This document shows, one piece after another, positions 1 to 54,320 of a stretch of DNA of 54,320 bases. Source of the DNA: a virus. The position numbers were made by a program, and so were the translations under genes. Where the stretch lies: the UHGV virus genome UHGV-1522278. One strand, written 5' to 3'. The notes beneath the pieces are model-generated. The model had not been told where the DNA came from. It was given only the letters and a program-made list of their open reading frames with translations, and made no database searches. Position 1 is the first letter of the stretch. Each line of letters starts with the position of its first letter.

Positions 1-116
1 CCGTTCTCTCTTAAGACAAACGTGGGTAAATCCCCGGACCTATCGGCAGACCAACAAGATACCACGCCAGCAACATCAGCAGCCATACCACCAAAAAGAT
101 AAGTAGGTAGCGCCAT
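1..116 (-). CDS. 5' end of a flanking (probably host) ORF, truncated by the window edge
   Basis: ATG at 116 on the minus strand opens a frame that runs off the left edge (MALPTYLFGGMAADVAGVV...); lies outside the candidate att repeat; no strong RBS. Confidence 0.2.
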   Translation of the reverse strand, partial: MALPTYLFGGMAADVAGVVSCWSADRSGDLPTFVLREN

Positions 117-130
117 TTCTATCATTTTAT

Positions 131-213
131 ATCGTGTCACATCGTCACCGTTTCGCGTTGATTTAAAAAGAAATATTTATTCTATCGTGTCATATCGTTC
201 CCCATCGTGTTAC
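131..213. repeat. direct repeats ATCGTGTCA(C/T)ATCGT x2 plus a partial third copy (ATCGTGTT)
   Basis: copies at 131-145, 184-198 and 204-211, read directly; possible arm-type Int sites or host operator repeats. Confidence 0.4.
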
Positions 214-230
214 TATCCATGCGTAAAATG

Positions 231-252
231 TGTGTACCAAATAGTGACCAAA
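231..252. repeat. candidate attL core (22-bp imperfect direct repeat, partner at 54122-54143)
   Basis: TGTGTACCAAATaGTGACCAAA here vs TGTGTACCAAATtGTGACCAAA at the right end; abuts the int start codon. Confidence 0.4.
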
Positions 253-256
253 AATC

Positions 257-1456
257 ATGCTTACAGATACCAAACTAAGAAACATCCACGGCAAGCCATA
301 CGACGGCCCGGAAGAAGTACCGGATGCGGGCGGATTGTCTGCCAGGATAAGCCCGCGCGGAGTTATATCTTTCCAGTATCGCTACCGATTCAACGGCAAG
401 CCTCGACGGATGAAGATCGGCACATACGGAGAAATAACACTTAAAGAAGCCCGCGCGGCGGTGGCTGAACATAAGGAAGTGTTAAACTCAGGACGAGATC
501 CATCAATCGTAAAAAGAATGCACTTTTCCCGCGTTACGACACGGGCAACGGTTGAGGATATTGTCAGGGAGTACATGGAATCACCGCAGGCAAGAAACAT
601 GGTTAACTATAAGCAGGTTGAAGCGATGTTGAATAAGCACGTCATCAGGCCATACGGTGTCTATATAGTCGATGATATGGACGCTATGATGTGGGAGGGT
701 GTTTTTAGAAAGGTGGCTAATGGTGGTGCACCAGTTCAGGCGGGCATAGTTCTCAACAGAATGAAAGCGGTAATAAAATACGCCATGCGTCGCCGCCGCG
801 TGGATCGTGACGACATATCGTTACTACGCGTGAAAGACGTTGGTAAAAACCCGGCGCAAGGGAAGCGGGTTTTATCAATACAGGAGATTCGCCATCTAAT
901 CAGCCTTATAGACAGTTCAAAAATGGCGCGTCTAAATCAGATATTGATGAAACTGATTATATTCACCGGATGCAGGACAAGCGAGCTAACAAACGCAAGG
1001 CGAGAACATTTCGATCTTGATAACTGCGTGTGGACTGTGCCTGGTGCATTGAGTAAGAACAGAAACGAGTTTAAACGCGGTTTATCCGACGTTAGCGTCG
1101 ATTTATTGCGTGAGGCTATGGATCTGCATAGCTTTGATTTTGTCTTCGTTCCCGTTCTTTCTGGAAGGGATGAGGCGGTGGACAGAAGCGTACCGAAAAC
1201 AGCGGCAAGGGATTTAATGATGAGGATGGGCGGCGAGCCGTGGTCGTGTCACGATCTACGCCGCACCGTGAGGACAAACCTTTCAGCGCTTGGCGTTGCG
1301 CCTCACGTCGCTGAAAAGGTTTTGGGGCATAAGCTGGCGGGGATGTTGGCTATATACGATCAGTATGACTATGTGAGGGAACAAATAGAGGCGATGAATA
1401 AGCTGGCTGATTATTACATGAAGCCCATTGATTTACAAAATGAAATAACATCCTGA
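257..1456 (+). CDS. int: tyrosine recombinase / phage integrase
   Basis: 399 aa; C-terminal catalytic region with HDLRRT and VLGH..Y motifs typical of the tyrosine integrase family; at the prophage end. Confidence 0.93.
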   Translation: MLTDTKLRNIHGKPYDGPEEVPDAGGLSARISPRGVISFQYRYRFNGKPRRMKIGTYGEITLKEARAAVAEHKEVLNSGRDPSIVKRMHFSRVTTRATVEDIVREYMESPQARNMVNYKQVEAMLNKHVIRPYGVYIVDDMDAMMWEGVFRKVANGGAPVQAGIVLNRMKAVIKYAMRRRRVDRDDISLLRVKDVGKNPAQGKRVLSIQEIRHLISLIDSSKMARLNQILMKLIIFTGCRTSELTNARREHFDLDNCVWTVPGALSKNRNEFKRGLSDVSVDLLREAMDLHSFDFVFVPVLSGRDEAVDRSVPKTAARDLMMRMGGEPWSCHDLRRTVRTNLSALGVAPHVAEKVLGHKLAGMLAIYDQYDYVREQIEAMNKLADYYMKPIDLQNEITS

Positions 1457-1632
1457 TAACGGTAAAGAGATCCGCCGCGCTTTAATGCTGGCATCCCCTT
1501 AACAGGTTCAGGGAAAGGAGTTCCCGCATCTTTCCATTTTTTAACGAGCTTAAAAAAGGCGGACTTACTAAGCCCGCCCAACATTTTTTGCACTTGCTCA
1601 CGATTAATAAGTATTGTCCCGATCTTATCCAT
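1414..1632 (-). CDS. AlpA-family excisionase / transcriptional regulator
   Basis: 72 aa, small HTH protein resembling AlpA-type phage regulators, directly next to int. Confidence 0.7.
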   Translation of the reverse strand: MDKIGTILINREQVQKMLGGLSKSAFFKLVKKWKDAGTPFPEPVKGMPALKRGGSLYRYQDVISFCKSMGFM

Positions 1633-2294
1633 TATCTTTTCCCCGTGAATTCAACATGTCCGATACATCCATCAATAATAGCTTGCGCCATATTGCGATA
1701 ATCGCACGAAAAATCGTTGTCGTGGTTAAAGTCAATCTCTTTTGCCGCGTCTTCACCCATGACATTGATAGCAAGTGCAAGCGCGATTTCAGATAGTGCC
1801 TTTTCTTTCGGGTCAATGTGAATGCGGTAAGAGTATTGTTTCCATGCGATTGCTGTTTCAATATCTGATACTAATTTACTGTGAGCGATAGCCCAATTAT
1901 CACCGAGATATAAAAACTTGACGACATCAAGAACCGTTCCGCTGGTTACACCCATACAATCAAGCCACACATTAACAGGAGGTTTATCACCTGCGGCCCA
2001 TTCCGTTTTTTCTGGTTGTTTTTCGCAGTCATGCCGCTCATCTTCGATTAATTCATCAATGATCTCACTTTCTTTATTCATGCCGTCATCATCCTTATTC
2101 GATAAATTAGCGTATTTATCAAATTTCCAGCTTGCAGCCATAACCGAATAAGTGCCGCCAGTGTCAGCGCGAACACCCAATAGATAGTATGATCCAAAAT
2201 TATATTCTGTGCGGCATGTTGTTACCTCAAACGATGGGTAACATTCAGGGTTAGTGCGATGGCTAATCACGCCAATTGCTTTAAGTTTATTCAT
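1632..2294 (-). CDS. hypothetical protein (att-proximal cargo)
   Basis: 220-aa ORF with an acidic central stretch; no motif recognised. Confidence 0.55.
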   Translation of the reverse strand: MNKLKAIGVISHRTNPECYPSFEVTTCRTEYNFGSYYLLGVRADTGGTYSVMAASWKFDKYANLSNKDDDGMNKESEIIDELIEDERHDCEKQPEKTEWAAGDKPPVNVWLDCMGVTSGTVLDVVKFLYLGDNWAIAHSKLVSDIETAIAWKQYSYRIHIDPKEKALSEIALALAINVMGEDAAKEIDFNHDNDFSCDYRNMAQAIIDGCIGHVEFTGKR

Positions 2295-2308
2295 TTGCTT
2301 ATCCTCAA

Positions 2309-2485
2309 TTACGCCACCGTTACATTGTCAACTTTGATAAAATATTCAGGATGGTTTTCTATTTCGTGCTTGAAGTGTGCGTGACACAATCGCCAATCAC
2401 GCGCCTGGTTGTGAAAGTAATAAACATATTCGCCATCAATCTTATACAAAATTCCAGTAGGTTTAGCCATATAATAACGAGCCAT
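2309..2485 (-). CDS. hypothetical protein
   Basis: start trimmed to the internal ATG at 2485 (GGGGG RBS; ATG overlaps the ninB stop by 1 nt); 58 aa. Confidence 0.45.
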   Translation of the reverse strand: MARYYMAKPTGILYKIDGEYVYYFHNQARDWRLCHAHFKHEIENHPEYFIKVDNVTVA

Positions 2486-2916
2486 TATTGCCCCCAGCGT
2501 TTTATAAATTCCTCGTTTAACTTCGTATCGCCAGACCACTGAACACCGTGTTCAGCGCCGAACGAGTAGATCAGTTCGATTAATTCGCTAAATTCTGATT
2601 TACTCATCCGGCTGGTTGATGTTCCCAGCACAACAAAACCTGATTTATCCAGGTTAGGGACAACGCCATATTTCTTAAGCCCGGCAGTGAATACCGCCTT
2701 CCAGTCTTCCGGCGACAGCTTTTTGCCGTACCAATTAACCTGATCGCTAACGTCTGTCAGCAGCGCCCAAAGTAACGCGTTTTGACTCAGCGAGCGGGTT
2801 TTCTCCTGGATGGTAATGACCAGCGGGCTTTTGCTATCAGGCAGGATTTCCTTTATCTGCCTGATAGCGTTTTCTTTTACGGCATCGTTGACTATTTCAA
2901 ATCTTATTTGCCTCAT
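2485..2916 (-). CDS. ninB: NinB-like recombination protein (Orf family)
   Basis: 143 aa with clear similarity to lambda NinB (IQE..RSL.QN..LWA.L.DVS.QV.W.G, VVPNL, GFVV.G.STSRM). Confidence 0.85.
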   Translation of the reverse strand: MRQIRFEIVNDAVKENAIRQIKEILPDSKSPLVITIQEKTRSLSQNALLWALLTDVSDQVNWYGKKLSPEDWKAVFTAGLKKYGVVPNLDKSGFVVLGTSTSRMSKSEFSELIELIYSFGAEHGVQWSGDTKLNEEFIKRWGQ

Positions 2917-3110
2917 GATACACCGTTACTATTTTTCCACTGTGCCCGCGCATACATGATCGCCCGCAAAGAAATTAGGCGCGAGCTTGTCATGAAAGCG
3001 CTTTTTAAGTACCTCATATCAACAACAACAGGCTTATCAGGATCGTCGCCGCGCATGTATTCCGCAATTGTGCTTAAGTCTTCCACGGTCAAATCTAATT
3101 CCCTATTCAT
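2913..3110 (-). CDS. hypothetical protein
   Basis: 65-aa ORF in the nin-like region, start coupled to upstream gene. Confidence 0.45.
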   Translation of the reverse strand: MNRELDLTVEDLSTIAEYMRGDDPDKPVVVDMRYLKSAFMTSSRLISLRAIMYARAQWKNSNGVS

Positions 3111-3119
3111 GGCCGCCCC

Positions 3120-3326
3120 TTACACAATCCGCATTGTGTTTCGTAACTCACCGCGCAGCGCCTGCAAAGCGTAACGAATAGGCACAAAAGCCCGGTTAAA
3201 TTTTACATGCTTATACTTGCGCATTAATGGAGGCGTATAAACCATCGTGCCGCAACGATCGCATGTGAATTTAAAGTGAGATTCGTCAATAAACGTTTCA
3301 ACTGAATAAAAAATTACCCGTCTCAT
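3120..3326 (-). CDS. hypothetical protein with a CxxC pair
   Basis: 68-aa ORF containing CDRCG. Confidence 0.45.
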   Translation of the reverse strand: MRRVIFYSVETFIDESHFKFTCDRCGTMVYTPPLMRKYKHVKFNRAFVPIRYALQALRGELRNTMRIV

Positions 3327-3880
3327 AATTCCAACCCCGTTTCTCCGTTAAGTTTTTCAATCTCAAATACTGGTTTATCAGGTAGCAGGTAGTTATTTTT
3401 CCGGTACTCGTTCAGGCGGCTGTCAAAGTCAAACGCCAAATCATTGGCGTGACCGAATCGCCCAGGTTTAAACAGTGAGTAAAAATTAACCCCATGCCTA
3501 TTTGGATCAACGCAAAGCGTTTCATCAATCACCATTAAACGCAGAGTACGAGAAAGATAATTCCACGGTATACCCGTTTCAGCGCTAATGTCGCGCATAC
3601 GCTTTTTAACGCTGTAGTCACCAAATAACGACGCGACACGCTCACGACGTTCAGCATATAACTGTTTAATACGATAACCCAGCAGGCGGCGGCGGCGTCC
3701 AAAGCATGTATACACGCGCTCGACGATGCCGTTTTTTATTAAGTGTTTAATTGTCTCAGGCATGATTCCATACTTATCATACCCAGCCAATAACCCTGTT
3801 TTCTGGCGTAACTGGTGCATTGTTGCGATGCCATCAAGTTCAAGGATATTGATAATTTTTGTTTCAATTTCAGCGCTCAT
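3323..3880 (-). CDS. hypothetical protein
   Basis: 185-aa ORF downstream of the helicase gene in the same operon. Confidence 0.55.
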   Translation of the reverse strand: MSAEIETKIINILELDGIATMHQLRQKTGLLAGYDKYGIMPETIKHLIKNGIVERVYTCFGRRRRLLGYRIKQLYAERRERVASLFGDYSVKKRMRDISAETGIPWNYLSRTLRLMVIDETLCVDPNRHGVNFYSLFKPGRFGHANDLAFDFDSRLNEYRKNNYLLPDKPVFEIEKLNGETGLEL

Positions 3881-3956
3881 TTTTAGCCTCGTTTAAAACG
3901 CGATAACAGCCACCAGAAAGCGGTAAACTTTCCGGTAAGCCGTTTGCTCAGATTAA

Positions 3957-5372
3957 TTAAAAAGATGTGTTATTCTGATTGTTTCGTTGGTTAAAACGGC
4001 TTGTGCGATGATTCATTGACTGAATACACGCGGCGGCGGCGCGAGCCTGGTCGCATGGCAAGATATTACCGTTGTCATCAAACCGCTGGTAAACAGTTCC
4101 AGACTTACCATGACGGTTTTTTGACACAATGATTTCCATATATTCGCGGGCAACAGACTGTTCATCGTAATATCCATCTCGGTAAACCATGATTATCCTG
4201 TCGGCATCTTGCTCAAGGTTGCCAGAATCACGAAGATCAGAATTGTTAGGGCGCTTGTTCGGTCGTTCCTCAACGCGGCGTGACAGTTGCGCCAGCGCCA
4301 ACACTGGTACACGCAATTCTTTCGCCATCATCTTCAACGACCACGACAATTGCCCTACAGCGAGATCGTGACGTTCGGCCTTAGCCAGCTTCATTAACCC
4401 GATGTAGTCAATCATTACCATGCCCAAATTTGGGTGATCCTGTTTCATGCGTTCCGTTGTTGCGCGTATTTCCTCAACCGTTAACTGCGACGCGTCAACG
4501 ATCCACACATCAAGGTTAGCAAGTGCGCTCATGCCCTGGCCGACATGCGCCCACCCCTCATCATCAAGTTTTACCGGATTGCGCAGGCAGTCGGTTGATA
4601 AATTACCAGCGCCAGCGATGGCGCGTTCAGTCATCTGATCGAGTGACATTTCAAGCGTGAAGAACAAAACGCCAACCCGCTGATCTTTACTGCCAGGGTA
4701 AGGGCGTTCAGCGGCAGCGCGGGCAATTGCAAGCGCCAACGCAGATTTACCAGACCCAGGACGTCCAGCTAAAAGCACCAAATCAGTAGCGTTAATGCCG
4801 CCCAACATCTCATCGAGTGGATCTATCCCTGTTTTGATGTTGTCAGAATTAACACCGCATTCCATGCGCTTGCTTAAAACGTCCGTATATTCCTGTACCG
4901 CATCACGCAACAGAACAGGAATGATCTTATCTTTCGTTACCTTTAATTTTGAATACCGGGAATCAAAATCTTTCATCGTCTCTTTGACGACCTCAAGCGT
5001 CCCCGTCTCCAGTTTGTAGCGCATATCGTCGATGAGTTCCAACATCTGCCGCCGCTGGTGCTCTTCACGTAGTAGCTGTGCGTATCCCTTAAGGTTGGCA
5101 GCAGAAGGGCACGAACGCGCCGTTTGCATTAGGGGCACGAAATTTTCATTGCCAATCTCATCGCCAACAAGCAATGCGTCTATCAGATTCCTGTTTCTGG
5201 CTTGCGCCCGGATAACTTCAAACGCACGTTTATAAAGCGGGATCGTGAACACTTCAGGATCAAGCGTGGCGAGAACATCTTGCGCGTTAGGAGTAAGGCC
5301 ACCCAACAACAGCCCGCCGATAACTGACGCCTCACGTTCCTGCCGTAGTGAGTTTATTTGCTCAGTTACCAT
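3957..5372 (-). CDS. replicative DNA helicase, DnaB family
   Basis: 471 aa; Walker A GRPGSGKS and DnaB-like N- and C-terminal regions. Confidence 0.9.
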   Translation of the reverse strand: MVTEQINSLRQEREASVIGGLLLGGLTPNAQDVLATLDPEVFTIPLYKRAFEVIRAQARNRNLIDALLVGDEIGNENFVPLMQTARSCPSAANLKGYAQLLREEHQRRQMLELIDDMRYKLETGTLEVVKETMKDFDSRYSKLKVTKDKIIPVLLRDAVQEYTDVLSKRMECGVNSDNIKTGIDPLDEMLGGINATDLVLLAGRPGSGKSALALAIARAAAERPYPGSKDQRVGVLFFTLEMSLDQMTERAIAGAGNLSTDCLRNPVKLDDEGWAHVGQGMSALANLDVWIVDASQLTVEEIRATTERMKQDHPNLGMVMIDYIGLMKLAKAERHDLAVGQLSWSLKMMAKELRVPVLALAQLSRRVEERPNKRPNNSDLRDSGNLEQDADRIIMVYRDGYYDEQSVAREYMEIIVSKNRHGKSGTVYQRFDDNGNILPCDQARAAAACIQSMNHRTSRFNQRNNQNNTSF

Positions 5373-5390
5373 TATGTTATTTCCTCCGGT

Positions 5391-6509
5391 TTACAAAATG
5401 GAAAATTCAGGGTAATAAACAAAGCGCCCGATCTCACCATGATCCGGGCTGTAGATGATAACCGCCGCCAGGCGACGCGACCGCCATCCGCCATTAGTCG
5501 AATAAGCATCCTTACCGGCTAACGTGCCGTGGTGCTCAACAATTCCGAGCGACGTTTCAACGACTGATTGATGGTGCAGATGTCCAGTGTGCGCGTAAAC
5601 AGCAACCGACTTCCCGAAATCCTCGCGCCAGTCAGAGACGCAAGCAGCCAATAAATTTTCAGGCTTTTTGATAGTGTGCCCGTGGTGGTAAGCGAGAAAT
5701 GTTTTACCGTACTGCGTGTGGTGAACGATAGCAGGTGACACATCAACCGTCACACGCGGTTCATCTTCGTAAAAAGCCGCCAGCGCCGCACGTAACCAGA
5801 TCATCCCTGACTGATCGTGATTGCCTGATAACACCTGGATTTCAATATCCTTATGATTTAACAACATCTTACCTACAGCACGCCGGACAGACCTGATCGC
5901 TACATAGACAAGTTTTGCATAACGACTATCTTGATCAAGAATGTGCCCGCTTGTTGGCGTAACCGGGACCATTCCATCAGAATGAAGCAGGTCGCCACCT
6001 AGAAGCAAAACGGCTTTTTCAGACATCGGCGCGGCGCCCACAGCGTAGTCAAAGAAGTCATTCAACACGCGCTCAGCGATCCCGGTGTCGTAGCTCTCGC
6101 CGCATTCTGCTTTGTGAGCAAGTGCGCCGATATGCAGATCAAATACCGGATAAAGGGCCAGGCTTTTTTGGAAATCAATTTCCGGCACTGGCACGGCCTC
6201 CGCGCGTGGTATTTCTTCCGTGAATGCGTCGCGGGCCGATTCCATTAGCTGTTCCATTTCATCGCGGTCACGGGCTGTTTTAATCCAGCGCATGATCACA
6301 TTGCCGTTCTTATCGACTAGCAACGACTCGCCATTGACGCCAAAACCAGGCGCGCGGCGTGTTGACAATAAACCGCGTTTCGCCAGTTTTGCCCCCAGGC
6401 GCTCTACGTTGCGTTTTGACATGCCGTACTTTTCAGCGATCTGCTTGTACGTTAAACCGTTGTTATATTCAGCGATCAATTGCTCATCGCTTATCTTTCT
6501 TTGTGACAT
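5391..6509 (-). CDS. HTH domain fused to a calcineurin-like metallophosphoesterase
   Basis: 372 aa; N-terminal HTH (LTYKQIAEKYGMSKRNVERL); phosphoesterase motifs DLH, GGDLLH, GNHD, HHGH, GHLHH. Confidence 0.8.
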   Translation of the reverse strand: MSQRKISDEQLIAEYNNGLTYKQIAEKYGMSKRNVERLGAKLAKRGLLSTRRAPGFGVNGESLLVDKNGNVIMRWIKTARDRDEMEQLMESARDAFTEEIPRAEAVPVPEIDFQKSLALYPVFDLHIGALAHKAECGESYDTGIAERVLNDFFDYAVGAAPMSEKAVLLLGGDLLHSDGMVPVTPTSGHILDQDSRYAKLVYVAIRSVRRAVGKMLLNHKDIEIQVLSGNHDQSGMIWLRAALAAFYEDEPRVTVDVSPAIVHHTQYGKTFLAYHHGHTIKKPENLLAACVSDWREDFGKSVAVYAHTGHLHHQSVVETSLGIVEHHGTLAGKDAYSTNGGWRSRRLAAVIIYSPDHGEIGRFVYYPEFSIL

Positions 6510-6543
6510 AGTGTCATTTCCTCACGAATAACAAATTGTATAC

Positions 6544-7284
6544 TTAGTTACAAGTTAAAAGCTCAGTGATCCATACTTGTCCTTTAGCAGTGAATACAGC
6601 CTGCTCATATCCATCGTGAGTTACCCTCATTTCACCGTAGCCCTCATCAATAAACCACTGACTGAATACACGGCGGCGACAGCGAAGATCGTAAACACCA
6701 ACCGCCGAAAGTTTTCTGTTTAATTTTACGGCTGACATTCCCAGCGGTTTAGCTACCTCTGAAGCCGTTCGGTGCATATCGTTTTTGACTATCGCGTCAC
6801 ATACAGCCGCTTTCGGAGCCAGCACCTTGTTTTCAAGCGTAAGCCGTTCATTTTCTTTCTTAACTAACAATTTTTGCTCAACCTCATCCGCCCATGCGCG
6901 GGCTGCCGCAACCGGATCAGTGAAATCCGGCAAAGCTAGTTTGTGTTGCGCCTCCTCCAACTCTTTAACGCGTTTAATTACCTTCATGCGTTGCTTAACG
7001 TCATAGCCAGTGATCAAGCACATTGTTAGCTCTTTATTTAGCAAAACCTCATCAATGACGTTGCGACCTTTGTACTGCTTGTACTTAAACAAAAACCCTA
7101 TAAATTCAAAATCCTGCATTTTTGCAGGATAAAAATCATGTTCAGTAAACCCTAAATCTAGCAGCATGTTTTTAATATCACGCACAACCACAGAAGAATG
7201 ATCCTTGTCTGTTGCTTCTGCTATTTCACGCGATGAAATCATTAATACTTCGCTATCGACATCAAAAACCATCAATTCAGACAT
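6544..7284 (-). CDS. antirepressor-like protein (Rha N-terminal + KilA-C/ANT C-terminal domains)
   Basis: start set at the ATG at 7284 with GGAGA RBS; Rha-like motif ISSREIAEATDKDHSSVVRDI. Confidence 0.75.
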   Translation of the reverse strand: MSELMVFDVDSEVLMISSREIAEATDKDHSSVVVRDIKNMLLDLGFTEHDFYPAKMQDFEFIGFLFKYKQYKGRNVIDEVLLNKELTMCLITGYDVKQRMKVIKRVKELEEAQHKLALPDFTDPVAAARAWADEVEQKLLVKKENERLTLENKVLAPKAAVCDAIVKNDMHRTASEVAKPLGMSAVKLNRKLSAVGVYDLRCRRRVFSQWFIDEGYGEMRVTHDGYEQAVFTAKGQVWITELLTCN

Positions 7285-7651
7285 TGTATTTTCTCCGTAA
7301 AACGCGCTACAACGCAAAAATCCCACCGCGTAACCCGTTTGCACAGGTTGCAGTGTCTTATTGCGTTATAGACGCTCTCAGGTGGCTAATTTTTGATTTA
7401 CAGGATGGTATGAAGGTTATAGATTGACCAGAAGGAACAAACCGCCGAACAAAGCGACGTTAACGGCGATTGCAGCAGCGATGGCAAAAGCCAGGGCAAA
7501 AACGTGTTTACCGTCCATTTTGAAATCCTCTCTAAAACGCTCTCTAACGAGATAAATAGCTAAAGGTATGCAAGTGTAGCACTCAATGCTTTTTAGCTCG
7601 CTGGTGAGCTTGTTTTGCGGGTAATTTTGTGTTTTTGCGTATCGTGTTTGG

Positions 7652-8704
7652 TCAAAGAGCGCCACATCGTGTATCACGTAGCGTTTTTGGTTTAAGCAGG
7701 AAATCAAGTGTCGCAGTGAAGCCATCGCCGAAGTAAAAATCTGAAGCATTGTTTTTGAACGTTTCAAAGTAGGCGACAAAGCCGTTAATGCTTTTGTCTT
7801 TCAGGTAGTCAGTGAACGCATAAATCTTGCGTTCAAGATCCCGATCCAGTTCGGCAGGTGGCAACATGCCATCAAACGTGCTGTTAAATGCCTCCACTAC
7901 GTCGGCAGCGTTTGCAGTGGCTGACAGTTTGCGCCATTTTTCAGCATCAGCCAGATACCCATCAAATTTAGTCACCCGGCAAATGTTTATAGGCTTAGGT
8001 GTTCCACCACGGCTACGCCATTGCGTTAAAGCCCACTCAATCACTAATGTGATCTCATCCTCCGTATACGCTTTACGTGTTTTTGTTTCTGTCAGTAGTT
8101 CTACGAATGGCTTAGCATCACGACACTTGCATCCTGCCTTGTCGTTGTAGAAGGCCAGACAACGCAACGCCGCTTCGTTTACGCCATCCTGACTGACCGT
8201 TTTTTGTTCATTTTCGACAATACACGAAGTGTATATATCTTTTTCTCTTTCTTCTTCTTCTTCTAATTCTAATTCATGACCCTTTCCTGACCCTGTCATG
8301 ACCCTATCATGACCTTTTTGTGTTTGATTGATTAGCTTTTCTAATTTTAATTGCTCCTTAGCTGTGTTTATTGCTGCCCTGTATGCGCTTTTAGAAGTCA
8401 TTGATTGGTCAAGCCTTTTCAATAACTTTAAACAAGTTATGTGGCCCTGAGAACATTCGAATAAACCAATTTCGATAAAGTATTTCATCATTTCTTCTAT
8501 GCGCTTTTCAGTAGATCCTACGTTTCGCGCAATGATTCTTGCATCGTGTCGAAGGTCAAAATTAAGGTTGTGCTGATCTACGTCGTAAGTTATCAGTTCG
8601 AGGCAATACCAATAAAGACCGTAACCTTCCAGGCCATAATCTAATAAAACGTTTTGAAGTTTTTCATCGCGGTTCGCATCGCTATCATGCTTAAACCACT
8701 TCAT
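7652..8704 (-). CDS. phage replisome organiser / replication initiation protein (DnaD-like N-terminal domain)
   Basis: N-terminus MKWFKHDSDANRDEKL...GYGLYWYCLELI resembles the Lin1244-type replisome organiser domain; start 8704 chosen for GGAGGA spacing and ATGA coupling. Confidence 0.75.
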   Translation of the reverse strand: MKWFKHDSDANRDEKLQNVLLDYGLEGYGLYWYCLELITYDVDQHNLNFDLRHDARIIARNVGSTEKRIEEMMKYFIEIGLFECSQGHITCLKLLKRLDQSMTSKSAYRAAINTAKEQLKLEKLINQTQKGHDRVMTGSGKGHELELEEEEEREKDIYTSCIVENEQKTVSQDGVNEAALRCLAFYNDKAGCKCRDAKPFVELLTETKTRKAYTEDEITLVIEWALTQWRSRGGTPKPINICRVTKFDGYLADAEKWRKLSATANAADVVEAFNSTFDGMLPPAELDRDLERKIYAFTDYLKDKSINGFVAYFETFKNNASDFYFGDGFTATLDFLLKPKTLRDTRCGAL

Positions 8705-8706
8705 AA

Positions 8707-8961
8707 TCATTCCTCCGGCAACATAACTACATAGACACCACTAAACGCATCAATACGGCAAACAAACCCTTTGCTAATTAATGCGGCGAAGGCATCATGT
8801 ACCGTATGAACAGGAAGTTCACACATTTTTGCTACTTCTTCGCGTGATACGCTTGTCCGCCCCTGGCTATCCGCCGTCTCAGCAAGGGCGATCAAAACTA
8901 GTTTTTGAATCGGGCTGTTAAGTTTTACGTTCCATGCTTTGCTAATTATGTTCATGCTCAT
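8707..8961 (-). CDS. HTH DNA-binding protein, first gene of the leftward early operon
   Basis: 84 aa from the ATG at 8961 with AGGAGA RBS; HTH-like segment SREEVAKMCELPVHTVHDAF. Confidence 0.6.
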   Translation of the reverse strand: MSMNIISKAWNVKLNSPIQKLVLIALAETADSQGRTSVSREEVAKMCELPVHTVHDAFAALISKGFVCRIDAFSGVYVVMLPEE

Positions 8962-9070
8962 CGTGTTTTCTCCTATGGTTAGAGTGAACGCGCTGGCGGG
9001 CATCCAATTAGCATTAGATAGCAGTGACTGACCGCTCAACAGATCCCGCCGTTGCGTGATATTTGTTTTT

Positions 9071-9102
9071 CGCTTCGCAGCGACACCGGATTTTTAAAGA
9101 GC
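9071..9102 (-). promoter_or_regulatory. nut-like site (boxA-like GCUCUUUAA plus hairpin) in the leftward early leader
   Basis: minus-strand reading AGCTCTTTAAAAA then 11 nt then CGCTGCGAAGCG (4-5 bp stem, GCGA loop). Confidence 0.35.
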
Positions 9103-9143
9103 TTTTAAGGTATGTTCCTTTTGTGCTTTCCATTATCTTTTTT

Positions 9144-9159
9144 CTTGCATCCTTGCAAG
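9144..9159. promoter_or_regulatory. operator-like palindrome CTTGCA-tcct-TGCAAG in the divergent immunity region
   Basis: perfect 6-bp inverted half-sites; further half-sites CTGCAAG at 9176-9182 and CTTGCA at 9232-9237. Confidence 0.45.
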
Positions 9160-9267
9160 TATGGACTTACCTTGTCTGCAAGTTTACAGAATGGCGTTAA
9201 CAGGTCAAGGATTGAAAAATACATTTTGTGACTTGCATCAAACTTTTTTAGCTTATAGGGTAGCGAC

Positions 9268-9915
9268 ATGAAAACAAAATGGTATGACTTGGCAAAACAA
9301 CTCATGCGGGCGCAGGGCATGAGTCAGGATTCACTGGCTGATCTCATGGGGATAACAAAAGGCGGCTTGTCGCACTGGCTGAACGGTCGCCGTGAGCCAA
9401 ATCTTGAAGATATTGCGCGGATCATGCGGGCGCTTGGGCGTCGGCAATTCACTGTCACACATGATGGGATGGTCATCGATGATTCTGTTTCTAACACGTT
9501 ACCGGGAGCGCCACCGCGTGATTTAGGCAGTTACCCGGTTGTTGACTGGAAGGACGCAGTAAACAATATGGAAGATGCAAGGCGATCAACATTACCACAC
9601 GTTACAACTAGCGTTATTTGTTCTGATGATAGTTATTGGCTGGTAGCTAAAGGCGAATCAATGAACGCTCCGCAAGGATTGAGTATACCAGCGGGGACGA
9701 TGATACTTGTCGATCCGCACGCGCCAGCTATTGACGGCAAACTAGTTATAGCCCAACTGGAGGAAGGGCAAACTCCTACGTTTAAACAGCTTGTTATTGA
9801 TGGAGGTCAAAGGCTTTTACGTTCACTCAATCCGCTGTATCCACCGATCCCTATGAATCCAGAATCTAAAATCATAGGTGTGGTAGTGGATGCGAAGATC
9901 GTAAACCTGCCATAA
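9268..9915 (+). CDS. cI-like repressor (HTH plus S24 LexA-type peptidase domain)
   Basis: 215 aa; N-terminal HTH (SQDSLADLMGITKGGLSHWLNG); C-terminal S24 motifs GESM and a downstream Lys. Confidence 0.88.
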   Translation: MKTKWYDLAKQLMRAQGMSQDSLADLMGITKGGLSHWLNGRREPNLEDIARIMRALGRRQFTVTHDGMVIDDSVSNTLPGAPPRDLGSYPVVDWKDAVNNMEDARRSTLPHVTTSVICSDDSYWLVAKGESMNAPQGLSIPAGTMILVDPHAPAIDGKLVIAQLEEGQTPTFKQLVIDGGQRLLRSLNPLYPPIPMNPESKIIGVVVDAKIVNLP

Positions 9916-9920
9916 ACACT

Positions 9921-9946
9921 AGCCGCCGAATGGCGGCTTTTCTTTG
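9921..9946 (+). terminator. rho-independent terminator after the repressor gene
   Basis: AGCCGCC-gaat-GGCGGCT followed by TTTTCTTT. Confidence 0.6.
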
Positions 9947-10037
9947 CTAAAAAACACCAAAACGTAAACAGAAAACCATGTTTATCATTTAAATATCAAG
10001 TGCTTATAAAATTTTATAAAAAAGTATACAAAATGTG

Positions 10038-10066
10038 TTGACTCGTGTTTTTACGGGGCGTATATT
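10038..10066 (+). promoter_or_regulatory. near-consensus sigma70 promoter (TTGACT - 17 nt - TATATT) flanked by an inverted repeat
   Basis: -35 at 10038-10043, -10 at 10061-10066; TTGACTCG (10038-10045) and CGAGTCAA (10069-10076) are exact reverse complements. Confidence 0.55.
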
Positions 10067-10108
10067 TCGAGTCAAAAGGAGGAAGCAAGGCAGGGAAAGA
10101 AGGTTACT

Positions 10109-10146
10109 TGCTCTTTAATAATCTGGTCAGCCGCTGGAAGTGCGGC
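10109..10146 (+). promoter_or_regulatory. nut-like site: rrn-type boxA (TGCTCTTTAATAA) plus boxB-like hairpin
   Basis: boxA-like 10109-10121; hairpin GCCGC-tggaagt-GCGGC at 10130-10146, in the leader of the rightward early transcript. Confidence 0.45.
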
Positions 10147-10202
10147 AATTAACGAAGATGATTTTTTATTAAGTATCATCAAGGATATAAGGAGATCAGA
10201 TC

Positions 10203-10493
10203 ATGACAGTTACAATCATGTATGGCAAATGTGACAGTAAACTGAATGCCAGGGAACGCAGAAGAATAAAAAGAGAAAACGAAAGAAAATCATCACCTGC
10301 AATTAATAAAACAGACAATGTGGATAAAGCTATTCGCTTTGCAAACGAGGAAAGATGCAAACCAAATAGCATTAAAGAACGTCGCAAAGGAGCAGTAAAA
10401 TGGTATACGGAAAATGAAAGCGGCAACTACTACCACGCAACGCAACCACGCCATTTAGGGGAAAAACCACTTGATAAAGTCCGTTACCATTAA
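10203..10493 (+). CDS. Arg-rich small protein, candidate N-like antiterminator
   Basis: 96 aa, strong RBS AGGAGA; N-terminal Arg-rich motif NARERRRIKRENERK; first gene after the boxA/boxB-like site. Confidence 0.5.
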   Translation: MTVTIMYGKCDSKLNARERRRIKRENERKSSPAINKTDNVDKAIRFANEERCKPNSIKERRKGAVKWYTENESGNYYHATQPRHLGEKPLDKVRYH

Positions 10494-10523
10494 TACAAAA
10501 TGTAAACAGCCGGAGGTGACGTT

Positions 10524-10646
10524 ATGGTTATTCAGGCGCTCCAATTCAAACTGGCGGTAGCGGAAATGCTTCATGATGCCGAAATGTGGAGCGCCGCGAA
10601 TAAAGCCTTATATATAGTGTTAACAGCGAAGGAGATTAAAGAGTGA
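10524..10646 (+). CDS. small ORF (40 aa)
   Basis: GGAGGTG RBS; stop overlaps the erf GTG start (GTGA). Confidence 0.35.
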   Translation: MVIQALQFKLAVAEMLHDAEMWSAANKALYIVLTAKEIKE

Positions 10647-11284
10647 AAACAGAGTTACACAAAAAACTGTGGACGATTCAGCAAACGCTGAACGCGCCGA
10701 AAAATCAGCGTAATAATTTCGGTGGATACAATTACAGGTCGGCGGAGGATATTTTAGAAGCGGTCAAACCACTGCTTCAAAGTATTACGCTGACTGTAAG
10801 CGATGAAATTGTCCTGATCGGCAATCGCTATTATGTGAAAGCCACTGCGACACTAAGCGACGGTGAGGATGAAATAGCGGTAACGGCTTACGCCAGGGAG
10901 GAAGAAAGCAAGAAGGGAATGGACGCAAGCCAGTTAACTGGCGCGACATCAAGTTACGCGCGTAAATACGCTTTGAACGGGTTGTTCTGCATTGATGACG
11001 CAAAAGATCCTGATACTGATGCTTACGCGAAACAGACAAATCAACAGCCACGCCAGCAGAAAAACCCACCAAAACAACAACCACAGCAGCAGAAAGCGCC
11101 TCCAAATCCTGATGAGGTGTTAGCGCGTTTCTGTGATGCGGCAGCGAAAGCGCAGGACGCTAACAAATTGCGCGAGATCTTCTGGAAGTGCTGGAAGCTA
11201 CTGCCTAAAGATTCAGAGCAGCAACAGAAAGCCAAAGACGTTTATGACATTAGATTAAAAGAGCTTAACGGGGAGATCAGTTAA
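10643..11284 (+). CDS. erf: Erf-family single-strand annealing protein
   Basis: 213 aa; strong similarity to P22 Erf N-terminal domain (LNAPKNQ..FG.Y.YRS.EDILE.VKPLL...DEIVLIG.RYYVKATAT). Confidence 0.88.
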   Translation: MKTELHKKLWTIQQTLNAPKNQRNNFGGYNYRSAEDILEAVKPLLQSITLTVSDEIVLIGNRYYVKATATLSDGEDEIAVTAYAREEESKKGMDASQLTGATSSYARKYALNGLFCIDDAKDPDTDAYAKQTNQQPRQQKNPPKQQPQQQKAPPNPDEVLARFCDAAAKAQDANKLREIFWKCWKLLPKDSEQQQKAKDVYDIRLKELNGEIS

Positions 11285-11700
11285 TGAGCTTAAATTTAAT
11301 CACACTTGGCGGTAATATCGGGAATGATATGGAAATTCATTACACGCAAAACGGAAAGGCGATTGGTAGTTTTCCGTTAGCTGTAACGAATGGCTACGGC
11401 GATAATAAGCGGACAATGTGGGTCACTTGCCTGGTATTTGGCGAGCGTGCGGAAAAATTAGCGCCACATATCCGCAAGGGTGGGAAAATAGTGGTAAGCG
11501 GTCGCCTGGATGTTCGGCAATATGACCGGAACGACGGCACGAAGGGGACGGCGGTAGAAGTGGCGGTTAACGAATTTGAATTCATGAACGTTAACCAACA
11601 AGGCCAGCAGCAAGGCCAGCAGCAGAAAGCGCCACCGCATCAAAATAATAACGTGAATAATCCTCCGCCGATGGACTTCGACGATGATATTCCGTTCTGA
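11284..11700 (+). CDS. ssb: single-stranded DNA-binding protein
   Basis: 138 aa; OB-fold-like N-terminus, Gln/Gly-rich linker, acidic C-terminal tail DFDDDIPF. Confidence 0.9.
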   Translation: MSLNLITLGGNIGNDMEIHYTQNGKAIGSFPLAVTNGYGDNKRTMWVTCLVFGERAEKLAPHIRKGGKIVVSGRLDVRQYDRNDGTKGTAVEVAVNEFEFMNVNQQGQQQGQQQKAPPHQNNNVNNPPPMDFDDDIPF

Positions 11701-11715
11701 TTCAATAGGTTAGCG

Positions 11716-11994
11716 ATGGGTGATTATTTAAAACCGCCACCGCCACCGCGAACAAAAGAGCAAGTTCTAAAAGAAGCCCGTGATCATATCGATCATGGGC
11801 TTTTTTTATGCGGAACGGCAGCGGAACGGATGGCAAAAAGATTTAGTGACCTGTACGCAAAACAAATATGGTTCGACAACTGGCAGGCAAGTTTTTACCC
11901 ACTGCAAAGAAAACCGGATATGCATTGGCCTGAATATGTCGATCCACGTATGCGCAAATATCGCGGGCGTATGGGTCAGGTTATTAACGATTAA
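11716..11994 (+). CDS. hypothetical protein
   Basis: 92-aa ORF with a polyproline stretch (PPPPP). Confidence 0.45.
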   Translation: MGDYLKPPPPPRTKEQVLKEARDHIDHGLFLCGTAAERMAKRFSDLYAKQIWFDNWQASFYPLQRKPDMHWPEYVDPRMRKYRGRMGQVIND

Positions 11995-12008
11995 TGAGGT
12001 ATTAAATC

Positions 12009-12233
12009 ATGATCGAAGGTAAAGAAGTTGATAGGGAAATGCCTGACACAGCAGATGACTACGTTACTTTTGATGGTGGCATGTATGAGTTCGATACGTC
12101 GGCTGGTTGGCATGATAAATGGCCTCTGCCTACTCGCAAGGAATTGAATGACCGTAAATCATTCGGCGAAGATGCCGAACGCCTGGCGAATAACAAATGG
12201 CTTGATAAATTCATTGCGGAGGGTGGCAAATGA
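12009..12233 (+). CDS. hypothetical protein
   Basis: 74-aa ORF with GAGGT-type RBS. Confidence 0.5.
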   Translation: MIEGKEVDREMPDTADDYVTFDGGMYEFDTSAGWHDKWPLPTRKELNDRKSFGEDAERLANNKWLDKFIAEGGK

Positions 12234-12337
12234 AAAAGATTGCAATGTTAGCCGCATTTGTTGCTGTGGCGGCTGTTTACCTTAGTGCGTCACTTTATAT
12301 CACTGTGGCGATTGTTAAGCTGATTACTGACATGTGA
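12230..12337 (+). CDS. small membrane peptide (35 aa)
   Basis: ATGA start/stop overlap; one hydrophobic segment (IAMLAAFVAVAAVYLSASLYITVAIV). Confidence 0.35.
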   Translation: MKKIAMLAAFVAVAAVYLSASLYITVAIVKLITDM

Positions 12338-12344
12338 GGCTTAT

Positions 12345-12461
12345 ATGCGAGTCGATAAAAATACTGTAAGGGCTGTTTTCTGCGTGGTCGCTTTCGTCTT
12401 CATGGTGGTAATAGCTGGCGCTACTGCGGCAATTATTAGCTATATCGGCGGGGTGATGTGA
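12345..12461 (+). CDS. small membrane peptide (38 aa)
   Basis: GAGG RBS; hydrophobic segment AVFCVVAFVFMVVIAGATAAIISYIGGV. Confidence 0.35.
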   Translation: MRVDKNTVRAVFCVVAFVFMVVIAGATAAIISYIGGVM

Positions 12462-12733
12462 TGATTACTTGGAATGCAAAAGATGGCGATCTTGTTGTTT
12501 TACCTGAGTATCGTAGTGACCCTGGCCTGGTCGTGCTGAATAAGACATTTAATGATCTTGAGCGCCCGATCCTGGTTAAATACCTGGACGGAACAATTAT
12601 AGAGCCGCGTTTCTTTGACAAGATTGAACTGAAGGCCCGAAATGTTCGCGTTAAGCCGTTCCGGGCTTATGCTGAAAACCACTGGCGGAAATTATTCGCC
12701 GGACTGAATGGGATGTACGGCGTATGGCTATAA
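12458..12733 (+). CDS. hypothetical protein
   Basis: 91-aa ORF, start overlaps upstream stop. Confidence 0.5.
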   Translation: MMITWNAKDGDLVVLPEYRSDPGLVVLNKTFNDLERPILVKYLDGTIIEPRFFDKIELKARNVRVKPFRAYAENHWRKLFAGLNGMYGVWL

Positions 12734-12915
12734 AATTAGTGAAAGTTAAAGATTTAAAAGGTGGTGAAAAGATCCGAACGTGGTATGGCTATAAATTTAT
12801 TATAGCTGCCTTTTCTTTTGGGCCAGGTGGTCAGGTAACATTATTTGATGAGGAAGATGACGAGGTTGGTAAATGGCATCTTGAGCAATACGTCGAGGTG
12901 TTAAATGAAAATTAA
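12724..12915 (+). CDS. hypothetical protein
   Basis: 63-aa ORF in the early accessory cluster. Confidence 0.45.
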   Translation: MAIKLVKVKDLKGGEKIRTWYGYKFIIAAFSFGPGGQVTLFDEEDDEVGKWHLEQYVEVLNEN

Positions 12916-13237
12916 ATTCCATAAAGGCTATGATTCAGCTACTAACAAGCTATCGCTATTTATTGAGTTCGAGCGCAGGATCGTGGTTGTTCCTTATTCT
13001 CGGCGCTTTAATGATGCGGCAGGGCGGAGACAGTTCGCGTTAGACATGTTGTTACGTGGTTGCGGCCTTATGCGCCCGCTATCTGATTTAAAACGGATAA
13101 TGCCTGGATCGTTCGGTCAGATTGATGAAATAGAAATAAGCCAGGAAGAGCTAAAACGGGAGCGTGATTTATTCCTTTCAAGTGAAGGAAACCCGTTCAA
13201 TCCAGAAACTGAAATGAAATGGCATCACCCACTATAA
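12905..13237 (+). CDS. hypothetical protein
   Basis: 110-aa ORF. Confidence 0.5.
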   Translation: MKIKFHKGYDSATNKLSLFIEFERRIVVVPYSRRFNDAAGRRQFALDMLLRGCGLMRPLSDLKRIMPGSFGQIDEIEISQEELKRERDLFLSSEGNPFNPETEMKWHHPL

Positions 13238-13249
13238 AGGATAAATATC

Positions 13250-13870
13250 ATGAACGACATCAAAACAGCTTATTCACTCGGCAGCGAAGGCATGTTAATC
13301 ACTCGCTACACTGAAGACGCAAGTTTTCATGAAGTTGAAATTAAAGATTATCACGAAGTATTGAAAGATATGGAAGCTGGCAAGTATGACGCTGATTTGA
13401 ATCTGGCGTTACAGATTGTTGATATTGTGATGGATGCGTCGATCCGCGATTATGTGTCTTTAAATGCTGAAGAAAAAACGGCCGTAGCTCGTTATGTCTT
13501 CTGCCTTACTTTCGTAAAACGAATGGAAGAAGAATTTGGACGAGTACCAGTGCCGGAAGAAATTGACCCGCTGGCGTTCGGAAGTGCTGTTATTTTCCCG
13601 TTAGATGAAAATCATATGGGTAGCGTTGCGCTGTATTCTATGCGCGGCGTAATGAAAGAAATATTCGAGGCTAAAGCGTTACAGAAGTGTATTGATGAAG
13701 GGCACAAAGAGGAAGACGTAAAGGCGATCATGCCATTGTTTTACGGCGAAATGGTTGGAAATAATATGCGTGCAAATGATTTAGGTGTACAGGCGGCTAT
13801 AGCTGTGCTTAATGATGTACGGAAAAACGTGCAGCCAATGCCTGAACCTGAAAAGCGCGTACTTCATTAA
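13250..13870 (+). CDS. hypothetical protein
   Basis: 206-aa ORF. Confidence 0.55.
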   Translation: MNDIKTAYSLGSEGMLITRYTEDASFHEVEIKDYHEVLKDMEAGKYDADLNLALQIVDIVMDASIRDYVSLNAEEKTAVARYVFCLTFVKRMEEEFGRVPVPEEIDPLAFGSAVIFPLDENHMGSVALYSMRGVMKEIFEAKALQKCIDEGHKEEDVKAIMPLFYGEMVGNNMRANDLGVQAAIAVLNDVRKNVQPMPEPEKRVLH

Positions 13871-13877
13871 CGTTGTG

Positions 13878-13917
13878 GTTGCGATCGCATAAATATACGT
13901 TTTGTGTTGCGATCGCA
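13878..13917. promoter_or_regulatory. two copies of the palindromic motif GTTGCGATCGCA
   Basis: copies at 13878-13889 and 13906-13917, each with a central GATC, in a 99-bp intergenic gap. Confidence 0.35.
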
Positions 13918-13969
13918 AATCCGTTTTGTGAACTGAAATCAAAAGGTTTACGGCGCGGAGGAAAACAAG

Positions 13970-14188
13970 ATGGCCCGCGAATTAATGCTTTATTGTGTTG
14001 AGGGTGGAGTAGGTCACGATGCCTACGTCGCCGGGAAAGGCTATCCAGCCGATGAAGTGCTTTCTAATATGCACTTCCGGGAAAATGAAAGCCGGGTGTC
14101 TGTGTGGAAACGGTGCATTGATGGTATTGAAGTTGTAAGTATCGAACGGTATTTAGGCACATTTGATTACGGTGTTATTGAGGCTTAA
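13970..14188 (+). CDS. hypothetical protein
   Basis: 72-aa ORF with GGAGG RBS. Confidence 0.5.
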   Translation: MARELMLYCVEGGVGHDAYVAGKGYPADEVLSNMHFRENESRVSVWKRCIDGIEVVSIERYLGTFDYGVIEA

Positions 14189-14286
14189 TTATGGACGACA
14201 CATTGTTTTATATGTGCTGTTGCTGGGGTTTTATTGCCTTATGCCTGTTTATCAGGTGGTTTATTGAATACCATATGAGGTGATTT

Positions 14287-14478
14287 ATGAAGTGCGTTGC
14301 ATACTATAGGCTACCTGATAACGCTAAATTAGCTGGGATCGGTTATGCTGGCTGTTATTACTATAACGCGGTCGGTGATATTTACAGAGTTAACATTATT
14401 GATGGTGTGCAGCATTTTCGCCTAATGACTTGCACATTAAAAGAGCTAAAACAGGCGGTAAATATGTATGAAGTTTAA
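14287..14478 (+). CDS. hypothetical protein
   Basis: 63-aa ORF with GAGGTG RBS. Confidence 0.45.
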   Translation: MKCVAYYRLPDNAKLAGIGYAGCYYYNAVGDIYRVNIIDGVQHFRLMTCTLKELKQAVNMYEV

Positions 14479-14671
14479 ACAGTATAAAGAATGGAAGATT
14501 CCAGAATCAGCAACAAAGGCAGCGCCCGGAAACTTTTCGGGCGTTTATTTTTATATGGAAGGGAAATGGTATTTCGGCAGCAGGCCGGATCACTATTATC
14601 AAGAAATATGCAAGCCTCATGTGTGGGATATTAAGGAACGCGTGCAAGGTGGTGTAATAGACGAGGTTTAA
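14468..14671 (+). CDS. hypothetical protein
   Basis: 67-aa ORF. Confidence 0.45.
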   Translation: MKFKQYKEWKIPESATKAAPGNFSGVYFYMEGKWYFGSRPDHYYQEICKPHVWDIKERVQGGVIDEV

Positions 14672-14672
14672 A

Positions 14673-14909
14673 ATGGTTAAGAGCTTTTTTAACTGGTTGG
14701 GGGCGTGGCTTTTGGCTACGCTTTTTGTTTTTTTGGTGTTCAGCGGCGGCATCGTCATATTTACGCTGGCTGTGATGTTTGTTACATGGTCAGTACCTGA
14801 GTTTAATGACTTGGGATCTATTCTTACCATAGCCCGCGCTTTATTGGCTGTTAGCTCATTTATTGGTTTTTGCTGGACTGTAGCGCCTGATTGGGGTGAT
14901 GAATGGTGA
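14673..14909 (+). CDS. small membrane protein
   Basis: 78 aa with two predicted TM segments. Confidence 0.5.
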   Translation: MVKSFFNWLGAWLLATLFVFLVFSGGIVIFTLAVMFVTWSVPEFNDLGSILTIARALLAVSSFIGFCWTVAPDWGDEW

Positions 14910-15147
14910 TCCTATGGCTTTGTTTAATATGTCAGAGCCGCAATTTAACGCCGTTAAAGCTGCCGCCCGCGCCGCGCTTTCTGCCTGCAAAGCGGAGGTA
15001 GAGAAAAACGGATACAGCGATAAAGCTACGCGGCTGATATTAGAAAAGCATTATCGCAAAGTCGCCCCGCTAATCAGCATCGAGCGTTTTGTCTGGCTGG
15101 TGGGGTATTTAAACAACAGATGGGGAACTGATCAGGATTATTTCTAA
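14896..15147 (+). CDS. hypothetical protein
   Basis: 83-aa ORF. Confidence 0.45.
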   Translation: MMNGDPMALFNMSEPQFNAVKAAARAALSACKAEVEKNGYSDKATRLILEKHYRKVAPLISIERFVWLVGYLNNRWGTDQDYF

Positions 15148-15156
15148 GGGGGCGTA

Positions 15157-15696
15157 ATGAAGAATGACTACGGCGGAAGCCATACGCCGAAGGAAATTAA
15201 AGACCTATGGCAGACGCCAAAACCAGTTTTTAGAGGAATGGATCGCGAGTTCGAATTTGTCGCAGATGTGGCGGCAAACAAGGCAAATGCGCTAGTTCCG
15301 CGATATATAACCGAAGAAATGGACACATTGCATTATCCGTGGGGAGCGGTGGCAATGCCTGGTGAGTATGTATGGCTTAATCCGCCATATTCTAATCCGG
15401 GGCCATTCGTTGATAAAGCTGCGCTTGAACACAGCAGAAACCATATCGGATGCGTAATGCTGTTGCCCGCTGATATTTCTGTTAACTGGTTTATGAACGG
15501 CGTGGGGACGGCAAACGAATGCAGATTAATCACGCGCGGGCGGCTGGCTTTTATAAATGCTGCGACTGGTAAGCCAGTGAGCGGAAACAATAAAGGCAGC
15601 TTGTTTTTGATCTGGCATCCACGGTGCAGACATGAATGTATTTTTACACACGTAACGCGCAAAGATCTATATGCAAGAGGTGCAGATAATGACTAG
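15157..15696 (+). CDS. phage-type DNA N6-adenine methyltransferase (Dam-like)
   Basis: 179 aa with the catalytic NPPY motif (VWLNPPYS). Confidence 0.85.
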   Translation: MKNDYGGSHTPKEIKDLWQTPKPVFRGMDREFEFVADVAANKANALVPRYITEEMDTLHYPWGAVAMPGEYVWLNPPYSNPGPFVDKAALEHSRNHIGCVMLLPADISVNWFMNGVGTANECRLITRGRLAFINAATGKPVSGNNKGSLFLIWHPRCRHECIFTHVTRKDLYARGADND

Positions 15697-16186
15697 TGCA
15701 GCAGATTTATTACGACTTGCAGCGGAAACAATTGAGCAAAGAGGGAAACAAAACGGATACGACAGAAAACAAGAAAAATCAGCGCCAAAAATAGCCACTA
15801 TATACAACGCTAAGAAGGGCGCAAATTTAACCCCACTTGATGTATGGGATCTGTTGATTTGTCTTAAGGAGGCGCGTTTAGAGGCAATTTTGGCTAATGG
15901 TTCTGACCCTACTGATACTTTGGTTGACTTAATCAGCTACAGCGCACTAAAAGCGGAGCAAATATTAAATGATCGGGAGAATGAGCAAAAGAAAAATCAG
16001 TTCACTGCCGCCAATATTAATGATGGAATAATAAATGACGCAGCAATAACAAGCTGTAAGGGGTTGCCACCTTCAATGCTTAATCCTCAATGTGGTTGTA
16101 TTTCAACTCGGCTTGATTTGAATTTCAAAAGATCTGAGGCTATTCGCGATAAGAGGTATGACCCAAATGAAAAAGGTGACAATTGA
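15689..16186 (+). CDS. hypothetical protein
   Basis: start taken at the ATG at 15689 (AGAGG RBS); helical N-terminus MTSAADLLRLAAETIEQRGKQNGYD. Confidence 0.5.
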   Translation: MTSAADLLRLAAETIEQRGKQNGYDRKQEKSAPKIATIYNAKKGANLTPLDVWDLLICLKEARLEAILANGSDPTDTLVDLISYSALKAEQILNDRENEQKKNQFTAANINDGIINDAAITSCKGLPPSMLNPQCGCISTRLDLNFKRSEAIRDKRYDPNEKGDN

Positions 16187-16670
16187 CAGGTTATTGGCCT
16201 GCGTTTACGTCGCCGTTTTCGTGATCATCAACCTTATTGTTAACCATTGCGGTCCGTGGGTAATTCCTATCACCACGGTAGCCGTAGTGTGTGTCAATAT
16301 GATGATCCGCGACTTTCTGTTATATGACGGCGGCCTGAAATGGTCGGCTACAACATGCGCCGCCGCTGGCGCAATCACGGTGCTGATAAATTATGACGCA
16401 GGGATGGTGGCAATCGCGTCATTCGTCGCGGTTGTTTCTGGTGCGCTTATATCTGGCGGCGTTTACCGGGTTTTACCTGGTGATTTCGATTCGAAACGCT
16501 GGCCTGCAAATATAGCGTCAGCCATTGGCGATGCGTTGATTTTCCCTACGTTATCGTTTATGGCATTCATGCCGGAAATATCAGCAATGCAATTCATCTC
16601 AAAAATGGCAGCGGTAACGGTGATCACTATCATCATGCGCCGCTATTTCACGTTTGAGGGCAAAAAATGA
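16158..16670 (+). CDS. integral membrane protein
   Basis: 170 aa with 4-5 predicted TM segments. Confidence 0.6.
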   Translation: MTQMKKVTIDRLLACVYVAVFVIINLIVNHCGPWVIPITTVAVVCVNMMIRDFLLYDGGLKWSATTCAAAGAITVLINYDAGMVAIASFVAVVSGALISGGVYRVLPGDFDSKRWPANIASAIGDALIFPTLSFMAFMPEISAMQFISKMAAVTVITIIMRRYFTFEGKK

Positions 16671-17449
16671 GCAAGGGTAAACACTGGTTAAATAATTGGC
16701 TTAGAAGTTGGGTTGTGTGGTCGCTGTACGACGGCAGCGGGTACGCCGTTAAAGATTGGGCGGAAGCAGGATATAAGTGCTATTGCTTCAACTATGACGG
16801 CGCAAATCACGGCGATTATGAAGGCGTTAAAATCATTCATCCGAATATTGAATACGTTAACGTGTGGATTGACAGCCATTTCCTGGTAATGTTCTCCCCT
16901 GAATTGTCTGTTTATCCAGAGCCTGACATTATCTTGGGTTTTCCTCCATGCGACGATCTCGCCGTGTCTGGCGCTCGCTGGTTCGCTGATAAACGGAAAA
17001 AAGATCCTGACTTCCAGGTGAAGGCGGCGAATAGCGCAAAACTGGTAGAAAAACTGGCGGATATGCACAACGTTCCGTGGATGGTGGAAAATCCGGTGGG
17101 AGCACTGTCAACGCTATGGCGCAAACCTGATTTTATCTTCAACCCGTGCGCTTACGGTGGCTACCTGCCTGAAGATGACAAACATCCTGCTTTCCCTGAT
17201 GTTTACCCGCCGCGAGACGCGTACACGAAGAAAACTTGTATTTGGTGCGGCAACGGATTTAAACAGCCGCTTTTTAGACCTGTAGATCTTAACTCTGGTG
17301 ATAACCCTGGGTGGGCGAAAACCGGAGGAAGGACGAAACGAACAAAGATGATCCGCTCACTAACGCCGCGTGGCTTTGCCCGTGCTGTATTCCTGGCTAA
17401 CGACCTGGCCATCAATCGTGCTACGCTCAACCGCGTTTTACCGGACTGA
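16667..17449 (+). CDS. C5-cytosine-methyltransferase-like protein (divergent, short)
   Basis: 260 aa; motif I-like LYDGSGY, PC motif GFPPCDDLAVSG (PCD rather than PCQ), ENV-like MVENPVG; no obvious target-recognition domain. Confidence 0.55.
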   Translation: MSKGKHWLNNWLRSWVVWSLYDGSGYAVKDWAEAGYKCYCFNYDGANHGDYEGVKIIHPNIEYVNVWIDSHFLVMFSPELSVYPEPDIILGFPPCDDLAVSGARWFADKRKKDPDFQVKAANSAKLVEKLADMHNVPWMVENPVGALSTLWRKPDFIFNPCAYGGYLPEDDKHPAFPDVYPPRDAYTKKTCIWCGNGFKQPLFRPVDLNSGDNPGWAKTGGRTKRTKMIRSLTPRGFARAVFLANDLAINRATLNRVLPD

Positions 17450-17608
17450 AATTTACAAAATGGCGTCATTGCGTGATGTGGATCACATAATGGCGCTTTT
17501 TACCTTGTTCTGACGTATCCATTTTGTATACTTCAAACAAGCAAAATGCTCTTTAAAAATCCGGCAGCGCTGAAATGCGTAGAAATCACCTGAAAAGGAG
17601 AGAGCATT

Positions 17609-17785
17609 ATGCCTTTTGATAATTACCAATGGCATGACGACTATGAACGAGAAAGCGTCATGCGTGCAATGTGCAATGTATGCAGCACGAAGAAAGGAGA
17701 CTGCAACGAGTGCAACGAATGTTTAGATCATTGGCTAAAGGCCGGACACGCCGAAAGGCTGAACGAAACAGAGAATCAAAAATAA
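17609..17785 (+). CDS. small Cys-rich protein (58 aa)
   Basis: AGGAGA RBS; Cys cluster CNVCSTKKGDCNECNEC. Confidence 0.4.
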   Translation: MPFDNYQWHDDYERESVMRAMCNVCSTKKGDCNECNECLDHWLKAGHAERLNETENQK

Positions 17786-17799
17786 TCGGGGTGGTTTTT

Positions 17800-18405
17800 A
17801 TGCAAAACCCTAAAAAACCCATAAGACGCCGTTGCAAATGCTGCGGCGTTTTTTTTGAGCCTAAATATCACAATCAAACATGGTGCAGCGATGAATGTCT
17901 GGAAGAACTGAAATTTGATCAGCTATGTCGCGATCGTGAGAAGGCTATGAAGGCTATGGAACGGAAGAAACGCCGTGATAGCCAGCGTGAGGAACGCAAC
18001 CGGAAGCGGAAGCAGTTAAATCCGCGCAGCTACTGGATTAAACAGGCGCAAAACGTTTTTAACGCTTATATACGCGAGCGTGACGCGCTATTGCCGTGCA
18101 TATCATGCGGGACTTACTACGGTGAGCAATGCGGGTGGGATGCAGGCCATTACAGGACGGTAGCCGCCGCCGGACACCTTCGCTTTAACGATGATAATTG
18201 TCACAAGCAATGCAGGCACTGCAACCAGACACTAGACGGCAACATCGGAGGGTATCGCCCTGCGCTGATTCGAAAAATTGGCCTCGCCAGGGTAGTAGCT
18301 CTGGAGAACAACAACGAAACTCACAAATGGACGATAGAAGAATGCAAGGAAATCATAAAAGTCTATCAGGCTAAATTAGACGCCTTAAGGAGAAAGGCAG
18401 CATGA
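17800..18405 (+). CDS. ninG: NinG/Rap-like recombination protein
   Basis: start at the ATG at 17800; Cys-rich NinG-like sequence (CKCCGVFFEP...WCSDEC, CISCG, CHKQCRHCN). Confidence 0.8.
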   Translation: MQNPKKPIRRRCKCCGVFFEPKYHNQTWCSDECLEELKFDQLCRDREKAMKAMERKKRRDSQREERNRKRKQLNPRSYWIKQAQNVFNAYIRERDALLPCISCGTYYGEQCGWDAGHYRTVAAAGHLRFNDDNCHKQCRHCNQTLDGNIGGYRPALIRKIGLARVVALENNNETHKWTIEECKEIIKVYQAKLDALRRKAA

Positions 18406-18815
18406 ACGAATATACATTTAGCCTACCTTACCCGCCATCGAATAACCGCTATTACCGACATTCGCGCGGTTTTCACTATATAAGCAAAGTTGGGAAGGAA
18501 TATCGGGAACAAGTAAGAGACATCATCGAGCTATTAAATTTAAACATTAACCTACCTTGCCGACTGGCAATCGCCATCTATGCCGCGCCGCCGGATAACC
18601 GGATCAGAGATCTGGATAATATCCCTAAATGCCTTTTTGATAGCCTTACCTATGCCGGATTTTGGAAGGATGACGGGCAAATTGACTCAATAAAAATTGT
18701 CCGCTGCCGGAAGGTAAAAGGCGGACGCTTGTTTATTAAGATCCGCGAACGCGGCGACCTGCTACCGGATATTGACGAATACGCGACGAATACGTGGGGG
18801 TTACAATGGAGCTAA
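18402..18815 (+). CDS. rusA: RusA-type Holliday junction resolvase
   Basis: 137 aa; RusA-like N-terminus LPYPPSNNRYYRHSRG and DLDNIPK acidic motif. Confidence 0.85.
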   Translation: MNEYTFSLPYPPSNNRYYRHSRGFHYISKVGKEYREQVRDIIELLNLNINLPCRLAIAIYAAPPDNRIRDLDNIPKCLFDSLTYAGFWKDDGQIDSIKIVRCRKVKGGRLFIKIRERGDLLPDIDEYATNTWGLQWS

Positions 18816-19042
18816 TAAACATTGTTGTTAAATGTACTCAATCAAGCGTCGATTTTTTCACTGAAGGTAAAAAATATTCAGGTTTTATAAAGCATGGGTG
18901 CTTTGCTTTCATTCTACAAGACGATCTTGTATCTGATTTCGACGACGCCGACGCATGGCGATTAGTCCAGTATTTCCCGTCAAAAAATGAGTATTTTTTG
19001 CAGGGTCATTTTAAAACTAGGTTTAAGGTGGTAGAGAAATGA
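18806..19042 (+). CDS. hypothetical protein
   Basis: start at the ATG at 18806 with GGGGG RBS. Confidence 0.45.
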   Translation: MELINIVVKCTQSSVDFFTEGKKYSGFIKHGCFAFILQDDLVSDFDDADAWRLVQYFPSKNEYFLQGHFKTRFKVVEK

Positions 19043-19221
19043 AAAACGAAATTAAAGATCTGCAAATAGATATTCAGCGCGATGAGCATGATTTAGAAAC
19101 GGTCCGACAAATCCAGGCTTTTCATATGCGCGAATTGCTTGCATTGAAAGAGCTTGAGAGAAAGTTAGTTCAGTCTATTTCTGATCGTAAACACCTTATT
19201 GCTCGTTACGGGGGCAAGTAA
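19039..19221 (+). CDS. hypothetical protein (predicted coiled coil)
   Basis: 60-aa ORF. Confidence 0.45.
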   Translation: MKNEIKDLQIDIQRDEHDLETVRQIQAFHMRELLALKELERKLVQSISDRKHLIARYGGK

Positions 19222-19943
19222 TGAATCTGGAATCTATTCTCAAATTCCACTTCCCAAAATCACCGCGTTTATCAGATGAAAGCCGGGGCACGTCCCCGGA
19301 TGCACTTAATACTACGGATGCACTAACAGCAGCAGGCATGGCGCAATCGCGCGTAGAGCTTGGTTATAGCGCTTTTTTAGGGAAGATGGAACTATCACAA
19401 GCCGAAAAACATAAGGCCGTAGTTTTGCTTACAGAGCGTTTAAGGACTATGGCAAAAGATTATGAATACGTTATGGAACTGGACGAGGCCAAACGCAATG
19501 ATCTTATTATTCTTGTTGCCGTTTTCGCGTTTCGGGATTATTGCCAAAGCGCCGCGACGGAAAAAACTTGCCCGGAGTGCGGCGGATATAAATTTACGTT
19601 TGACGACTACGGAGAAAAACACCTTTGCAAAAAATGCAAGGGGCATGGGACAGTTCGCAATCATTGTAAACAATGCAAGGGCCGTGGCGAAGTACCGGAT
19701 AAAGCAGCCAGTGAAGCGGCGGAAATGCCAGTGTTCAAAACGTGCCAGCATTGCGGCGGGCGCGGGTACTCGCGTTTCCCTGTAGATCTTGTACGGCAGG
19801 CGGTTAATCAGCTTGTTTTTCCGGTAAGCCGATCAACATGGTGGAAAAAGTACCGGGCTTTCTATGAAGACGCCATTGCTGAATTGTTCAAAGAAGAGGC
19901 GCTGGCAGATAACGAAATTAAAAGAGTGACGCGGGGTGAATGA
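19221..19943 (+). CDS. DnaJ-type zinc-finger protein (4 x CxxCxGxG); possible Q-like late regulator
   Basis: 240 aa; CPECGGYK, CKKCKGHG, CKQCKGRG, CQHCGGRG repeats; sits where Q would be after ninG/rusA. Confidence 0.55.
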   Translation: MNLESILKFHFPKSPRLSDESRGTSPDALNTTDALTAAGMAQSRVELGYSAFLGKMELSQAEKHKAVVLLTERLRTMAKDYEYVMELDEAKRNDLIILVAVFAFRDYCQSAATEKTCPECGGYKFTFDDYGEKHLCKKCKGHGTVRNHCKQCKGRGEVPDKAASEAAEMPVFKTCQHCGGRGYSRFPVDLVRQAVNQLVFPVSRSTWWKKYRAFYEDAIAELFKEEALADNEIKRVTRGE

Positions 19944-20146
19944 TGGATAAGCTGGAAATAAACGATCAGTTTGCTGTTATCTTGTTCGAAGATAAAACGG
20001 GCGGTGCATGGTGTAAGAAAGTCACTGGTGCGGAAGCACGATTAATATTGGGTATGGCAAGCGCGTTAAATGATGGTGAATTGCCAGCCGTACCAGTTGA
20101 GCCAGTACATATTTACGGACGGAATAAAGATAATGAAAATAATTAA
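19940..20146 (+). CDS. hypothetical protein
   Basis: 68-aa ORF. Confidence 0.4.
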   Translation: MMDKLEINDQFAVILFEDKTGGAWCKKVTGAEARLILGMASALNDGELPAVPVEPVHIYGRNKDNENN

Positions 20147-20480
20147 TATTGGGTGGCTGTATTGCGAAAACTGCGACGACGATGGTATGGTCGTAAAAAC
20201 TGAAAAAGGTTGCGGCTTCATGCTGTATCAAGGTGATAAATTCGTTTGTCCTCGCTGCGGCGGCGGTGGTGAGATAGAAATCGTTAATGATATTGCTACA
20301 GCACATAAGCCATCTCGCATTGTCCTTGATGAAAAAATAAAAATTCATCCTGATTTATTACAGCAAATTATCGATCACGTATCGGCAGCCGCAATCTATA
20401 GCGATAACAATTATCAGCGTGAAATGAACGTCAAACGTGCTATTAAGCAGTATTTCGAGGTTGACGACAATGAAGCCTAA
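20133..20480 (+). CDS. zinc-ribbon protein
   Basis: start at the ATG at 20133; CENC...CPRCGGGG. Confidence 0.5.
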   Translation: MKIINIGWLYCENCDDDGMVVKTEKGCGFMLYQGDKFVCPRCGGGGEIEIVNDIATAHKPSRIVLDEKIKIHPDLLQQIIDHVSAAAIYSDNNYQREMNVKRAIKQYFEVDDNEA

Positions 20481-20742
20481 ATTAAAGGAACATCTATTTG
20501 CAAAACTGGTTAACGAATTAACGGAAACGGCACACCATTACGCTGGAACACAACAGCTACGCGGACGGTTGTCTTCAGTTGTCAACCGTTACATTGATGC
20601 AGGATGTCACCGCAAAGGTGAAATGACTATGGACAAGGCCATCAAGCGCCGTTCGGCTGAATGGTCAGTGAGTAACACCGGATTAACCGGATACATTGAA
20701 GGCTATAACGACTGTTTACAGGATCATAGCAATGAAAAGTAA
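20470..20742 (+). CDS. hypothetical protein
   Basis: start at the ATG at 20470 (GAGGT RBS). Confidence 0.45.
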   Translation: MKPKLKEHLFAKLVNELTETAHHYAGTQQLRGRLSSVVNRYIDAGCHRKGEMTMDKAIKRRSAEWSVSNTGLTGYIEGYNDCLQDHSNEK

Positions 20743-20950
20743 CCGCAAGCGCCTTGTAAGGGCATATGACAAAGCATTAAAGGCTTTTGATGATCTGCGA
20801 AGCAATAAGCGCCAGCGCCGCAAATGGGCGCGCATGCTTGTTCATGAATGGCATTATCCTGATGCTGCCTTGATAGAAGGTGCACCGCCATTTACACAGG
20901 AACAAGCCGACGAAGTAGCTAACGATAACGTTTATTATATGATGTGGTGA
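20732..20950 (+). CDS. hypothetical protein
   Basis: start at the ATG at 20732; basic N-terminus. Confidence 0.45.
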   Translation: MKSNRKRLVRAYDKALKAFDDLRSNKRQRRKWARMLVHEWHYPDAALIEGAPPFTQEQADEVANDNVYYMMW

Positions 20951-20954
20951 TAAT

Positions 20955-21320
20955 ATGCAAATAATCATTGATTATCTTTGTCATGCTGCAAATACGCTTT
21001 TTGGTTTTTATCAACAACCATTCCTCAAAGAATGGGACGAAATGCTGAATGACATCATTGATAAAGGGTTAATAATGGAGGTTGACGATCTCACAATCAA
21101 ATTTAATTACGATGGTAAAGAATATCTAATTTGGGTTGGTAATAGATGGTATTCATACGGTCATATTTATTCAATTGGTGGTAAGTTCATTAAAAGAAAC
21201 CAGGAATTTAGGCCACGCTTCCGCACAATGCGCCGCCTGCATGACCTGCATATGAAGATATTTGAAGATCAGGAAGAGCGCGAACTATTCAAGATCTACG
21301 GGGATAAATCATGGAATTAA
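20955..21320 (+). CDS. hypothetical protein
   Basis: 121-aa ORF. Confidence 0.5.
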   Translation: MQIIIDYLCHAANTLFGFYQQPFLKEWDEMLNDIIDKGLIMEVDDLTIKFNYDGKEYLIWVGNRWYSYGHIYSIGGKFIKRNQEFRPRFRTMRRLHDLHMKIFEDQEERELFKIYGDKSWN

Positions 21321-21541
21321 AAATCTGGCAGGCTATCGACGTAGTTGATAATGCGTTATCTATGTTCGCCACCGATGGGAAACGCGTAGCAATCACTACA
21401 TGGACGCGCAACTATGATGATATTTCTTTTCGTCGCAGAACGGCGGAGTGGTTTTTCTCTGAAGGCGGCTACACGATGAACATCGCACAGCTTGCCAGAA
21501 TGAAAGATGAAAAGCTGGTGGACAGCTACACAACTGCGTAA
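21311..21541 (+). CDS. hypothetical protein
   Basis: 76-aa ORF. Confidence 0.45.
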   Translation: MELKIWQAIDVVDNALSMFATDGKRVAITTWTRNYDDISFRRRTAEWFFSEGGYTMNIAQLARMKDEKLVDSYTTA

Positions 21542-21551
21542 CGGGGTAAAT

Positions 21552-21785
21552 ATGCGTATCTATGAACACAAGCGGGATAAAACCCGCTTTTTTGTTCGTG
21601 CTGGCGTGGCGTACCAGTATCACGAATGCGGTTACATTGAGGCGCTTGCTTACGATCTGGACTTCGAGCAAGAAAAGGAATGGTTCGATTTTAAAATTTA
21701 CCGTAAGCGCAAACCAACTCGCGACGAGCGCCACGCTATCCGTGAATTTTTAATCAGCATTGAACGTTGGGAGACAGAAGAGTGA
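21552..21785 (+). CDS. hypothetical protein
   Basis: start at the ATG at 21552. Confidence 0.45.
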   Translation: MRIYEHKRDKTRFFVRAGVAYQYHECGYIEALAYDLDFEQEKEWFDFKIYRKRKPTRDERHAIREFLISIERWETEE

Positions 21786-22009
21786 AAGTTAAATTCTTGC
21801 ACGATCACGGTTATCCGTCACTGAAACAGGTTGTTGGTAAGGTTGTTAACGTCGTCCATAGCGATGATGTCACTTGCATGATTAACGGTGCTGATTTAAT
21901 CGCCGCTGGCGCTGATGATCATTACATCAATCCTGCCTGGTCGTATACGTTCAGCCTGGGTGACTTCGTTGGCGACAAGGGGCGCGGGCTGGAAGTAGTC
22001 GAGGGTTAA
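21782..22009 (+). CDS. hypothetical protein
   Basis: GTG start at 21782 overlapping the upstream stop. Confidence 0.4.
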   Translation: MKVKFLHDHGYPSLKQVVGKVVNVVHSDDVTCMINGADLIAAGADDHYINPAWSYTFSLGDFVGDKGRGLEVVEG

Positions 22010-22013
22010 CATC

Positions 22014-22262
22014 ATGGACGTTTACGAAGATCTATACCTCCAGACAAACACCCGCACTTTTTATTTTCTGAAAAACGGCGTCGTATATCGCAGCGACGAC
22101 GGGGTAATAATGAAGGAGTGGTTATTTAAGCGTAAAGACCTACTCGACGATCTGGTTTTTGCCGGGATATTTCGTAAACGTCCGGCTAACCTGGAAGAAG
22201 AAATGTTGATTGAGGTATATCAAAATGAAAATCAGGGTAAGTTATTTCCGGGCGAAAGATAA
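22014..22262 (+). CDS. hypothetical protein
   Basis: 82-aa ORF. Confidence 0.45.
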   Translation: MDVYEDLYLQTNTRTFYFLKNGVVYRSDDGVIMKEWLFKRKDLLDDLVFAGIFRKRPANLEEEMLIEVYQNENQGKLFPGER

Positions 22263-22476
22263 GGCAACAGGAAAGCAGATGGCGATCCTGGTAAACGAGG
22301 CCAATTACATGTTTGTGCTTCAACCGTGGTGTATAGCTGACTATAACGATAATTATCGCCGCCACAGCGCGCGTGGTGCTGTAGGGATGAAAGGCTGGCA
22401 GCCGCGCGACATGGAAAGCTATTGTGAATGGAAGCTGATAGCAAAATACACGGTCGATTATAAAGGTGTGTTCTGA
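22225..22476 (+). CDS. hypothetical protein
   Basis: start at the ATG at 22225 (GAGGT RBS). Confidence 0.45.
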   Translation: MKIRVSYFRAKDKATGKQMAILVNEANYMFVLQPWCIADYNDNYRRHSARGAVGMKGWQPRDMESYCEWKLIAKYTVDYKGVF

Positions 22477-22531
22477 TGGTATTGCTTTCACGCAATAAAT
22501 ATAAAACGTGATCTACCTCGCAAAATATACG

Positions 22532-22563
22532 AAATGGCATTGTTTCGGCAGTGCCATTTTGTT
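22532..22563 (+). terminator. candidate rho-independent terminator
   Basis: AAATGGCA...TGCCATTT stem with a long loop, followed by TTTTGTT. Confidence 0.35.
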
Positions 22564-22586
22564 ATATATAAGCCACCGAAAGACGG

Positions 22587-22898
22587 ATGGGCAAAATCAT
22601 GAAAAGCAATAAATTCATAGCGTGCTGTTTTGTTGAAGTACCTGAAGGTGATGTCTTCTGCAATTACGAATTTAAAGACAGTTGGGGAAAATCTCATGTT
22701 GTAGTTGGCAAGCGCGGGGACTGGTTATACATAACAGACGATGACATGATTTTTACTGTAAGCCAGTTATTCAAAATTAAGTCAGAAAATAGTGAAGCAC
22801 CACTTTGCAGAATGTTTAACATGCATTATCACTCACTATTATTGTTAAAACAAGATGTTGTAAACAAAGCGCGTAGCTTACCTGGTGCCGAATTTTAA
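22587..22898 (+). CDS. hypothetical protein (AT-rich insert)
   Basis: 103-aa ORF in a visibly AT-richer stretch after a terminator-like hairpin. Confidence 0.5.
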   Translation: MGKIMKSNKFIACCFVEVPEGDVFCNYEFKDSWGKSHVVVGKRGDWLYITDDDMIFTVSQLFKIKSENSEAPLCRMFNMHYHSLLLLKQDVVNKARSLPGAEF

Positions 22899-22921
22899 TT
22901 TCTTACGAAGGAGAATGACAA

Positions 22922-23122
22922 ATGTCTAAATTTATCAGCGTTAAAGTTTTTCGTGGCACTTTTCCAGAAGATGAAAAAAATGGACAATTCGCCGGACAAC
23001 CTGGCGCATGTTTCCGTGTAGCAACTGACAACGAAGATTGCGTAAAATGCTACCACGTATCTGAACCTCCTTTTGACGTGAAATATCTTGATAATGCAGA
23101 TCACGTTAAATTTTTATCTTAG
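22922..23122 (+). CDS. hypothetical protein (AT-rich insert)
   Basis: 66-aa ORF with AAGGAG RBS. Confidence 0.5.
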   Translation: MSKFISVKVFRGTFPEDEKNGQFAGQPGACFRVATDNEDCVKCYHVSEPPFDVKYLDNADHVKFLS

Positions 23123-23221
23123 TATCATTGGAACTTAATCCATTCCCTGGTGATGAAGTGGAATTGATTGGCGCTGAACTGGTCGCTGAATACAAAATGA
23201 CTGAAGGTGTAACAGGGGGAA

Positions 23222-23476
23222 TTGACATTGAGCGCATCAAGTAAGCTATACAAGATCAGGTGTAAAGGCGAATATCCTGGCTTTACGACTGGTTGCGAAT
23301 ACCTGGGCCATATTGGGTACGGCCCTTTCGGCGAATTAGGGATGAATACGCTGGACGACGATGGCGACAACAGGACGCTTGATCTTGATTCTGATGATTT
23401 CGAATACATCCCGCCAGTAACTTACCGCGTGGTTGATGAGTTCCTGGCTGAACATGAAGACGATGAGGATGATTAA
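23222..23476 (+). CDS. small highly acidic protein
   Basis: 84 aa, non-ATG start inferred; Asp/Glu-rich C-terminal half ending EDDEDD. Confidence 0.4.
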   Translation: MTLSASSKLYKIRCKGEYPGFTTGCEYLGHIGYGPFGELGMNTLDDDGDNRTLDLDSDDFEYIPPVTYRVVDEFLAEHEDDEDD

Positions 23477-23608
23477 ATGGAAGATTGGTATAAAAATTTG
23501 CTAATTATGTTTCTTTCTGAAAATTGGGCGCTATTTGAGCGTTTTTGCGAGGAACATGGAGAAGACCCTAACGATATTTATCACGATCTTGGGGGTGAAG
23601 ATGATTGA
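23477..23608 (+). CDS. small ORF (43 aa)
   Basis: ATG directly after the upstream stop. Confidence 0.3.
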   Translation: MEDWYKNLLIMFLSENWALFERFCEEHGEDPNDIYHDLGGEDD

Positions 23609-23801
23609 ATGCCTTATTATTGCGGTTATTATCATTTACCTGGCTGGCGTCATTTTAATGGGCGCTTTTCAGAAAGCTGTTGATAGTGACGGCATTATTT
23701 GGTTCGAGCTAGTCTTCTGGCCTTTCATTACGATATACGCATTCAGTGACGCTATGCGTATTAACATCATGCGAGCCATTAAGGAGCGCAAAAATGATTG
23801 A
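23601..23801 (+). CDS. small membrane protein
   Basis: start at the ATG at 23601 (GGGGGTGAAG RBS); two hydrophobic segments. Confidence 0.5.
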   Translation: MIECLIIAVIIIYLAGVILMGAFQKAVDSDGIIWFELVFWPFITIYAFSDAMRINIMRAIKERKND

Positions 23802-23976
23802 AGATGGCGTGTACGCGGCAACAGTAGTTGAAAGGCTGTTTTACCGCGTAGAAGGCGATGATATTCGTATCCGCGTTGGCGGTGGCGAGTGGGTAGCGCC
23901 AATCATTAAGACGACGCGAGAAACAATTAAAATATTTCTTGATGCTGGCGAACTGGTGAAGGTTGGCGACCTATGA
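23794..23976 (+). CDS. hypothetical protein
   Basis: start at the ATG at 23794 (AGGAG RBS). Confidence 0.45.
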   Translation: MIEDGVYAATVVERLFYRVEGDDIRIRVGGGEWVAPIIKTTRETIKIFLDAGELVKVGDL

Positions 23977-24149
23977 ATGAGATCGAAGATGGCATCTATT
24001 TGCATAAGGTATTCAACATCGCTTATTTGGTTAGAGGTGAAGCGGTGATGATAAGACCTGATGACGTTCCGTATTGGGAATTAAGCGACATGGATCGGTG
24101 GCACATGCAAATGCTACTTGATAATGGACTGATATACAGAAAGCGGTAA
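23973..24149 (+). CDS. small ORF (58 aa)
   Basis: ATGA overlap with the upstream gene. Confidence 0.35.
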   Translation: MNEIEDGIYLHKVFNIAYLVRGEAVMIRPDDVPYWELSDMDRWHMQMLLDNGLIYRKR

Positions 24150-24157
24150 AGCCGTAT

Positions 24158-24186
24158 TTGTGGGTCGAAAACAAACAGATTAAAAT
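24158..24186 (+). promoter_or_regulatory. candidate late promoter (TTGTGG - 17 nt - TAAAAT) upstream of the lysis cassette
   Basis: -35-like at 24158-24163, -10-like at 24181-24186; followed within about 30 nt by a strong terminator hairpin. Confidence 0.35.
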
Positions 24187-24213
24187 ATTACCTAACAATG
24201 CGAAAGTGTAACT

Positions 24214-24240
24214 ACCCGGCCCCGTGCCGGGTTTTTGCTT
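24214..24240 (+). terminator. rho-independent terminator just upstream of the holin gene (tR'-like)
   Basis: ACCCGGC-cccgt-GCCGGGT followed by TTTTTGCTTT. Confidence 0.55.
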
Positions 24241-24256
24241 TGTTGGAGGTAAATCT

Positions 24257-24457
24257 ATGTTCGACAGAATACGGGAGGCGTGTGCGTATGTGACCGGGGC
24301 CGTAACTGCTTTTTTCGGCGCGATAACCATCAATGACATTGCCGTCTTTGTGGGTATCTTATCAACCATTGGCACATTTGCCGTTAATTATTACTTCAAA
24401 TCACAGGAGAACAAGCGAGCGCAAGAGGAACACGACGCGCGAATGGGGAATAAGTAA
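24257..24457 (+). CDS. holin (class II / pinholin-like)
   Basis: 66 aa from the ATG at 24257 (GGAGG RBS); two TM segments and a charged C-terminus; precedes a SAR endolysin. Confidence 0.75.
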
Positions 24458-24458
24458 C

Positions 24459-24950
24459 ATGATTAGCCAATCGCTGAAAAACAAGATTGTTGCGGCGGCG
24501 GCTGGTGGGGCGATCGCTATTGCGGCGGTGATGATTAAGCCATTAGAGGGAGTTGATTACAATCCTTATCGTGATGTTGTTGGTGTATGGACTGTTTGCC
24601 ACGGTCATACGGGAAAAGACATCATGCTTGGCAAGACTTACACGCAATCAGAATGCGATGCTTTGTTAAATAAAGATCTACACAAGACCGCAAAAGCGAT
24701 CGATCCATATATTAAAGTCGAAATATCAGATTTTACCCGCGCAGCACTTTATTCATTCGCCTATAACGTAGGCGCTACCAATTTCAAAACATCAACCTTA
24801 TTGAAGCTACTCAATGACGGCAAGAAATCAGAAGCGTGCGCACAGCTTAAACGCTGGGTATACGCTGGCGGTAAGAAGTGGCAAGGCCTGGTTAACCGCC
24901 GCGAGGTTGAATATGCCGTTTGCGAATGGGGTGAAACATGGACAAGGTGA
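24459..24950 (+). CDS. SAR endolysin (T4-type lysozyme fold, phage 21 R-like)
   Basis: 163 aa; N-terminal signal-anchor-release segment [17 protein letters not shown]; catalytic E-x8-D-x5-T. Confidence 0.9.
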
Positions 24951-25408
24951 AGACGTTAATCATCGCCGTTGTTGTTTGTATTGTTGTTGGCCTTGTTGCC
25001 GCGCTCAGTCATTGCCAGTCAGTGATAAACACAATGCAAAGCGAGCTAACTACTACGCAGGGCGCACTAAAAACAGCAAGTAACACTATTCAGCAGATGA
25101 AGGAGCGAAACGCCGAACTGTCAAAACTTGATAAGAGGTATCACGATGAGATTAAAGCTATCAGATCTGACATTGCCGATCTGCGCACTGGCATTGATAA
25201 CGGTACTATCCGGTTGCGCGTCAACGCAATACCCGTGCGAGTGTCCGACTCCACCGGAACCGCCAGCCGCATTGATGGAGCCACCTGTAGACTCACTCCC
25301 GACGCTGAATCAGCTTATCTATCCCTCAGAGAACAACTAAAAACGAAAGACGCTCAGATCACTGGGTTACAGGACTACATCAAAACGCAGTGCTTACGCA
25401 AAGAATAA
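24938..25408 (+). CDS. Rz-like i-spanin
   Basis: 156 aa; N-terminal TM segment then coiled-coil periplasmic region; overlaps endolysin end. Confidence 0.8.
25146..25340 (+). CDS. Rz1-like o-spanin lipoprotein (embedded in the +1 frame of Rz)
   Basis: start at the ATG at 25146 (AAGAGG RBS); lipobox LSGC; Pro-rich mature part. Confidence 0.7.
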   Translation: MRLKLSDLTLPICALALITVLSGCASTQYPCECPTPPEPPAALMEPPVDSLPTLNQLIYPSENN

Positions 25409-25687
25409 CAGCGCGTGGACGTGTCGCCGTTTCCGCCAGCCAGCCATAACCGGGCCAATCCTTCCCGCGAGCGACGGCGGAAAAGTCAAAAACACGTAAT
25501 ACCTGGTCAACAGCCTCATTAACAGGTCCGGCGCTACCTGGGTAGAAGAAAGCGCCATTCTCCAGTTTTATAAAATTCTGAAAACGGTACTCATGCAGCG
25601 CCGTTTTTAGTGTTTTATAGCTGTTTTCACTCCCTGCGGTGTCCGGTTTTGCGGGGGTTATATTTTTCAGGATAGAGGAATATTCTG

Positions 25688-26272
25688 ATGGCTAAGGCTA
25701 AAGGCATCAAGTTGCCTCAATTCAAAGTTCCGCTCTTTGAGCATACAACTGTTTTCTTCTGCCCGACCCGCGAGATGTTCTATGAGTTTTGCGAAAAGGC
25801 AGGGATCCCAATCGAACCTGATTTCGAACTGGCAGGGGGATTAACACTTACTTGCACTGGAGAGAAAGGCGGTAACTTCTACGTGATCGCAGTATTCGAC
25901 AATGAGTTAGGAACGCTGGTACACGAATGCGCCCACACCACATTTCACGTATTAAGTGATGTAGGTGTCGTGGCGACAACTGATCCAACTCATCCGGCAA
26001 ACGAGACTTACGCTTACATGGTAGGCCGCATCTTTGATGCATTCTTCCCGATCCTGGCTGAATCAAACGAAGCACAGGTGGCAGCTATGCAGGCCGCTGA
26101 AGTCGTAGAGAAGGCATTAGACCAGGCAGAAAAGGCGACTGATGCAGCAGAACAGGCAGTTGAACAGGCAGAGGAGCCGAAAGAAGAGAAAAAACCAGCG
26201 AAGAAAGGCAAACGTAAGCCTAAAGCAAAAGAAGCGCTTGTACCGCGTGTAATGAGCTTTAAACGGGGGTGA
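25688..26272 (+). CDS. hypothetical protein with HExxH motif and Lys-rich C-terminal tail
   Basis: 194 aa; VHECAHTTFH; C-terminus KEEKKPAKKGKRKPKAKE. Confidence 0.6.
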   Translation: MAKAKGIKLPQFKVPLFEHTTVFFCPTREMFYEFCEKAGIPIEPDFELAGGLTLTCTGEKGGNFYVIAVFDNELGTLVHECAHTTFHVLSDVGVVATTDPTHPANETYAYMVGRIFDAFFPILAESNEAQVAAMQAAEVVEKALDQAEKATDAAEQAVEQAEEPKEEKKPAKKGKRKPKAKEALVPRVMSFKRG

Positions 26273-26347
26273 TTATGGTTACTTTTCTGTTGGGTTTATT
26301 TATCGGAATGGCTGCCGCTGTAATATTACTGGTTGGTGAATAATGTT

Positions 26348-36613: not shown

Positions 36614-37294
36614 ATGATTCATGTTCGAACAGGACAATTTGCGGCTGTGGTCGATGGCAGGCGGTATGTGTTTAATCCCTGCTTTGCTGCAATGGCTAAG
36701 ATCGGCAGTGACAGGGAATTGGTCGAATACTTCGCAACTGTGCACGGTGGTAAATATCCACAGCGTTTGCCAACGGATCCAGACCTCCGCAATCGCATTA
36801 TGGCGCGTTGTTATGGTGAGTTAGTGCAAACGTCCATCCACGTCCTGAAATGTTGCTCAGAATGCGAAATAGGCCAGTTATTGGGCGAATGCAGCTTTAC
36901 TCCTTCGGGTAAGTTGAGACTGAAACCTGGGTTGATGCCCACCAGCGACGTTATCACGCTGGCGCAACACTGCATGTTCCACGGTTTAATTGGTGACGGT
37001 CCAGAGGAAGACACGGGCGAAAACCATGATGGCGAGTACAAGCCCACATTCGACATCCTCGAATATGTTTACTCCGCCGTTGCTCACCTGGGATTGTCTG
37101 AATCTGAAGCATGGGGCATGACAATGACCGGATATAGGGCCGCTGTACGAGCTAAAACGCCACCAGACGAAAGAAACGAGAAAGGTAAACCAAACGTTCA
37201 TATAAATAAACGTGATTATGATGAGCAAATGGAGGCCGCTAAAAGGGTGCTGGAATTGATGAAAAAACGCGAGCAAGAAAAAGCCCGGGGTTAG
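36614..37294 (+). CDS. tail assembly chaperone (putative)
   Basis: start at the ATG at 36614; between major tail and tape measure genes; no G/GT frameshift identified. Confidence 0.5.
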   Translation: MIHVRTGQFAAVVDGRRYVFNPCFAAMAKIGSDRELVEYFATVHGGKYPQRLPTDPDLRNRIMARCYGELVQTSIHVLKCCSECEIGQLLGECSFTPSGKLRLKPGLMPTSDVITLAQHCMFHGLIGDGPEEDTGENHDGEYKPTFDILEYVYSAVAHLGLSESEAWGMTMTGYRAAVRAKTPPDERNEKGKPNVHINKRDYDEQMEAAKRVLELMKKREQEKARG

Positions 37295-37300
37295 CCGGGC
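37261..37300 (-). terminator. terminator hairpin for the minus-strand cassette (overlaps the chaperone stop)
   Basis: GCCCGG-ggttag-CCGGGC; on the minus strand it is followed by a T-rich tract. Confidence 0.5.
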
Positions 37301-37334
37301 GTTATATGTCGATGATGCTTTTTGATAGTGCCCA

Positions 37335-37751
37335 TTATCTGAACCTTACTATTTCAATTCTGCCGTTGCCCAAGTCAATGATGGCATGATTTTTTATACC
37401 CGCGCCGCCTTCGTTAAATATTCTTTCAGCAAATGCGGCTTTATCAGCGTTACACTCATTGGCTATTCTGTTTCTTATTTCATCGTTGCCTTCGAATACG
37501 ACGCCTACAGCAGCCTCCTTCACAAGCCCCCAGTTAAACCATCTTGCGTAAACTGGTTTACCTTCGAAATGCTTATCAATTGCTTCATAAAAAACCTTAA
37601 TGGCGGCCGGTTCCTTCTTGAAAATTTTATGGTATTCGGCAACGTTGTTTGCTACTTCATTGCAGTTTATGTTTATTGCTTCGTTTGCATTGGCGTTGAA
37701 TGCCATACCAACCATTACCGCCATCACCGCCGCTTTGATTAACCGTTTCAT
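37335..37751 (-). CDS. secreted protein of unknown function (minus-strand insert in the tail module)
   Basis: 138 aa; signal peptide MKRLIKAAVMAVMVGMAFNANA; two Cys; opposite strand to all flanking tail genes. Confidence 0.65.
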   Translation of the reverse strand: MKRLIKAAVMAVMVGMAFNANANEAININCNEVANNVAEYHKIFKKEPAAIKVFYEAIDKHFEGKPVYARWFNWGLVKEAAVGVVFEGNDEIRNRIANECNADKAAFAERIFNEGGAGIKNHAIIDLGNGRIEIVRFR

Positions 37752-37763
37752 AACCCACCCCGC

Positions 37764-37850
37764 TTAGTTTTTATTTTTAAGTGCTTTCAGCATTTCTTCT
37801 ATAAAGTCGGCATAGTGCTCATGCTCGTTGGGTCGGTAGTAGTTTTTCAT
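37764..37850 (-). CDS. small ORF (28 aa) upstream of the secreted-protein gene
   Basis: GAGGA RBS; 12-nt gap to the next gene. Confidence 0.35.
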   Translation of the reverse strand: MKNYYRPNEHEHYADFIEEMLKALKNKN

Positions 37851-38007
37851 TTTCTTATCCTCTTTTGCTTCCTCCGGTTAATCCGGCCTTTTAAGTCCCT
37901 TCGCTCTATCCCTTTTCTTTATCTTCTTTATACAAAATGTACTCGTTGAAGTGAAGCCATTTTGTATAAAATAGAGACGTGGATCACATTTCGTATGAGG
38001 TTAAATC

Positions 38008-40347
38008 ATGGCTACCAGTTTAGGTACAATTTATTACGAAGTCGATGCAAAAACTGGTCAGCTTCTTGTCGCTCAACGACAGGCAGACCAGGCTTTTGAC
38101 AGTATAGAACGCGGCGCAAAACGTGCTGACCGCCAGGTAAACACACTGAAGACATCAATCAAAGCACTGTCCAGGGTTATACATCTGCTACTTGCCGCAG
38201 AGGCTGTACGCCAGTTTATTGACATGGCGGAGCAAGCAAAAATGCTTCGCGTAAAAATCAAAATGCTTACTGGTGATGCAGAGGTCGCAGGACGTGTTTT
38301 CGATGGCCTGAAAGAAATATCAAAAGAAACCGGGCAAAGCCTGAAGGATACTGGCGAACTATGGCAAGGCCTGGCTATCTCACTGAAGAACACGTCAGCT
38401 ACGGATGGTCAATTGCTTAACCTGGTTGGCACGATTCAAAAGATGGGGGCGTTAGGCGGCGCGTCAGCGGAACAGATGTCTAATTCTATGCGCCAGTTCC
38501 GCCAGTCTATAGACGGTGGCGTTCTTCGTGCCGAAGAGTTTAACAGTCTGCTTGAAAACACGCCGACCATCGTACAGACAATGGCCCGCCATATGGGGTT
38601 GTCAATGGGTCAGTTCCGCGCCGAAATGCTGGACGGCAAGATCACGGCTGAAAGGATGGTTAACGCGATCCAGGCAGCTACACAGGAAACAAACGAGAAG
38701 TTTGCACAGTTGCCTCGCACATCCGGCAAGGCTATCAATGAGCTTAAAGTAGAGGTGATGGGGCTTGTTGAGCAACTGGATGATCTTTTCGGTGTATCAG
38801 ATGGCGTTGTGTCAGCTATCGACCTAATAACTGGCGGCGTTGAGGGATTAGGTAAAGGTGCAAAATTCGCCGCAACCTGTTTCAATACACTCAAAACCGC
38901 TGGCAGCGAGTTTATAGACATGTTTGACGACGTTGCTGTTAAAGCTGGTGAGGTGGCGGAAGAGATTATCAGGATGGTAACGCCAATAAAAGCGCTAATG
39001 GATGGCTACAAATGGATGAAGGAGATCATTGATAAACGCAAGGAAGAGCTAAACAGCAATAACGAGAAGAAATTCGGCCCCACCATTGGCAAATTCATGA
39101 CGTTTAAGAATGACATCGAAAAAGCAACTGCCGCTTATGATGAGTTCATGCAGAAACAGGGTGAGGCTAACGATGGCAAGATCACCGGATTCGATCAGCC
39201 AGTTGGTAAGCCGAAAAAACCGAAAAAACAAAAGAAATCTGAAGCTGATCGGCTTGGTGATGAAGGTATAAAAGTGTCCGACCAGTACAACAAGGACGCC
39301 GCCGCTATGCGTAAAGCACTGGAGAACGGCAAGGCCATTGATGCTGCATTCGCCCAGGGAAAAATAACCCTCCTTGAGTACAAGGCCGCGCAGAAAGGGA
39401 TAGGTAAGGAACTGAAGGACGAATTGGCCCAAATCCCGGTGGAAGAATTGCAAGACAAATGGGCGCACATAGTAAGCCCAATGGATCAACTTAAGGGCGA
39501 AATTGACCCCATCAAACAGGTGCAGAATGAGTGGGCCGTCAAAAAACAAATGCTGATAGACCTGGGCGCTACAGAAGCGCAACAGAAACAGGCGCTTTTG
39601 GAATATGAGCAACAGATACGAGATCTGAAGTGGGAACAATGGCAGGCGCAAAGCGACACGAATAGCCTAATCGGTGCTTGTGTTAGTGGCCTAAAAGGTG
39701 GCATGGGTAATGCGCTCACCGGCCTGTTAAACGGTACTCAATCATTAAGCGAGGTTTTCGCCAACCTGGGAAGCAGTATCCTCAATACCGTTGGCAACAA
39801 ACTATCAGAGATTGCCGCTAACTGGATAGCAGATCAATTGATGATGGAAACGCAAAGCAAGGCTACCCAGGCAAGTACAACTGCTGGCGCTGTGGCGGCG
39901 CAAGGTCAGATTGCTGCGGCGGCGGCCCCGGCTGCGGCTGCAACGGCTGCGTCAACTGGTGGTAGCTGGGCTGCGGCTGGTGCTGCGGCACTTTCTGCGA
40001 TCATGTCGCTGGCAACATCAATTTTTGGCGGCGGGCGTTATAATGGTGGTTCTGTAAATGGTGGCAGCCTGTATCGCGTAGGGGAACACGGGATTCCTGA
40101 GTTATTCCAGACGAGCAACGGGCGTCAGTATATGATTCCTGGGGAAAATGGCAGGGTTATTCCTGGCCGCGATCTCTTCAATGGTGGCGGCATCAATATG
40201 CCTGTTAACATCACAGTACAGACCACAAACGGATTTAGCGACGAAGACGGTCGCAGACTTGAACAGACGATGGAACGCGTAGCAATGAAAATGATGGCAA
40301 GGGAATCGCAACGACCGGGAGGAATGTTGCAACCGCGCCGCAAATAA
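38008..40347 (+). CDS. tail tape measure protein
   Basis: 779 aa; long helical protein with Ala/Gly-rich segment; position before the M/L/K/I/J-like genes. Confidence 0.85.
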   Translation: MATSLGTIYYEVDAKTGQLLVAQRQADQAFDSIERGAKRADRQVNTLKTSIKALSRVIHLLLAAEAVRQFIDMAEQAKMLRVKIKMLTGDAEVAGRVFDGLKEISKETGQSLKDTGELWQGLAISLKNTSATDGQLLNLVGTIQKMGALGGASAEQMSNSMRQFRQSIDGGVLRAEEFNSLLENTPTIVQTMARHMGLSMGQFRAEMLDGKITAERMVNAIQAATQETNEKFAQLPRTSGKAINELKVEVMGLVEQLDDLFGVSDGVVSAIDLITGGVEGLGKGAKFAATCFNTLKTAGSEFIDMFDDVAVKAGEVAEEIIRMVTPIKALMDGYKWMKEIIDKRKEELNSNNEKKFGPTIGKFMTFKNDIEKATAAYDEFMQKQGEANDGKITGFDQPVGKPKKPKKQKKSEADRLGDEGIKVSDQYNKDAAAMRKALENGKAIDAAFAQGKITLLEYKAAQKGIGKELKDELAQIPVEELQDKWAHIVSPMDQLKGEIDPIKQVQNEWAVKKQMLIDLGATEAQQKQALLEYEQQIRDLKWEQWQAQSDTNSLIGACVSGLKGGMGNALTGLLNGTQSLSEVFANLGSSILNTVGNKLSEIAANWIADQLMMETQSKATQASTTAGAVAAQGQIAAAAAPAAAATAASTGGSWAAAGAAALSAIMSLATSIFGGGRYNGGSVNGGSLYRVGEHGIPELFQTSNGRQYMIPGENGRVIPGRDLFNGGGINMPVNITVQTTNGFSDEDGRRLEQTMERVAMKMMARESQRPGGMLQPRRK

Positions 40348-40351
40348 ACAA

Positions 40352-40381
40352 AACCCCGGTACAATGCCGGGGTTATCTTTT
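40352..40381. terminator. bidirectional rho-independent terminator
   Basis: AACCCCGG-tacaatg-CCGGGGTT with T/A-rich flanks on both strands. Confidence 0.55.
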
Positions 40382-40556
40382 AGTTATTCTCAAAACTTGT
40401 ATATCCTCTTTCAATTTTCCCTCCGTGTACACTTCTGGCAAATACCGCGTCAGTATACCTGAAAAATGGGCATGTATATGTATCCCCTTTACTATCCATA
40501 TATTTTAGCACCCACGCCATACGTTTTACGTTGCTTTTATTTGCCGGGTTTTTCAT
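40380..40556 (-). CDS. small protein (58 aa), last gene of minus-strand cassette B
   Basis: GGAGG RBS; MKNPANKSNVKRMAWVLKYMDSKGDTYTCPFFRY... Confidence 0.4.
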   Translation of the reverse strand: MKNPANKSNVKRMAWVLKYMDSKGDTYTCPFFRYTDAVFARSVHGGKIERGYTSFENN

Positions 40557-40574
40557 TTTATTTTCCTCCGCAAA

Positions 40575-40667
40575 TCACAATCTTCCGTTTCTTGCTACAT
40601 AGCTGCGAGCAAACATCACCTGCCAGATGTTCCAGATCTCCCTCCAGGTGAATTTATCGTCATCCAT
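40575..40667 (-). CDS. micro-ORF (30 aa) in cassette B
   Basis: GAGGTGA RBS overlapping the upstream stop; Trp-rich MDDDKFTWREIWNIWQVMF... Confidence 0.25.
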   Translation of the reverse strand: MDDDKFTWREIWNIWQVMFARSYVARNGRL

Positions 40668-40675
40668 ATTTCACC

Positions 40676-40930
40676 TCATTTATGTGCCCCTTTTACGCCA
40701 CAGTGGCGGTTGTATTCCAGATGGTCAATAATTAACCACATCTTTAGATCTTCGCTGAATAACCGCCAATCGGGGTTGATGTCAAATTTATAACCGTAGC
40801 CATCGCGTAATTTTTTGGGGTTGGCCTCTTTTTTCAGGAAAGCATTTAATAAAGCCTTGCCTTTTTTGATGATCCGTTCCTGGGCGTTTTTCTGTGCTTT
40901 CAGGTTTTTGCCAATCATTACCAATTTCAT
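40676..40930 (-). CDS. hypothetical protein (84 aa, Lys-rich N-terminus) in cassette B
   Basis: GGGGTGAG RBS; no motif recognised. Confidence 0.55.
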   Translation of the reverse strand: MKLVMIGKNLKAQKNAQERIIKKGKALLNAFLKKEANPKKLRDGYGYKFDINPDWRLFSEDLKMWLIIDHLEYNRHCGVKGAHK

Positions 40931-40950
40931 AACTCACCCCACGCAATCAA

Positions 40951-41106
40951 TCAGTTGACCACTTTCAGGAAGAAATCACGGTATTCATCTTCTTTTGCAT
41001 TCATCATAAATTGACCGTATTTGAATGCATCATCAAAACCCTTCACAATCGCAACTTCCACCTGTTCGAATGCTTTGTTTAGCATTACCACTACATAGCG
41101 TTCCAT
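40951..41106 (-). CDS. small protein (51 aa), first gene of cassette B
   Basis: AAGGAGG RBS; MERYVVVMLNKAFEQVEVAIVKGFDDAFKYGQFMMNAKEDEYRDFFLKVVN. Confidence 0.4.
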   Translation of the reverse strand: MERYVVVMLNKAFEQVEVAIVKGFDDAFKYGQFMMNAKEDEYRDFFLKVVN

Positions 41107-41275
41107 ATTGGCCTCCTTTGTTGGTGCTGCTTTCTCTTCTTGATTTCTATATACATCTTGTCACGTCATGTGTGAAGCCGTTTTGTAAACTGGGTATAAT
41201 TCTTGTGACAAAGTTCTCATTTTTCGCGTAGAAGCGCGTAAAGATGTATGCAATATGTAACTTATAGGGGGAATC

Positions 41276-41629
41276 ATGCCGGAAGTTTTCAGATGGACGC
41301 CGCAAAGAAGCTACAGCGTGACCAGGGAACCAAATGTGTCAGTCGTTAAACTTGGTGATGGTTATGAGCAAAGGCAGGCAAAAGGTATCAACACATTACT
41401 TGATAGCTACACCCTGGTTTTTAAAGGCAGTAGCGCAGGATGCGGTGATAGCGGGAACGTAGCGATCCAGGCGGAAGCATTCTTGAGGGCGCGCGGCGCT
41501 GTCGAGGCTTTCTACTGGACGCCGTCGATGGATAGGGTGCAAAGGCTTTTCGTTTGCCGTAGCTGGAGTATGACTAAGGACGGACCTGTGTACACGCTAA
41601 ACGCAACGTTTGAACAAGTTGTTGGCTAA
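41276..41629 (+). CDS. M: minor tail protein M (lambda gpM-like)
   Basis: 117 aa; alignable to lambda M (FRW...GDGY.QR......FEQVV). Confidence 0.85.
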   Translation: MPEVFRWTPQRSYSVTREPNVSVVKLGDGYEQRQAKGINTLLDSYTLVFKGSSAGCGDSGNVAIQAEAFLRARGAVEAFYWTPSMDRVQRLFVCRSWSMTKDGPVYTLNATFEQVVG

Positions 41630-41826
41630 TGGAGGTTGTTATGTACGGGACTTGTGTAGTTGACAAAACTGACGCTTTTACATTGTTTGACGACTATGAG
41701 ATCAACGACCTTACTGTAAAGGCTGACAATGGCGATACCTGGTATCTTCATGATGTTGGTGACGGGTATGTGGGATGCAGATCCAGGGAAGGCAAGGAGG
41801 TTTTATTTTTGGTTGATGGCGTGTAA
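41629..41826 (+). CDS. hypothetical protein
   Basis: 65-aa ORF coupled to the M gene stop, followed by a terminator. Confidence 0.45.
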   Translation: MEVVMYGTCVVDKTDAFTLFDDYEINDLTVKADNGDTWYLHDVGDGYVGCRSREGKEVLFLVDGV

Positions 41827-41830
41827 TAAC

Positions 41831-41856
41831 AACCCCGCTTCTCGCGGGGTTTTCTT
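41831..41856. terminator. bidirectional rho-independent terminator (near-identical copy at 50286-50313)
   Basis: AACCCCGC-ttctc-GCGGGGTT followed by TTTCTT. Confidence 0.6.
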
Positions 41857-41857
41857 G

Positions 41858-41995
41858 TCAGTAGTTAATGTAAATCAAACTCATTGGGTGAGCGTGCGCC
41901 ATATTATTGGCTATCGCCGCCCAATCCCAATCAGCAGCGTGAACGCCAAATACTATAAGTCCCATTATTATTAGCGCCAAAACTTCTATTTTCAT
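41858..41995 (-). CDS. small secreted/membrane peptide (45 aa), last gene of cassette C
   Basis: AGGTGA RBS; signal-peptide-like MKIEVLALIIMGLIVFGVHA then a Trp/His-rich tail. Confidence 0.35.
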   Translation of the reverse strand: MKIEVLALIIMGLIVFGVHAADWDWAAIANNMAHAHPMSLIYINY

Positions 41996-42005
41996 AATCT
42001 GTCAC

Positions 42006-42254
42006 CTATAAGTTATCACGCAGATAATTAACGCCCTTATCAGTGACGAATGAATGGTTAACCTGGTTTTCATCCGTCATGATGATGAATAACTTTTCCT
42101 GTAGGTATTTCGCTTTTGGGTACAGTGTTAAACAGACTTGATACAGTATCCCGCGCTCAATCAGCAAATCAATAAATTCGTGTTCATGATAACCGATGAG
42201 GCGGGCGGCCTGTTTCAACGTGTACACATAATCGCCGTGATTGCGCCGCCCCAT
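42006..42254 (-). CDS. hypothetical protein with HTH-like segment (82 aa) in cassette C
   Basis: YTLKQAARLIGYHEHEFIDLLIERGIL resembles an HTH. Confidence 0.55.
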   Translation of the reverse strand: MGRRNHGDYVYTLKQAARLIGYHEHEFIDLLIERGILYQVCLTLYPKAKYLQEKLFIIMTDENQVNHSFVTDKGVNYLRDNL

Positions 42255-42263
42255 GTTGCCGCC

Positions 42264-42614
42264 TTATTTATCGAATGCGCCCAGGTTATCTATGCAGAAA
42301 TCTTTTGCCGCTTTTTCGTATTCGCGTTTTGCTTGCGGATCGTCTGCCGGGAAACCTTTTGCGTGTATTTCACCAGGGCAAGACTGATCCATAGAGTCAG
42401 CAAGGTTAACATTGACATTGAAATTGACATCTTTCGGGTTCATCTCTTCCACCTTATCCGGTACTTGTACTGGAACAACATAATAATAACGAGCATTAGA
42501 CCAACAGCGCAGTAATTCACGACCTTCATCACACGCTGATTCATATGTATCAAATAGCCCCATGCGTTCCCATTCGTATTTATCAGTCCACACGTCTAAT
42601 CTGTATTTTTCCAT
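42264..42614 (-). CDS. hypothetical protein (116 aa) in cassette C
   Basis: no motif recognised; tightly packed with neighbours (9- and 15-nt gaps). Confidence 0.55.
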   Translation of the reverse strand: MEKYRLDVWTDKYEWERMGLFDTYESACDEGRELLRCWSNARYYYVVPVQVPDKVEEMNPKDVNFNVNVNLADSMDQSCPGEIHAKGFPADDPQAKREYEKAAKDFCIDNLGAFDK

Positions 42615-42629
42615 TTTTTGTTATAACCC

Positions 42630-42785
42630 TCATTTGACAGGTTCGATCCTGTACCCCAAAACGCGTTCGTCTTCAGCGAGTAAGAGCGCGTCGGTAAGTG
42701 CCTCGCCTTCATCTTTATACAGGGCCACAGTCATTTTCCTGCCATCCGCAAGGAACACCGTCAACCTCCACACCTTGTCATCCAT
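42630..42785 (-). CDS. small protein (51 aa), first gene of cassette C
   Basis: start at the ATG at 42785 with GGAGGTG RBS; MDDKVWRLTVFLADGRKMTVALYKDEGEALTDALLLAEDERVLGYRIEPVK. Confidence 0.45.
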   Translation of the reverse strand: MDDKVWRLTVFLADGRKMTVALYKDEGEALTDALLLAEDERVLGYRIEPVK

Positions 42786-42913
42786 TTCACACCTCCGCGC
42801 CATTTTGTTAACCATGCTTCCTTTTGAGTACAATATACATATTGTAAAAAACGCGATCAACCGTTTTGGCATGATTTAGCGTGATTTAGATCACAAAATG
42901 ACAAGGTGATAAA

Positions 42914-43618
42914 ATGCGCAGCATACCTACAGAAATGATTATTGATTCCGTGGATGCCGGAGTCGGCGCGGTCATTGACTTATTTGAACTGGACCTCACG
43001 CCCCTGGGTGGCGAGGTTATCCGCTTCCATTCCGGCGCGAATGGTTATTACGGCCCTGTTATCTGGAAGGGATTGGCTTACAACAGCTACCCAATCGAGG
43101 CTACCGGCTTCGAAATGAAAAACGAAGGCGTTTACTCACGCCCCCAAATGGTCGTAGCCAACATTGGCGGCCTAATCACTGGGATGAATAACGATTTTAA
43201 CGACCTGCGAGGAATGAAGGTTACGCGCCGCCAGGTGGAAGTAAAATACCTGGATGCTGTTAACTTCCCCAATGGCAACCCGGATGCAGATCCGTCTATC
43301 GAGGCGGTATCTTTTTACGTCGTTGAGGCGATGAGCGAAGAAACAGCCGACCAGGTGCAATATGAACTGTCAACGCCAATTGATGCTGACAAGGCTGTTA
43401 TCCCTGGGCGCACAATCCTCGCTGACGTTTGCCAGTGGCAATATCGCGGCGACGGTTGCAGATACAGTGGCGGCCCTGTAGCCACTGACAAAGACGAGCC
43501 AACCAGTGATCCGAAGCTGGATAAATGCAGCCACCGCCTGAGCGGTTGCCGTTTGCGATTCCCGCGCCCGAATCCGTTACCGATTTCATGTTTCCCCGGA
43601 TCAAGTAAGGTCGGTTGA
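42914..43618 (+). CDS. L: minor tail protein L (lambda gpL-like)
   Basis: 234 aa; gpL-like sequence with C-terminal Cys cluster (CQWQYRGDGC...CSHRLSGC). Confidence 0.85.
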   Translation: MRSIPTEMIIDSVDAGVGAVIDLFELDLTPLGGEVIRFHSGANGYYGPVIWKGLAYNSYPIEATGFEMKNEGVYSRPQMVVANIGGLITGMNNDFNDLRGMKVTRRQVEVKYLDAVNFPNGNPDADPSIEAVSFYVVEAMSEETADQVQYELSTPIDADKAVIPGRTILADVCQWQYRGDGCRYSGGPVATDKDEPTSDPKLDKCSHRLSGCRLRFPRPNPLPISCFPGSSKVG

Positions 43619-43620
43619 TT

Positions 43621-44352
43621 ATGGCACTTGAAGATAAAATGATTCGCTATGCAGCGGCCCACCCTGACGAGGAAGTATGCGGGCTGGTGATAGATAATGA
43701 TTATTTTTACCCGTGCTTAAACGTGTCTGAAACGCCTCACAACAGCTTTAAAATCTCGCCTGACGATTATATCAAAGCTGACGAATTAGGCGTTATAACA
43801 GCCGTTTTTCACTCCCATACTGACGATTCGTTGGTATTGTCAGCACTGGATCGGCAGCAACAGGTTATTTCCGGCCTGCCGTGGTATTTGTGTTCCGGTG
43901 GCAGGGTAAGAAAATTCCGCCCGGTTGCGCACCTGTTGGGCCGTAAATTTGAGCACGGGAAAACGGATTGTTACTCGCTTTTTCGTGACGCCTATCACCT
44001 TTGCGGCGTGGATCTACCGGACTTTGAGCGCCACGATGGGTGGTGGCTGCGTGGGGAAAACCTGTACATAAAAAACCTGCCATTGAACGGGTTTTTCATG
44101 GTTGACGCGCAAAGTATTCAGCCTGGTGATGTGATTATTCGCCAGCCGTTTAAGGGTGCAGATCCATGCCACGCGATGATTTACCTGGGTGACAACACTG
44201 TTTTGCATCATGACAATGCCGGACTGTTAAGCCGCCGCGAGCAAATGCGGCCCGCGTATGTTCGACAGACTAATTCAATATGGAGATCTGACAAATGCTC
44301 AAATTTAGATTTACGGGCAATCTTCGAAGATATTACGGCAAGGTGTGTTTAA
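43621..44352 (+). CDS. K: tail assembly protein K (lambda gpK-like; JAMM/MPN plus NlpC/P60-like)
   Basis: start at the ATG at 43621; JAMM motif FHSHTDDS; Cys/His peptidase-like C-terminal region. Confidence 0.85.
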   Translation: MALEDKMIRYAAAHPDEEVCGLVIDNDYFYPCLNVSETPHNSFKISPDDYIKADELGVITAVFHSHTDDSLVLSALDRQQQVISGLPWYLCSGGRVRKFRPVAHLLGRKFEHGKTDCYSLFRDAYHLCGVDLPDFERHDGWWLRGENLYIKNLPLNGFFMVDAQSIQPGDVIIRQPFKGADPCHAMIYLGDNTVLHHDNAGLLSRREQMRPAYVRQTNSIWRSDKCSNLDLRAIFEDITARCV

Positions 44353-44825
44353 ACGTTGATACGCCAGCGCAAGGACTTAGCATATTGACCGCGCAGGATC
44401 AGGAGTTCAAGAAGGCTTTTTTAAATACACCTTTGCGCTTACGAATTGCCGGAAAAGATTATGACGAAAAGACGGCCCCGGCAGCGGTTAATAGTAAATA
44501 CCCTGACGGAACTACAGTGATTGTTGCGCCAGTGGTGGAAGGTGGTATTGCTGGGATTGGCGTTGTAGGCTGGATTTTAATCGGTGTTTCTGTTGTTAGC
44601 GTTGCTTTCTCGATCTTTATGTCACGCAACATGAAGATAAAAACATCAGCAGAAAGCGCACAAGATAACACCATATCTAACAACACATACACCAGCATTG
44701 AGAACAAAGTAGGACAGGGTAGACCAGTGCCAATCCTGTTGGGTGAAATGAAAATAGGTTCAAATGTCGGGTCGTTAGGCATAGACACAAGCAACAACAG
44801 AGACGCCCTTGACGTTGTAAGTTAA
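44295..44825 (+). CDS. I: tail assembly protein I (lambda gpI-like)
   Basis: 176 aa; overlaps the K gene 3' end as in lambda; internal hydrophobic segment. Confidence 0.75.
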   Translation: MLKFRFTGNLRRYYGKVCLNVDTPAQGLSILTAQDQEFKKAFLNTPLRLRIAGKDYDEKTAPAAVNSKYPDGTTVIVAPVVEGGIAGIGVVGWILIGVSVVSVAFSIFMSRNMKIKTSAESAQDNTISNNTYTSIENKVGQGRPVPILLGEMKIGSNVGSLGIDTSNNRDALDVVS

Positions 44826-44838
44826 CAGGAGAAAAACC

Positions 44839-47800
44839 ATGAGTAGCGGCGGCGGCAAAGCCAAAACACCAACATTATTAAACGATAACCTGTTTCATAA
44901 ACAGTTTTATCGTGTTTTGGACATTCTCAGCGAAGGCCCAATCTACGGCCCTGTAAACCAGAAAGCGCCATTAAACAGCGTAATGCTTAATGACAGCCCA
45001 ATCACTGACGCCAACGGCGGCACATCGGTCCCTGGCGTTAGCGTGGCGTGGCGTAATGGTACGGCTGACCAGTCACCAATCAACGGCTTCAACGCCATTG
45101 AATCAACCGTTATTGTTAACGCAAAAGTGACTCACGATACGCCAATAATCAGGACTGTTTCAGATCCAAACGTTAACCGCGTAAGGCTGAATCTTGGCGT
45201 TGATTCTCTGGTTCAGTCAGATGATAAGGGCAATCAATACAATACATCTGTTGTGTTGATGGTTGATGTTAAGCCATCATCGTCAACAACGTGGTCACTG
45301 GTCAAAGATATTACCATTGGCCCTGGTAAACAAAGCGGCGAGTATATGGAAGCGCACATCATCCAAGCGCCGGATGAAAAACCGTTTGATATTCGCGTTC
45401 GTCGCGTAACGCCAGACAGTAAAAGCGATCTACTTCGCAATGACACCAGGTGGAGCAGTTACAGCGAGATAATAGACGATAACTTGTCTTATCCCCATAC
45501 CGCTGTAGCAGGCGCGGTAATTGACCACGATCAGTATACCGACACGCCGACACGCACCTATCACATGCGCGGCCTGATTGTTGACGTGCCTGATAACTAC
45601 GACCCGGAAACACGCACATACTCAGGTTTATGGCTTGGTGGCTTCAAAAAGGCATACACCAACAACCCTGCATGGCTTTTCCGGTATCTGGTGAAAAATG
45701 AACGCTTCGGGCTTACCCGCCACGCCGGTTACATTGACGTTGATGATGGCGCATTATATGTGCTTTCTCAATACTGCGACCAGTTGGTAAACGACGGTTA
45801 CGGCGGCCTTGAACCACGCATGACGCTTAACGCTTACATCACTGAGCAAATTAGCGCCCGCGACTTGCTGGACAACATTGCAGGCATGTTCCGTGGTATC
45901 GCGTTATGGGACGGGCAGCGCCTTACGGTGATGATTGATGCACCGCAAGATCCAATTGCCACCATCACGAATGCAAACGTCGTTGATGGCGCATTTACTC
46001 GTTCAAGTATCGCCCGCGCGGAATCTTACAACGCTGTGATTGTGTCATGGACTGACCCGGAAAACGGTTGGGAACAATCAAAAGAATACGTAGCAGATGA
46101 TGAACTGATCGCCCGCGATGGTTACAACGAAACCACTTTGGAGGCTTTTGGTTGCACGTCACGCGGGCAGGCGTACCGCGCTGGCAAATGGCTGATAGAA
46201 ACAGCAAAACGCGAACCCTCAAAATTCACGTTTAAAATGGCCCGTGACGCGATTCACTTCACCCCAGGGGATATTATCGAGATACTCGACAATAACCGCG
46301 CTGGCGCTCGTTTAGGTGGTCGCATCGTGGCGAATAACGGGAAAGTGATAACCGTAGACAAGGTTGATTCTGACCTGGTGGCGGCTGGTGACACTATCAG
46401 CTTACTGGACAGCGACGGTAAGTTTAAAAAACATCAGATCACTGGGGTTAACGGAAACAATATTACCCTTGCGGCAGCGCCCGCATGGATTCGTAACGGA
46501 ACCGTATTTGCCGTTTCAACTGAATCCGCAAAACCTGTTCTGTGCCGAATTACCAGCGTAGCGGAAACCGAAAATAACAGCGTGTACACCATTGAGGCTG
46601 CACAGCACGATCCTCACAAACAGGCTGTAGTTGATGAAGGCGCAATCTTCGAGGTAAACAACGACACGCTTAATCACTTCCGCGTGCCGAACATTGAAAA
46701 TCTGAAGGTGTTAAATGTTGGTTCTGAAACTGTTCAATGTCGCGCAACATGGGAAACACAGACGACAACGCATCGCCTGACCTTTGAAATCCGCGTATAT
46801 AACACCGAAGGCCGCATTGTGGCAACTTATGAAACCACGAATTACCGCTATGATTTTTATGGCCTCGACGCTGGCAGCTACACGCTTGGTATTCGCGGGC
46901 GTAATGACACTGGCATGAAGGGTGCGGAAAGTATTGTAGACCTGGTTATTGGTGCGCCAGCGGCCCCGATTGGAGTCAATTGGGTTCCAGGTGTCTTCCA
47001 GGCAACGGTATATCCGATCAGCAAAACAACCCTTACCACTGATACGGCATATGATTTCTACTACTCAGGTGAAAATCAGATCACAGATCCATCAAAAGTA
47101 ACCACGCTGGCGCAATTCACCGGGCGCGGCTACCAATGGACTTTTGGCGGTATGAATACGGGACACACTTATTACGTCTATGTGCGCACGCGTAATGCCT
47201 TTGGTGTGTCAGACTTCGTTGAGGCATCAGGTAAACCGACTGAAAACTTCGACGAAATCAGCGACTACGTGATGAAGGATGTCATGGAGTCAGAACAATT
47301 CAAGGACATGATTGGCGACATTAAAGATCTTGGCGACCGTGCCGACCTTATCGAAAGCGCTACAAATGACCTTAAAAACGCTACTGACAACCTCAAAACT
47401 GCAACTGACACCCTGACAAACGTCACTGACGAATTGAGGACTGATACTGACAACCTGACAAACATCACTGAGGATTTAAGGACTGACACTGACAGCTTAA
47501 TCACAGAAACAGGAGTCATAAAAGCTGACACGGACACACTGAAAAAAGAAACGGAAGATCTCTACAAAAAAGTTAAAGAGAACGCCGATGATATTGGTCA
47601 GCATGAGTCCAGAATCGACTTATTAGAAGTGTCAAGCGAAAAAGTTGACAGCGAACTGGCGCAGGCAAAAGCAAGCCTGCAAAACGCTTCATTGGCGCTT
47701 ATCAACAACTCGCTTGCACAGACAAACACGCGCGTAACCCTTACCGCCCAGTATAAGAAAGGCATGACGGAAACGAAAGCGGAAATTGACCGTATTGACA

Positions 47801-50280
47801 ACGTTATCGCTGAAGAGAAAAAAGCGACAGCGGAATCACTGGAAACCATCACGGCAGAAATGAACACGATGGATTCCAACCTTAAAGGTCAGATTTCCAG
47901 CGTGGAACGTGCAGTGGCTGACGAGGCCAGCGCACGCGCCGAAGCTATTAACGGTGTGAACGCCTCAATAGACAATCTCGACAAGAAAACTGACGCCAGC
48001 GTTAAACGTCTGGACCAGGCAATCGCCGATGAATCGAGCGCGCGCACCCAGGCTGTCAGCGACGTTAACGCAAGCATTTCAGCACTTGACAAGAAAACTG
48101 ACGCCAGCGTTAAACGCCTTGATCAAGCTATTGCAGACGAAACAAGCGCACGCGCCGAAGCTATCAATGGGGTAAATGCCTCAGTATCAGCACTTGATAA
48201 GAAAACCGATTCAAGCATAAGCCGCCTTGATAAAGCTATTGCCGACGAAACGAGCGCGAGAACCGAAGCCATCAATGGTGTGAAGGCATCAATCTCCACA
48301 CTTGACGGCAAGGTAACAAGTAACGTTAATCGCCTTGATAAAGCTATTACAGACGAAACTAAGGCACGCACTGACGCTATCAGCAGCGTTAATGCAAGCA
48401 TCAGCACGCTTGAAAGCAACACTGAATCAGAGGTGAACAGACTCGACCAGGCCATCGCTGACGAGGCCAGCGCACGCGCACAGGCCATCAGTGGCGTGAA
48501 GGCATCGATAGACACCCTTGATAAGAAAACAGACGCCAGCGTTTCCCGTCTTGATAAAGCGATAGCAGACGAAACTCAGGCAAGAAGCGCCGCAATAACA
48601 GATGTTAAGGCTGATTTGACAACGCTCGAAAACAGCACAAACGCCAGCGTCAAACGCCTTGACCAGGCGATTGCTGACGAATCAAGTGCCCGCGCTGAAG
48701 CAATATCAGGCATTAACGCAGAGATCGGCAGCATCGAAAACAACGTTGACAAAAACAGCGATGATATAAATCAGACCAAAGCAAGCCTGCAAAACGCTTC
48801 ATTGGCGCTTATCAACAACTCGCTTGCACAGACAAACACGCGCGTAACCCTTACCGCCCAGTATAAGAAAGGTCGCAAGGAAACAAACGCGCAGATTGAT
48901 CGTATTGACAGTGTTATCGCTGAAGAGAAAAAGGCTACAGCCGAAGCAATTGGCGTGGTAAAAGCATCGATCACCGATCTTGACAAGAAAACAGACGCCA
49001 GCGTTTCCCGCCTTGACAGAGCGATTGCAGACGAAACAAGCGCACGCAGCGAGGCTATCAGCGGCGTGAACGCATCAATTTCCACCATTGATAGTAATGT
49101 GAAAAGCAATATTACCAGGATGGATAAGGCTATCGCCGACGAAACAAAAGCACGCGCAGACGCAATAAGCGGCCTTAATGCATCGCTTACCAGTACGATC
49201 ACCTCGAAAGTATCTGAGGTATCAACGGCACTGGCTACGCATGAGGAATCAAGCGCTGAAAAATTCAGCCAGATCTCAGCGTCATTCGAACTAGTAGACG
49301 CAAGTATCACTGAATGGTCGCAGGCGATGGCTACGGCTGACGAGGCGTTATCAACGAAAATCGATCAGCTAACAGTGACCGTTAACGGGAATAAGACGGC
49401 AATAGAAACGACATCTAAAGCATTGACCGACTTCAAGGGCAATGTTGATGCGTCGTACTCTATCAAGCTGGCGACCGACAACAACGGAATGAAATACGCA
49501 ACAGGTATGTCGCTTGGCCTCACTGGTGACGGCACTAACTTTCAGTCGCAGTGTATTTTCCTTGTTGACCGTTTCGTGTTAATGACCGCAGCAAACGGCA
49601 CATATACAACGCCTTTCTATGTCACCAATGGCGCAATGTATGTAAGAGAAGCGTTTATTAAGGACGGAACTATCAACTCCGCCAAAATAGCTGATCGAAT
49701 ACAGTCAGTTAATTACAGCTGGGAAAACGGTACAGGATGGGCGATAGATAAAGCCGGTGACGCAGTATTTAACCAGGTAACCGTAAGGGGTACGGTATAC
49801 GCTTATGCTGGTGTGTTTAACGGTACTGTTTACGCAACTGGCGGTAAATTTACTGGAGCAGTTGAAGCTACAAGTTTTGTTGGTGACGTGGCAAGTATGT
49901 CAGTGATAAACGAGGATGTATTTCCGTCAATGAGGGGAAATGGCAGCAGGCGCGTTTCGAAAACTTATCTTGATTCAAGTTCATCAAGTTTATCAAAAAC
50001 AGTTTACGTTATGATTCCGTATGATTTGTCATACCATACATATAGTGAATCTTCTCGCATCAATGTAACTATAAATATAAGCGGACACACAAAAACAATT
50101 AATATAGAAAGGCCAGCATCAGGCCAAGCAATGTCATCTGTCGCGGTGCACTGTGTATCTGGCCTCACATACCCAACAATTACAGTCGAGGTGACGGAAA
50201 ACTTTACCAATACATCTAATGCAGCAATAAGAAAACCAGGTTTAATACTTATAACAAGAAGTTCAGGAACATGGATATAA
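44839..50280 (+). CDS. J: host-specificity / central tail fibre protein J-like, extended by a long coiled-coil repeat domain
   Basis: 1813 aa; N-terminal two-thirds J-like; aa about 1020-1450 are about 11 tandem 37-aa repeats (LDKKTDASVKRLDQAIADE.SAR.EAI.GVNASI); distinct C-terminal domain. Confidence 0.85.
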   Translation: MSSGGGKAKTPTLLNDNLFHKQFYRVLDILSEGPIYGPVNQKAPLNSVMLNDSPITDANGGTSVPGVSVAWRNGTADQSPINGFNAIESTVIVNAKVTHDTPIIRTVSDPNVNRVRLNLGVDSLVQSDDKGNQYNTSVVLMVDVKPSSSTTWSLVKDITIGPGKQSGEYMEAHIIQAPDEKPFDIRVRRVTPDSKSDLLRNDTRWSSYSEIIDDNLSYPHTAVAGAVIDHDQYTDTPTRTYHMRGLIVDVPDNYDPETRTYSGLWLGGFKKAYTNNPAWLFRYLVKNERFGLTRHAGYIDVDDGALYVLSQYCDQLVNDGYGGLEPRMTLNAYITEQISARDLLDNIAGMFRGIALWDGQRLTVMIDAPQDPIATITNANVVDGAFTRSSIARAESYNAVIVSWTDPENGWEQSKEYVADDELIARDGYNETTLEAFGCTSRGQAYRAGKWLIETAKREPSKFTFKMARDAIHFTPGDIIEILDNNRAGARLGGRIVANNGKVITVDKVDSDLVAAGDTISLLDSDGKFKKHQITGVNGNNITLAAAPAWIRNGTVFAVSTESAKPVLCRITSVAETENNSVYTIEAAQHDPHKQAVVDEGAIFEVNNDTLNHFRVPNIENLKVLNVGSETVQCRATWETQTTTHRLTFEIRVYNTEGRIVATYETTNYRYDFYGLDAGSYTLGIRGRNDTGMKGAESIVDLVIGAPAAPIGVNWVPGVFQATVYPISKTTLTTDTAYDFYYSGENQITDPSKVTTLAQFTGRGYQWTFGGMNTGHTYYVYVRTRNAFGVSDFVEASGKPTENFDEISDYVMKDVMESEQFKDMIGDIKDLGDRADLIESATNDLKNATDNLKTATDTLTNVTDELRTDTDNLTNITEDLRTDTDSLITETGVIKADTDTLKKETEDLYKKVKENADDIGQHESRIDLLEVSSEKVDSELAQAKASLQNASLALINNSLAQTNTRVTLTAQYKKGMTETKAEIDRIDNVIAEEKKATAESLETITAEMNTMDSNLKGQISSVERAVADEASARAEAINGVNASIDNLDKKTDASVKRLDQAIADESSARTQAVSDVNASISALDKKTDASVKRLDQAIADETSARAEAINGVNASVSALDKKTDSSISRLDKAIADETSARTEAINGVKASISTLDGKVTSNVNRLDKAITDETKARTDAISSVNASISTLESNTESEVNRLDQAIADEASARAQAISGVKASIDTLDKKTDASVSRLDKAIADETQARSAAITDVKADLTTLENSTNASVKRLDQAIADESSARAEAISGINAEIGSIENNVDKNSDDINQTKASLQNASLALINNSLAQTNTRVTLTAQYKKGRKETNAQIDRIDSVIAEEKKATAEAIGVVKASITDLDKKTDASVSRLDRAIADETSARSEAISGVNASISTIDSNVKSNITRMDKAIADETKARADAISGLNASLTSTITSKVSEVSTALATHEESSAEKFSQISASFELVDASITEWSQAMATADEALSTKIDQLTVTVNGNKTAIETTSKALTDFKGNVDASYSIKLATDNNGMKYATGMSLGLTGDGTNFQSQCIFLVDRFVLMTAANGTYTTPFYVTNGAMYVREAFIKDGTINSAKIADRIQSVNYSWENGTGWAIDKAGDAVFNQVTVRGTVYAYAGVFNGTVYATGGKFTGAVEATSFVGDVASMSVINEDVFPSMRGNGSRRVSKTYLDSSSSSLSKTVYVMIPYDLSYHTYSESSRINVTINISGHTKTINIERPASGQAMSSVAVHCVSGLTYPTITVEVTENFTNTSNAAIRKPGLILITRSSGTWI
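47668..47762 (+). repeat. exact 95-bp direct repeat, copy 1 (inside J)
   Basis: identical to 48778-48872; similarity continues with mismatches for about 100 bp more. Confidence 0.8.
47896..49200 (+). repeat. degenerate tandem coding repeats (about 111-bp unit, about 11 copies) inside J
   Basis: periodic repetition of GACAAGAAAACTGACGCCAGCGTTAAACG...ATTGC(A/C)GACGAA-type units; in-frame coding, not CRISPR. Confidence 0.6.
48778..48872 (+). repeat. exact 95-bp direct repeat, copy 2 (inside J)
   Basis: identical to 47668-47762. Confidence 0.8.
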
Positions 50281-50285
50281 AAAAC

Positions 50286-50313
50286 AACCCCGCTTCGCGC
50301 GGGGTTTTCTTTT
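50286..50313. terminator. bidirectional rho-independent terminator between J and the lipoprotein gene
   Basis: AACCCCGC-ttcgc-GCGGGGTT followed by TTTCTTTT. Confidence 0.6.
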
Positions 50314-50560
50314 AGTAGTTAGCTACACAGTTAGAAGGGCTACCGATGCGGCGCATGTTGTGATCGAGTTCGTGACACCATTGACCAGTATATGGCAGTT
50401 TTTCAGTGTCATAGACTAGATGCCCGCCACCATCATAAACAACATCTTGCGGAATTACTCCACTATTCGGCAGGTTATGCAATGCAGCCTCTTTGTCAAC
50501 AGAGCAACCAGTAAGAGCAACAGCCGCAGCGAACAAAACCACTTTGAACACGTTTTTCAT
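50312..50560 (-). CDS. lipoprotein, candidate Cor-like superinfection-exclusion protein
   Basis: 82 aa; signal peptide plus lipobox (MKNVFKVVLFAAAVALTGC); convergent with and immediately downstream of J. Confidence 0.7.
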   Translation of the reverse strand: MKNVFKVVLFAAAVALTGCSVDKEAALHNLPNSGVIPQDVVYDGGGHLVYDTEKLPYTGQWCHELDHNMRRIGSPSNCVANY

Positions 50561-50737
50561 TTTTGAACCCTCATTCTTGTTTGTTAATCCGGTTCACCCG
50601 GTGACTTAAATATCCGGCAAAACCACATTTCGTATATTGACACAGATCAACAAATACATTTTGTGTAAGCAGAAAATGCAACACAGATCACAAAATGGTA
50701 GAATTATTCCGTTAATTAACAAAATGGAGTCATCGAG

Positions 50738-53700
50738 ATGATTTACACAACTGGAACAATTGCCATCAGCGGCAATACTGTTACAGGCACGGGCACAAAC
50801 TTTTCCGCGCCGCTTTCTCTTATTCGTGTAGGTTGCACGCTCATTGCTGTTGGCAACCCTGTACAGATCTTTACCATCACGGAAATCAAAAGTGGTACTG
50901 AACTGTCAGTGACGCCAGCGGCTAACCCCGCCATCCCTGCCGGGACAAAATTTAGCATCCTGCTATCTGACTCGATCTCAGTTGATGGGCTTGCTCAGGA
51001 CGTGGCTGAAACCCTGCGTTACTACCAGAGCAAAGAAACAGAAATCGCCTCCGCTGTAGAGTGGTGGGAAGATTTCGGCGGCGAAGGTCAGTTGGATCAG
51101 CTTCTTACCAACATTCGCGCAGAAACAGCACAATCAACCGCCAACGCTCAAAAAACAGAAACTGACAAAAACGCAGCAGAAGCGTCAAAAACAGCGGCTG
51201 CAAAATCTGCCACAGCAGCGAAAACATCAGAAACTAACGCTAAGGCAAGCGAGACGGCAGCGAAAACAAGCGAAACCAACGCCAAAACATCAGAGAACAG
51301 GGCGCAAGAATATCTGAATCAGATAATAAGGTCTAACAACGCATTGGTACAATGCAATTGGCCTGTTACAACTGAAGCCTTTGCCCGTTATGTGAAGATC
51401 GCTAAACTAACCGATCCGGGTGCAGTAAGCTGCCATTTAACACTAATGATCGCCAATGGCGGTAACTACGGTACAAGTTACGGGAATATTGACTTTGTAG
51501 AGATCTCCGCTCGCGGTCTTAGCGATGTGGAAAGCATAACCAGTGAAAATATAACTAAATTTTTAAGTGTTCGCCGCCTCGGATCGCCTAACCTTGCTAA
51601 TGACAACCAAATGCGTTACGGCCTGGTTAAAGGTGACGGCTATATCGAGGTCTGGTGCTACCAGCGAGCTTTTATTAAAGAAACAAAGGTTGCGATACTG
51701 GCACAGACTGGCAGAACTGAATTATACATTCCTGAAGGGTATGTCGTTCAGGAAGCCGAACCCGCTGGATATGTTGAAAGCCCAGCAGCAAGGATTTACG
51801 ATCAGGTAAACAAACCAAGCAAGGCAGACTTAGGCCTTTCTAATGCTATGCTTATAGGCGCTTTTGGTCTTGGCGGCAGCGGTCCGTCATCAAACGGCAT
51901 GATGAGCAATACAGAGCTATTAAAAGCACTGCGTGCAAAAGGTAGTCATTTCTGGCGTGCTGATAAGCCTGACGGAAGCACAGCGACACATTACGCCCAC
52001 GGTTCTGGTATATTCTCTCGGTGCGGTGATACATGGTCGGCGATCAACATAGAATACGAAAATGCCAGAGTTAAGATTTTCGCTGGCAATGATAACAAAC
52101 TTGAAACTGCAACTTATGCCGTAAATGAGCTATACGGAACCAAAAATAAGCCGTCGAAATCTGACGTTGGACTTGGCAACGTAACTAATGATGCGCAGGT
52201 GAAAAAATCCGGCGATATTATGTCTGGCGACCTGGCGGTCTATAAAGATACTCCGTCACTATTCCTTAGGGCAAAAGATGGAGCAGGTGCTGCCGCTGTG
52301 CGGTTTTTCACTGATCAAAACCTGGAGCGCGGCATAATCTATGCTATTCAAAACACTGATACGCTTGGAGAAGTTCGCATTAGGGCTAAAAACGCAAAAG
52401 GTGAAACAAACGGTGATCTTGTTGTTCGCCACAACGGGGTGGTTGAGGTTCAGAATCTCACAGCGGCTAAAAAAGTAAAAAGCGTAAACGCAGAGCTTGC
52501 AAACACATCAACTAACACGCTTGAGAACACGTTAAAAATCAGCGGTCAACAGCATACTCCATTACTTTTAACGCGTACCGGTTATACTGAAAACCTATCC
52601 ATTGGCTTTAAGGTTGACAACCTTGATCAAAAATATCTCGGAATCAATGGCAGTGGAGATCTAGCTTTTGGTAAAAATGCTGATCATAAACAAAACAGCA
52701 GAGTGATTACGCAAGCAATACTGGATAGCGGGGTGACGGTAGGCGGCAAAACAACATTTTCTGACCTTGCCACATTTAACGCAGGTATGGCTGGAGCAAT
52801 TGAGCCTGAAAGCATTTCTGAAGTGGCTGTTGATCTTAATAATCTGACCATAAAAGGCACAGATAAAGGTTCAGTTAAATACTATCACTGCAGAACTGCC
52901 GGAGGCGGTGCAAATATTACCAATAAGCCTGCTGGCATAGGTGGTAACTTTTTGCTTCGTGTAGAGTCAATTCGTAAGATCACGGATTCAGATTATACAA
53001 ACTTGCAAACCCTTGTTGGCACAGACACAAAACAAATATACGTTCGCTATTGTGAAAATGGCAATTGGTCTGCATGGAGTCAGATTGTTGTTTCAGGAAG
53101 AAATCAGGATGTAACCGTCAGGTCGTTAACCTCGACGACTCCATCAAAATTAGGTGGCGGGCGTATTGATGTGCTTGGGAGTACGTCAGATTATAACAGC
53201 ATGAATTGTACCGTGCGCGGTGTTGATAGCAGCGGAACTAATTCTGCGTGGTCAGTAGGCACATCAGTAGACACTGGCAAAATGTTGTTCCTGAAAAACC
53301 ACAGAAGCAGCGCTCAAGTGCTGTTAAATGGCGATGACGGCGCGGTTCAACTACTAAGCGGTACTGTCAACGGTGCTACAGCACAGGCGCTAACCATCAA
53401 CAAAGATGAGGTTAACTCAACTGCTGATTTAGTAATTAGAAAACAAACAGGGACTGGCAATCGTTTTGTTTTACAGAACGCAGGTAATGCAGAACTACCG
53501 TTTTCTGTCAGTGTGTGGGGTTCCAGTACTCGACAAAACGTTTTTGAGGTTGCCACGTCTGCTGCGTATCTGTTTTATGCGCAAAAAACGTCAGCAGGCC
53601 AGTTGTTTGATGTAAATGGCGCTATTAATTGCACAACGCTGAATCAGTCATCAGACCGCGACCTTAAAGACGATATTCTCGTTATCAGCGACGCGACGAA

Positions 53701-54064
53701 AGCAATCCGTAAAATGAACGGATACACCTACACGCTCAGGGAAAACGGGATGCCTTATGCTGGCGTTATTGCACAGGAAGTAATGGAGGCGCTACCGGAA
53801 GCCGTAGGATCGTTTACTCGTTACGGTGAAGAATTGCAGGGTCCGACCATTGATGGCAACGAGCTACGCGAAGAAACGCGTTACCTCAATGTTGATTATG
53901 CGGCGGTGACTGGTTTACTTGTCCAGGTGGCACGCGAAACGGATAACCGCGTCACCAAACTGGAAGAGGAAAACGCCAGCCTGAAAGCTAACATTGCCGC
54001 AATGGATGAGCGTATCGCAAAACTTGAAGCGCTTGTCAGTCAGTTGACCGGAAGCGAAGAATAA
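50738..54064 (+). CDS. side tail fibre protein with C-terminal intramolecular chaperone (S74-type) domain
   Basis: 1108 aa; Thr/Ala-rich SETNAK-type repeats near the N-terminus; C-terminal about 120 aa resemble the self-cleaving chaperone domain and end in a coiled coil. Confidence 0.85.
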   Translation: MIYTTGTIAISGNTVTGTGTNFSAPLSLIRVGCTLIAVGNPVQIFTITEIKSGTELSVTPAANPAIPAGTKFSILLSDSISVDGLAQDVAETLRYYQSKETEIASAVEWWEDFGGEGQLDQLLTNIRAETAQSTANAQKTETDKNAAEASKTAAAKSATAAKTSETNAKASETAAKTSETNAKTSENRAQEYLNQIIRSNNALVQCNWPVTTEAFARYVKIAKLTDPGAVSCHLTLMIANGGNYGTSYGNIDFVEISARGLSDVESITSENITKFLSVRRLGSPNLANDNQMRYGLVKGDGYIEVWCYQRAFIKETKVAILAQTGRTELYIPEGYVVQEAEPAGYVESPAARIYDQVNKPSKADLGLSNAMLIGAFGLGGSGPSSNGMMSNTELLKALRAKGSHFWRADKPDGSTATHYAHGSGIFSRCGDTWSAINIEYENARVKIFAGNDNKLETATYAVNELYGTKNKPSKSDVGLGNVTNDAQVKKSGDIMSGDLAVYKDTPSLFLRAKDGAGAAAVRFFTDQNLERGIIYAIQNTDTLGEVRIRAKNAKGETNGDLVVRHNGVVEVQNLTAAKKVKSVNAELANTSTNTLENTLKISGQQHTPLLLTRTGYTENLSIGFKVDNLDQKYLGINGSGDLAFGKNADHKQNSRVITQAILDSGVTVGGKTTFSDLATFNAGMAGAIEPESISEVAVDLNNLTIKGTDKGSVKYYHCRTAGGGANITNKPAGIGGNFLLRVESIRKITDSDYTNLQTLVGTDTKQIYVRYCENGNWSAWSQIVVSGRNQDVTVRSLTSTTPSKLGGGRIDVLGSTSDYNSMNCTVRGVDSSGTNSAWSVGTSVDTGKMLFLKNHRSSAQVLLNGDDGAVQLLSGTVNGATAQALTINKDEVNSTADLVIRKQTGTGNRFVLQNAGNAELPFSVSVWGSSTRQNVFEVATSAAYLFYAQKTSAGQLFDVNGAINCTTLNQSSDRDLKDDILVISDATKAIRKMNGYTYTLRENGMPYAGVIAQEVMEALPEAVGSFTRYGEELQGPTIDGNELREETRYLNVDYAAVTGLLVQVARETDNRVTKLEEENASLKANIAAMDERIAKLEALVSQLTGSEE

Positions 54065-54094
54065 TAGGTGATGTGCGAAGAACATCGCCGCGCG

Positions 54095-54121
54095 AAACGA
54101 GGCTTACGCCTCGTTTCTTTT
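54095..54121 (+). terminator. rho-independent terminator after the tail fibre gene
   Basis: AAACGAGGC-tta-CGCCTCGTTT followed by CTTTTT. Confidence 0.6.
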
Positions 54122-54143
54122 TGTGTACCAAATTGTGACCAAA
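54122..54143. repeat. candidate attR core (partner of 231-252)
   Basis: TGTGTACCAAATtGTGACCAAA, 21/22 identical to the left-end copy. Confidence 0.4.

Positions 54144-54320: not shown

Follow-up and report, generated by a model that had tools for sequence, protein, structure and literature searches.

In lambda, the tail genes M and L are adjacent, and HK97 gp15 and lambda bor and lom are examples of morons. P22 carries in its late region a small regulatory operon, immI (mnt, arc, ant), with antirepressor-type content and a compact divergent promoter/operator; of its products, Ant is an antirepressor of full length, whereas Arc and Mnt are ribbon-helix-helix repressors. A moron is an independent unit of promoter, gene, and terminator set between late genes (Cumby et al. 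2012, PMC3594210). In phi80, Tai and Ati form a non-contiguous operon in which the lysogen expresses the defense gene constitutively, whereas the counter-defense is expressed late (PMC11364771). At the level of single domains, KilAC of Listeria AriS is enough on its own to block the SOS response (PMC9043618).

The stretch of DNA analyzed here (the window, 54,320 nucleotides) comes from a temperate E. coli phage in which a minus-strand cassette sits between the tail genes M-ORF65 and L. The phage is a member of the mEpimmI (mEp021/mEp554) group, with lambda-like tail genes (PMC11893012), and is not lambdoid in the classical sense, contrary to what an earlier note on this DNA had implied. Phages of this group are reported to be as common as lambdoid phages in human gut E. 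coli, and a "phage antirepressor protein KilAC-like" is listed among the genes found in all 48 manually analyzed genomes (PMC11893012). The cassette and its immediate surroundings comprise the following features:

42785-41858, minus strand: four-gene cassette, genes of 51, 116, 82, and 45 aa
42630-42785, minus strand: g51, 51 aa, acidic, first gene of the operon; SD GGAGGTG at 42796-42790
42444-42614, minus strand: g116 N-terminal domain, residues 1-57, beta-beta-alpha-beta fold in the model, hypervariable among relatives
42264-42443, minus strand: g116 C-terminal module, residues 58-116 plus stop, conserved acidic tail
42006-42254, minus strand: g82, 82 aa, stand-alone KilAC/ANT domain with predicted winged helix-turn-helix
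41858-41995, minus strand: g45, 45 aa, hydrophobic micro-protein, optional in the group
41831-41851, no strand assigned: G+C-rich terminator hairpin, common to the convergent M-ORF65 unit and the cassette
41629-41826, plus strand: ORF65, acidic gene after M, convergent with the cassette, matching phrog_3249

Like morons, the cassette appears from its sequence to have its own sigma-70-type promoter and terminator, its G+C content (44.1%) is below that of its neighbors M (51.1%) and L (53.2%), it separates genes that adjoin each other in lambda, and relatives differ in its content. Unlike morons, it consists of four genes rather than one and is one of three cassettes with a single promoter design; its core genes occur throughout the group, and it is therefore not a sporadic addition as a moron would be. 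It resembles P22 immI as a small, putatively regulatory operon with antirepressor-type content that lies in the late region and has a compact divergent promoter/operator region. It differs from P22 immI in its orientation to late transcription, and neither a full-length antirepressor nor ribbon-helix-helix repressors were detected in it. The cassette is an already sequenced, publicly annotated, uncharacterized accessory operon and represents no new kind of system. We favor the reading, at a probability of roughly 55%, that it is a self-contained moron-like operon antisense to the tail genes, with a regulatory or interference role.

Distribution and coding capacity of the cassette

The same cassette appears in seven GenBank phages, with its products labeled as hypothetical proteins (mEp554, mEp013, mEp515, mEp044, mEp010, mEp021, where it spans mEp021_71 to mEp021_74, and MagusPhagus). 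Homologous cassettes are also carried by mEpimmI-group prophages of E. coli. In these phages and prophages, the position (M/ORF65 to L), orientation, promoter, and terminator all match, with nucleotide identities of 88-94%. Our comparison set comprised 61 related loci from GenBank phages as well as E. coli prophages, assembly contigs, and IMG/VR, giving 62 loci with the window. All 62 have the cassette, and all have g82 and the C-terminal module of g116; the variable components are g45, the first gene, and extra genes. An extra gene of 77-93 aa is found in the cassettes of mEp021, UMNK88, and N25, and one of 67 aa in those of strain 127 and N25. MagusPhagus and others have a cassette without the 45-aa gene, which is missing from about 17 of the 62 loci; STEC308 and MFDS1019527 have another first gene and a broken g116 N-domain; and an unrelated gene replaces g51 in three loci, where the g116 tail persists. 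The slot is flexible in that genes have been swapped, gained, and lost among the 61 related loci, and to this extent it resembles the hotspot for accessory genes that had been proposed, but the description does not extend to the KilAC gene and the g116 tail, which are universal. Such universal presence would suit a core phage function no less than an accessory one.

All four cassette genes are real, protein-coding, and under purifying selection, with dN/dS values, computed from 10-16 relatives per gene with intact frames, of 0.20 for g51, 0.14 for g116, and 0.10 for both g82 and g45 (for reference, the flanking tail genes L and M gave 0.035 and 0.064). This agrees with the initial description of four tightly packed minus-strand ORFs of 51, 116, 82, and 45 aa transcribed divergently from L; the gaps between them are, in gene order, 15, 9, and 10 nt. 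The strong GGAGGTG site assigned to the first gene is where it was said to be, and the sites of g82 (AAGGCGG) and g45 (AGGTGA) are also good. The statement that each gene has an RBS is slightly overstated because the site of g116 is weak, consisting of GAGGG alone, 12 nt upstream, and for the same reason the translation level of g116 is uncertain.

It is hardly credible that the tail genes are separated here by a non-coding spacer in which the ORFs arose by chance or are decaying. Stop codons do occur in the g116 N-domain in two to three loci, g45 is missing from about a quarter of loci, and PGAP annotation of the small genes is incomplete in several genomes. However, purifying selection on all four frames contradicts remnant status, the frames are unbroken across dozens of diverged loci, and PHROG families exist for three of the genes and a Pfam domain above threshold for one. 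The degraded frames that the earlier note had named as grounds for abandoning its reading were not what we found in the 10-16 relatives compared for each gene.

In similarity searches, no characterized homolog of any cassette product was found; the cassette proteins matched none of the NCBIfam, PADLOC defense-system, or toxin models; and PADLOC-DB v2 returned no family at E ≤ 1 for the four proteins or ORF65. Well-characterized homologs, which had also been named as an argument against the reading, are represented weakly at best, as the sole family is Pfam KilAC, the function of which is poorly known. No paralogs of the cassette genes were found elsewhere in the phage, and no known RNA families were found within 40000-43500 at E ≤ 1. 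A search of GTDB (one genome per species) with the KilAC protein returned no relative and therefore gave no evidence of spread beyond E. coli phages, and the matches to this protein in IMG/VR came from the mEpimmI phage group only.

Promoter design in three cassettes

The regulatory elements considered below are these:

42832-42868, minus strand: candidate promoter module of the cassette, CAAAACGG, with -35 TTGATC (42860-42855), 17-nt spacer, and -10 TATATT (42837-42832)
42829-42846, no strand assigned: palindrome TACAATAT-AC-ATATTGTA, candidate operator, overlapping the -10 and containing TATACATATTGT
42801-42808, no strand assigned: left motif copy CATTTTGT, in what would be the minus-strand transcript's 5' leader, overlapping a plus-strand -35-like TTGTTA
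42893-42900, no strand assigned: right motif copy ACAAAATG, upstream of L, variable in relatives
41148-41185, minus strand: candidate promoter module of cassette 1, CAAAACGGC, TTCACA, 17 nt, TATATA
37927-37964, minus strand: candidate promoter module of the third unit, the one before H (tape-measure gene), CAAAATGGC, TTCACT, 17 nt, TATAAA
9268-9915: CI-like repressor gene with HTH_3 and S24 domains

A promoter scan found the TTGATC/TATATT module. Its -35 and -10 show little or no variation across 17 loci, and 57 of the fetched sequences contain the module. Nucleotide diversity in the promoter core was 0.073, compared to 0.11-0.34 at third codon positions of the adjoining genes. The cassette thus has a probable conserved sigma-70-type promoter preceded by CAAAAYGG, and as judged from its sequence the module would direct expression either in the prophage or early in lytic growth. 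The palindrome that overlaps the -10 is single in the window and nearly invariant in relatives. TATACAnnnTGT, which is kin to the palindrome element, also occurs at 41150, at 37929, and at the early promoter at 10025, with five copies in the window against 0.46 expected. Antirepressor operons of Gifsy are under LexA control (PMC3121763); for the present cassette such control was considered and set aside, no CTGT-N8-ACAG box being seen by eye in the conserved intergenic region.

The inverted motif pair CATTTTGT/ACAAAATG described between the cassette and L is indeed present in the window, and its left copy is invariant in 17 loci. However, conservation does not extend to the right copy, and the octamer is over-represented throughout the genome as a promoter-associated motif (18 copies vs. 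4.65 expected) that, as ACAAAATG, is mostly intergenic, so we rejected the pair as a site-specific inverted repeat. A candidate plus-strand promoter for L (TTGTTA, 18 nt, TACAAT) lies inside the module. Upstream of H and M, plus-strand promoters are not formed at the equivalent positions, whereas in the minus orientation all three form.

The combination of CAAAAYGG, -35, 17-nt spacer, and -10 has exactly three copies in the 54-kb window, each heading a minus-strand cassette, and these cassettes lie upstream of H, of M, and of L. The promoters of the M/L cassette and of cassette 1, the one before M, can be aligned, and cassette 1 contains a Pfam ParE_like match (E = 6e-12). The third unit (37335-37751) encodes a 138-aa product with a signal-like N-terminus, and its gene and promoter module are also found in mEp021. 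What had been viewed as two independent insertions flanking gpM is therefore a repeated architecture of the tail region, with at least three minus-strand cassettes that have the same promoter module. The early rightward promoter (10029-10066), which adjoins the CI-like repressor gene, is similar in layout, and a single design in the cassettes and the early promoter predicts their joint regulation.

One alternative, unlikely but deserving of serious consideration, is that the cassettes are repressor-controlled early operons, all three being switched on with the early genes at infection or induction and encoding host-takeover or anti-defense proteins rather than prophage-expressed functions. The arrangement in which [A]CAAAAYG abuts the -35 and 17 nt separate the latter from TATAWW is also that of the early promoter, but this shared motif may be a mere A-rich UP-like element of strong promoters. 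Similarly, TATACAnnnTGT is present at the early promoter and at all three cassette promoters, but it lies upstream of the -35 in the former and over the -10 in the latter. The enrichment and mostly intergenic location of ACAAAATG would also fit early control, as would the products themselves, since anti-defense genes typically encode small, acidic, fast-diversifying proteins, and a homolog of the g116 tail in another phage lies amid small genes without a family match. Against this stands the ParE-like toxin gene in the neighboring cassette, as genes of this kind are usually expressed constitutively.

Products of the four genes

The HTH-like segment noted previously in the 82-aa product is supported by a Pfam KilAC match and a winged-helix model. 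Against PF03374 (ANT/KilAC), g82 scored 29.9 bits (cut-off 25.3, E = 7.4e-7), passing the family threshold, and its residues 10-82 cover model positions 23-105 of 108. PF03374 is also the precomputed assignment on relatives in the g82 cluster, and PGAP names the g82 orthologs "phage antirepressor KilAC domain-containing protein". The structural model suggests a MerR/excisionase-like winged helix. With tblastn, g82 was 32-38% identical to the C-terminal parts of antirepressor and Rha proteins from phages of Vibrio, Cronobacter, and Hafnia; these proteins and g82 have the KilAC domain in common, and in g82 the match to the KilAC model spans nearly the whole protein. Unlike full-length antirepressors (of the Ant, AriS, Rha, or Bro type), g82 lies in the tail region and not in the early/immunity region. 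Nor does it have their two-domain architecture, being KilAC alone without an N-terminal Bro-N, AntA/AntB, pRha, or KilA-N domain; these N-terminal domains were not found in the upstream g116 either, and no second KilAC copy was found in the window. AriS is a distant Gram-positive protein, and its parallel with g82 is one of domain class alone.

The signal-like N-terminus that had been attributed to the 45-aa peptide is also recognizable. Hydrophobic residues 3-18 are followed by VHA and then AD, the GRAVY is 0.93, and hydropathy peaks over residues 1-20, which would be consistent with a signal peptide or membrane anchor. The peptide comes in forms of 45 aa and 38 aa, and its N-terminal segment is highly conserved.

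Although the longest ATG ORF in the g51 frame is 80 aa, conservation is limited to a 51-aa core, the start of which is the ATG after the GGAGGTG. The protein matches phrog_29559, and its family consists of 49 clusters in which all organism names given are E. coli or uncultured phage. The name "transporter" given to g51 by PGAP is treated here as an annotation artifact, there being no Pfam or NCBIfam model or domain behind it.

The second ORF (42264-42614, minus strand) encodes g116, a 116-aa acidic protein (pI 4.55) with two parts of different character. Nucleotide diversity is high in its N-domain, as it is in g51. The tail, which reads ..DSMDQSCPGEIHAKGFPADDP.AKREYEKAAKDFCIDNLGAFDK and starts at the nearly invariant Met58, shows 72-95% identity across 62 of 62 loci, and its alignment has 22 invariant columns, including C79, C107, and F88-P89. 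Where the N-domain contains stop codons, the tail is kept as a separate ORF, and an unrelated phage carries a 56-aa stand-alone homolog of it in a run of small genes without a family match. The predicted structure of the tail is of low confidence, and a binding-module role for it is therefore a guess.

The beta-beta-alpha-beta fold predicted for the g116 N-domain may be common to g51. In a profile comparison with hhalign, g51 aligned end to end with the N-domain, albeit weakly (P = 3e-4, probability 39%). The modularity of g116 is seen in a natural protein in which two tandem N-domains and the g116 tail replace the separate g51 and g116, in a cassette that otherwise has only KilAC. Searches of g51 and g116 against Pfam, NCBIfam, PADLOC, and PDB sequences gave no match, and their PHROG matches were to families of unknown function only. 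Among 5.8 billion proteins they found close relatives only, the named organisms all being E. coli or uncultured phage, and a profile search of 1.84 billion representatives returned the family and a few fragments and nothing further. With Foldseek, the best match of the g116 N-domain/g51 fold in BFVD was a DUF7336 protein, 59 aa long, from Escherichia phage 2725-N35 (target TM-score 0.77, E = 7.5e-4, identity 27%); at the sequence level, Pfam gave no match to g116 or g51 at E ≤ 1. The first gene of cassette 1 (51 aa, 40951-41106) was considered as a paralog of g51 or the g116 N-domain, but hhalign gave no support for this, and the idea was rejected.

Both cassettes open with an acidic 51-aa protein and have the second gene close behind, their promoters are homologous, and cassette 1 contains ParE_like. 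By analogy with that pair, g51 and g116 might be the antitoxin and toxin of an addiction system, but we regard this as very improbable. The putative toxin, g116, is itself acidic and matched no toxin family; no Pfam, NCBIfam, or PADLOC domain, such as would place them among type II toxin-antitoxin systems, was found in g51 or g116; and the two 51-aa proteins have no detectable similarity. Moreover, the replacement of g51 and g116 by a single protein with two N-domains would be unusual for such a pair, and the g116 tail is retained in the three loci with an unrelated gene in place of g51.

Terminator, ORF65, and proposed role

The hairpin downstream of the cassette folds on both strands (z = -2.3 and -3.8) and is kept in relatives, where the loop is inverted in some and A-rich and T-rich stretches flank it on both sides; at the homologous hairpin, the annotation of mEp021 has a two-way terminator. 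The bidirectional terminator postulated at first is supported in so far as this conserved hairpin is shared with the M unit, but the scan called a terminator on the plus strand only, and the minus-strand U-tract is the weaker one in the window. On the other side of the hairpin lies ORF65, a plus-strand gene between M and the cassette that has to be added to the initial description. It is present in 62 of 62 loci and annotated in the mEp phages, and its true length is more likely 61 aa, with the start at the ATG at 41641 after GGAGG.

Compared by arrangement only, the cassette and the Tai/Ati operon of phi80 are alike in that both run antisense within the late genes and converge on a small gene of the late strand. 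They differ in that Tai/Ati sits at the lysis-packaging junction of phi80 and the cassette at the tail-tip genes, and in the sizes and numbers of the proteins. By this precedent (PMC11364771), the cassette might combine prophage interference with self-immunity, blocking a superinfecting phage (e.g., at tail-tip assembly or DNA entry) while the late ORF65 protects the phage's own assembly. The convergence with a small, conserved late-strand gene at a common terminator, the hypervariable domains, the optional membrane peptide, and the adjoining tail-tip genes M and L are all in keeping with this idea. Nevertheless, no PADLOC model was matched, Tai proteins are far larger (26 kDa), and an ordinary accessory role in tail assembly is just as conceivable for ORF65, and we consider the idea distinctly doubtful.

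Under the reading of a self-contained, moron-like operon, which we prefer, host RNA polymerase would transcribe the operon on its own, independently of late transcription of the tail genes; late transcription would run antisense to the operon and oppose its transcription. The shared promoter elements would allow all of the cassettes to be regulated in common. The KilAC protein g82 would be the regulatory or effector core of the operon and may bind DNA via its winged helix, the obvious candidate site being the palindrome on its own -10, or may instead act on a host protein, as the KilAC domain of AriS does on the Listeria SOS response. The other two acidic products may be understood as rapidly diversifying binding modules (g51 and the g116 N-domain) that would direct the conserved acidic tail to, or control it against, a partner that varies and could belong to the host or a competing phage. 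The net role would then be to modulate host or phage physiology, by control of induction or interference with other phages, rather than to contribute to virion structure.

A more ambitious version of this scheme, which we offer as speculation and think rather unlikely to hold in full, extends it to the whole tail region. Each of the late units (H; M-ORF65; L-K-I-J) would be preceded by a divergent cassette with a shared promoter mimicking the early one, and the M/L cassette would be a new small-protein system, consisting of KilAC, a hypervariable adaptor (g51 and the g116 N-domain), and the invariant acidic tail (residues 58-116), that controls induction or blocks competitors, possibly with ORF65 as late self-protection.

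The analysis provides a defined target, namely, a four-gene operon for which a candidate promoter, operator, and terminator have been mapped. Within it, the variable head and invariant tail of g116 suggest an evolving interaction. If the KilAC protein modulates the SOS response or the repressor, or if the cassette excludes other phages, the operon would bear on prophage stability and on phage competition in the gut.

The interval between M and L

The phage belongs to the mEpimmI group of temperate coliphages, with mEp021, mEp554, and their relatives, and from position 30000 to the window end (24 kb, tail genes) it is 90% identical to mEp554 over 84% of the length. The group is described as Nus-dependent and non-lambdoid (Negrete-Mendez et al. 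2025, PMC11893012). Despite that classification its tail genes are lambda-like, and among them lie four minus-strand genes, g51, g116, g82, and g45 (together, the cassette).

Tail genes and cassette genes of the interval
38008-40347, plus: H, tape-measure gene
41276-41629, plus: M, Pfam Phage_min_tail
41629-41826, plus: ORF65, small acidic protein (pI 4.1), phrog_3249 match
41995-41858, minus: g45, 45 aa
42254-42006, minus: g82, 82 aa
42614-42264, minus: g116, 116 aa
42785-42630, minus: g51, 51 aa
42914-43618, plus: L, Pfam Phage_tail_L
alongside L, plus: K, I, and J, tail genes

The 1.4 kb around the cassette were 88-94% identical to seven GenBank phages and were also matched in prophages of 35 of 5,426 complete E. 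coli genomes. These seven phages, as well as many prophages, already carry the same genes in GenBank as hypothetical proteins, so the cassette is not new as a sequence feature. Our comparison set comprised the window, 16 annotated loci, and 45 further loci added later (62 in all).

All four cassette ORFs are genuine genes. They were present and tightly packed as the earlier note had described, with gaps of 15, 9, and 10 nt; of the ribosome-binding sites it gave to each, that of g51 (GGAGGTG) was strong and those of g82 and g45 adequate, but that of g116 was poor. Their dN/dS values (Nei-Gojobori) were 0.20 for g51, 0.14 for g116, and 0.10 for both g82 and g45 (for reference, 0.035 and 0.064 for the structural genes L and M), and the copies compared contained no internal stops. 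The idea that these frames are degraded, non-coding remnants, for which that note had allowed, is contradicted by these values and can scarcely be entertained. Conservation of g51 was limited to its 51-aa core, with N-terminal extensions differing among loci, and three of the four products were assigned to PHROG families of unknown function.

ORF65, which sits between M and the cassette, was kept in 62 of 62 loci and probably starts at the ATG at 41641, after GGAGG, giving 61 aa; we know of no counterpart between M and L of lambda. ORF65 may assist in tail assembly, or it may act with the cassette as a partner expressed late. If ORF65 served as self-immunity in the late phase, the cassette could be a Tai/Ati-like prophage defense (compare PMC11364771), which we consider doubtful, and the cassette proteins matched no defense or toxin model.

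A KilAC protein and a two-part acidic protein

The HTH-like segment noticed earlier in the 82-aa product lies in a KilAC domain with a predicted winged helix: g82 exceeded the gathering score of Pfam ANT/KilAC and covered nearly the whole model. No gene of the interval was better conserved (74-100% identity, 62 of 62 loci), and PMC11893012, in a manual analysis, records a "KilAC-like" protein in each of its 48 genomes. Although g82 belongs to the KilAC family, it departs from the two-domain antirepressor architecture, as it lacks any N-terminal Bro-N, AntA, pRha, or KilA-N partner and consists of the KilAC domain alone; no second KilAC copy was found elsewhere in the phage. The only datum we found in the literature on the function of an isolated KilAC domain is that of AriS from a Listeria phage, which blocks the SOS response, probably via RecA (PMC9043618). 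Third-position diversity of the g82 gene was 0.11 as compared to 0.22-0.34 in its neighbors, and its dS was 0.31 as compared to 0.64-0.90 in L and M; this low synonymous diversity suggests recent spread by recombination or an extra constraint at the nucleotide level.

By alignment and structure model, g116 is a two-part protein. Its head (residues 1-52), for which the model gave a high-confidence beta-beta-alpha-beta domain, varied more than any other segment of the interval (40-98% identity, diversity 0.31), whereas its tail (residues 58-116), modeled with low confidence, has a nearly invariant first Met, an almost invariant acidic motif, and two invariant Cys. The tail was found in 62 of 62 loci, persisting as a separate ORF where the head carries stop codons, and in the natural variant P0048 two tandem heads precede it and the cassette is reduced to this two-head protein and the KilAC gene. 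A stand-alone 56-aa homolog of the tail (..DSMDQTCPGELHIKGYPVDNP..) occurs in an unrelated phage that has a Mu-type portal, within a series of small genes lacking annotation (L062 5001-5171; ENA contig k141_561431, 58 kb), which marks the motif as a mobile mini-module. No remote homolog of the g116 family was found among 1.84 billion representative proteins; the predicted fold resembles uncharacterized small phage proteins of the DUF7336 type.

The g51 family is narrow (49 clusters, all named sources being E. coli or uncultured phage), and in a profile comparison its full length matched the g116 head (P = 3e-4, probability 39%), which is suggestive, not proof, of kinship. The universal core of the cassette is the KilAC protein, with its predicted winged helix, plus the acidic tail module on diversifying small domains. 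In g45, a highly conserved hydrophobic N-terminus is followed by VHA|AD; found in 45-aa and 38-aa forms and missing in about a quarter of loci, it is an optional membrane or secreted peptide.

Promoter module, terminator, and octamer

The 128-bp spacer between the first cassette gene and L was better conserved than synonymous sites of its neighbors (core diversity 0.073, as compared to 0.11-0.34 at third codon positions). In minus orientation it reads CAAAACGG-TTGATC-(17 nt)-TATATT, both hexamers being invariant or nearly so across all loci, and an 18-bp palindrome, TACAATAT-AC-ATATTGTA, which occurs once in the window, lies over the -10. At the other end, the proposed bidirectional terminator was borne out as a G+C-rich hairpin (41831-41851) foldable on either strand; relatives keep it with flipped loops and A-rich and T-rich flanks, and the mEp021 annotation likewise marks a two-way terminator. 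The U-tract of the window copy is weaker on the minus strand.

The 54-kb window contains exactly three copies of the pattern CAAAAYGG, 0-1 nt, TTnAnn, 17 nt, TATAnn, each on the minus strand.

Copies of the promoter module
42868, minus: head of the studied cassette
41185, minus: head of the first cassette (40380-41106, minus; apparent toxin-antitoxin-type pair and further small genes)
37964, minus: head of the third unit, upstream of H (gene 37335-37751, minus; 138 aa, signal-like N-terminus)

The three upstream regions can be aligned over ∼55 bp. Rather than the two independent insertions once proposed around M, we thus found a repeated design, one promoter module heading three minus-strand cassettes. 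The early rightward promoter, which adjoins a CI-like repressor gene (9268-9915; HTH_3 and Peptidase_S24), has the same layout (ACAAAATG-TG-TTGACT-(17 nt)-TATATT at 10029), and a related element, TATACAnnnTGT, is found there and at all three cassette promoters. These shared elements argue that the cassettes may be co-regulated and tied into the phage's own circuitry. The cassette could also be read as an early, repressor-controlled host-takeover or anti-defense operon, an explanation we regard as less likely than our main proposal.

The first cassette itself resembles a toxin-antitoxin-type pair. Its 51-aa acidic protein (40951-41106) precedes an 84-aa basic protein (40676-40930) matching Pfam ParE_like PF24732 above threshold (E = 6e-12), whose orthologs PGAP names "ParE family toxin-like protein". 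HNH endonuclease or zinc-ribbon genes also occupy this slot in relatives. For the studied cassette, with no toxin-model match, such a pair is improbable. The third-unit module reads CAAAATGGC, TTCACT, 17 nt, TATAAA (37964-37927); its 138-aa product, also present in mEp021 (mEp021_63), had no Pfam match, and a possible 28-aa ORF (about 37769-37850) precedes its gene.

Of the inverted motif pair reported between the cassette and L, the left copy was conserved and the right was not, and the octamer concerned (ACAAAATG/CATTTTGT) is a genome-wide motif, with 18 copies in the window as compared to 4.65 ± 2.1 expected. About 15 of the 18 are intergenic, several form inverted pairs, and they often lie directly upstream of -35 hexamers; the octamer is likely a phage-wide regulatory site (repressor operator, activator site, or UP-like element). 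GATCACA(AAATG) recurs too in the window.

Octamer positions
Pairs and groups: 9222/9274, 17455/17520, 37932/37958, 42801/42893, 50657/50690/50719
Single copies: 10028, 10495, 22555, 23192, 34269

The region 50312-50737 contains a minus-strand gene for an 82-aa lipoprotein (MKNVFKVVLFAAAVALTGCS...), which probably corresponds to the superinfection-exclusion protein of the Lpp type known from mEpimmI phages; the gene diverges from the side tail fiber gene (50738-54064). With three ACAAAATG copies and GATCACAAAATG, the spacer separating the two genes adds a fourth divergent regulatory region to the tail module. In the immunity region (9268-10500), the repressor gene is followed by a hairpin, the early promoter (10038-10066), and a 96-aa gene (10203-10493) whose product weakly resembles an N peptide. 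The sequence TATAAAATTTTATA (10005-10018), which forms a perfect 14-bp palindrome, brackets the promoter together with TTGACTCG/CGAGTCAA arms.

Proposed role

The cassette is an autonomous, conserved four-gene unit whose promoter design is common to two sister cassettes and the early promoter. Like phage morons, it lies between two genes that adjoin each other in lambda, M and L, and has its own predicted promoter and terminator and a lower G+C content (44%, as compared to 51-53% in M and L). By the published definition (PMC3594210), the latter features would mark it as a moron-type, self-contained transcription unit; unlike morons it is not sporadic, its core being universal across the mEpimmI group.

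Transcription of the operon by host RNA polymerase would not depend on that of the tail genes, and late plus-strand transcription would oppose it. The g82 protein may be a regulator or effector that acts either on DNA, with the palindrome-bearing -10 region of its own operon as the obvious candidate, or on some host protein, RecA for example, while variable heads on a constant tail would engage a changing partner. Together with the anatomy, these steps favor a regulatory or interference role over a structural one. We give a probability of about 0.55 to the whole proposal, a self-transcribed operon for induction control or phage competition, a confidence that rests mostly on anatomy and not on function. 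In the literature searched, we found no report of the promoter module shared by three cassettes, the head-and-tail organization of g116, or the possible kinship of its head with g51, and the cassette would matter more should g82 or the acidic tail prove to control induction or phage exclusion.

Follow-up and report, generated by a model that had tools for sequence, protein, structure and literature searches.

The J-like gene in the 54,320-nt stretch of viral DNA analysed here (the window) encodes a protein much longer than lambda J, which raises the question of what its additional part consists of, how it varies and what it may do for the tail fibre. The open reading frame at 44839-50280 (+) runs through 1813 uninterrupted codons, and its product is a lambda-J-like central tail fibre (tip attachment). 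The first-pass annotation had called this product J-like and about 600-700 aa longer than lambda J, and both statements held. The product matched lambda gpJ (PDB 8iyk) at E = 4e-182 and five Pfam domains, namely FNIII-A_GpJ, Phage-tail_3, Ig_J and Ig_J_second, each over the Pfam gathering threshold, and Phage_Tail_Tip; compared with the 1132 aa of lambda J, the excess is 681 aa. The gene is preceded by M-like, L, K and I genes in that order. The tail cluster 5' of J contains TMP_3 (Pfam; 38008-40347), the M homologue Phage_min_tail (41276-41629), Phage_tail_L (42914-43618), a K-like NlpC/P60 protein with JAB (43615-44352) and an I-like ORF (44295-44825) that adjoins J on its 5' side, and these genes are annotated alike in relatives. 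The NCBIfam model NF049904 (lambda_TipJ) scored 718 bits against a cut-off of 1950, with model positions 1-888 alone matched; although J-like, the protein is thus no equivalog of lambda J.

The window represents the complete genome of a temperate coliphage of the mEpimmI group, kin of mEp021; between nt 94 and 25000 it is collinear at ~90% with mEp010, mEp044 and mEp013. For comparison, we used mEp021, mEp010, mEp013, mEp044, mEp515, mEp554 and E. coli prophage relatives. The first 830 aa of the J protein are 90-99% identical to those of 17 relatives. By sequence, this conserved N-terminal part, the collinear genome and the layout of heptads, A modules and R units described below place the protein among mEpimmI-group J proteins.

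To locate the additional residues, the protein was aligned with lambda J, where lambda residues 1-858 were colinear with residues 1-851 of the query and lambda 843-1001 with 1520-1688. The conserved body (aa 1-803; 44839-47247, on the + strand like all other features of the gene) comprises the hub and FNIII/Ig domains and is the counterpart of lambda gpJ 1-~808; Pfam places FNIII-A_GpJ at 88-214, Phage-tail_3 at 335-492, Ig_J at 609-707 and Ig_J_second at 709-811. At the distal side, the beta-prism central straight fibre domain (Phage_Tail_Tip/DUF1983; aa 1521-1658; 49399-49812) matched PF09327 at E = 2e-39, was predicted by AF2 as long antiparallel strands and matched 8xcj/8xci in Foldseek at E = 3e-8. 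It is followed by a presumed receptor-binding C-terminal domain (aa 1659-1813; 49813-50277), which matched phrog_9413 'tail protein and host specificity'. Considering the series of N-terminal hub, FNIII/Ig domains, helical shaft, beta-prism and C-terminal domain, the protein belongs to the lambda-type central tail fibre/TipJ family. Structures of lambda gpJ (8IYK, 8XCG, 8XCI, 8XCJ) have the same domain order, and lambda has the same M-L-K-I-J neighbourhood. The extra ~670 aa are placed at the site of the 53-aa alpha-helical shaft of lambda gpJ, which is trimeric (PMC11101478, whose domain nomenclature we follow). This lambda shaft covers residues 809-861, whereas the shaft of the window J is ~13 times longer and the receptor-binding domains of the two proteins are unrelated.

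The enlarged shaft is modular: it comprises ten heptads, followed by a module A of ~75 aa with eight 36-aa units, and then by a second such module, A', with a further 2-3 units. The heptad array (aa 839-910; 47353-47568) consists of about ten 7-aa (21-nt) repeats of (A/D)TDxLxx type and gave TRF periods of 21 and 42 at 47369-47494; it was absent from the first-pass annotation. Module A is delimited at aa 911-1018 (47569-47892) with the core KASLQNASLALINNSLAQTNTRVTLTAQYKKG..IDRIDNVIAEEKKATAE. Block 1 contains eight 36-aa (108-nt) R units (aa 1019-1306; 47893-48756), as defined by TRF and an HMM scan. Module A' (aa 1307-1352), an old duplicate of A, is joined to a degenerate R unit (aa 1353-1388; 48757-49002 for both), and it is followed by the two R units of block 2 (aa 1389-1460; 49003-49218), helical in AF2, and by a distal helical linker (aa 1461-1520; 49219-49398) that aligns with the F2-pyocin fibre. 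About 11 degenerate repeats of 37 aa had been proposed for this region. The count was fair, as the HMM scan gave ten full R units (eight in block 1 and two in block 2), a degenerate one fused to A' and a still weaker one in A, but the period is 36 aa (108 nt) according to TRF, the repeat search and an autocorrelation peak at lag 36. The unit consensus is VsRLDqAIADEtsARteAIsGVnASIstLdskTdsS, with A7, A9, E11, A14, R15, A18 and A24 invariant in the column profile. Within the gene, R units share 51-73% nucleotide identity with one another, and TRF reported 75-77% matches. The three exact direct repeats of at least 25 nt in the whole 54-kb window all lie within the J gene, which excludes chance; the longest after the 95-bp tract described below are 29 and 26 nt. 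Searches of the repeat region against Pfam, PHROGs and NCBIfam found no curated repeat family; the hits were confined to phrog_37064 'tail fiber protein' and to weak resemblances to the coiled coils of SMC, SF-assemblin and ZorA. Minus-strand ORFs within the J gene were regarded as by-products of the repeat composition.

The additional part had been described as a coiled coil, and the predictions agree with this. In an AF2 run with 22 sequences, aa ~804-1504 were helical with a mean pLDDT of 62 and four helix breaks, including a helix at aa 835-915 for the heptad region; in a run with 58 sequences, aa 1354-1483 were helical with a pLDDT of 94-97. Both runs are monomer models and blind to the oligomer. 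Hydrophobic residues recur with a period of 3.5 in the heptads and of 3.6 along the R array, whereas aa 100-800 have no such periodicity. In the R unit, core positions are spaced 3/4/4, corresponding to a 3.6-residue periodicity (heptad plus hendecad), which is compatible with an almost straight three-helix rod. We considered the helix breaks as hinges or fold-back points and rejected this, as one of them lies at an ordinary unit boundary and the block lengths vary independently among relatives. Since the unit numbers of block 1 and block 2 are independent, an extended rod is indicated; a paired antiparallel bundle would not tolerate such changes.

Based on these features, J is probably a trimeric central fibre with a modular helical shaft, whose length is changed by in-register recombination and whose A modules undergo conversion. 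The helical shaft has grown from ~53 aa in lambda to ~700 aa (aa ~804-1504). Each R unit would lengthen the fibre by ~5 nm, and the whole insert would place the receptor-binding domain up to ~100 nm further from the tail tip. As the comparison of relatives shows, whole units are gained and lost through homologous recombination in register, and modules A and A' trade sequence by gene conversion. The rod length and the trimeric packing are inferred. The rod would set the projection of the receptor-binding tip, and it would also have to relay the receptor-binding trigger to the FNIII collar that holds the tail closed. An effect of the array on fibre length or receptor reach, as the first-pass annotation had suggested, would follow from such a rod. 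A terminal fibre of ~100 nm should be conspicuous if present, and term searches of the text of PMC11893012, which includes TEM of six relatives, returned no remark on one.

The first-pass annotation had also reported an exact 95-bp duplication with continuing similarity. The two copies, 47668-47762 within module A and 48778-48872 within A', are identical over exactly 95 bp, and the exact identity stops at both ends, while the wider similarity (47662-47838 versus 48772-48948) extends over 177 nt at 90% identity. The identity is therefore real, but the tract is not a new duplication. Among 18 J genes compared, A is present once or twice in all 18 and A' in 13, and the 95-bp identity appears to be a recent A-to-A' gene-conversion tract inside this old, family-wide duplication, with copy 1 as the donor and a converted core at 48801-48837. 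In the closest relative, WCHEC025970, A is identical to that of the window, and 12 A'-type differences are kept at gene nt 3963-3999. Likewise, three E. coli proteins of 97-98% identity retain I1322/I1329, where the window J has L/L. The converted tract (37-nt core) is private to the window sequence among the sequences compared. A second mismatch patch relative to WCHEC025970 (gene nt 4173-4218) was also searched for an intragenic donor; none was found, and its best match was the orthologous mEp044/mEp021 unit.

A tract seen in one sequence only could also have been made by a short-read assembler that followed the wrong paralogous branch or joined two strains, and the mosaic distal half of the gene might then have the same origin. 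The window derives from a MEGAHIT k127 contig of a human gut metagenome (source sample ERR1190768) sequenced with short reads, and exact flanks common to A and A' lie on either side of the 37-nt variable tract, although the k-mer of 127 is longer than the 95-bp repeat. Many database homologues are labelled 'partial' and end inside the array, indicating that the array troubles assemblers; for the same reason, the array matters for assembly and annotation. However, the identical 1813-aa protein occurs on four contigs of different lengths from ENA and JGI/IMG, and the A...A' architecture is also found in complete, independently assembled genomes. Furthermore, the E. coli isolate protein P0092 has another A-to-A' conversion patch at aa 1370-1408, which shows that such conversion does occur. 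As such, we consider an assembly artefact unlikely and retain gene conversion as the explanation of the 95-bp identity.

Whether the copy number varies between lineages, as had been proposed, was examined in 18 J genes of the mEpimmI family taken from annotated phage and E. coli records. The homologue search itself gave proteins of at most ~1226 aa, many of them contig-end fragments, and was unfit for a full-length survey. In the annotated set, the proteins have 3 to 13 R units and are 1393-1935 aa long, and the register is kept throughout. Layouts of block 1 + block 2 include 8+2, 7+4, 4+4, 11+2 and 4+0, and the total is 8 units in mEp010 and 3 in mEp013. The number of heptads differs by -5, -4, -2 or +2 among relatives. 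The clearest pair is mEp021 and mEp515, whose J genes have no mismatch in 4182 nt and differ by a single clean 1002-nt indel (11 versus 4 units); both phages are viable and OmpA-dependent according to PMC11893012. The J genes of N921 and MIN12 are 99.4% identical and differ by one 108-nt indel, exactly one unit, and those of N921 and NRZ96606 by indels of 324 nt and 42 nt. These in-register indel pairs confirm that the copy number differs between lineages, and the checkable parts of the earlier description of the J gene are thus supported. Annotated lengths showed no pattern between J rod length and side-fibre length.

Since the array is tandem and in frame, and its copy number differs between close relatives, it might be a fast contingency locus that produces fibre-length variants at high frequency in each lysate. 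We regard this as very improbable. At 51-73% nucleotide identity, the units are much less alike than the near-identical repeats in which slippage is frequent; this points to occasional homologous recombination over evolutionary time and not to rapid slippage. The 8+2 layout is kept exactly in five relatives of 86-97% identity (among them WCHEC025970, N921, 2-331 and str127), that is, over 13% divergence, and the age of the units together with this retained layout indicates that change is slow.

When the gene was compared along its length with its nearest relatives, nt 1-~4430 were 99-100% identical to WCHEC025970 and the remainder 96-100% to N921. Sliding identity and mismatch lists place the change from WCHEC025970-type to N921-type sequence in a crossover zone at ~49278-49440, starting in the distal linker. 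Within this zone, the sequence departs from both available parents, as a chimera simply joined from two strains would not; this further argues against the assembly artefact considered above. The window allele thus seems to be a new mosaic with a proximal 4.4 kb of WCHEC025970 type and a distal 0.95 kb of N921 type. The C-terminal domain is 92-95% identical to those of N921, MIN12, NRZ96606 and 2-331, and 56-68% to those of MagusPhagus and N1286. Its identity falls to 22-41% with the other eleven, among them the LamB- and OmpA-dependent mEp phages (receptors from PMC11893012), and is just 22-36% with the six mEpimmI phages that have been characterised. This presumed receptor-binding domain is therefore a swappable cassette, and the distal end of the array acts as a crossover point for such swaps.

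The rod model can be extended by analogy with pyocins. In the central fibre of the F7 pyocin, a switch of 163 aa from coil to prism has been demonstrated (PMC12874032), and this preprint describes a strand motif, SxSxxMxxLxS, in alternating orientation, with both conformations predicted in 21 of 24 siphophage fibres. Beyond serving as a spacer, the repeat array could likewise be a trimeric coiled coil in a metastable state that is converted into a beta-prism upon receptor binding; we regard this as a tentative possibility. Each 36-aa unit would become one beta-hairpin, the unit number would set the stroke and the stored energy, and the shortened fibre would draw the tail to the outer membrane and free the FNIII collar. 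Residues 1366-1642 of the window J align with residues 915-1186 of the F2-pyocin fibre (25vf_A) at E = 1e-30, so that the linker and the R units closest to it fall where the pyocin fibre has its coil. With a coil-only query, however, the pyocin fibre was lost and T1 gp33 was the sole match (E = 8e-5), so that the beta-prism domain supplies most of the score. The motif occurs 21 times forward and 19 times reverse in aa 800-1520, compared with ~5 + 5 in shuffled sequence and 1 + 2 in aa 1-800. In every R unit the motif stands once in reverse (unit positions 35'-9) and once forward (14-24), phase-locked. Its M and L positions coincide with residues predicted to form the core of the coil (4 and 1; 19 and 22), and its S positions with alanines 7, 9, 14 and 24, whose invariance at the surface would otherwise be hard to explain. 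Yet the motif is loosely defined and its 40 hits lie in homologous units, which makes them dependent on one another and suggestive at most; strands at positions 6-16 and 25-35, in a second register, fit nearly equally well. Lambda shaft residues 841-861 also become beta strands upon LamB binding (PMC11101478), but according to PMC12874032 itself, the extensive switch is not seen in lambda or T5. In the deeper-alignment AF2 run (58 sequences; a monomer model), the R units were still confidently helical and did not flip to strand, and a refolding of 3 x 700 residues would be without precedent. The stronger proposal, that the ~700-aa array is an expandable fold-switch engine in which the natural number of units (3 to 13) tunes how far a 'non-contractile' tail reaches and how long its contraction stroke is, we find doubtful. 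If it were true, the zero-mismatch pair of mEp021 and mEp515 would be a natural experiment on stroke length versus infection.

The modular helical rod, which remains our preferred model, can be compared with known systems. PMC11893012 (Front Microbiol 2025) reports that mEpimmI J proteins vary in size, with 'repeats of different length (positions 950-1,475)', and have a conserved stretch and a variable C-terminus recognising LamB or OmpA. Size variation and repeats in this family are thus already published, and the window gene is an ordinary allele; mEpimmI J proteins share its architecture of heptads, A modules, R units, tip and receptor-binding domain. Term searches of the text of the same paper returned no unit-level anatomy, no table of copy numbers, no isogenic pairs that differ by indels and no conversion tracts. 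The J variants form a natural series in which a siphophage central fibre is lengthened or shortened in steps of probably 5 nm with viability kept, and in which the repeats double as junctions for receptor-binding cassette swaps; such a series is of use where host range or fibre reach is to be engineered. If the fold-switch model (2026) applies, it would also offer graded natural variants for the coil length needed by the trigger mechanism.

F-type pyocin fibres (F7, PMC12874032; F2, PDB 25VF) share homology with the window J in the hub (E = 1e-126) as well as in the distal coil and prism (E = 1e-30). Their 163-aa coil is not obviously repetitive, the switch is demonstrated there but hypothesised for the window J, and pyocins carry no DNA, unlike the window phage. 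The same coiled-coil unit also occurs in other phage families. T1 gp33 (PDB 9L9P) has three to four coiled-coil units of ~33 aa with IA(D/T)ExxAR upstream of its DUF1983 prism, and its residues 821-1172 are not resolved in the structure and are predicted to form a ~37 nm protrusion (PMC11945409). Among the J-like proteins of Klebsiella Drexlerviridae phages, that of KMI8 has at least 20 units of 36 aa of the same IA(D/T)ExxAR type upstream of DUF1983. The repeats of T1 and KMI8 are 34-40% identical to those of the window J, and neither protein has an A/A' module pair. With 2206 aa in KMI8 J, the window J is not the longest of such proteins.

The J-like gene (44839-50280, plus strand) consists of 1813 open codons. 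A Pfam search placed FNIII-A_GpJ, Phage-tail_3, Ig_J and Ig_J_second at aa 88-811, followed by a repeat array of about ten heptads (aa 839-910), module A (aa 911-1018), eight 36-aa R units (block 1, aa 1019-1306), the old duplicate module A' with one degenerate unit, r (aa 1307-1388), two R units (block 2, aa 1389-1460), a linker (aa 1461-1520), Phage_Tail_Tip (DUF1983, aa 1521-1658, domain search) and a presumed C-terminal receptor-binding domain (aa 1659-1813). While the first-pass annotation gave a repeat length of 37 aa, repeat search, TRF and amino-acid autocorrelation agreed on a period of 108 nt (36 aa), one residue shorter; that annotation also lacked a further array at 47369-47494, where TRF detects a 21-nt (7-aa) repeat. 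Among 89 distinct R units, positions 1, 4, 8, 19, 22, 26 and 29 are V/I/L/M/F in 92-100%, and A7, A9, E11, A14, R15, A18 and A24 are almost invariant.

The suggestion of a J-like protein with a long extra part was borne out by alignment with lambda gpJ (PDB 8IYK), in which residues 1-858 match 1-851 of our protein and 843-1001 match 1520-1688, leaving about 670 extra residues between the alignable ends. In lambda, the shaft (residues 809-861) forms a bundle of three helices that connects FNIII-2 with the beta-prism 'central straight fibre' (PMC11101478). Since lambda gpJ aligns up to 858 and again from 843, the extra residues lie exactly at this α-helical shaft. In AF2 monomer models, the stretch between about aa 804 and 1504 was predicted to be helical. 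The first model (22-sequence alignment) had a mean pLDDT of 62 and four short helix breaks, and the second (58 sequences) modeled aa 1354-1483 as helix with pLDDT of 94-97. Long antiparallel strands after the helix match the lambda central fibre structures 8xcj/8xci. Hydrophobic residues recur with a period of 3.5 across the heptads and of 3.6 across the R array but show no such periodicity in aa 100-800; together with the models, this agrees with the coiled-coil repeat domain proposed earlier.

Considering that lambda J is a trimer, we infer that the shaft would be a trimeric, almost straight three-helix rod. At about 0.15 nm per residue, each R unit would span about 5 nm and the insert would add up to about 100 nm. 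By analogy with the short lambda shaft, receptor binding would have to be signalled along the rod, from the prism back to the FNIII collar. The demonstrated part comprises domain order, insertion point, predicted helicity, unit-number polymorphism, conversion and the mosaic junction.

The window is a complete genome of the mEpimmI group, since it is collinear from nt 94 with mEp010, mEp044 and mEp013 at about 90% identity and begins with an integrase. PMC11893012 describes this group as Nus-dependent non-lambdoid coliphages. Seven phage records contain relatives of the J gene, as do 35 of 5426 complete E. coli genomes. We extracted 17 further J genes and scanned these and the window gene (n = 18) with R-unit and A-module HMMs. 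The arrangement A-8R-A'-r-2R (10 R units) is shared by the window, WCHEC025970, N921, 2-331 and str127. MIN12 has A-7R-A'-r-2R (9), NRZ96606 and str190 A-11R-A'-r-2R (13), mEp554, mEp044 and mEp021 A-7R-A'-r-4R (11), UMNK88 A-7R-A'-r-3R (10), mEp010 A-4R-A'-r-4R (8), LP26 A-4R-A'-5R (9), mEp515 A-4R (4), MagusPhagus A-r-4R (4), N1286 A-r-5R (5) and mEp013 A-3R-A'-r (3). As such, the predicted copy-number variation between lineages was found, with 3-13 R units, lengths of 1393-1935 aa and heptad differences of -5, -4, -2 or +2.

Close pairs differ by in-register indels. The J genes of N921 and MIN12 are 99.4% identical with a single 108-nt indel, those of N921 and NRZ96606 differ by 324-nt and 42-nt indels, and those of mEp021 and mEp515 match at all 4182 aligned nt, with a single clean indel of 1002 nt (334 aa) falling between similar units. 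According to PMC11893012, both mEp021 and mEp515 form plaques and depend on OmpA, so the 334-aa shaft difference is tolerated. Because blocks 1 and 2 vary independently among relatives, an antiparallel fold-back of the array is disfavoured. Terminal R units keep their position across the family and internal units are gained or lost, and the array changes slowly, by recombination. Slippage was rejected as the source, as units within the window gene are only 51-73% identical in nucleotides. Many public homologues (P0001, P0002, P0005, P0008-P0011, P0013-P0016 and P0051-P0059) are 'partial', starting or stopping inside the array at contig ends; short-read assemblies thus routinely break in the array, and J lengths given in databases for this family are unreliable.

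Direct comparison reproduced the reported exact 95-bp identity between 47668-47762 and 48778-48872, with no exact extension on either side, and the similarity said to continue beyond it (90% across 177 nt, 47662-47838 vs 48772-48948). The 54-kb window has no exact direct repeats of at least 25 nt outside this gene, which holds three (95, 29 and 26 nt). An assembly artefact is an improbable source of the identity, given that the assembly k of 127 exceeds the repeat, that four public contigs, including a MEGAHIT contig of human gut metagenome origin, encode the identical 1813-aa protein and that a separate A/A' conversion occurs in an isolate genome. The identity is therefore probably real, but it is not a new duplication. 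The A...A' duplication is common to 13 of the 18 J genes, and A' differs from A in almost all relatives (e.g. SIALINNSIAQ vs SLALINNSLAQ). The closest relative, the WCHEC025970 prophage, is 99-100% identical over gene nt 1 to about 4430 and has the same module A, yet at gene nt 3963-3999 it retains 12 differences of A' type, where the window (48801-48837) is A-type. I1322/I1329 are likewise kept by three E. coli proteins that fall in the same 90% cluster and share 97-98% identity with the window protein. Because relatives keep the A'-type tract while sharing the duplication, the 95 bp are a recent gene-conversion tract in an old duplication. In one of these three proteins, P0092 (MEF8647022.1 / MEF8970560.1), aa 1370-1408 are en bloc the sequence following A (SLETITAEMNTMDSNLKGQISSVE...), of A/R1 type. 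This patch after A' is an independent, longer conversion, and A/A' conversion is thus recurrent.

Mismatches to WCHEC025970 come in patches at gene nt 1479-1689, 3813-3831, 3963-3999 and 4173-4218 until, from about nt 4440, just past the last R unit, the gene switches to the N921 type (96-100% identity). This crossover brings in a tip and C-terminal cassette that shares 95% identity with its counterparts in N921, MIN12 and NRZ96606, but only 22-36% with the cassettes of the LamB- or OmpA-dependent mEp phages. The J family is known, and the window gene is a new mosaic allele within it. In the hub, 46317-46527 (gene nt 1479-1689, aa ~493-563) holds about 45 dense mismatches to the otherwise 99-100% identical WCHEC025970 J gene, which suggests that short tracts have recombined in the conserved body as well as in the repeats.

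In the F7 pyocin central fibre, a 163-aa trimeric coil refolds to a beta-prism on target binding, and a strand motif, SxSxxMxxLxS, of alternating orientation was defined (PMC12874032, January 2026 preprint). Window aa 1366-1642 match F2-pyocin fibre residues 915-1186 (E = 1e-30), and the motif is present twice per R unit, once in reverse and once in forward orientation, phase-locked (21 + 19 matches vs about 5 + 5 in shuffles, for a loose motif and units that are not independent). Motif core positions are coil core positions, and its 'small' positions are the invariant alanines. A similar coil-to-prism switch in the R array is possible but less likely than not, since both AF2 models give helix and no strand for the R units and the coil alone as query matched solely T1 gp33.

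PMC11893012 had already described mEpimmI J proteins as differing in size, with 'repeats of different length (positions 950-1,475)', then a conserved stretch and a receptor-binding end that varies. The R unit is also found in T1 gp33, of which the C-terminal part is not resolved in the structure, and the J-like 'tail fiber protein' of the Klebsiella phage KMI8 (Drexlerviridae; record L018, 115-6735) has 2206 aa with at least 20 copies of the same 36-aa IAxExxAR unit, so neither size nor repeat is unique to the window. If fully helical, the KMI8 shaft would exceed many siphophage tails in length. This analysis adds the anatomy at unit level, the copy-number comparison, the near-isogenic indel pairs, the tracts of conversion and a connection with the fold-switch motif.

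Directly downstream of J on the opposite strand, 50312-50560 encodes an 82-aa lipoprotein (phrog_12984, E = 2e-26) whose position is that of the Lpp lipoproteins which PMC11893012 tested for superinfection exclusion. In UMNK88 the corresponding site holds a lipoprotein annotated as Cor, and lipoprotein type probably co-varies with the receptor-binding cassette. The side tail fibre (50738-54064, plus strand, 1108 aa) ends in a Peptidase_S74 intramolecular chaperone domain (aa 972-1023); its orthologues range from 449 to about 1160 aa, some annotated 'pyocin knob domain-containing', and among annotated relatives shaft length showed no obvious correlation with side tail fibre length. Both OmpA-dependent phages have a 188-aa ORF between I and J that overlaps the J start (3437-4003 in both L003, mEp021, and L005, mEp515; annotated as putative HNH endonuclease and hypothetical protein, respectively), which is not in the window or the LamB-dependent phages. 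Within the tail operon, between the tape-measure/M-like genes and L, 40676-42879 holds small, mostly minus-strand genes, including a ParE-like toxin domain ORF (40676-40930; PF24732, E = 6e-12) and a KilAC/ANT antirepressor-domain ORF (42006-42254). Conserved in the mEp phages and E. coli prophages, this block resembles a moron or accessory island, though in an unusual location.

What the first reader, a model, noticed from the sequence alone, without database searches (positions are those of the whole stretch)
50286..50737. Lipoprotein gene convergent with J: candidate Cor/Llp-type superinfection exclusion factor
An 82-aa lipoprotein (lipobox LTGC) is encoded on the minus strand immediately after the J gene, sharing a bidirectional terminator with it. 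In several lambdoid and T1-like phages a small outer-membrane lipoprotein at this position (Cor) blocks the phage's own receptor. The upstream divergent region carries repeated CACAGATCA and ACAAAATG motifs.
Basis: inference. Interest (0 to 1): 0.5.

Follow-up and report, generated by a model that had tools for sequence, protein, structure and literature searches.

The report
Phage lipoprotein that blocks LamB phages
The small gene next to the phage tail-tip gene J encodes an outer-membrane lipoprotein 97.6% identical to one already shown to stop maltoporin (LamB)-using phages, including lambda, from infecting the cell; it is real but already described, and it is not a Cor or Llp relative.

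Summary
An 82-aa lipoprotein gene (50312..50560, minus strand, lipobox LTGC) lies 31 bp after J. The two genes share a hairpin terminator at 50286-50306. The window is a genome of the mEpimmI group of temperate coliphages.

The protein is 97.6% identical to mEp010 gp116 (Lpp010). Plasmid-expressed Lpp010 excluded the LamB-dependent phages mEp010, mEp044, mEp554 and lambda (PMC11893012). Homologues sit in the same convergent position after J in Seuratvirus, Nonagvirus, Dhillonvirus and one Drexlerviridae phage. All eight carriers with a tested receptor use LamB. The window's J tip resembles the J tips of LamB-dependent phages.

The family and the receptor are not:
- There is no detectable sequence similarity to Cor, T5 Llp or Rtp45 beyond the signal peptide.
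- The expected target is LamB, not FhuA or BtuB.
- The repeated motifs lie mostly in a conserved upstream region of the tail-fibre gene, and one copy of each pair is not conserved in relatives.

How a lipoprotein blocks a plug-less porin is unsolved. Two structure predictions were too poor to use. Verdict: already known, low to moderate interest.

The parts
50312..50560 (-). Gene for the 82-aa prolipoprotein, orthologue of mEp010 Lpp010 (type-C Lpp). Signal peptide codons are 50507-50560, the lipobox L16-T17-G18-C19 is 50504-50515, and the 64-aa mature protein (Cys19 to Tyr82) is 50315-50506. Cys62 and Cys78 are conserved.
   Evidence: ORF. 97.6% identity to mEp010 gp116. PHROG 12984 'lipoprotein' at E=1.6e-26. 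Lipobox rule met. dN/dS 0.04-0.13. Conserved columns in the family alignment.
50568..50572 (-). Shine-Dalgarno sequence GAGGG, 8 nt upstream of the ATG.
   Evidence: Read directly from the sequence.
50286..50306 (.). G+C-rich hairpin AACCCCGC-TTCGC-GCGGGGTT with T-runs on both strands. It is a shared, convergent intrinsic terminator for J and the lipoprotein gene.
   Evidence: Terminator scan. Fold energies -15.4 and -19.7 kcal/mol, z -2.9 and -4.8. The homologous hairpin is annotated as a terminator in mEp010, mEp013, mEp044 and mEp554.
44839..50280 (+). Tail-tip / central fibre gene J (1813 aa), convergent with the lipoprotein gene.
   Evidence: Pfam gpJ domains and PHROG 31.
49882..50277 (+). 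C-terminal receptor-binding tip of J (last 132 aa, after the FVGDVA motif), here called 'type B'. Over the last 115 aa it is about 41% identical to the tips of the LamB-dependent Seuratvirus WildeMaa (Bas23) and the Dhillonvirus HH3, and 26% identical to the mEp010 tip ('type A').
   Evidence: tblastn of the last 229 aa. Pairwise identities. Receptors from BASEL S5 Table.
50561..50649 (.). 5' flank of the lipoprotein gene, conserved only among carriers of this lipoprotein. No convincing sigma-70 promoter was found on the minus strand.
   Evidence: Alignment A2. Promoter scans.
50650..50737 (+). Near-invariant region upstream of the side tail-fibre gene, shared with phages that carry other cassettes. 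It holds the second ACACAGATCA copy, the ACAAAATGG copies, an invariant inverted repeat (50657-50665 / 50689-50697) and an extended -10 TGGTAGAAT (50696-50704). It is not part of the exclusion gene.
   Evidence: Alignment A2. Repeats. Megablast matches of this stretch in prophages lacking the lipoprotein.

Best explanation
The gene encodes a small lipoprotein that excludes superinfecting phages which use the maltoporin LamB.

Proposed steps:
1. The 82-aa precursor is exported, lipidated on Cys19 and cleaved. Because residue +2 is Ser rather than Asp, the Lol system sends it to the outer membrane. These steps are inferred from the sequence and from the E. coli sorting rule.
2. The roughly 7-kDa mature protein, probably with a Cys62-Cys78 disulfide, then acts on LamB so that J tips can no longer use it for irreversible adsorption and DNA delivery. 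Action on LamB is inferred. The exclusion phenotype is shown only for the 97.6%-identical orthologue.
3. In this temperate phage it would protect the lysogen or the infected cell, and it would keep released virions from being wasted on LamB in cell debris. In virulent relatives it would act as T5 Llp does.

The most likely mode is the one solved for Llp on FhuA and Rtp45 on LptDE: binding at the periplasmic rim of the receptor and distorting the extracellular loops. This last step is analogy only.
For: Identity with a tested protein. The window protein is 97.6% identical to mEp010 gp116 (Lpp010). It differs at two positions: S20 in the window against A20 (the +2 residue), and G45 against S45. 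Plasmid-expressed Lpp010 excluded the LamB-dependent phages mEp010, mEp044, mEp554 and lambda. The paper does not report exclusion of mEp021 or mEp515 by Lpp010 (PMC11893012).

Receptor association.
- All eight carriers whose receptor has been tested use LamB. These are mEp010, mEp013, mEp044 and mEp554 and Bas21-24 (BASEL S5 Table; homologues).
- No homologue was found in mEp021 or mEp515 (reported as OmpA-dependent), and none appeared for the LptD phage Bas25.

Conserved position. In all 15 loci examined, from five phage lineages, the gene is convergent with J and roughly 30-45 bp beyond its stop codon.

Independence from the J tip.
- The window's J tip is homologous to the tips of LamB-dependent phages.
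- Two J tip types, at most about 40% identical to each other, both have LamB-dependent members.
- The lipoprotein groups by phage lineage and not by tip type. Within the mEpimmI group it is 91-100% identical while the tips are only 22-38% identical between types.
- Lambda, whose tip is unrelated, is also excluded. The common denominator is therefore the receptor, not the tip.

Gene quality. The lipobox rule is met in 15 of 15 homologues, and two further Cys are conserved. dN/dS is 0.04-0.13.

Prior prediction. van den Berg et al. 2022 already predicted a superinfection-exclusion lipoprotein downstream of gpJ in the LamB phage Bas23 (PMC9586334). Bas23's gene is a homologue, 64% identical in the mature part.
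Against: - No experiment exists for this allele or for any phage with the type-B J tip found here. Lpp010 was tested only against type-A tips and lambda.
- Lpp010 failed to exclude mEp013, which is LamB-dependent and has an identical mature lipoprotein. Exclusion is therefore not a simple loss of LamB.
- Binding to LamB, an adsorption block and the cellular location have never been shown. The published assays were spot tests only.
- LamB has no plug and no known allostery (point raised in PMC9586334).
- No promoter for the gene could be identified, so when it is expressed is unknown.
- Structure prediction failed (mean pLDDT 56.8 and 51.3), so there is no structural support.
Confidence: 0.75

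Rival explanations
1. The lipoprotein excludes phages after adsorption. It would block DNA ejection or passage through the periplasm or inner membrane, for example by binding the tape-measure or tail-tip complex as Streptococcus phage TP-J34 Ltp does. It would not act on LamB.
For: The published data are plating assays only, with no adsorption measurements. mEp013 uses LamB yet escapes, which is easy to explain if the target is a phage protein. The paper's authors themselves list interference with DNA ejection as one possible mode.
Against: Lambda is excluded although its genome is otherwise unrelated. The paper does not report exclusion of mEp021 or mEp515, which belong to the same phage group as mEp010. 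The gene is always linked to LamB-type J tips across five lineages whose tail genes otherwise differ.
Confidence: 0.12
2. The lipoprotein lowers the amount or assembly of LamB in the outer membrane, for example by interfering with its biogenesis or expression, rather than binding the mature trimer.
For: LamB has no plug or known allosteric route. Nothing so far distinguishes fewer receptors from blocked receptors.
Against: mEp013 still plates on Lpp010-expressing cells although it strictly needs LamB, so usable LamB must remain. The two solved analogues both act by direct binding (PMC9586334, PMC12685063).
Confidence: 0.07
3. It is a Cor- or Llp-family protein that inactivates FhuA or another TonB-dependent transporter such as BtuB.
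For: It has the same size class, the same lipoprotein nature and a conserved Cys pair. A true Cor sits at the same slot in the UMNK88 prophage.
Against: No hit to the Cor model, while the control scores 54.5 bits. No similarity to Llp or Rtp45 beyond the signal peptide (with controls). Every carrier with a tested receptor uses LamB.
Confidence: 0.02
4. It is a moron (an accessory gene added to the phage genome) that benefits the host in ways unrelated to phages, like the lambda Bor lipoprotein. Alternatively it is a lysis component such as an Rz1-type outer-membrane spanin.
For: It is a small outer-membrane lipoprotein on the strand opposite the late genes, with its own terminator. Lambda carries the accessory gene lom at the equivalent position after J.
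Against: An exclusion phenotype has been shown for the orthologue. The gene is also present in virulent phages, where lysogenic conversion makes no sense. It is not embedded in or next to an inner-membrane spanin gene. It is tightly linked to J.
Confidence: 0.03

Closest known systems
Lpp010 (mEp010 gp116), the 'type-C' Lpp exclusion lipoprotein of mEpimmI phages (Negrete-Mendez et al. 2025, PMC11893012)
   Same: 80 of 82 residues are identical. The position (between J and the side tail-fibre gene, convergent with J), the terminator and the phage group are the same. Its tested function is exclusion of LamB-dependent phages, including lambda.
   Different: There are two substitutions: S20 here against A20 in Lpp010 (the +2 sorting residue, not Asp in either) and G45 against S45. 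The adjacent J tip is of a different type, 26% identical over the last 115 aa. Self-exclusion by this allele is therefore untested.
Unnamed lipoproteins downstream of gpJ in LamB-targeting Seuratvirus (Bas21-24, CAjan, Seurat), Nonagvirus 9g and Dhillonvirus (EP23, PNS1, HH3). They were predicted to be superinfection-exclusion proteins by Maffei et al. 2021 and van den Berg et al. 2022.
   Same: They are homologous, 59-67% identical in the mature part, with invariant PNSGV.P, DTEKLP.TGQWC and RRIGSPSNC motifs. The convergent position after J is the same, and so is the link to LamB-type J tips.
   Different: Those phages are virulent and belong to unrelated lineages. The tether after the lipidated Cys differs (GNGLNTGK there, SVDKEAALHNL here). 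None of them has been tested experimentally.
Cor (phi80, N15, T1, HK022; NCBIfam NF047972)
   Same: A small outer-membrane lipoprotein of about 60 mature residues with a Cys pair, encoded near the tail-fibre genes, that excludes phages sharing the carrier's own receptor. A true Cor occupies the same slot in a related prophage.
   Different: No sequence similarity beyond the signal peptide. Cor acts on FhuA. This family is tied to LamB.
T5 Llp (PDB 8A60, 7QJF)
   Same: A roughly 60-residue mature lipoprotein encoded next to the receptor-binding gene. It inactivates the phage's own receptor. In virulent carriers the role would be the same: protecting the infected cell and sparing progeny from debris.
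   Different: No sequence similarity. Llp works through the plug and loop allostery of a TonB-dependent transporter, which LamB lacks. The fold could not be compared.
Rtp45 (PDB 9RPS; Pfam PF24052), the LptDE-directed superinfection-exclusion lipoprotein of phage RTP
   Same: It sits in the same locus class downstream of gpJ. It shows that such lipoproteins can block a receptor that is not TonB-dependent, from the periplasmic side (PMC12685063).
   Different: A different family: no PF24052 hit for the window protein, and only the signal peptide aligns. Rtp45 comes with a separate receptor-binding protein (Rtp44), whereas here the receptor-binding domain is the C-terminus of J.

Membership tests
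Bacterial lipoprotein (substrate of the lipid-transfer enzyme Lgt and signal peptidase II, LspA) | N-terminal signal peptide with a basic n-region, a hydrophobic core and a lipobox [LVI][ASTVI][GAS]C, with the Cys at position 15-35. | tested here: met
   K2 and K6, core VVLFAAAVA, lipobox LTGC with Cys19. The rule is met in all 15 homologues.
Bacterial lipoprotein (substrate of the lipid-transfer enzyme Lgt and signal peptidase II, LspA) | Actual lipidation and outer-membrane localisation. | not testable with these tools
   Only inferred. Residue +2 is Ser (Ala or Gly in homologues), never Asp, which by the E. coli +2 rule predicts Lol-dependent sorting to the outer membrane.
mEpimmI type-C Lpp (Lpp010) / PHROG 12984 | Full-length sequence similarity to Lpp010. 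| tested here: met
   97.6% identity over 82 aa. PHROG 12984 at E=1.6e-26, covering 7-82 of the protein and 5-77 of the 77-position profile.
mEpimmI type-C Lpp (Lpp010) / PHROG 12984 | Gene lies between J and the side tail-fibre gene, convergent with J and sharing its terminator, in an mEpimmI-type genome. | tested here: met
   The window is about 90% identical to mEp010 over 91% of its first 25 kb.
mEpimmI type-C Lpp (Lpp010) / PHROG 12984 | Expression excludes LamB-dependent phages. | not testable with these tools
   Shown for Lpp010 only (PMC11893012).
Superinfection-exclusion gene of the receptor-specificity locus downstream of gpJ (Maffei et al. 2021) | Located directly downstream of gpJ, with an allele that matches the terminal receptor. 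| tested here: met
   The gene is convergent with J in all 15 loci examined, roughly 30-45 bp beyond its stop codon. All eight carriers with a tested receptor use LamB.
Cor (NCBIfam NF047972) | Score of at least 31 bits against the Cor model. | tested here: not met
   No Cor hit at E<=1. The UMNK88 Cor control scores 54.5 bits. The profile comparison aligns only residues 1-22, the signal peptide.
Cor (NCBIfam NF047972) | Excludes FhuA-dependent phages. | not testable with these tools
   No data. The linked J tips are of LamB type.
T5 Llp | Sequence similarity to Llp (PDB 8A60 chain B, 7QJF). | tested here: not met
   PDB searches with the single sequence and with the family profile do not find Llp at E<=10. 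An Llp control finds 8a60_B and 7qjf_A. The profile comparison aligns only the signal peptide.
T5 Llp | The Llp fold. | tested here: inconclusive
   Two AlphaFold2 runs gave mean pLDDT 56.8 and 51.3. That is too low for a meaningful fold search, so none was run.
Rtp45-type phage lipoprotein (Pfam PF24052) | Pfam PF24052 hit at or above 27 bits. | tested here: not met
   No PF24052 hit. The mEp021 Lpp021 control scores 106.8 bits. The comparison with Rtp45 aligns only the signal peptide. Rtp45 is in the PDB copy searched but was not hit.

The most novel reading that the evidence does not exclude
This orphan family may block a plug-less, trimeric diffusion porin (LamB) by a structural mechanism unlike those solved for Llp on FhuA and Rtp45 on LptDE. 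It might plug or distort the channel from the periplasm, or it might be flipped to the cell surface. Such a mechanism would be indifferent to which of at least three unrelated J tip types (A, B, lambda) attacks, while single tip variants such as mEp013 could still escape it. If the channel is plugged, the lysogen should pay a cost in maltodextrin uptake.
Probability: 0.35. Interest if true: 0.55.

Novelty: already known. Interest (0 to 1): 0.25.

Why it matters
The gene adds one more allele to an exclusion lipoprotein that was tested in 2025. It adds no new biology.

Two small points go beyond the literature read here:
- Lpp010 belongs to the same family as the untested lipoproteins downstream of gpJ in LamB-targeting Seuratvirus, Nonagvirus and Dhillonvirus phages. 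The mEpimmI paper does not mention that link.
- The lipoprotein stays nearly constant while the adjacent J tip is swapped between two divergent LamB-binding types. This argues that it works on the receptor.

The open question, raised in 2022, is how a small lipoprotein can disable LamB. This family is the obvious reagent for answering it. Public databases still label every member 'hypothetical protein'.

Tried and rejected
Structure. Two AlphaFold2 predictions were run: the full precursor with 23 sequences, and the mature part with 31 sequences. Mean pLDDT was 56.8 and 51.3. No fold search was run, because matches to such models are meaningless.

Remote homology.
- Exhaustive HMMER over 1.84 billion cluster representatives found only three true representatives of the family.
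- Two roughly 4,450-aa proteins also matched through many weak repeats. The one checked is a SprB-repeat protein, so these matches were rejected as a repeat artefact.
- I briefly considered a resemblance between the central 'YDGGGHLVYD' stretch and YD repeats. It has no tool support and was dropped.

Libraries. Pfam, NCBIfam and PADLOC gave nothing for the protein beyond signal-peptide noise.

RNA. The Rfam scan of 50200-50800 found only sub-threshold matches at the terminator.

Promoter. The consensus scan and my own scan found no credible sigma-70 promoter for the lipoprotein gene. The only minus-strand hit abuts the start codon (hexamer 50564-50559, ATG at 50560), leaving no room for a leader that would include the Shine-Dalgarno sequence.

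Repeated motifs. Treating them as lipoprotein-specific regulatory sites was rejected after alignment with relatives.

Co-variation. A first attempt to delimit the J tip by the 'GDV' motif mis-delimited several sequences. It was redone with fixed-length tails.

Full report
**1. Observation**

The ORF list gives a minus-strand ORF at 50312..50560. It encodes 82 aa, MKNVFKVVLFAAAVALTGCSVDKEAALHNLPNSGVIPQDVVYDGGGHLVYDTEKLPYTGQWCHELDHNMRRIGSPSNCVANY.
- It lies between J (44839..50280, plus strand, 1813 aa, gpJ Pfam domains) and a 1108-aa tail-fibre gene with an S74 chaperone domain (50738..54064).
- The lipoprotein signal rule is met: a basic n-region, lipobox LTGC, Cys19 and Ser at +2.
- A GAGGG Shine-Dalgarno sequence lies 8 nt before the ATG.
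- The 31-bp gap between the two stop codons holds an 8-bp hairpin (6 G-C pairs) at 50286-50306, with T-runs on both strands.
- The hairpin folds at -15.4 kcal/mol on the plus strand and -19.7 kcal/mol on the minus strand. The z-scores are -2.9 and -4.8.
- dN/dS against six relatives is 0.04-0.13, so this is a real gene under purifying selection.

**2. The repeated motifs**

ACACAGATCA occurs at 50640 and 50681. ACAAAATGG occurs at 50690 and 50719, with an inverted copy at 50657. Alignment with five relatives shows three things.
- The sequence from about 50650 to the tail-fibre ATG is almost invariant. This holds even in mEp021 and in the UMNK88 prophage, which carry quite different cassettes in this slot.
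- The stretch also matches prophages that lack the lipoprotein.
- One copy of each repeat pair is not conserved. The first CACAGATCA reads TATAAATCA, CACAAATCA or CATAAATCA in four relatives and does not align in mEp021. The second ACAAAATGG reads ACATAATGG in four of the five.

The conserved part contains an extended -10 (TGGTAGAAT, 50696-50704) on the plus strand. It therefore looks like the upstream region of the tail-fibre gene and not a control region for the lipoprotein gene. I found no credible sigma-70 promoter for the lipoprotein gene.

**3. Identity of the window and the gene**

The window is a member of the mEpimmI group of temperate, non-lambdoid coliphages.
- It is about 90% identical to mEp010 over 91% of its first 25 kb, and collinear with it.
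- The lipoprotein is 97.6% identical to mEp010 gp116 and 94-96% identical to its counterparts in mEp013, mEp044, mEp554 and MagusPhagus.
- It hits PHROG 12984 ('lipoprotein') at E=1.6e-26.
- The exact sequence occurs in E. coli genomes, always named 'hypothetical protein'.
- 12 of 5,426 complete E. coli genomes have a DNA match to the gene, and 10 of these cover the full length.

**4. What is already known about it**

Negrete-Mendez et al. 2025 (PMC11893012) call gp116 'Lpp010', a 'type-C' lipoprotein.
- Expressed from a plasmid, it excluded mEp010, mEp044, mEp554 and lambda.
- It did not exclude mEp013.
- All four of these mEp phages need LamB.
- A different lipoprotein, Lpp021, excluded mEp021 and mEp515.

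The authors noted that this was the first lipoprotein reported to exclude lambda. Earlier, van den Berg et al. 2022 (PMC9586334) observed that LamB-targeting phages such as Bas23 'likely do have SE lipoproteins' downstream of gpJ. They asked how such proteins could block a receptor without allostery.

**5. Wider family and link to LamB**

tblastn finds homologues in 44 phage records.
- The groups are Seuratvirus (CAjan, Seurat, Bas21-24), Nonagvirus 9g, Dhillonvirus (EP23, PNS1, HH3), Cronobacter phage CSP1, Salmonella phage STP-SP5 and the Drexlerviridae phage AS5.
- Mature parts are 55-67% identical to the window protein.
- In every locus I fetched, the gene is convergent with J and roughly 30-45 bp beyond its stop codon.
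- Bas21, Bas22, Bas23 and Bas24 are all LamB-dependent (BASEL S5 Table). All eight carriers with a tested receptor therefore use LamB.
- A 2026 preprint also ties distal GpJ domains in these phages to LamB.
- The family is narrow. An exhaustive HMMER search of 1.84 billion cluster representatives finds three true representatives.

**6. J tip versus lipoprotein**

The last 229 aa of the window's J match the J C-termini of the same set of phages, plus HK97. Two tip types are evident.
- Type A: mEp010, mEp013, mEp044, mEp554, CSP1, KurtStettler (Bas22) and 9g.
- Type B: the window, prophage OZ501612, MagusPhagus, WildeMaa (Bas23), HH3, PNS1 and EP23.
- Identity between the types is at most about 40%. 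Both types include LamB-dependent phages.
- The tip of the Drexlerviridae phage AS5 fits neither type (25-38% identical to all others).
- The lambda tip is unrelated to both.

The lipoprotein groups by phage lineage and not by tip type.
- Within the mEpimmI group it is 91-100% identical, while tips of different types are 22-38% identical.
- KurtStettler (type A) and WildeMaa (type B) have lipoproteins that are 97% identical.
- In the window, the break in similarity to mEp010 runs from the FVGDVA motif to the J stop codon. The last 400 nt of J, which cover this stretch, have a low G+C content: 38.5%, against 47.9% for J as a whole.

So the tip alone was exchanged and the lipoprotein was kept. 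Together with the exclusion of lambda, this argues that the lipoprotein acts on the shared receptor and not on a particular tip.

**7. Cor, Llp and Rtp45 membership**

- The NCBIfam Cor model gives no hit. The UMNK88 Cor control scores 54.5 bits.
- No Pfam family matches. The mEp021 lipoprotein is Pfam PF24052.
- PDB sequence searches with the protein and with the family profile find neither Llp nor Rtp45. Both are present in that PDB copy.
- Profile comparisons with Cor, Llp, Rtp45 and Lpp021 align only the signal peptide.
- Two structure predictions were of low confidence (mean pLDDT 56.8 and 51.3), so the fold could not be compared.

The protein works like Cor and Llp but is not a member of either family by any test I could run.

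**8. Mechanism**

Shown: the near-identical orthologue blocks plating of LamB-dependent phages. Inferred:
- lipidation and sorting to the outer membrane (the +2 residue is not Asp);
- a Cys62-Cys78 disulfide, since both Cys are conserved;
- action on LamB;
- by analogy with Llp on FhuA and Rtp45 on LptDE, binding at the periplasmic side with distortion of the extracellular loops.

The escape of mEp013 shows that usable LamB remains in the membrane, and that the block depends on how a given tip engages it. The rivals are a post-adsorption block of DNA entry, reduced LamB biogenesis, a host-fitness accessory gene or spanin, and true Cor or Llp membership. All are less well supported.

**9. Verdict**

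The feature is real. What remains open is the structural mechanism on LamB.

Noticed in passing
L003 (mEp021) 1797-2950, minus strand; L018 (phage RTP) 4753-5918: In mEp021 the slot after J holds gp80 (311 aa) and the lipoprotein gp81 (Lpp021). They are 64% and 49% identical to Rtp44 and Rtp45, the LptDE-directed receptor-binding protein and exclusion lipoprotein of phage RTP (PDB 9RPS). The mEpimmI paper assigns OmpA as the main receptor, with leaky dependence, and never mentions LptD. The terminal receptor of mEp021 and mEp515 may therefore be the essential LptD, which a Keio knockout screen cannot reveal.
   Followed up: partly
L004 (E. coli UMNK88 prophage) 3457-4636: A related mEpimmI-like prophage has a true Cor (NF047972, 54.5 bits) plus two small plus-strand ORFs in the same slot between J and the side tail-fibre gene. 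The slot is thus a cassette hot spot holding at least three unrelated exclusion-lipoprotein families: the LamB type, the Rtp45 type and Cor.
   Followed up: partly
window 50650-50737: This 88-bp stretch upstream of the side tail-fibre gene is nearly invariant in six genomes, whatever cassette precedes it. It carries an extended -10 (TGGTAGAAT, 50696-50704). It also has an inverted repeat, CATTTTGTG / CACAAAATG (50657-50665 / 50689-50697), whose arms are invariant while the spacer varies. This could be a dedicated promoter and operator for the fibre gene downstream of the J terminator.
   Followed up: partly
window 49882-50277: The J receptor-binding tip has been exchanged relative to mEp010: 26-29% identity in the tip against 71% just upstream. 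The exchange runs between the FVGDVA motif and the stop codon. The last 400 nt of J, which cover this stretch, have a low G+C content (38.5% against 47.9% for J as a whole). The tip behaves as a module that recombines independently of the lipoprotein gene next to it.
   Followed up: yes
window 47369-47494 and 47980-48359: J contains in-frame tandem repeats with periods of 21/42 nt and 108 nt (36-aa units such as DKKTDASVKRLDQAIADE.SAR.EAI.GVNASI..L). These lengthen J to 1813 aa. The mEpimmI paper notes repeats of variable length in this part of J.
   Followed up: no
window 50571-50722, minus strand; L001 3317-3445; L002 3350-3466: Short ORFs of 37-42 aa in the intergenic region are annotated as 'hypothetical protein' in mEp010, mEp013, mEp044, mEp554 and MagusPhagus. 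They overlap the conserved upstream region of the tail-fibre gene and are probably not genes.
   Followed up: no
L012 (PNS1) and L013 (EP23) about 1420-1662; L005 3969-4208: The homologous lipoprotein gene is not annotated at all in the PNS1 and EP23 records. In RefSeq prophage OZ501612 it is annotated from an internal Met, giving 79 aa instead of 82. Every database name found for the family is 'hypothetical protein' or 'lipoprotein'.
   Followed up: yes
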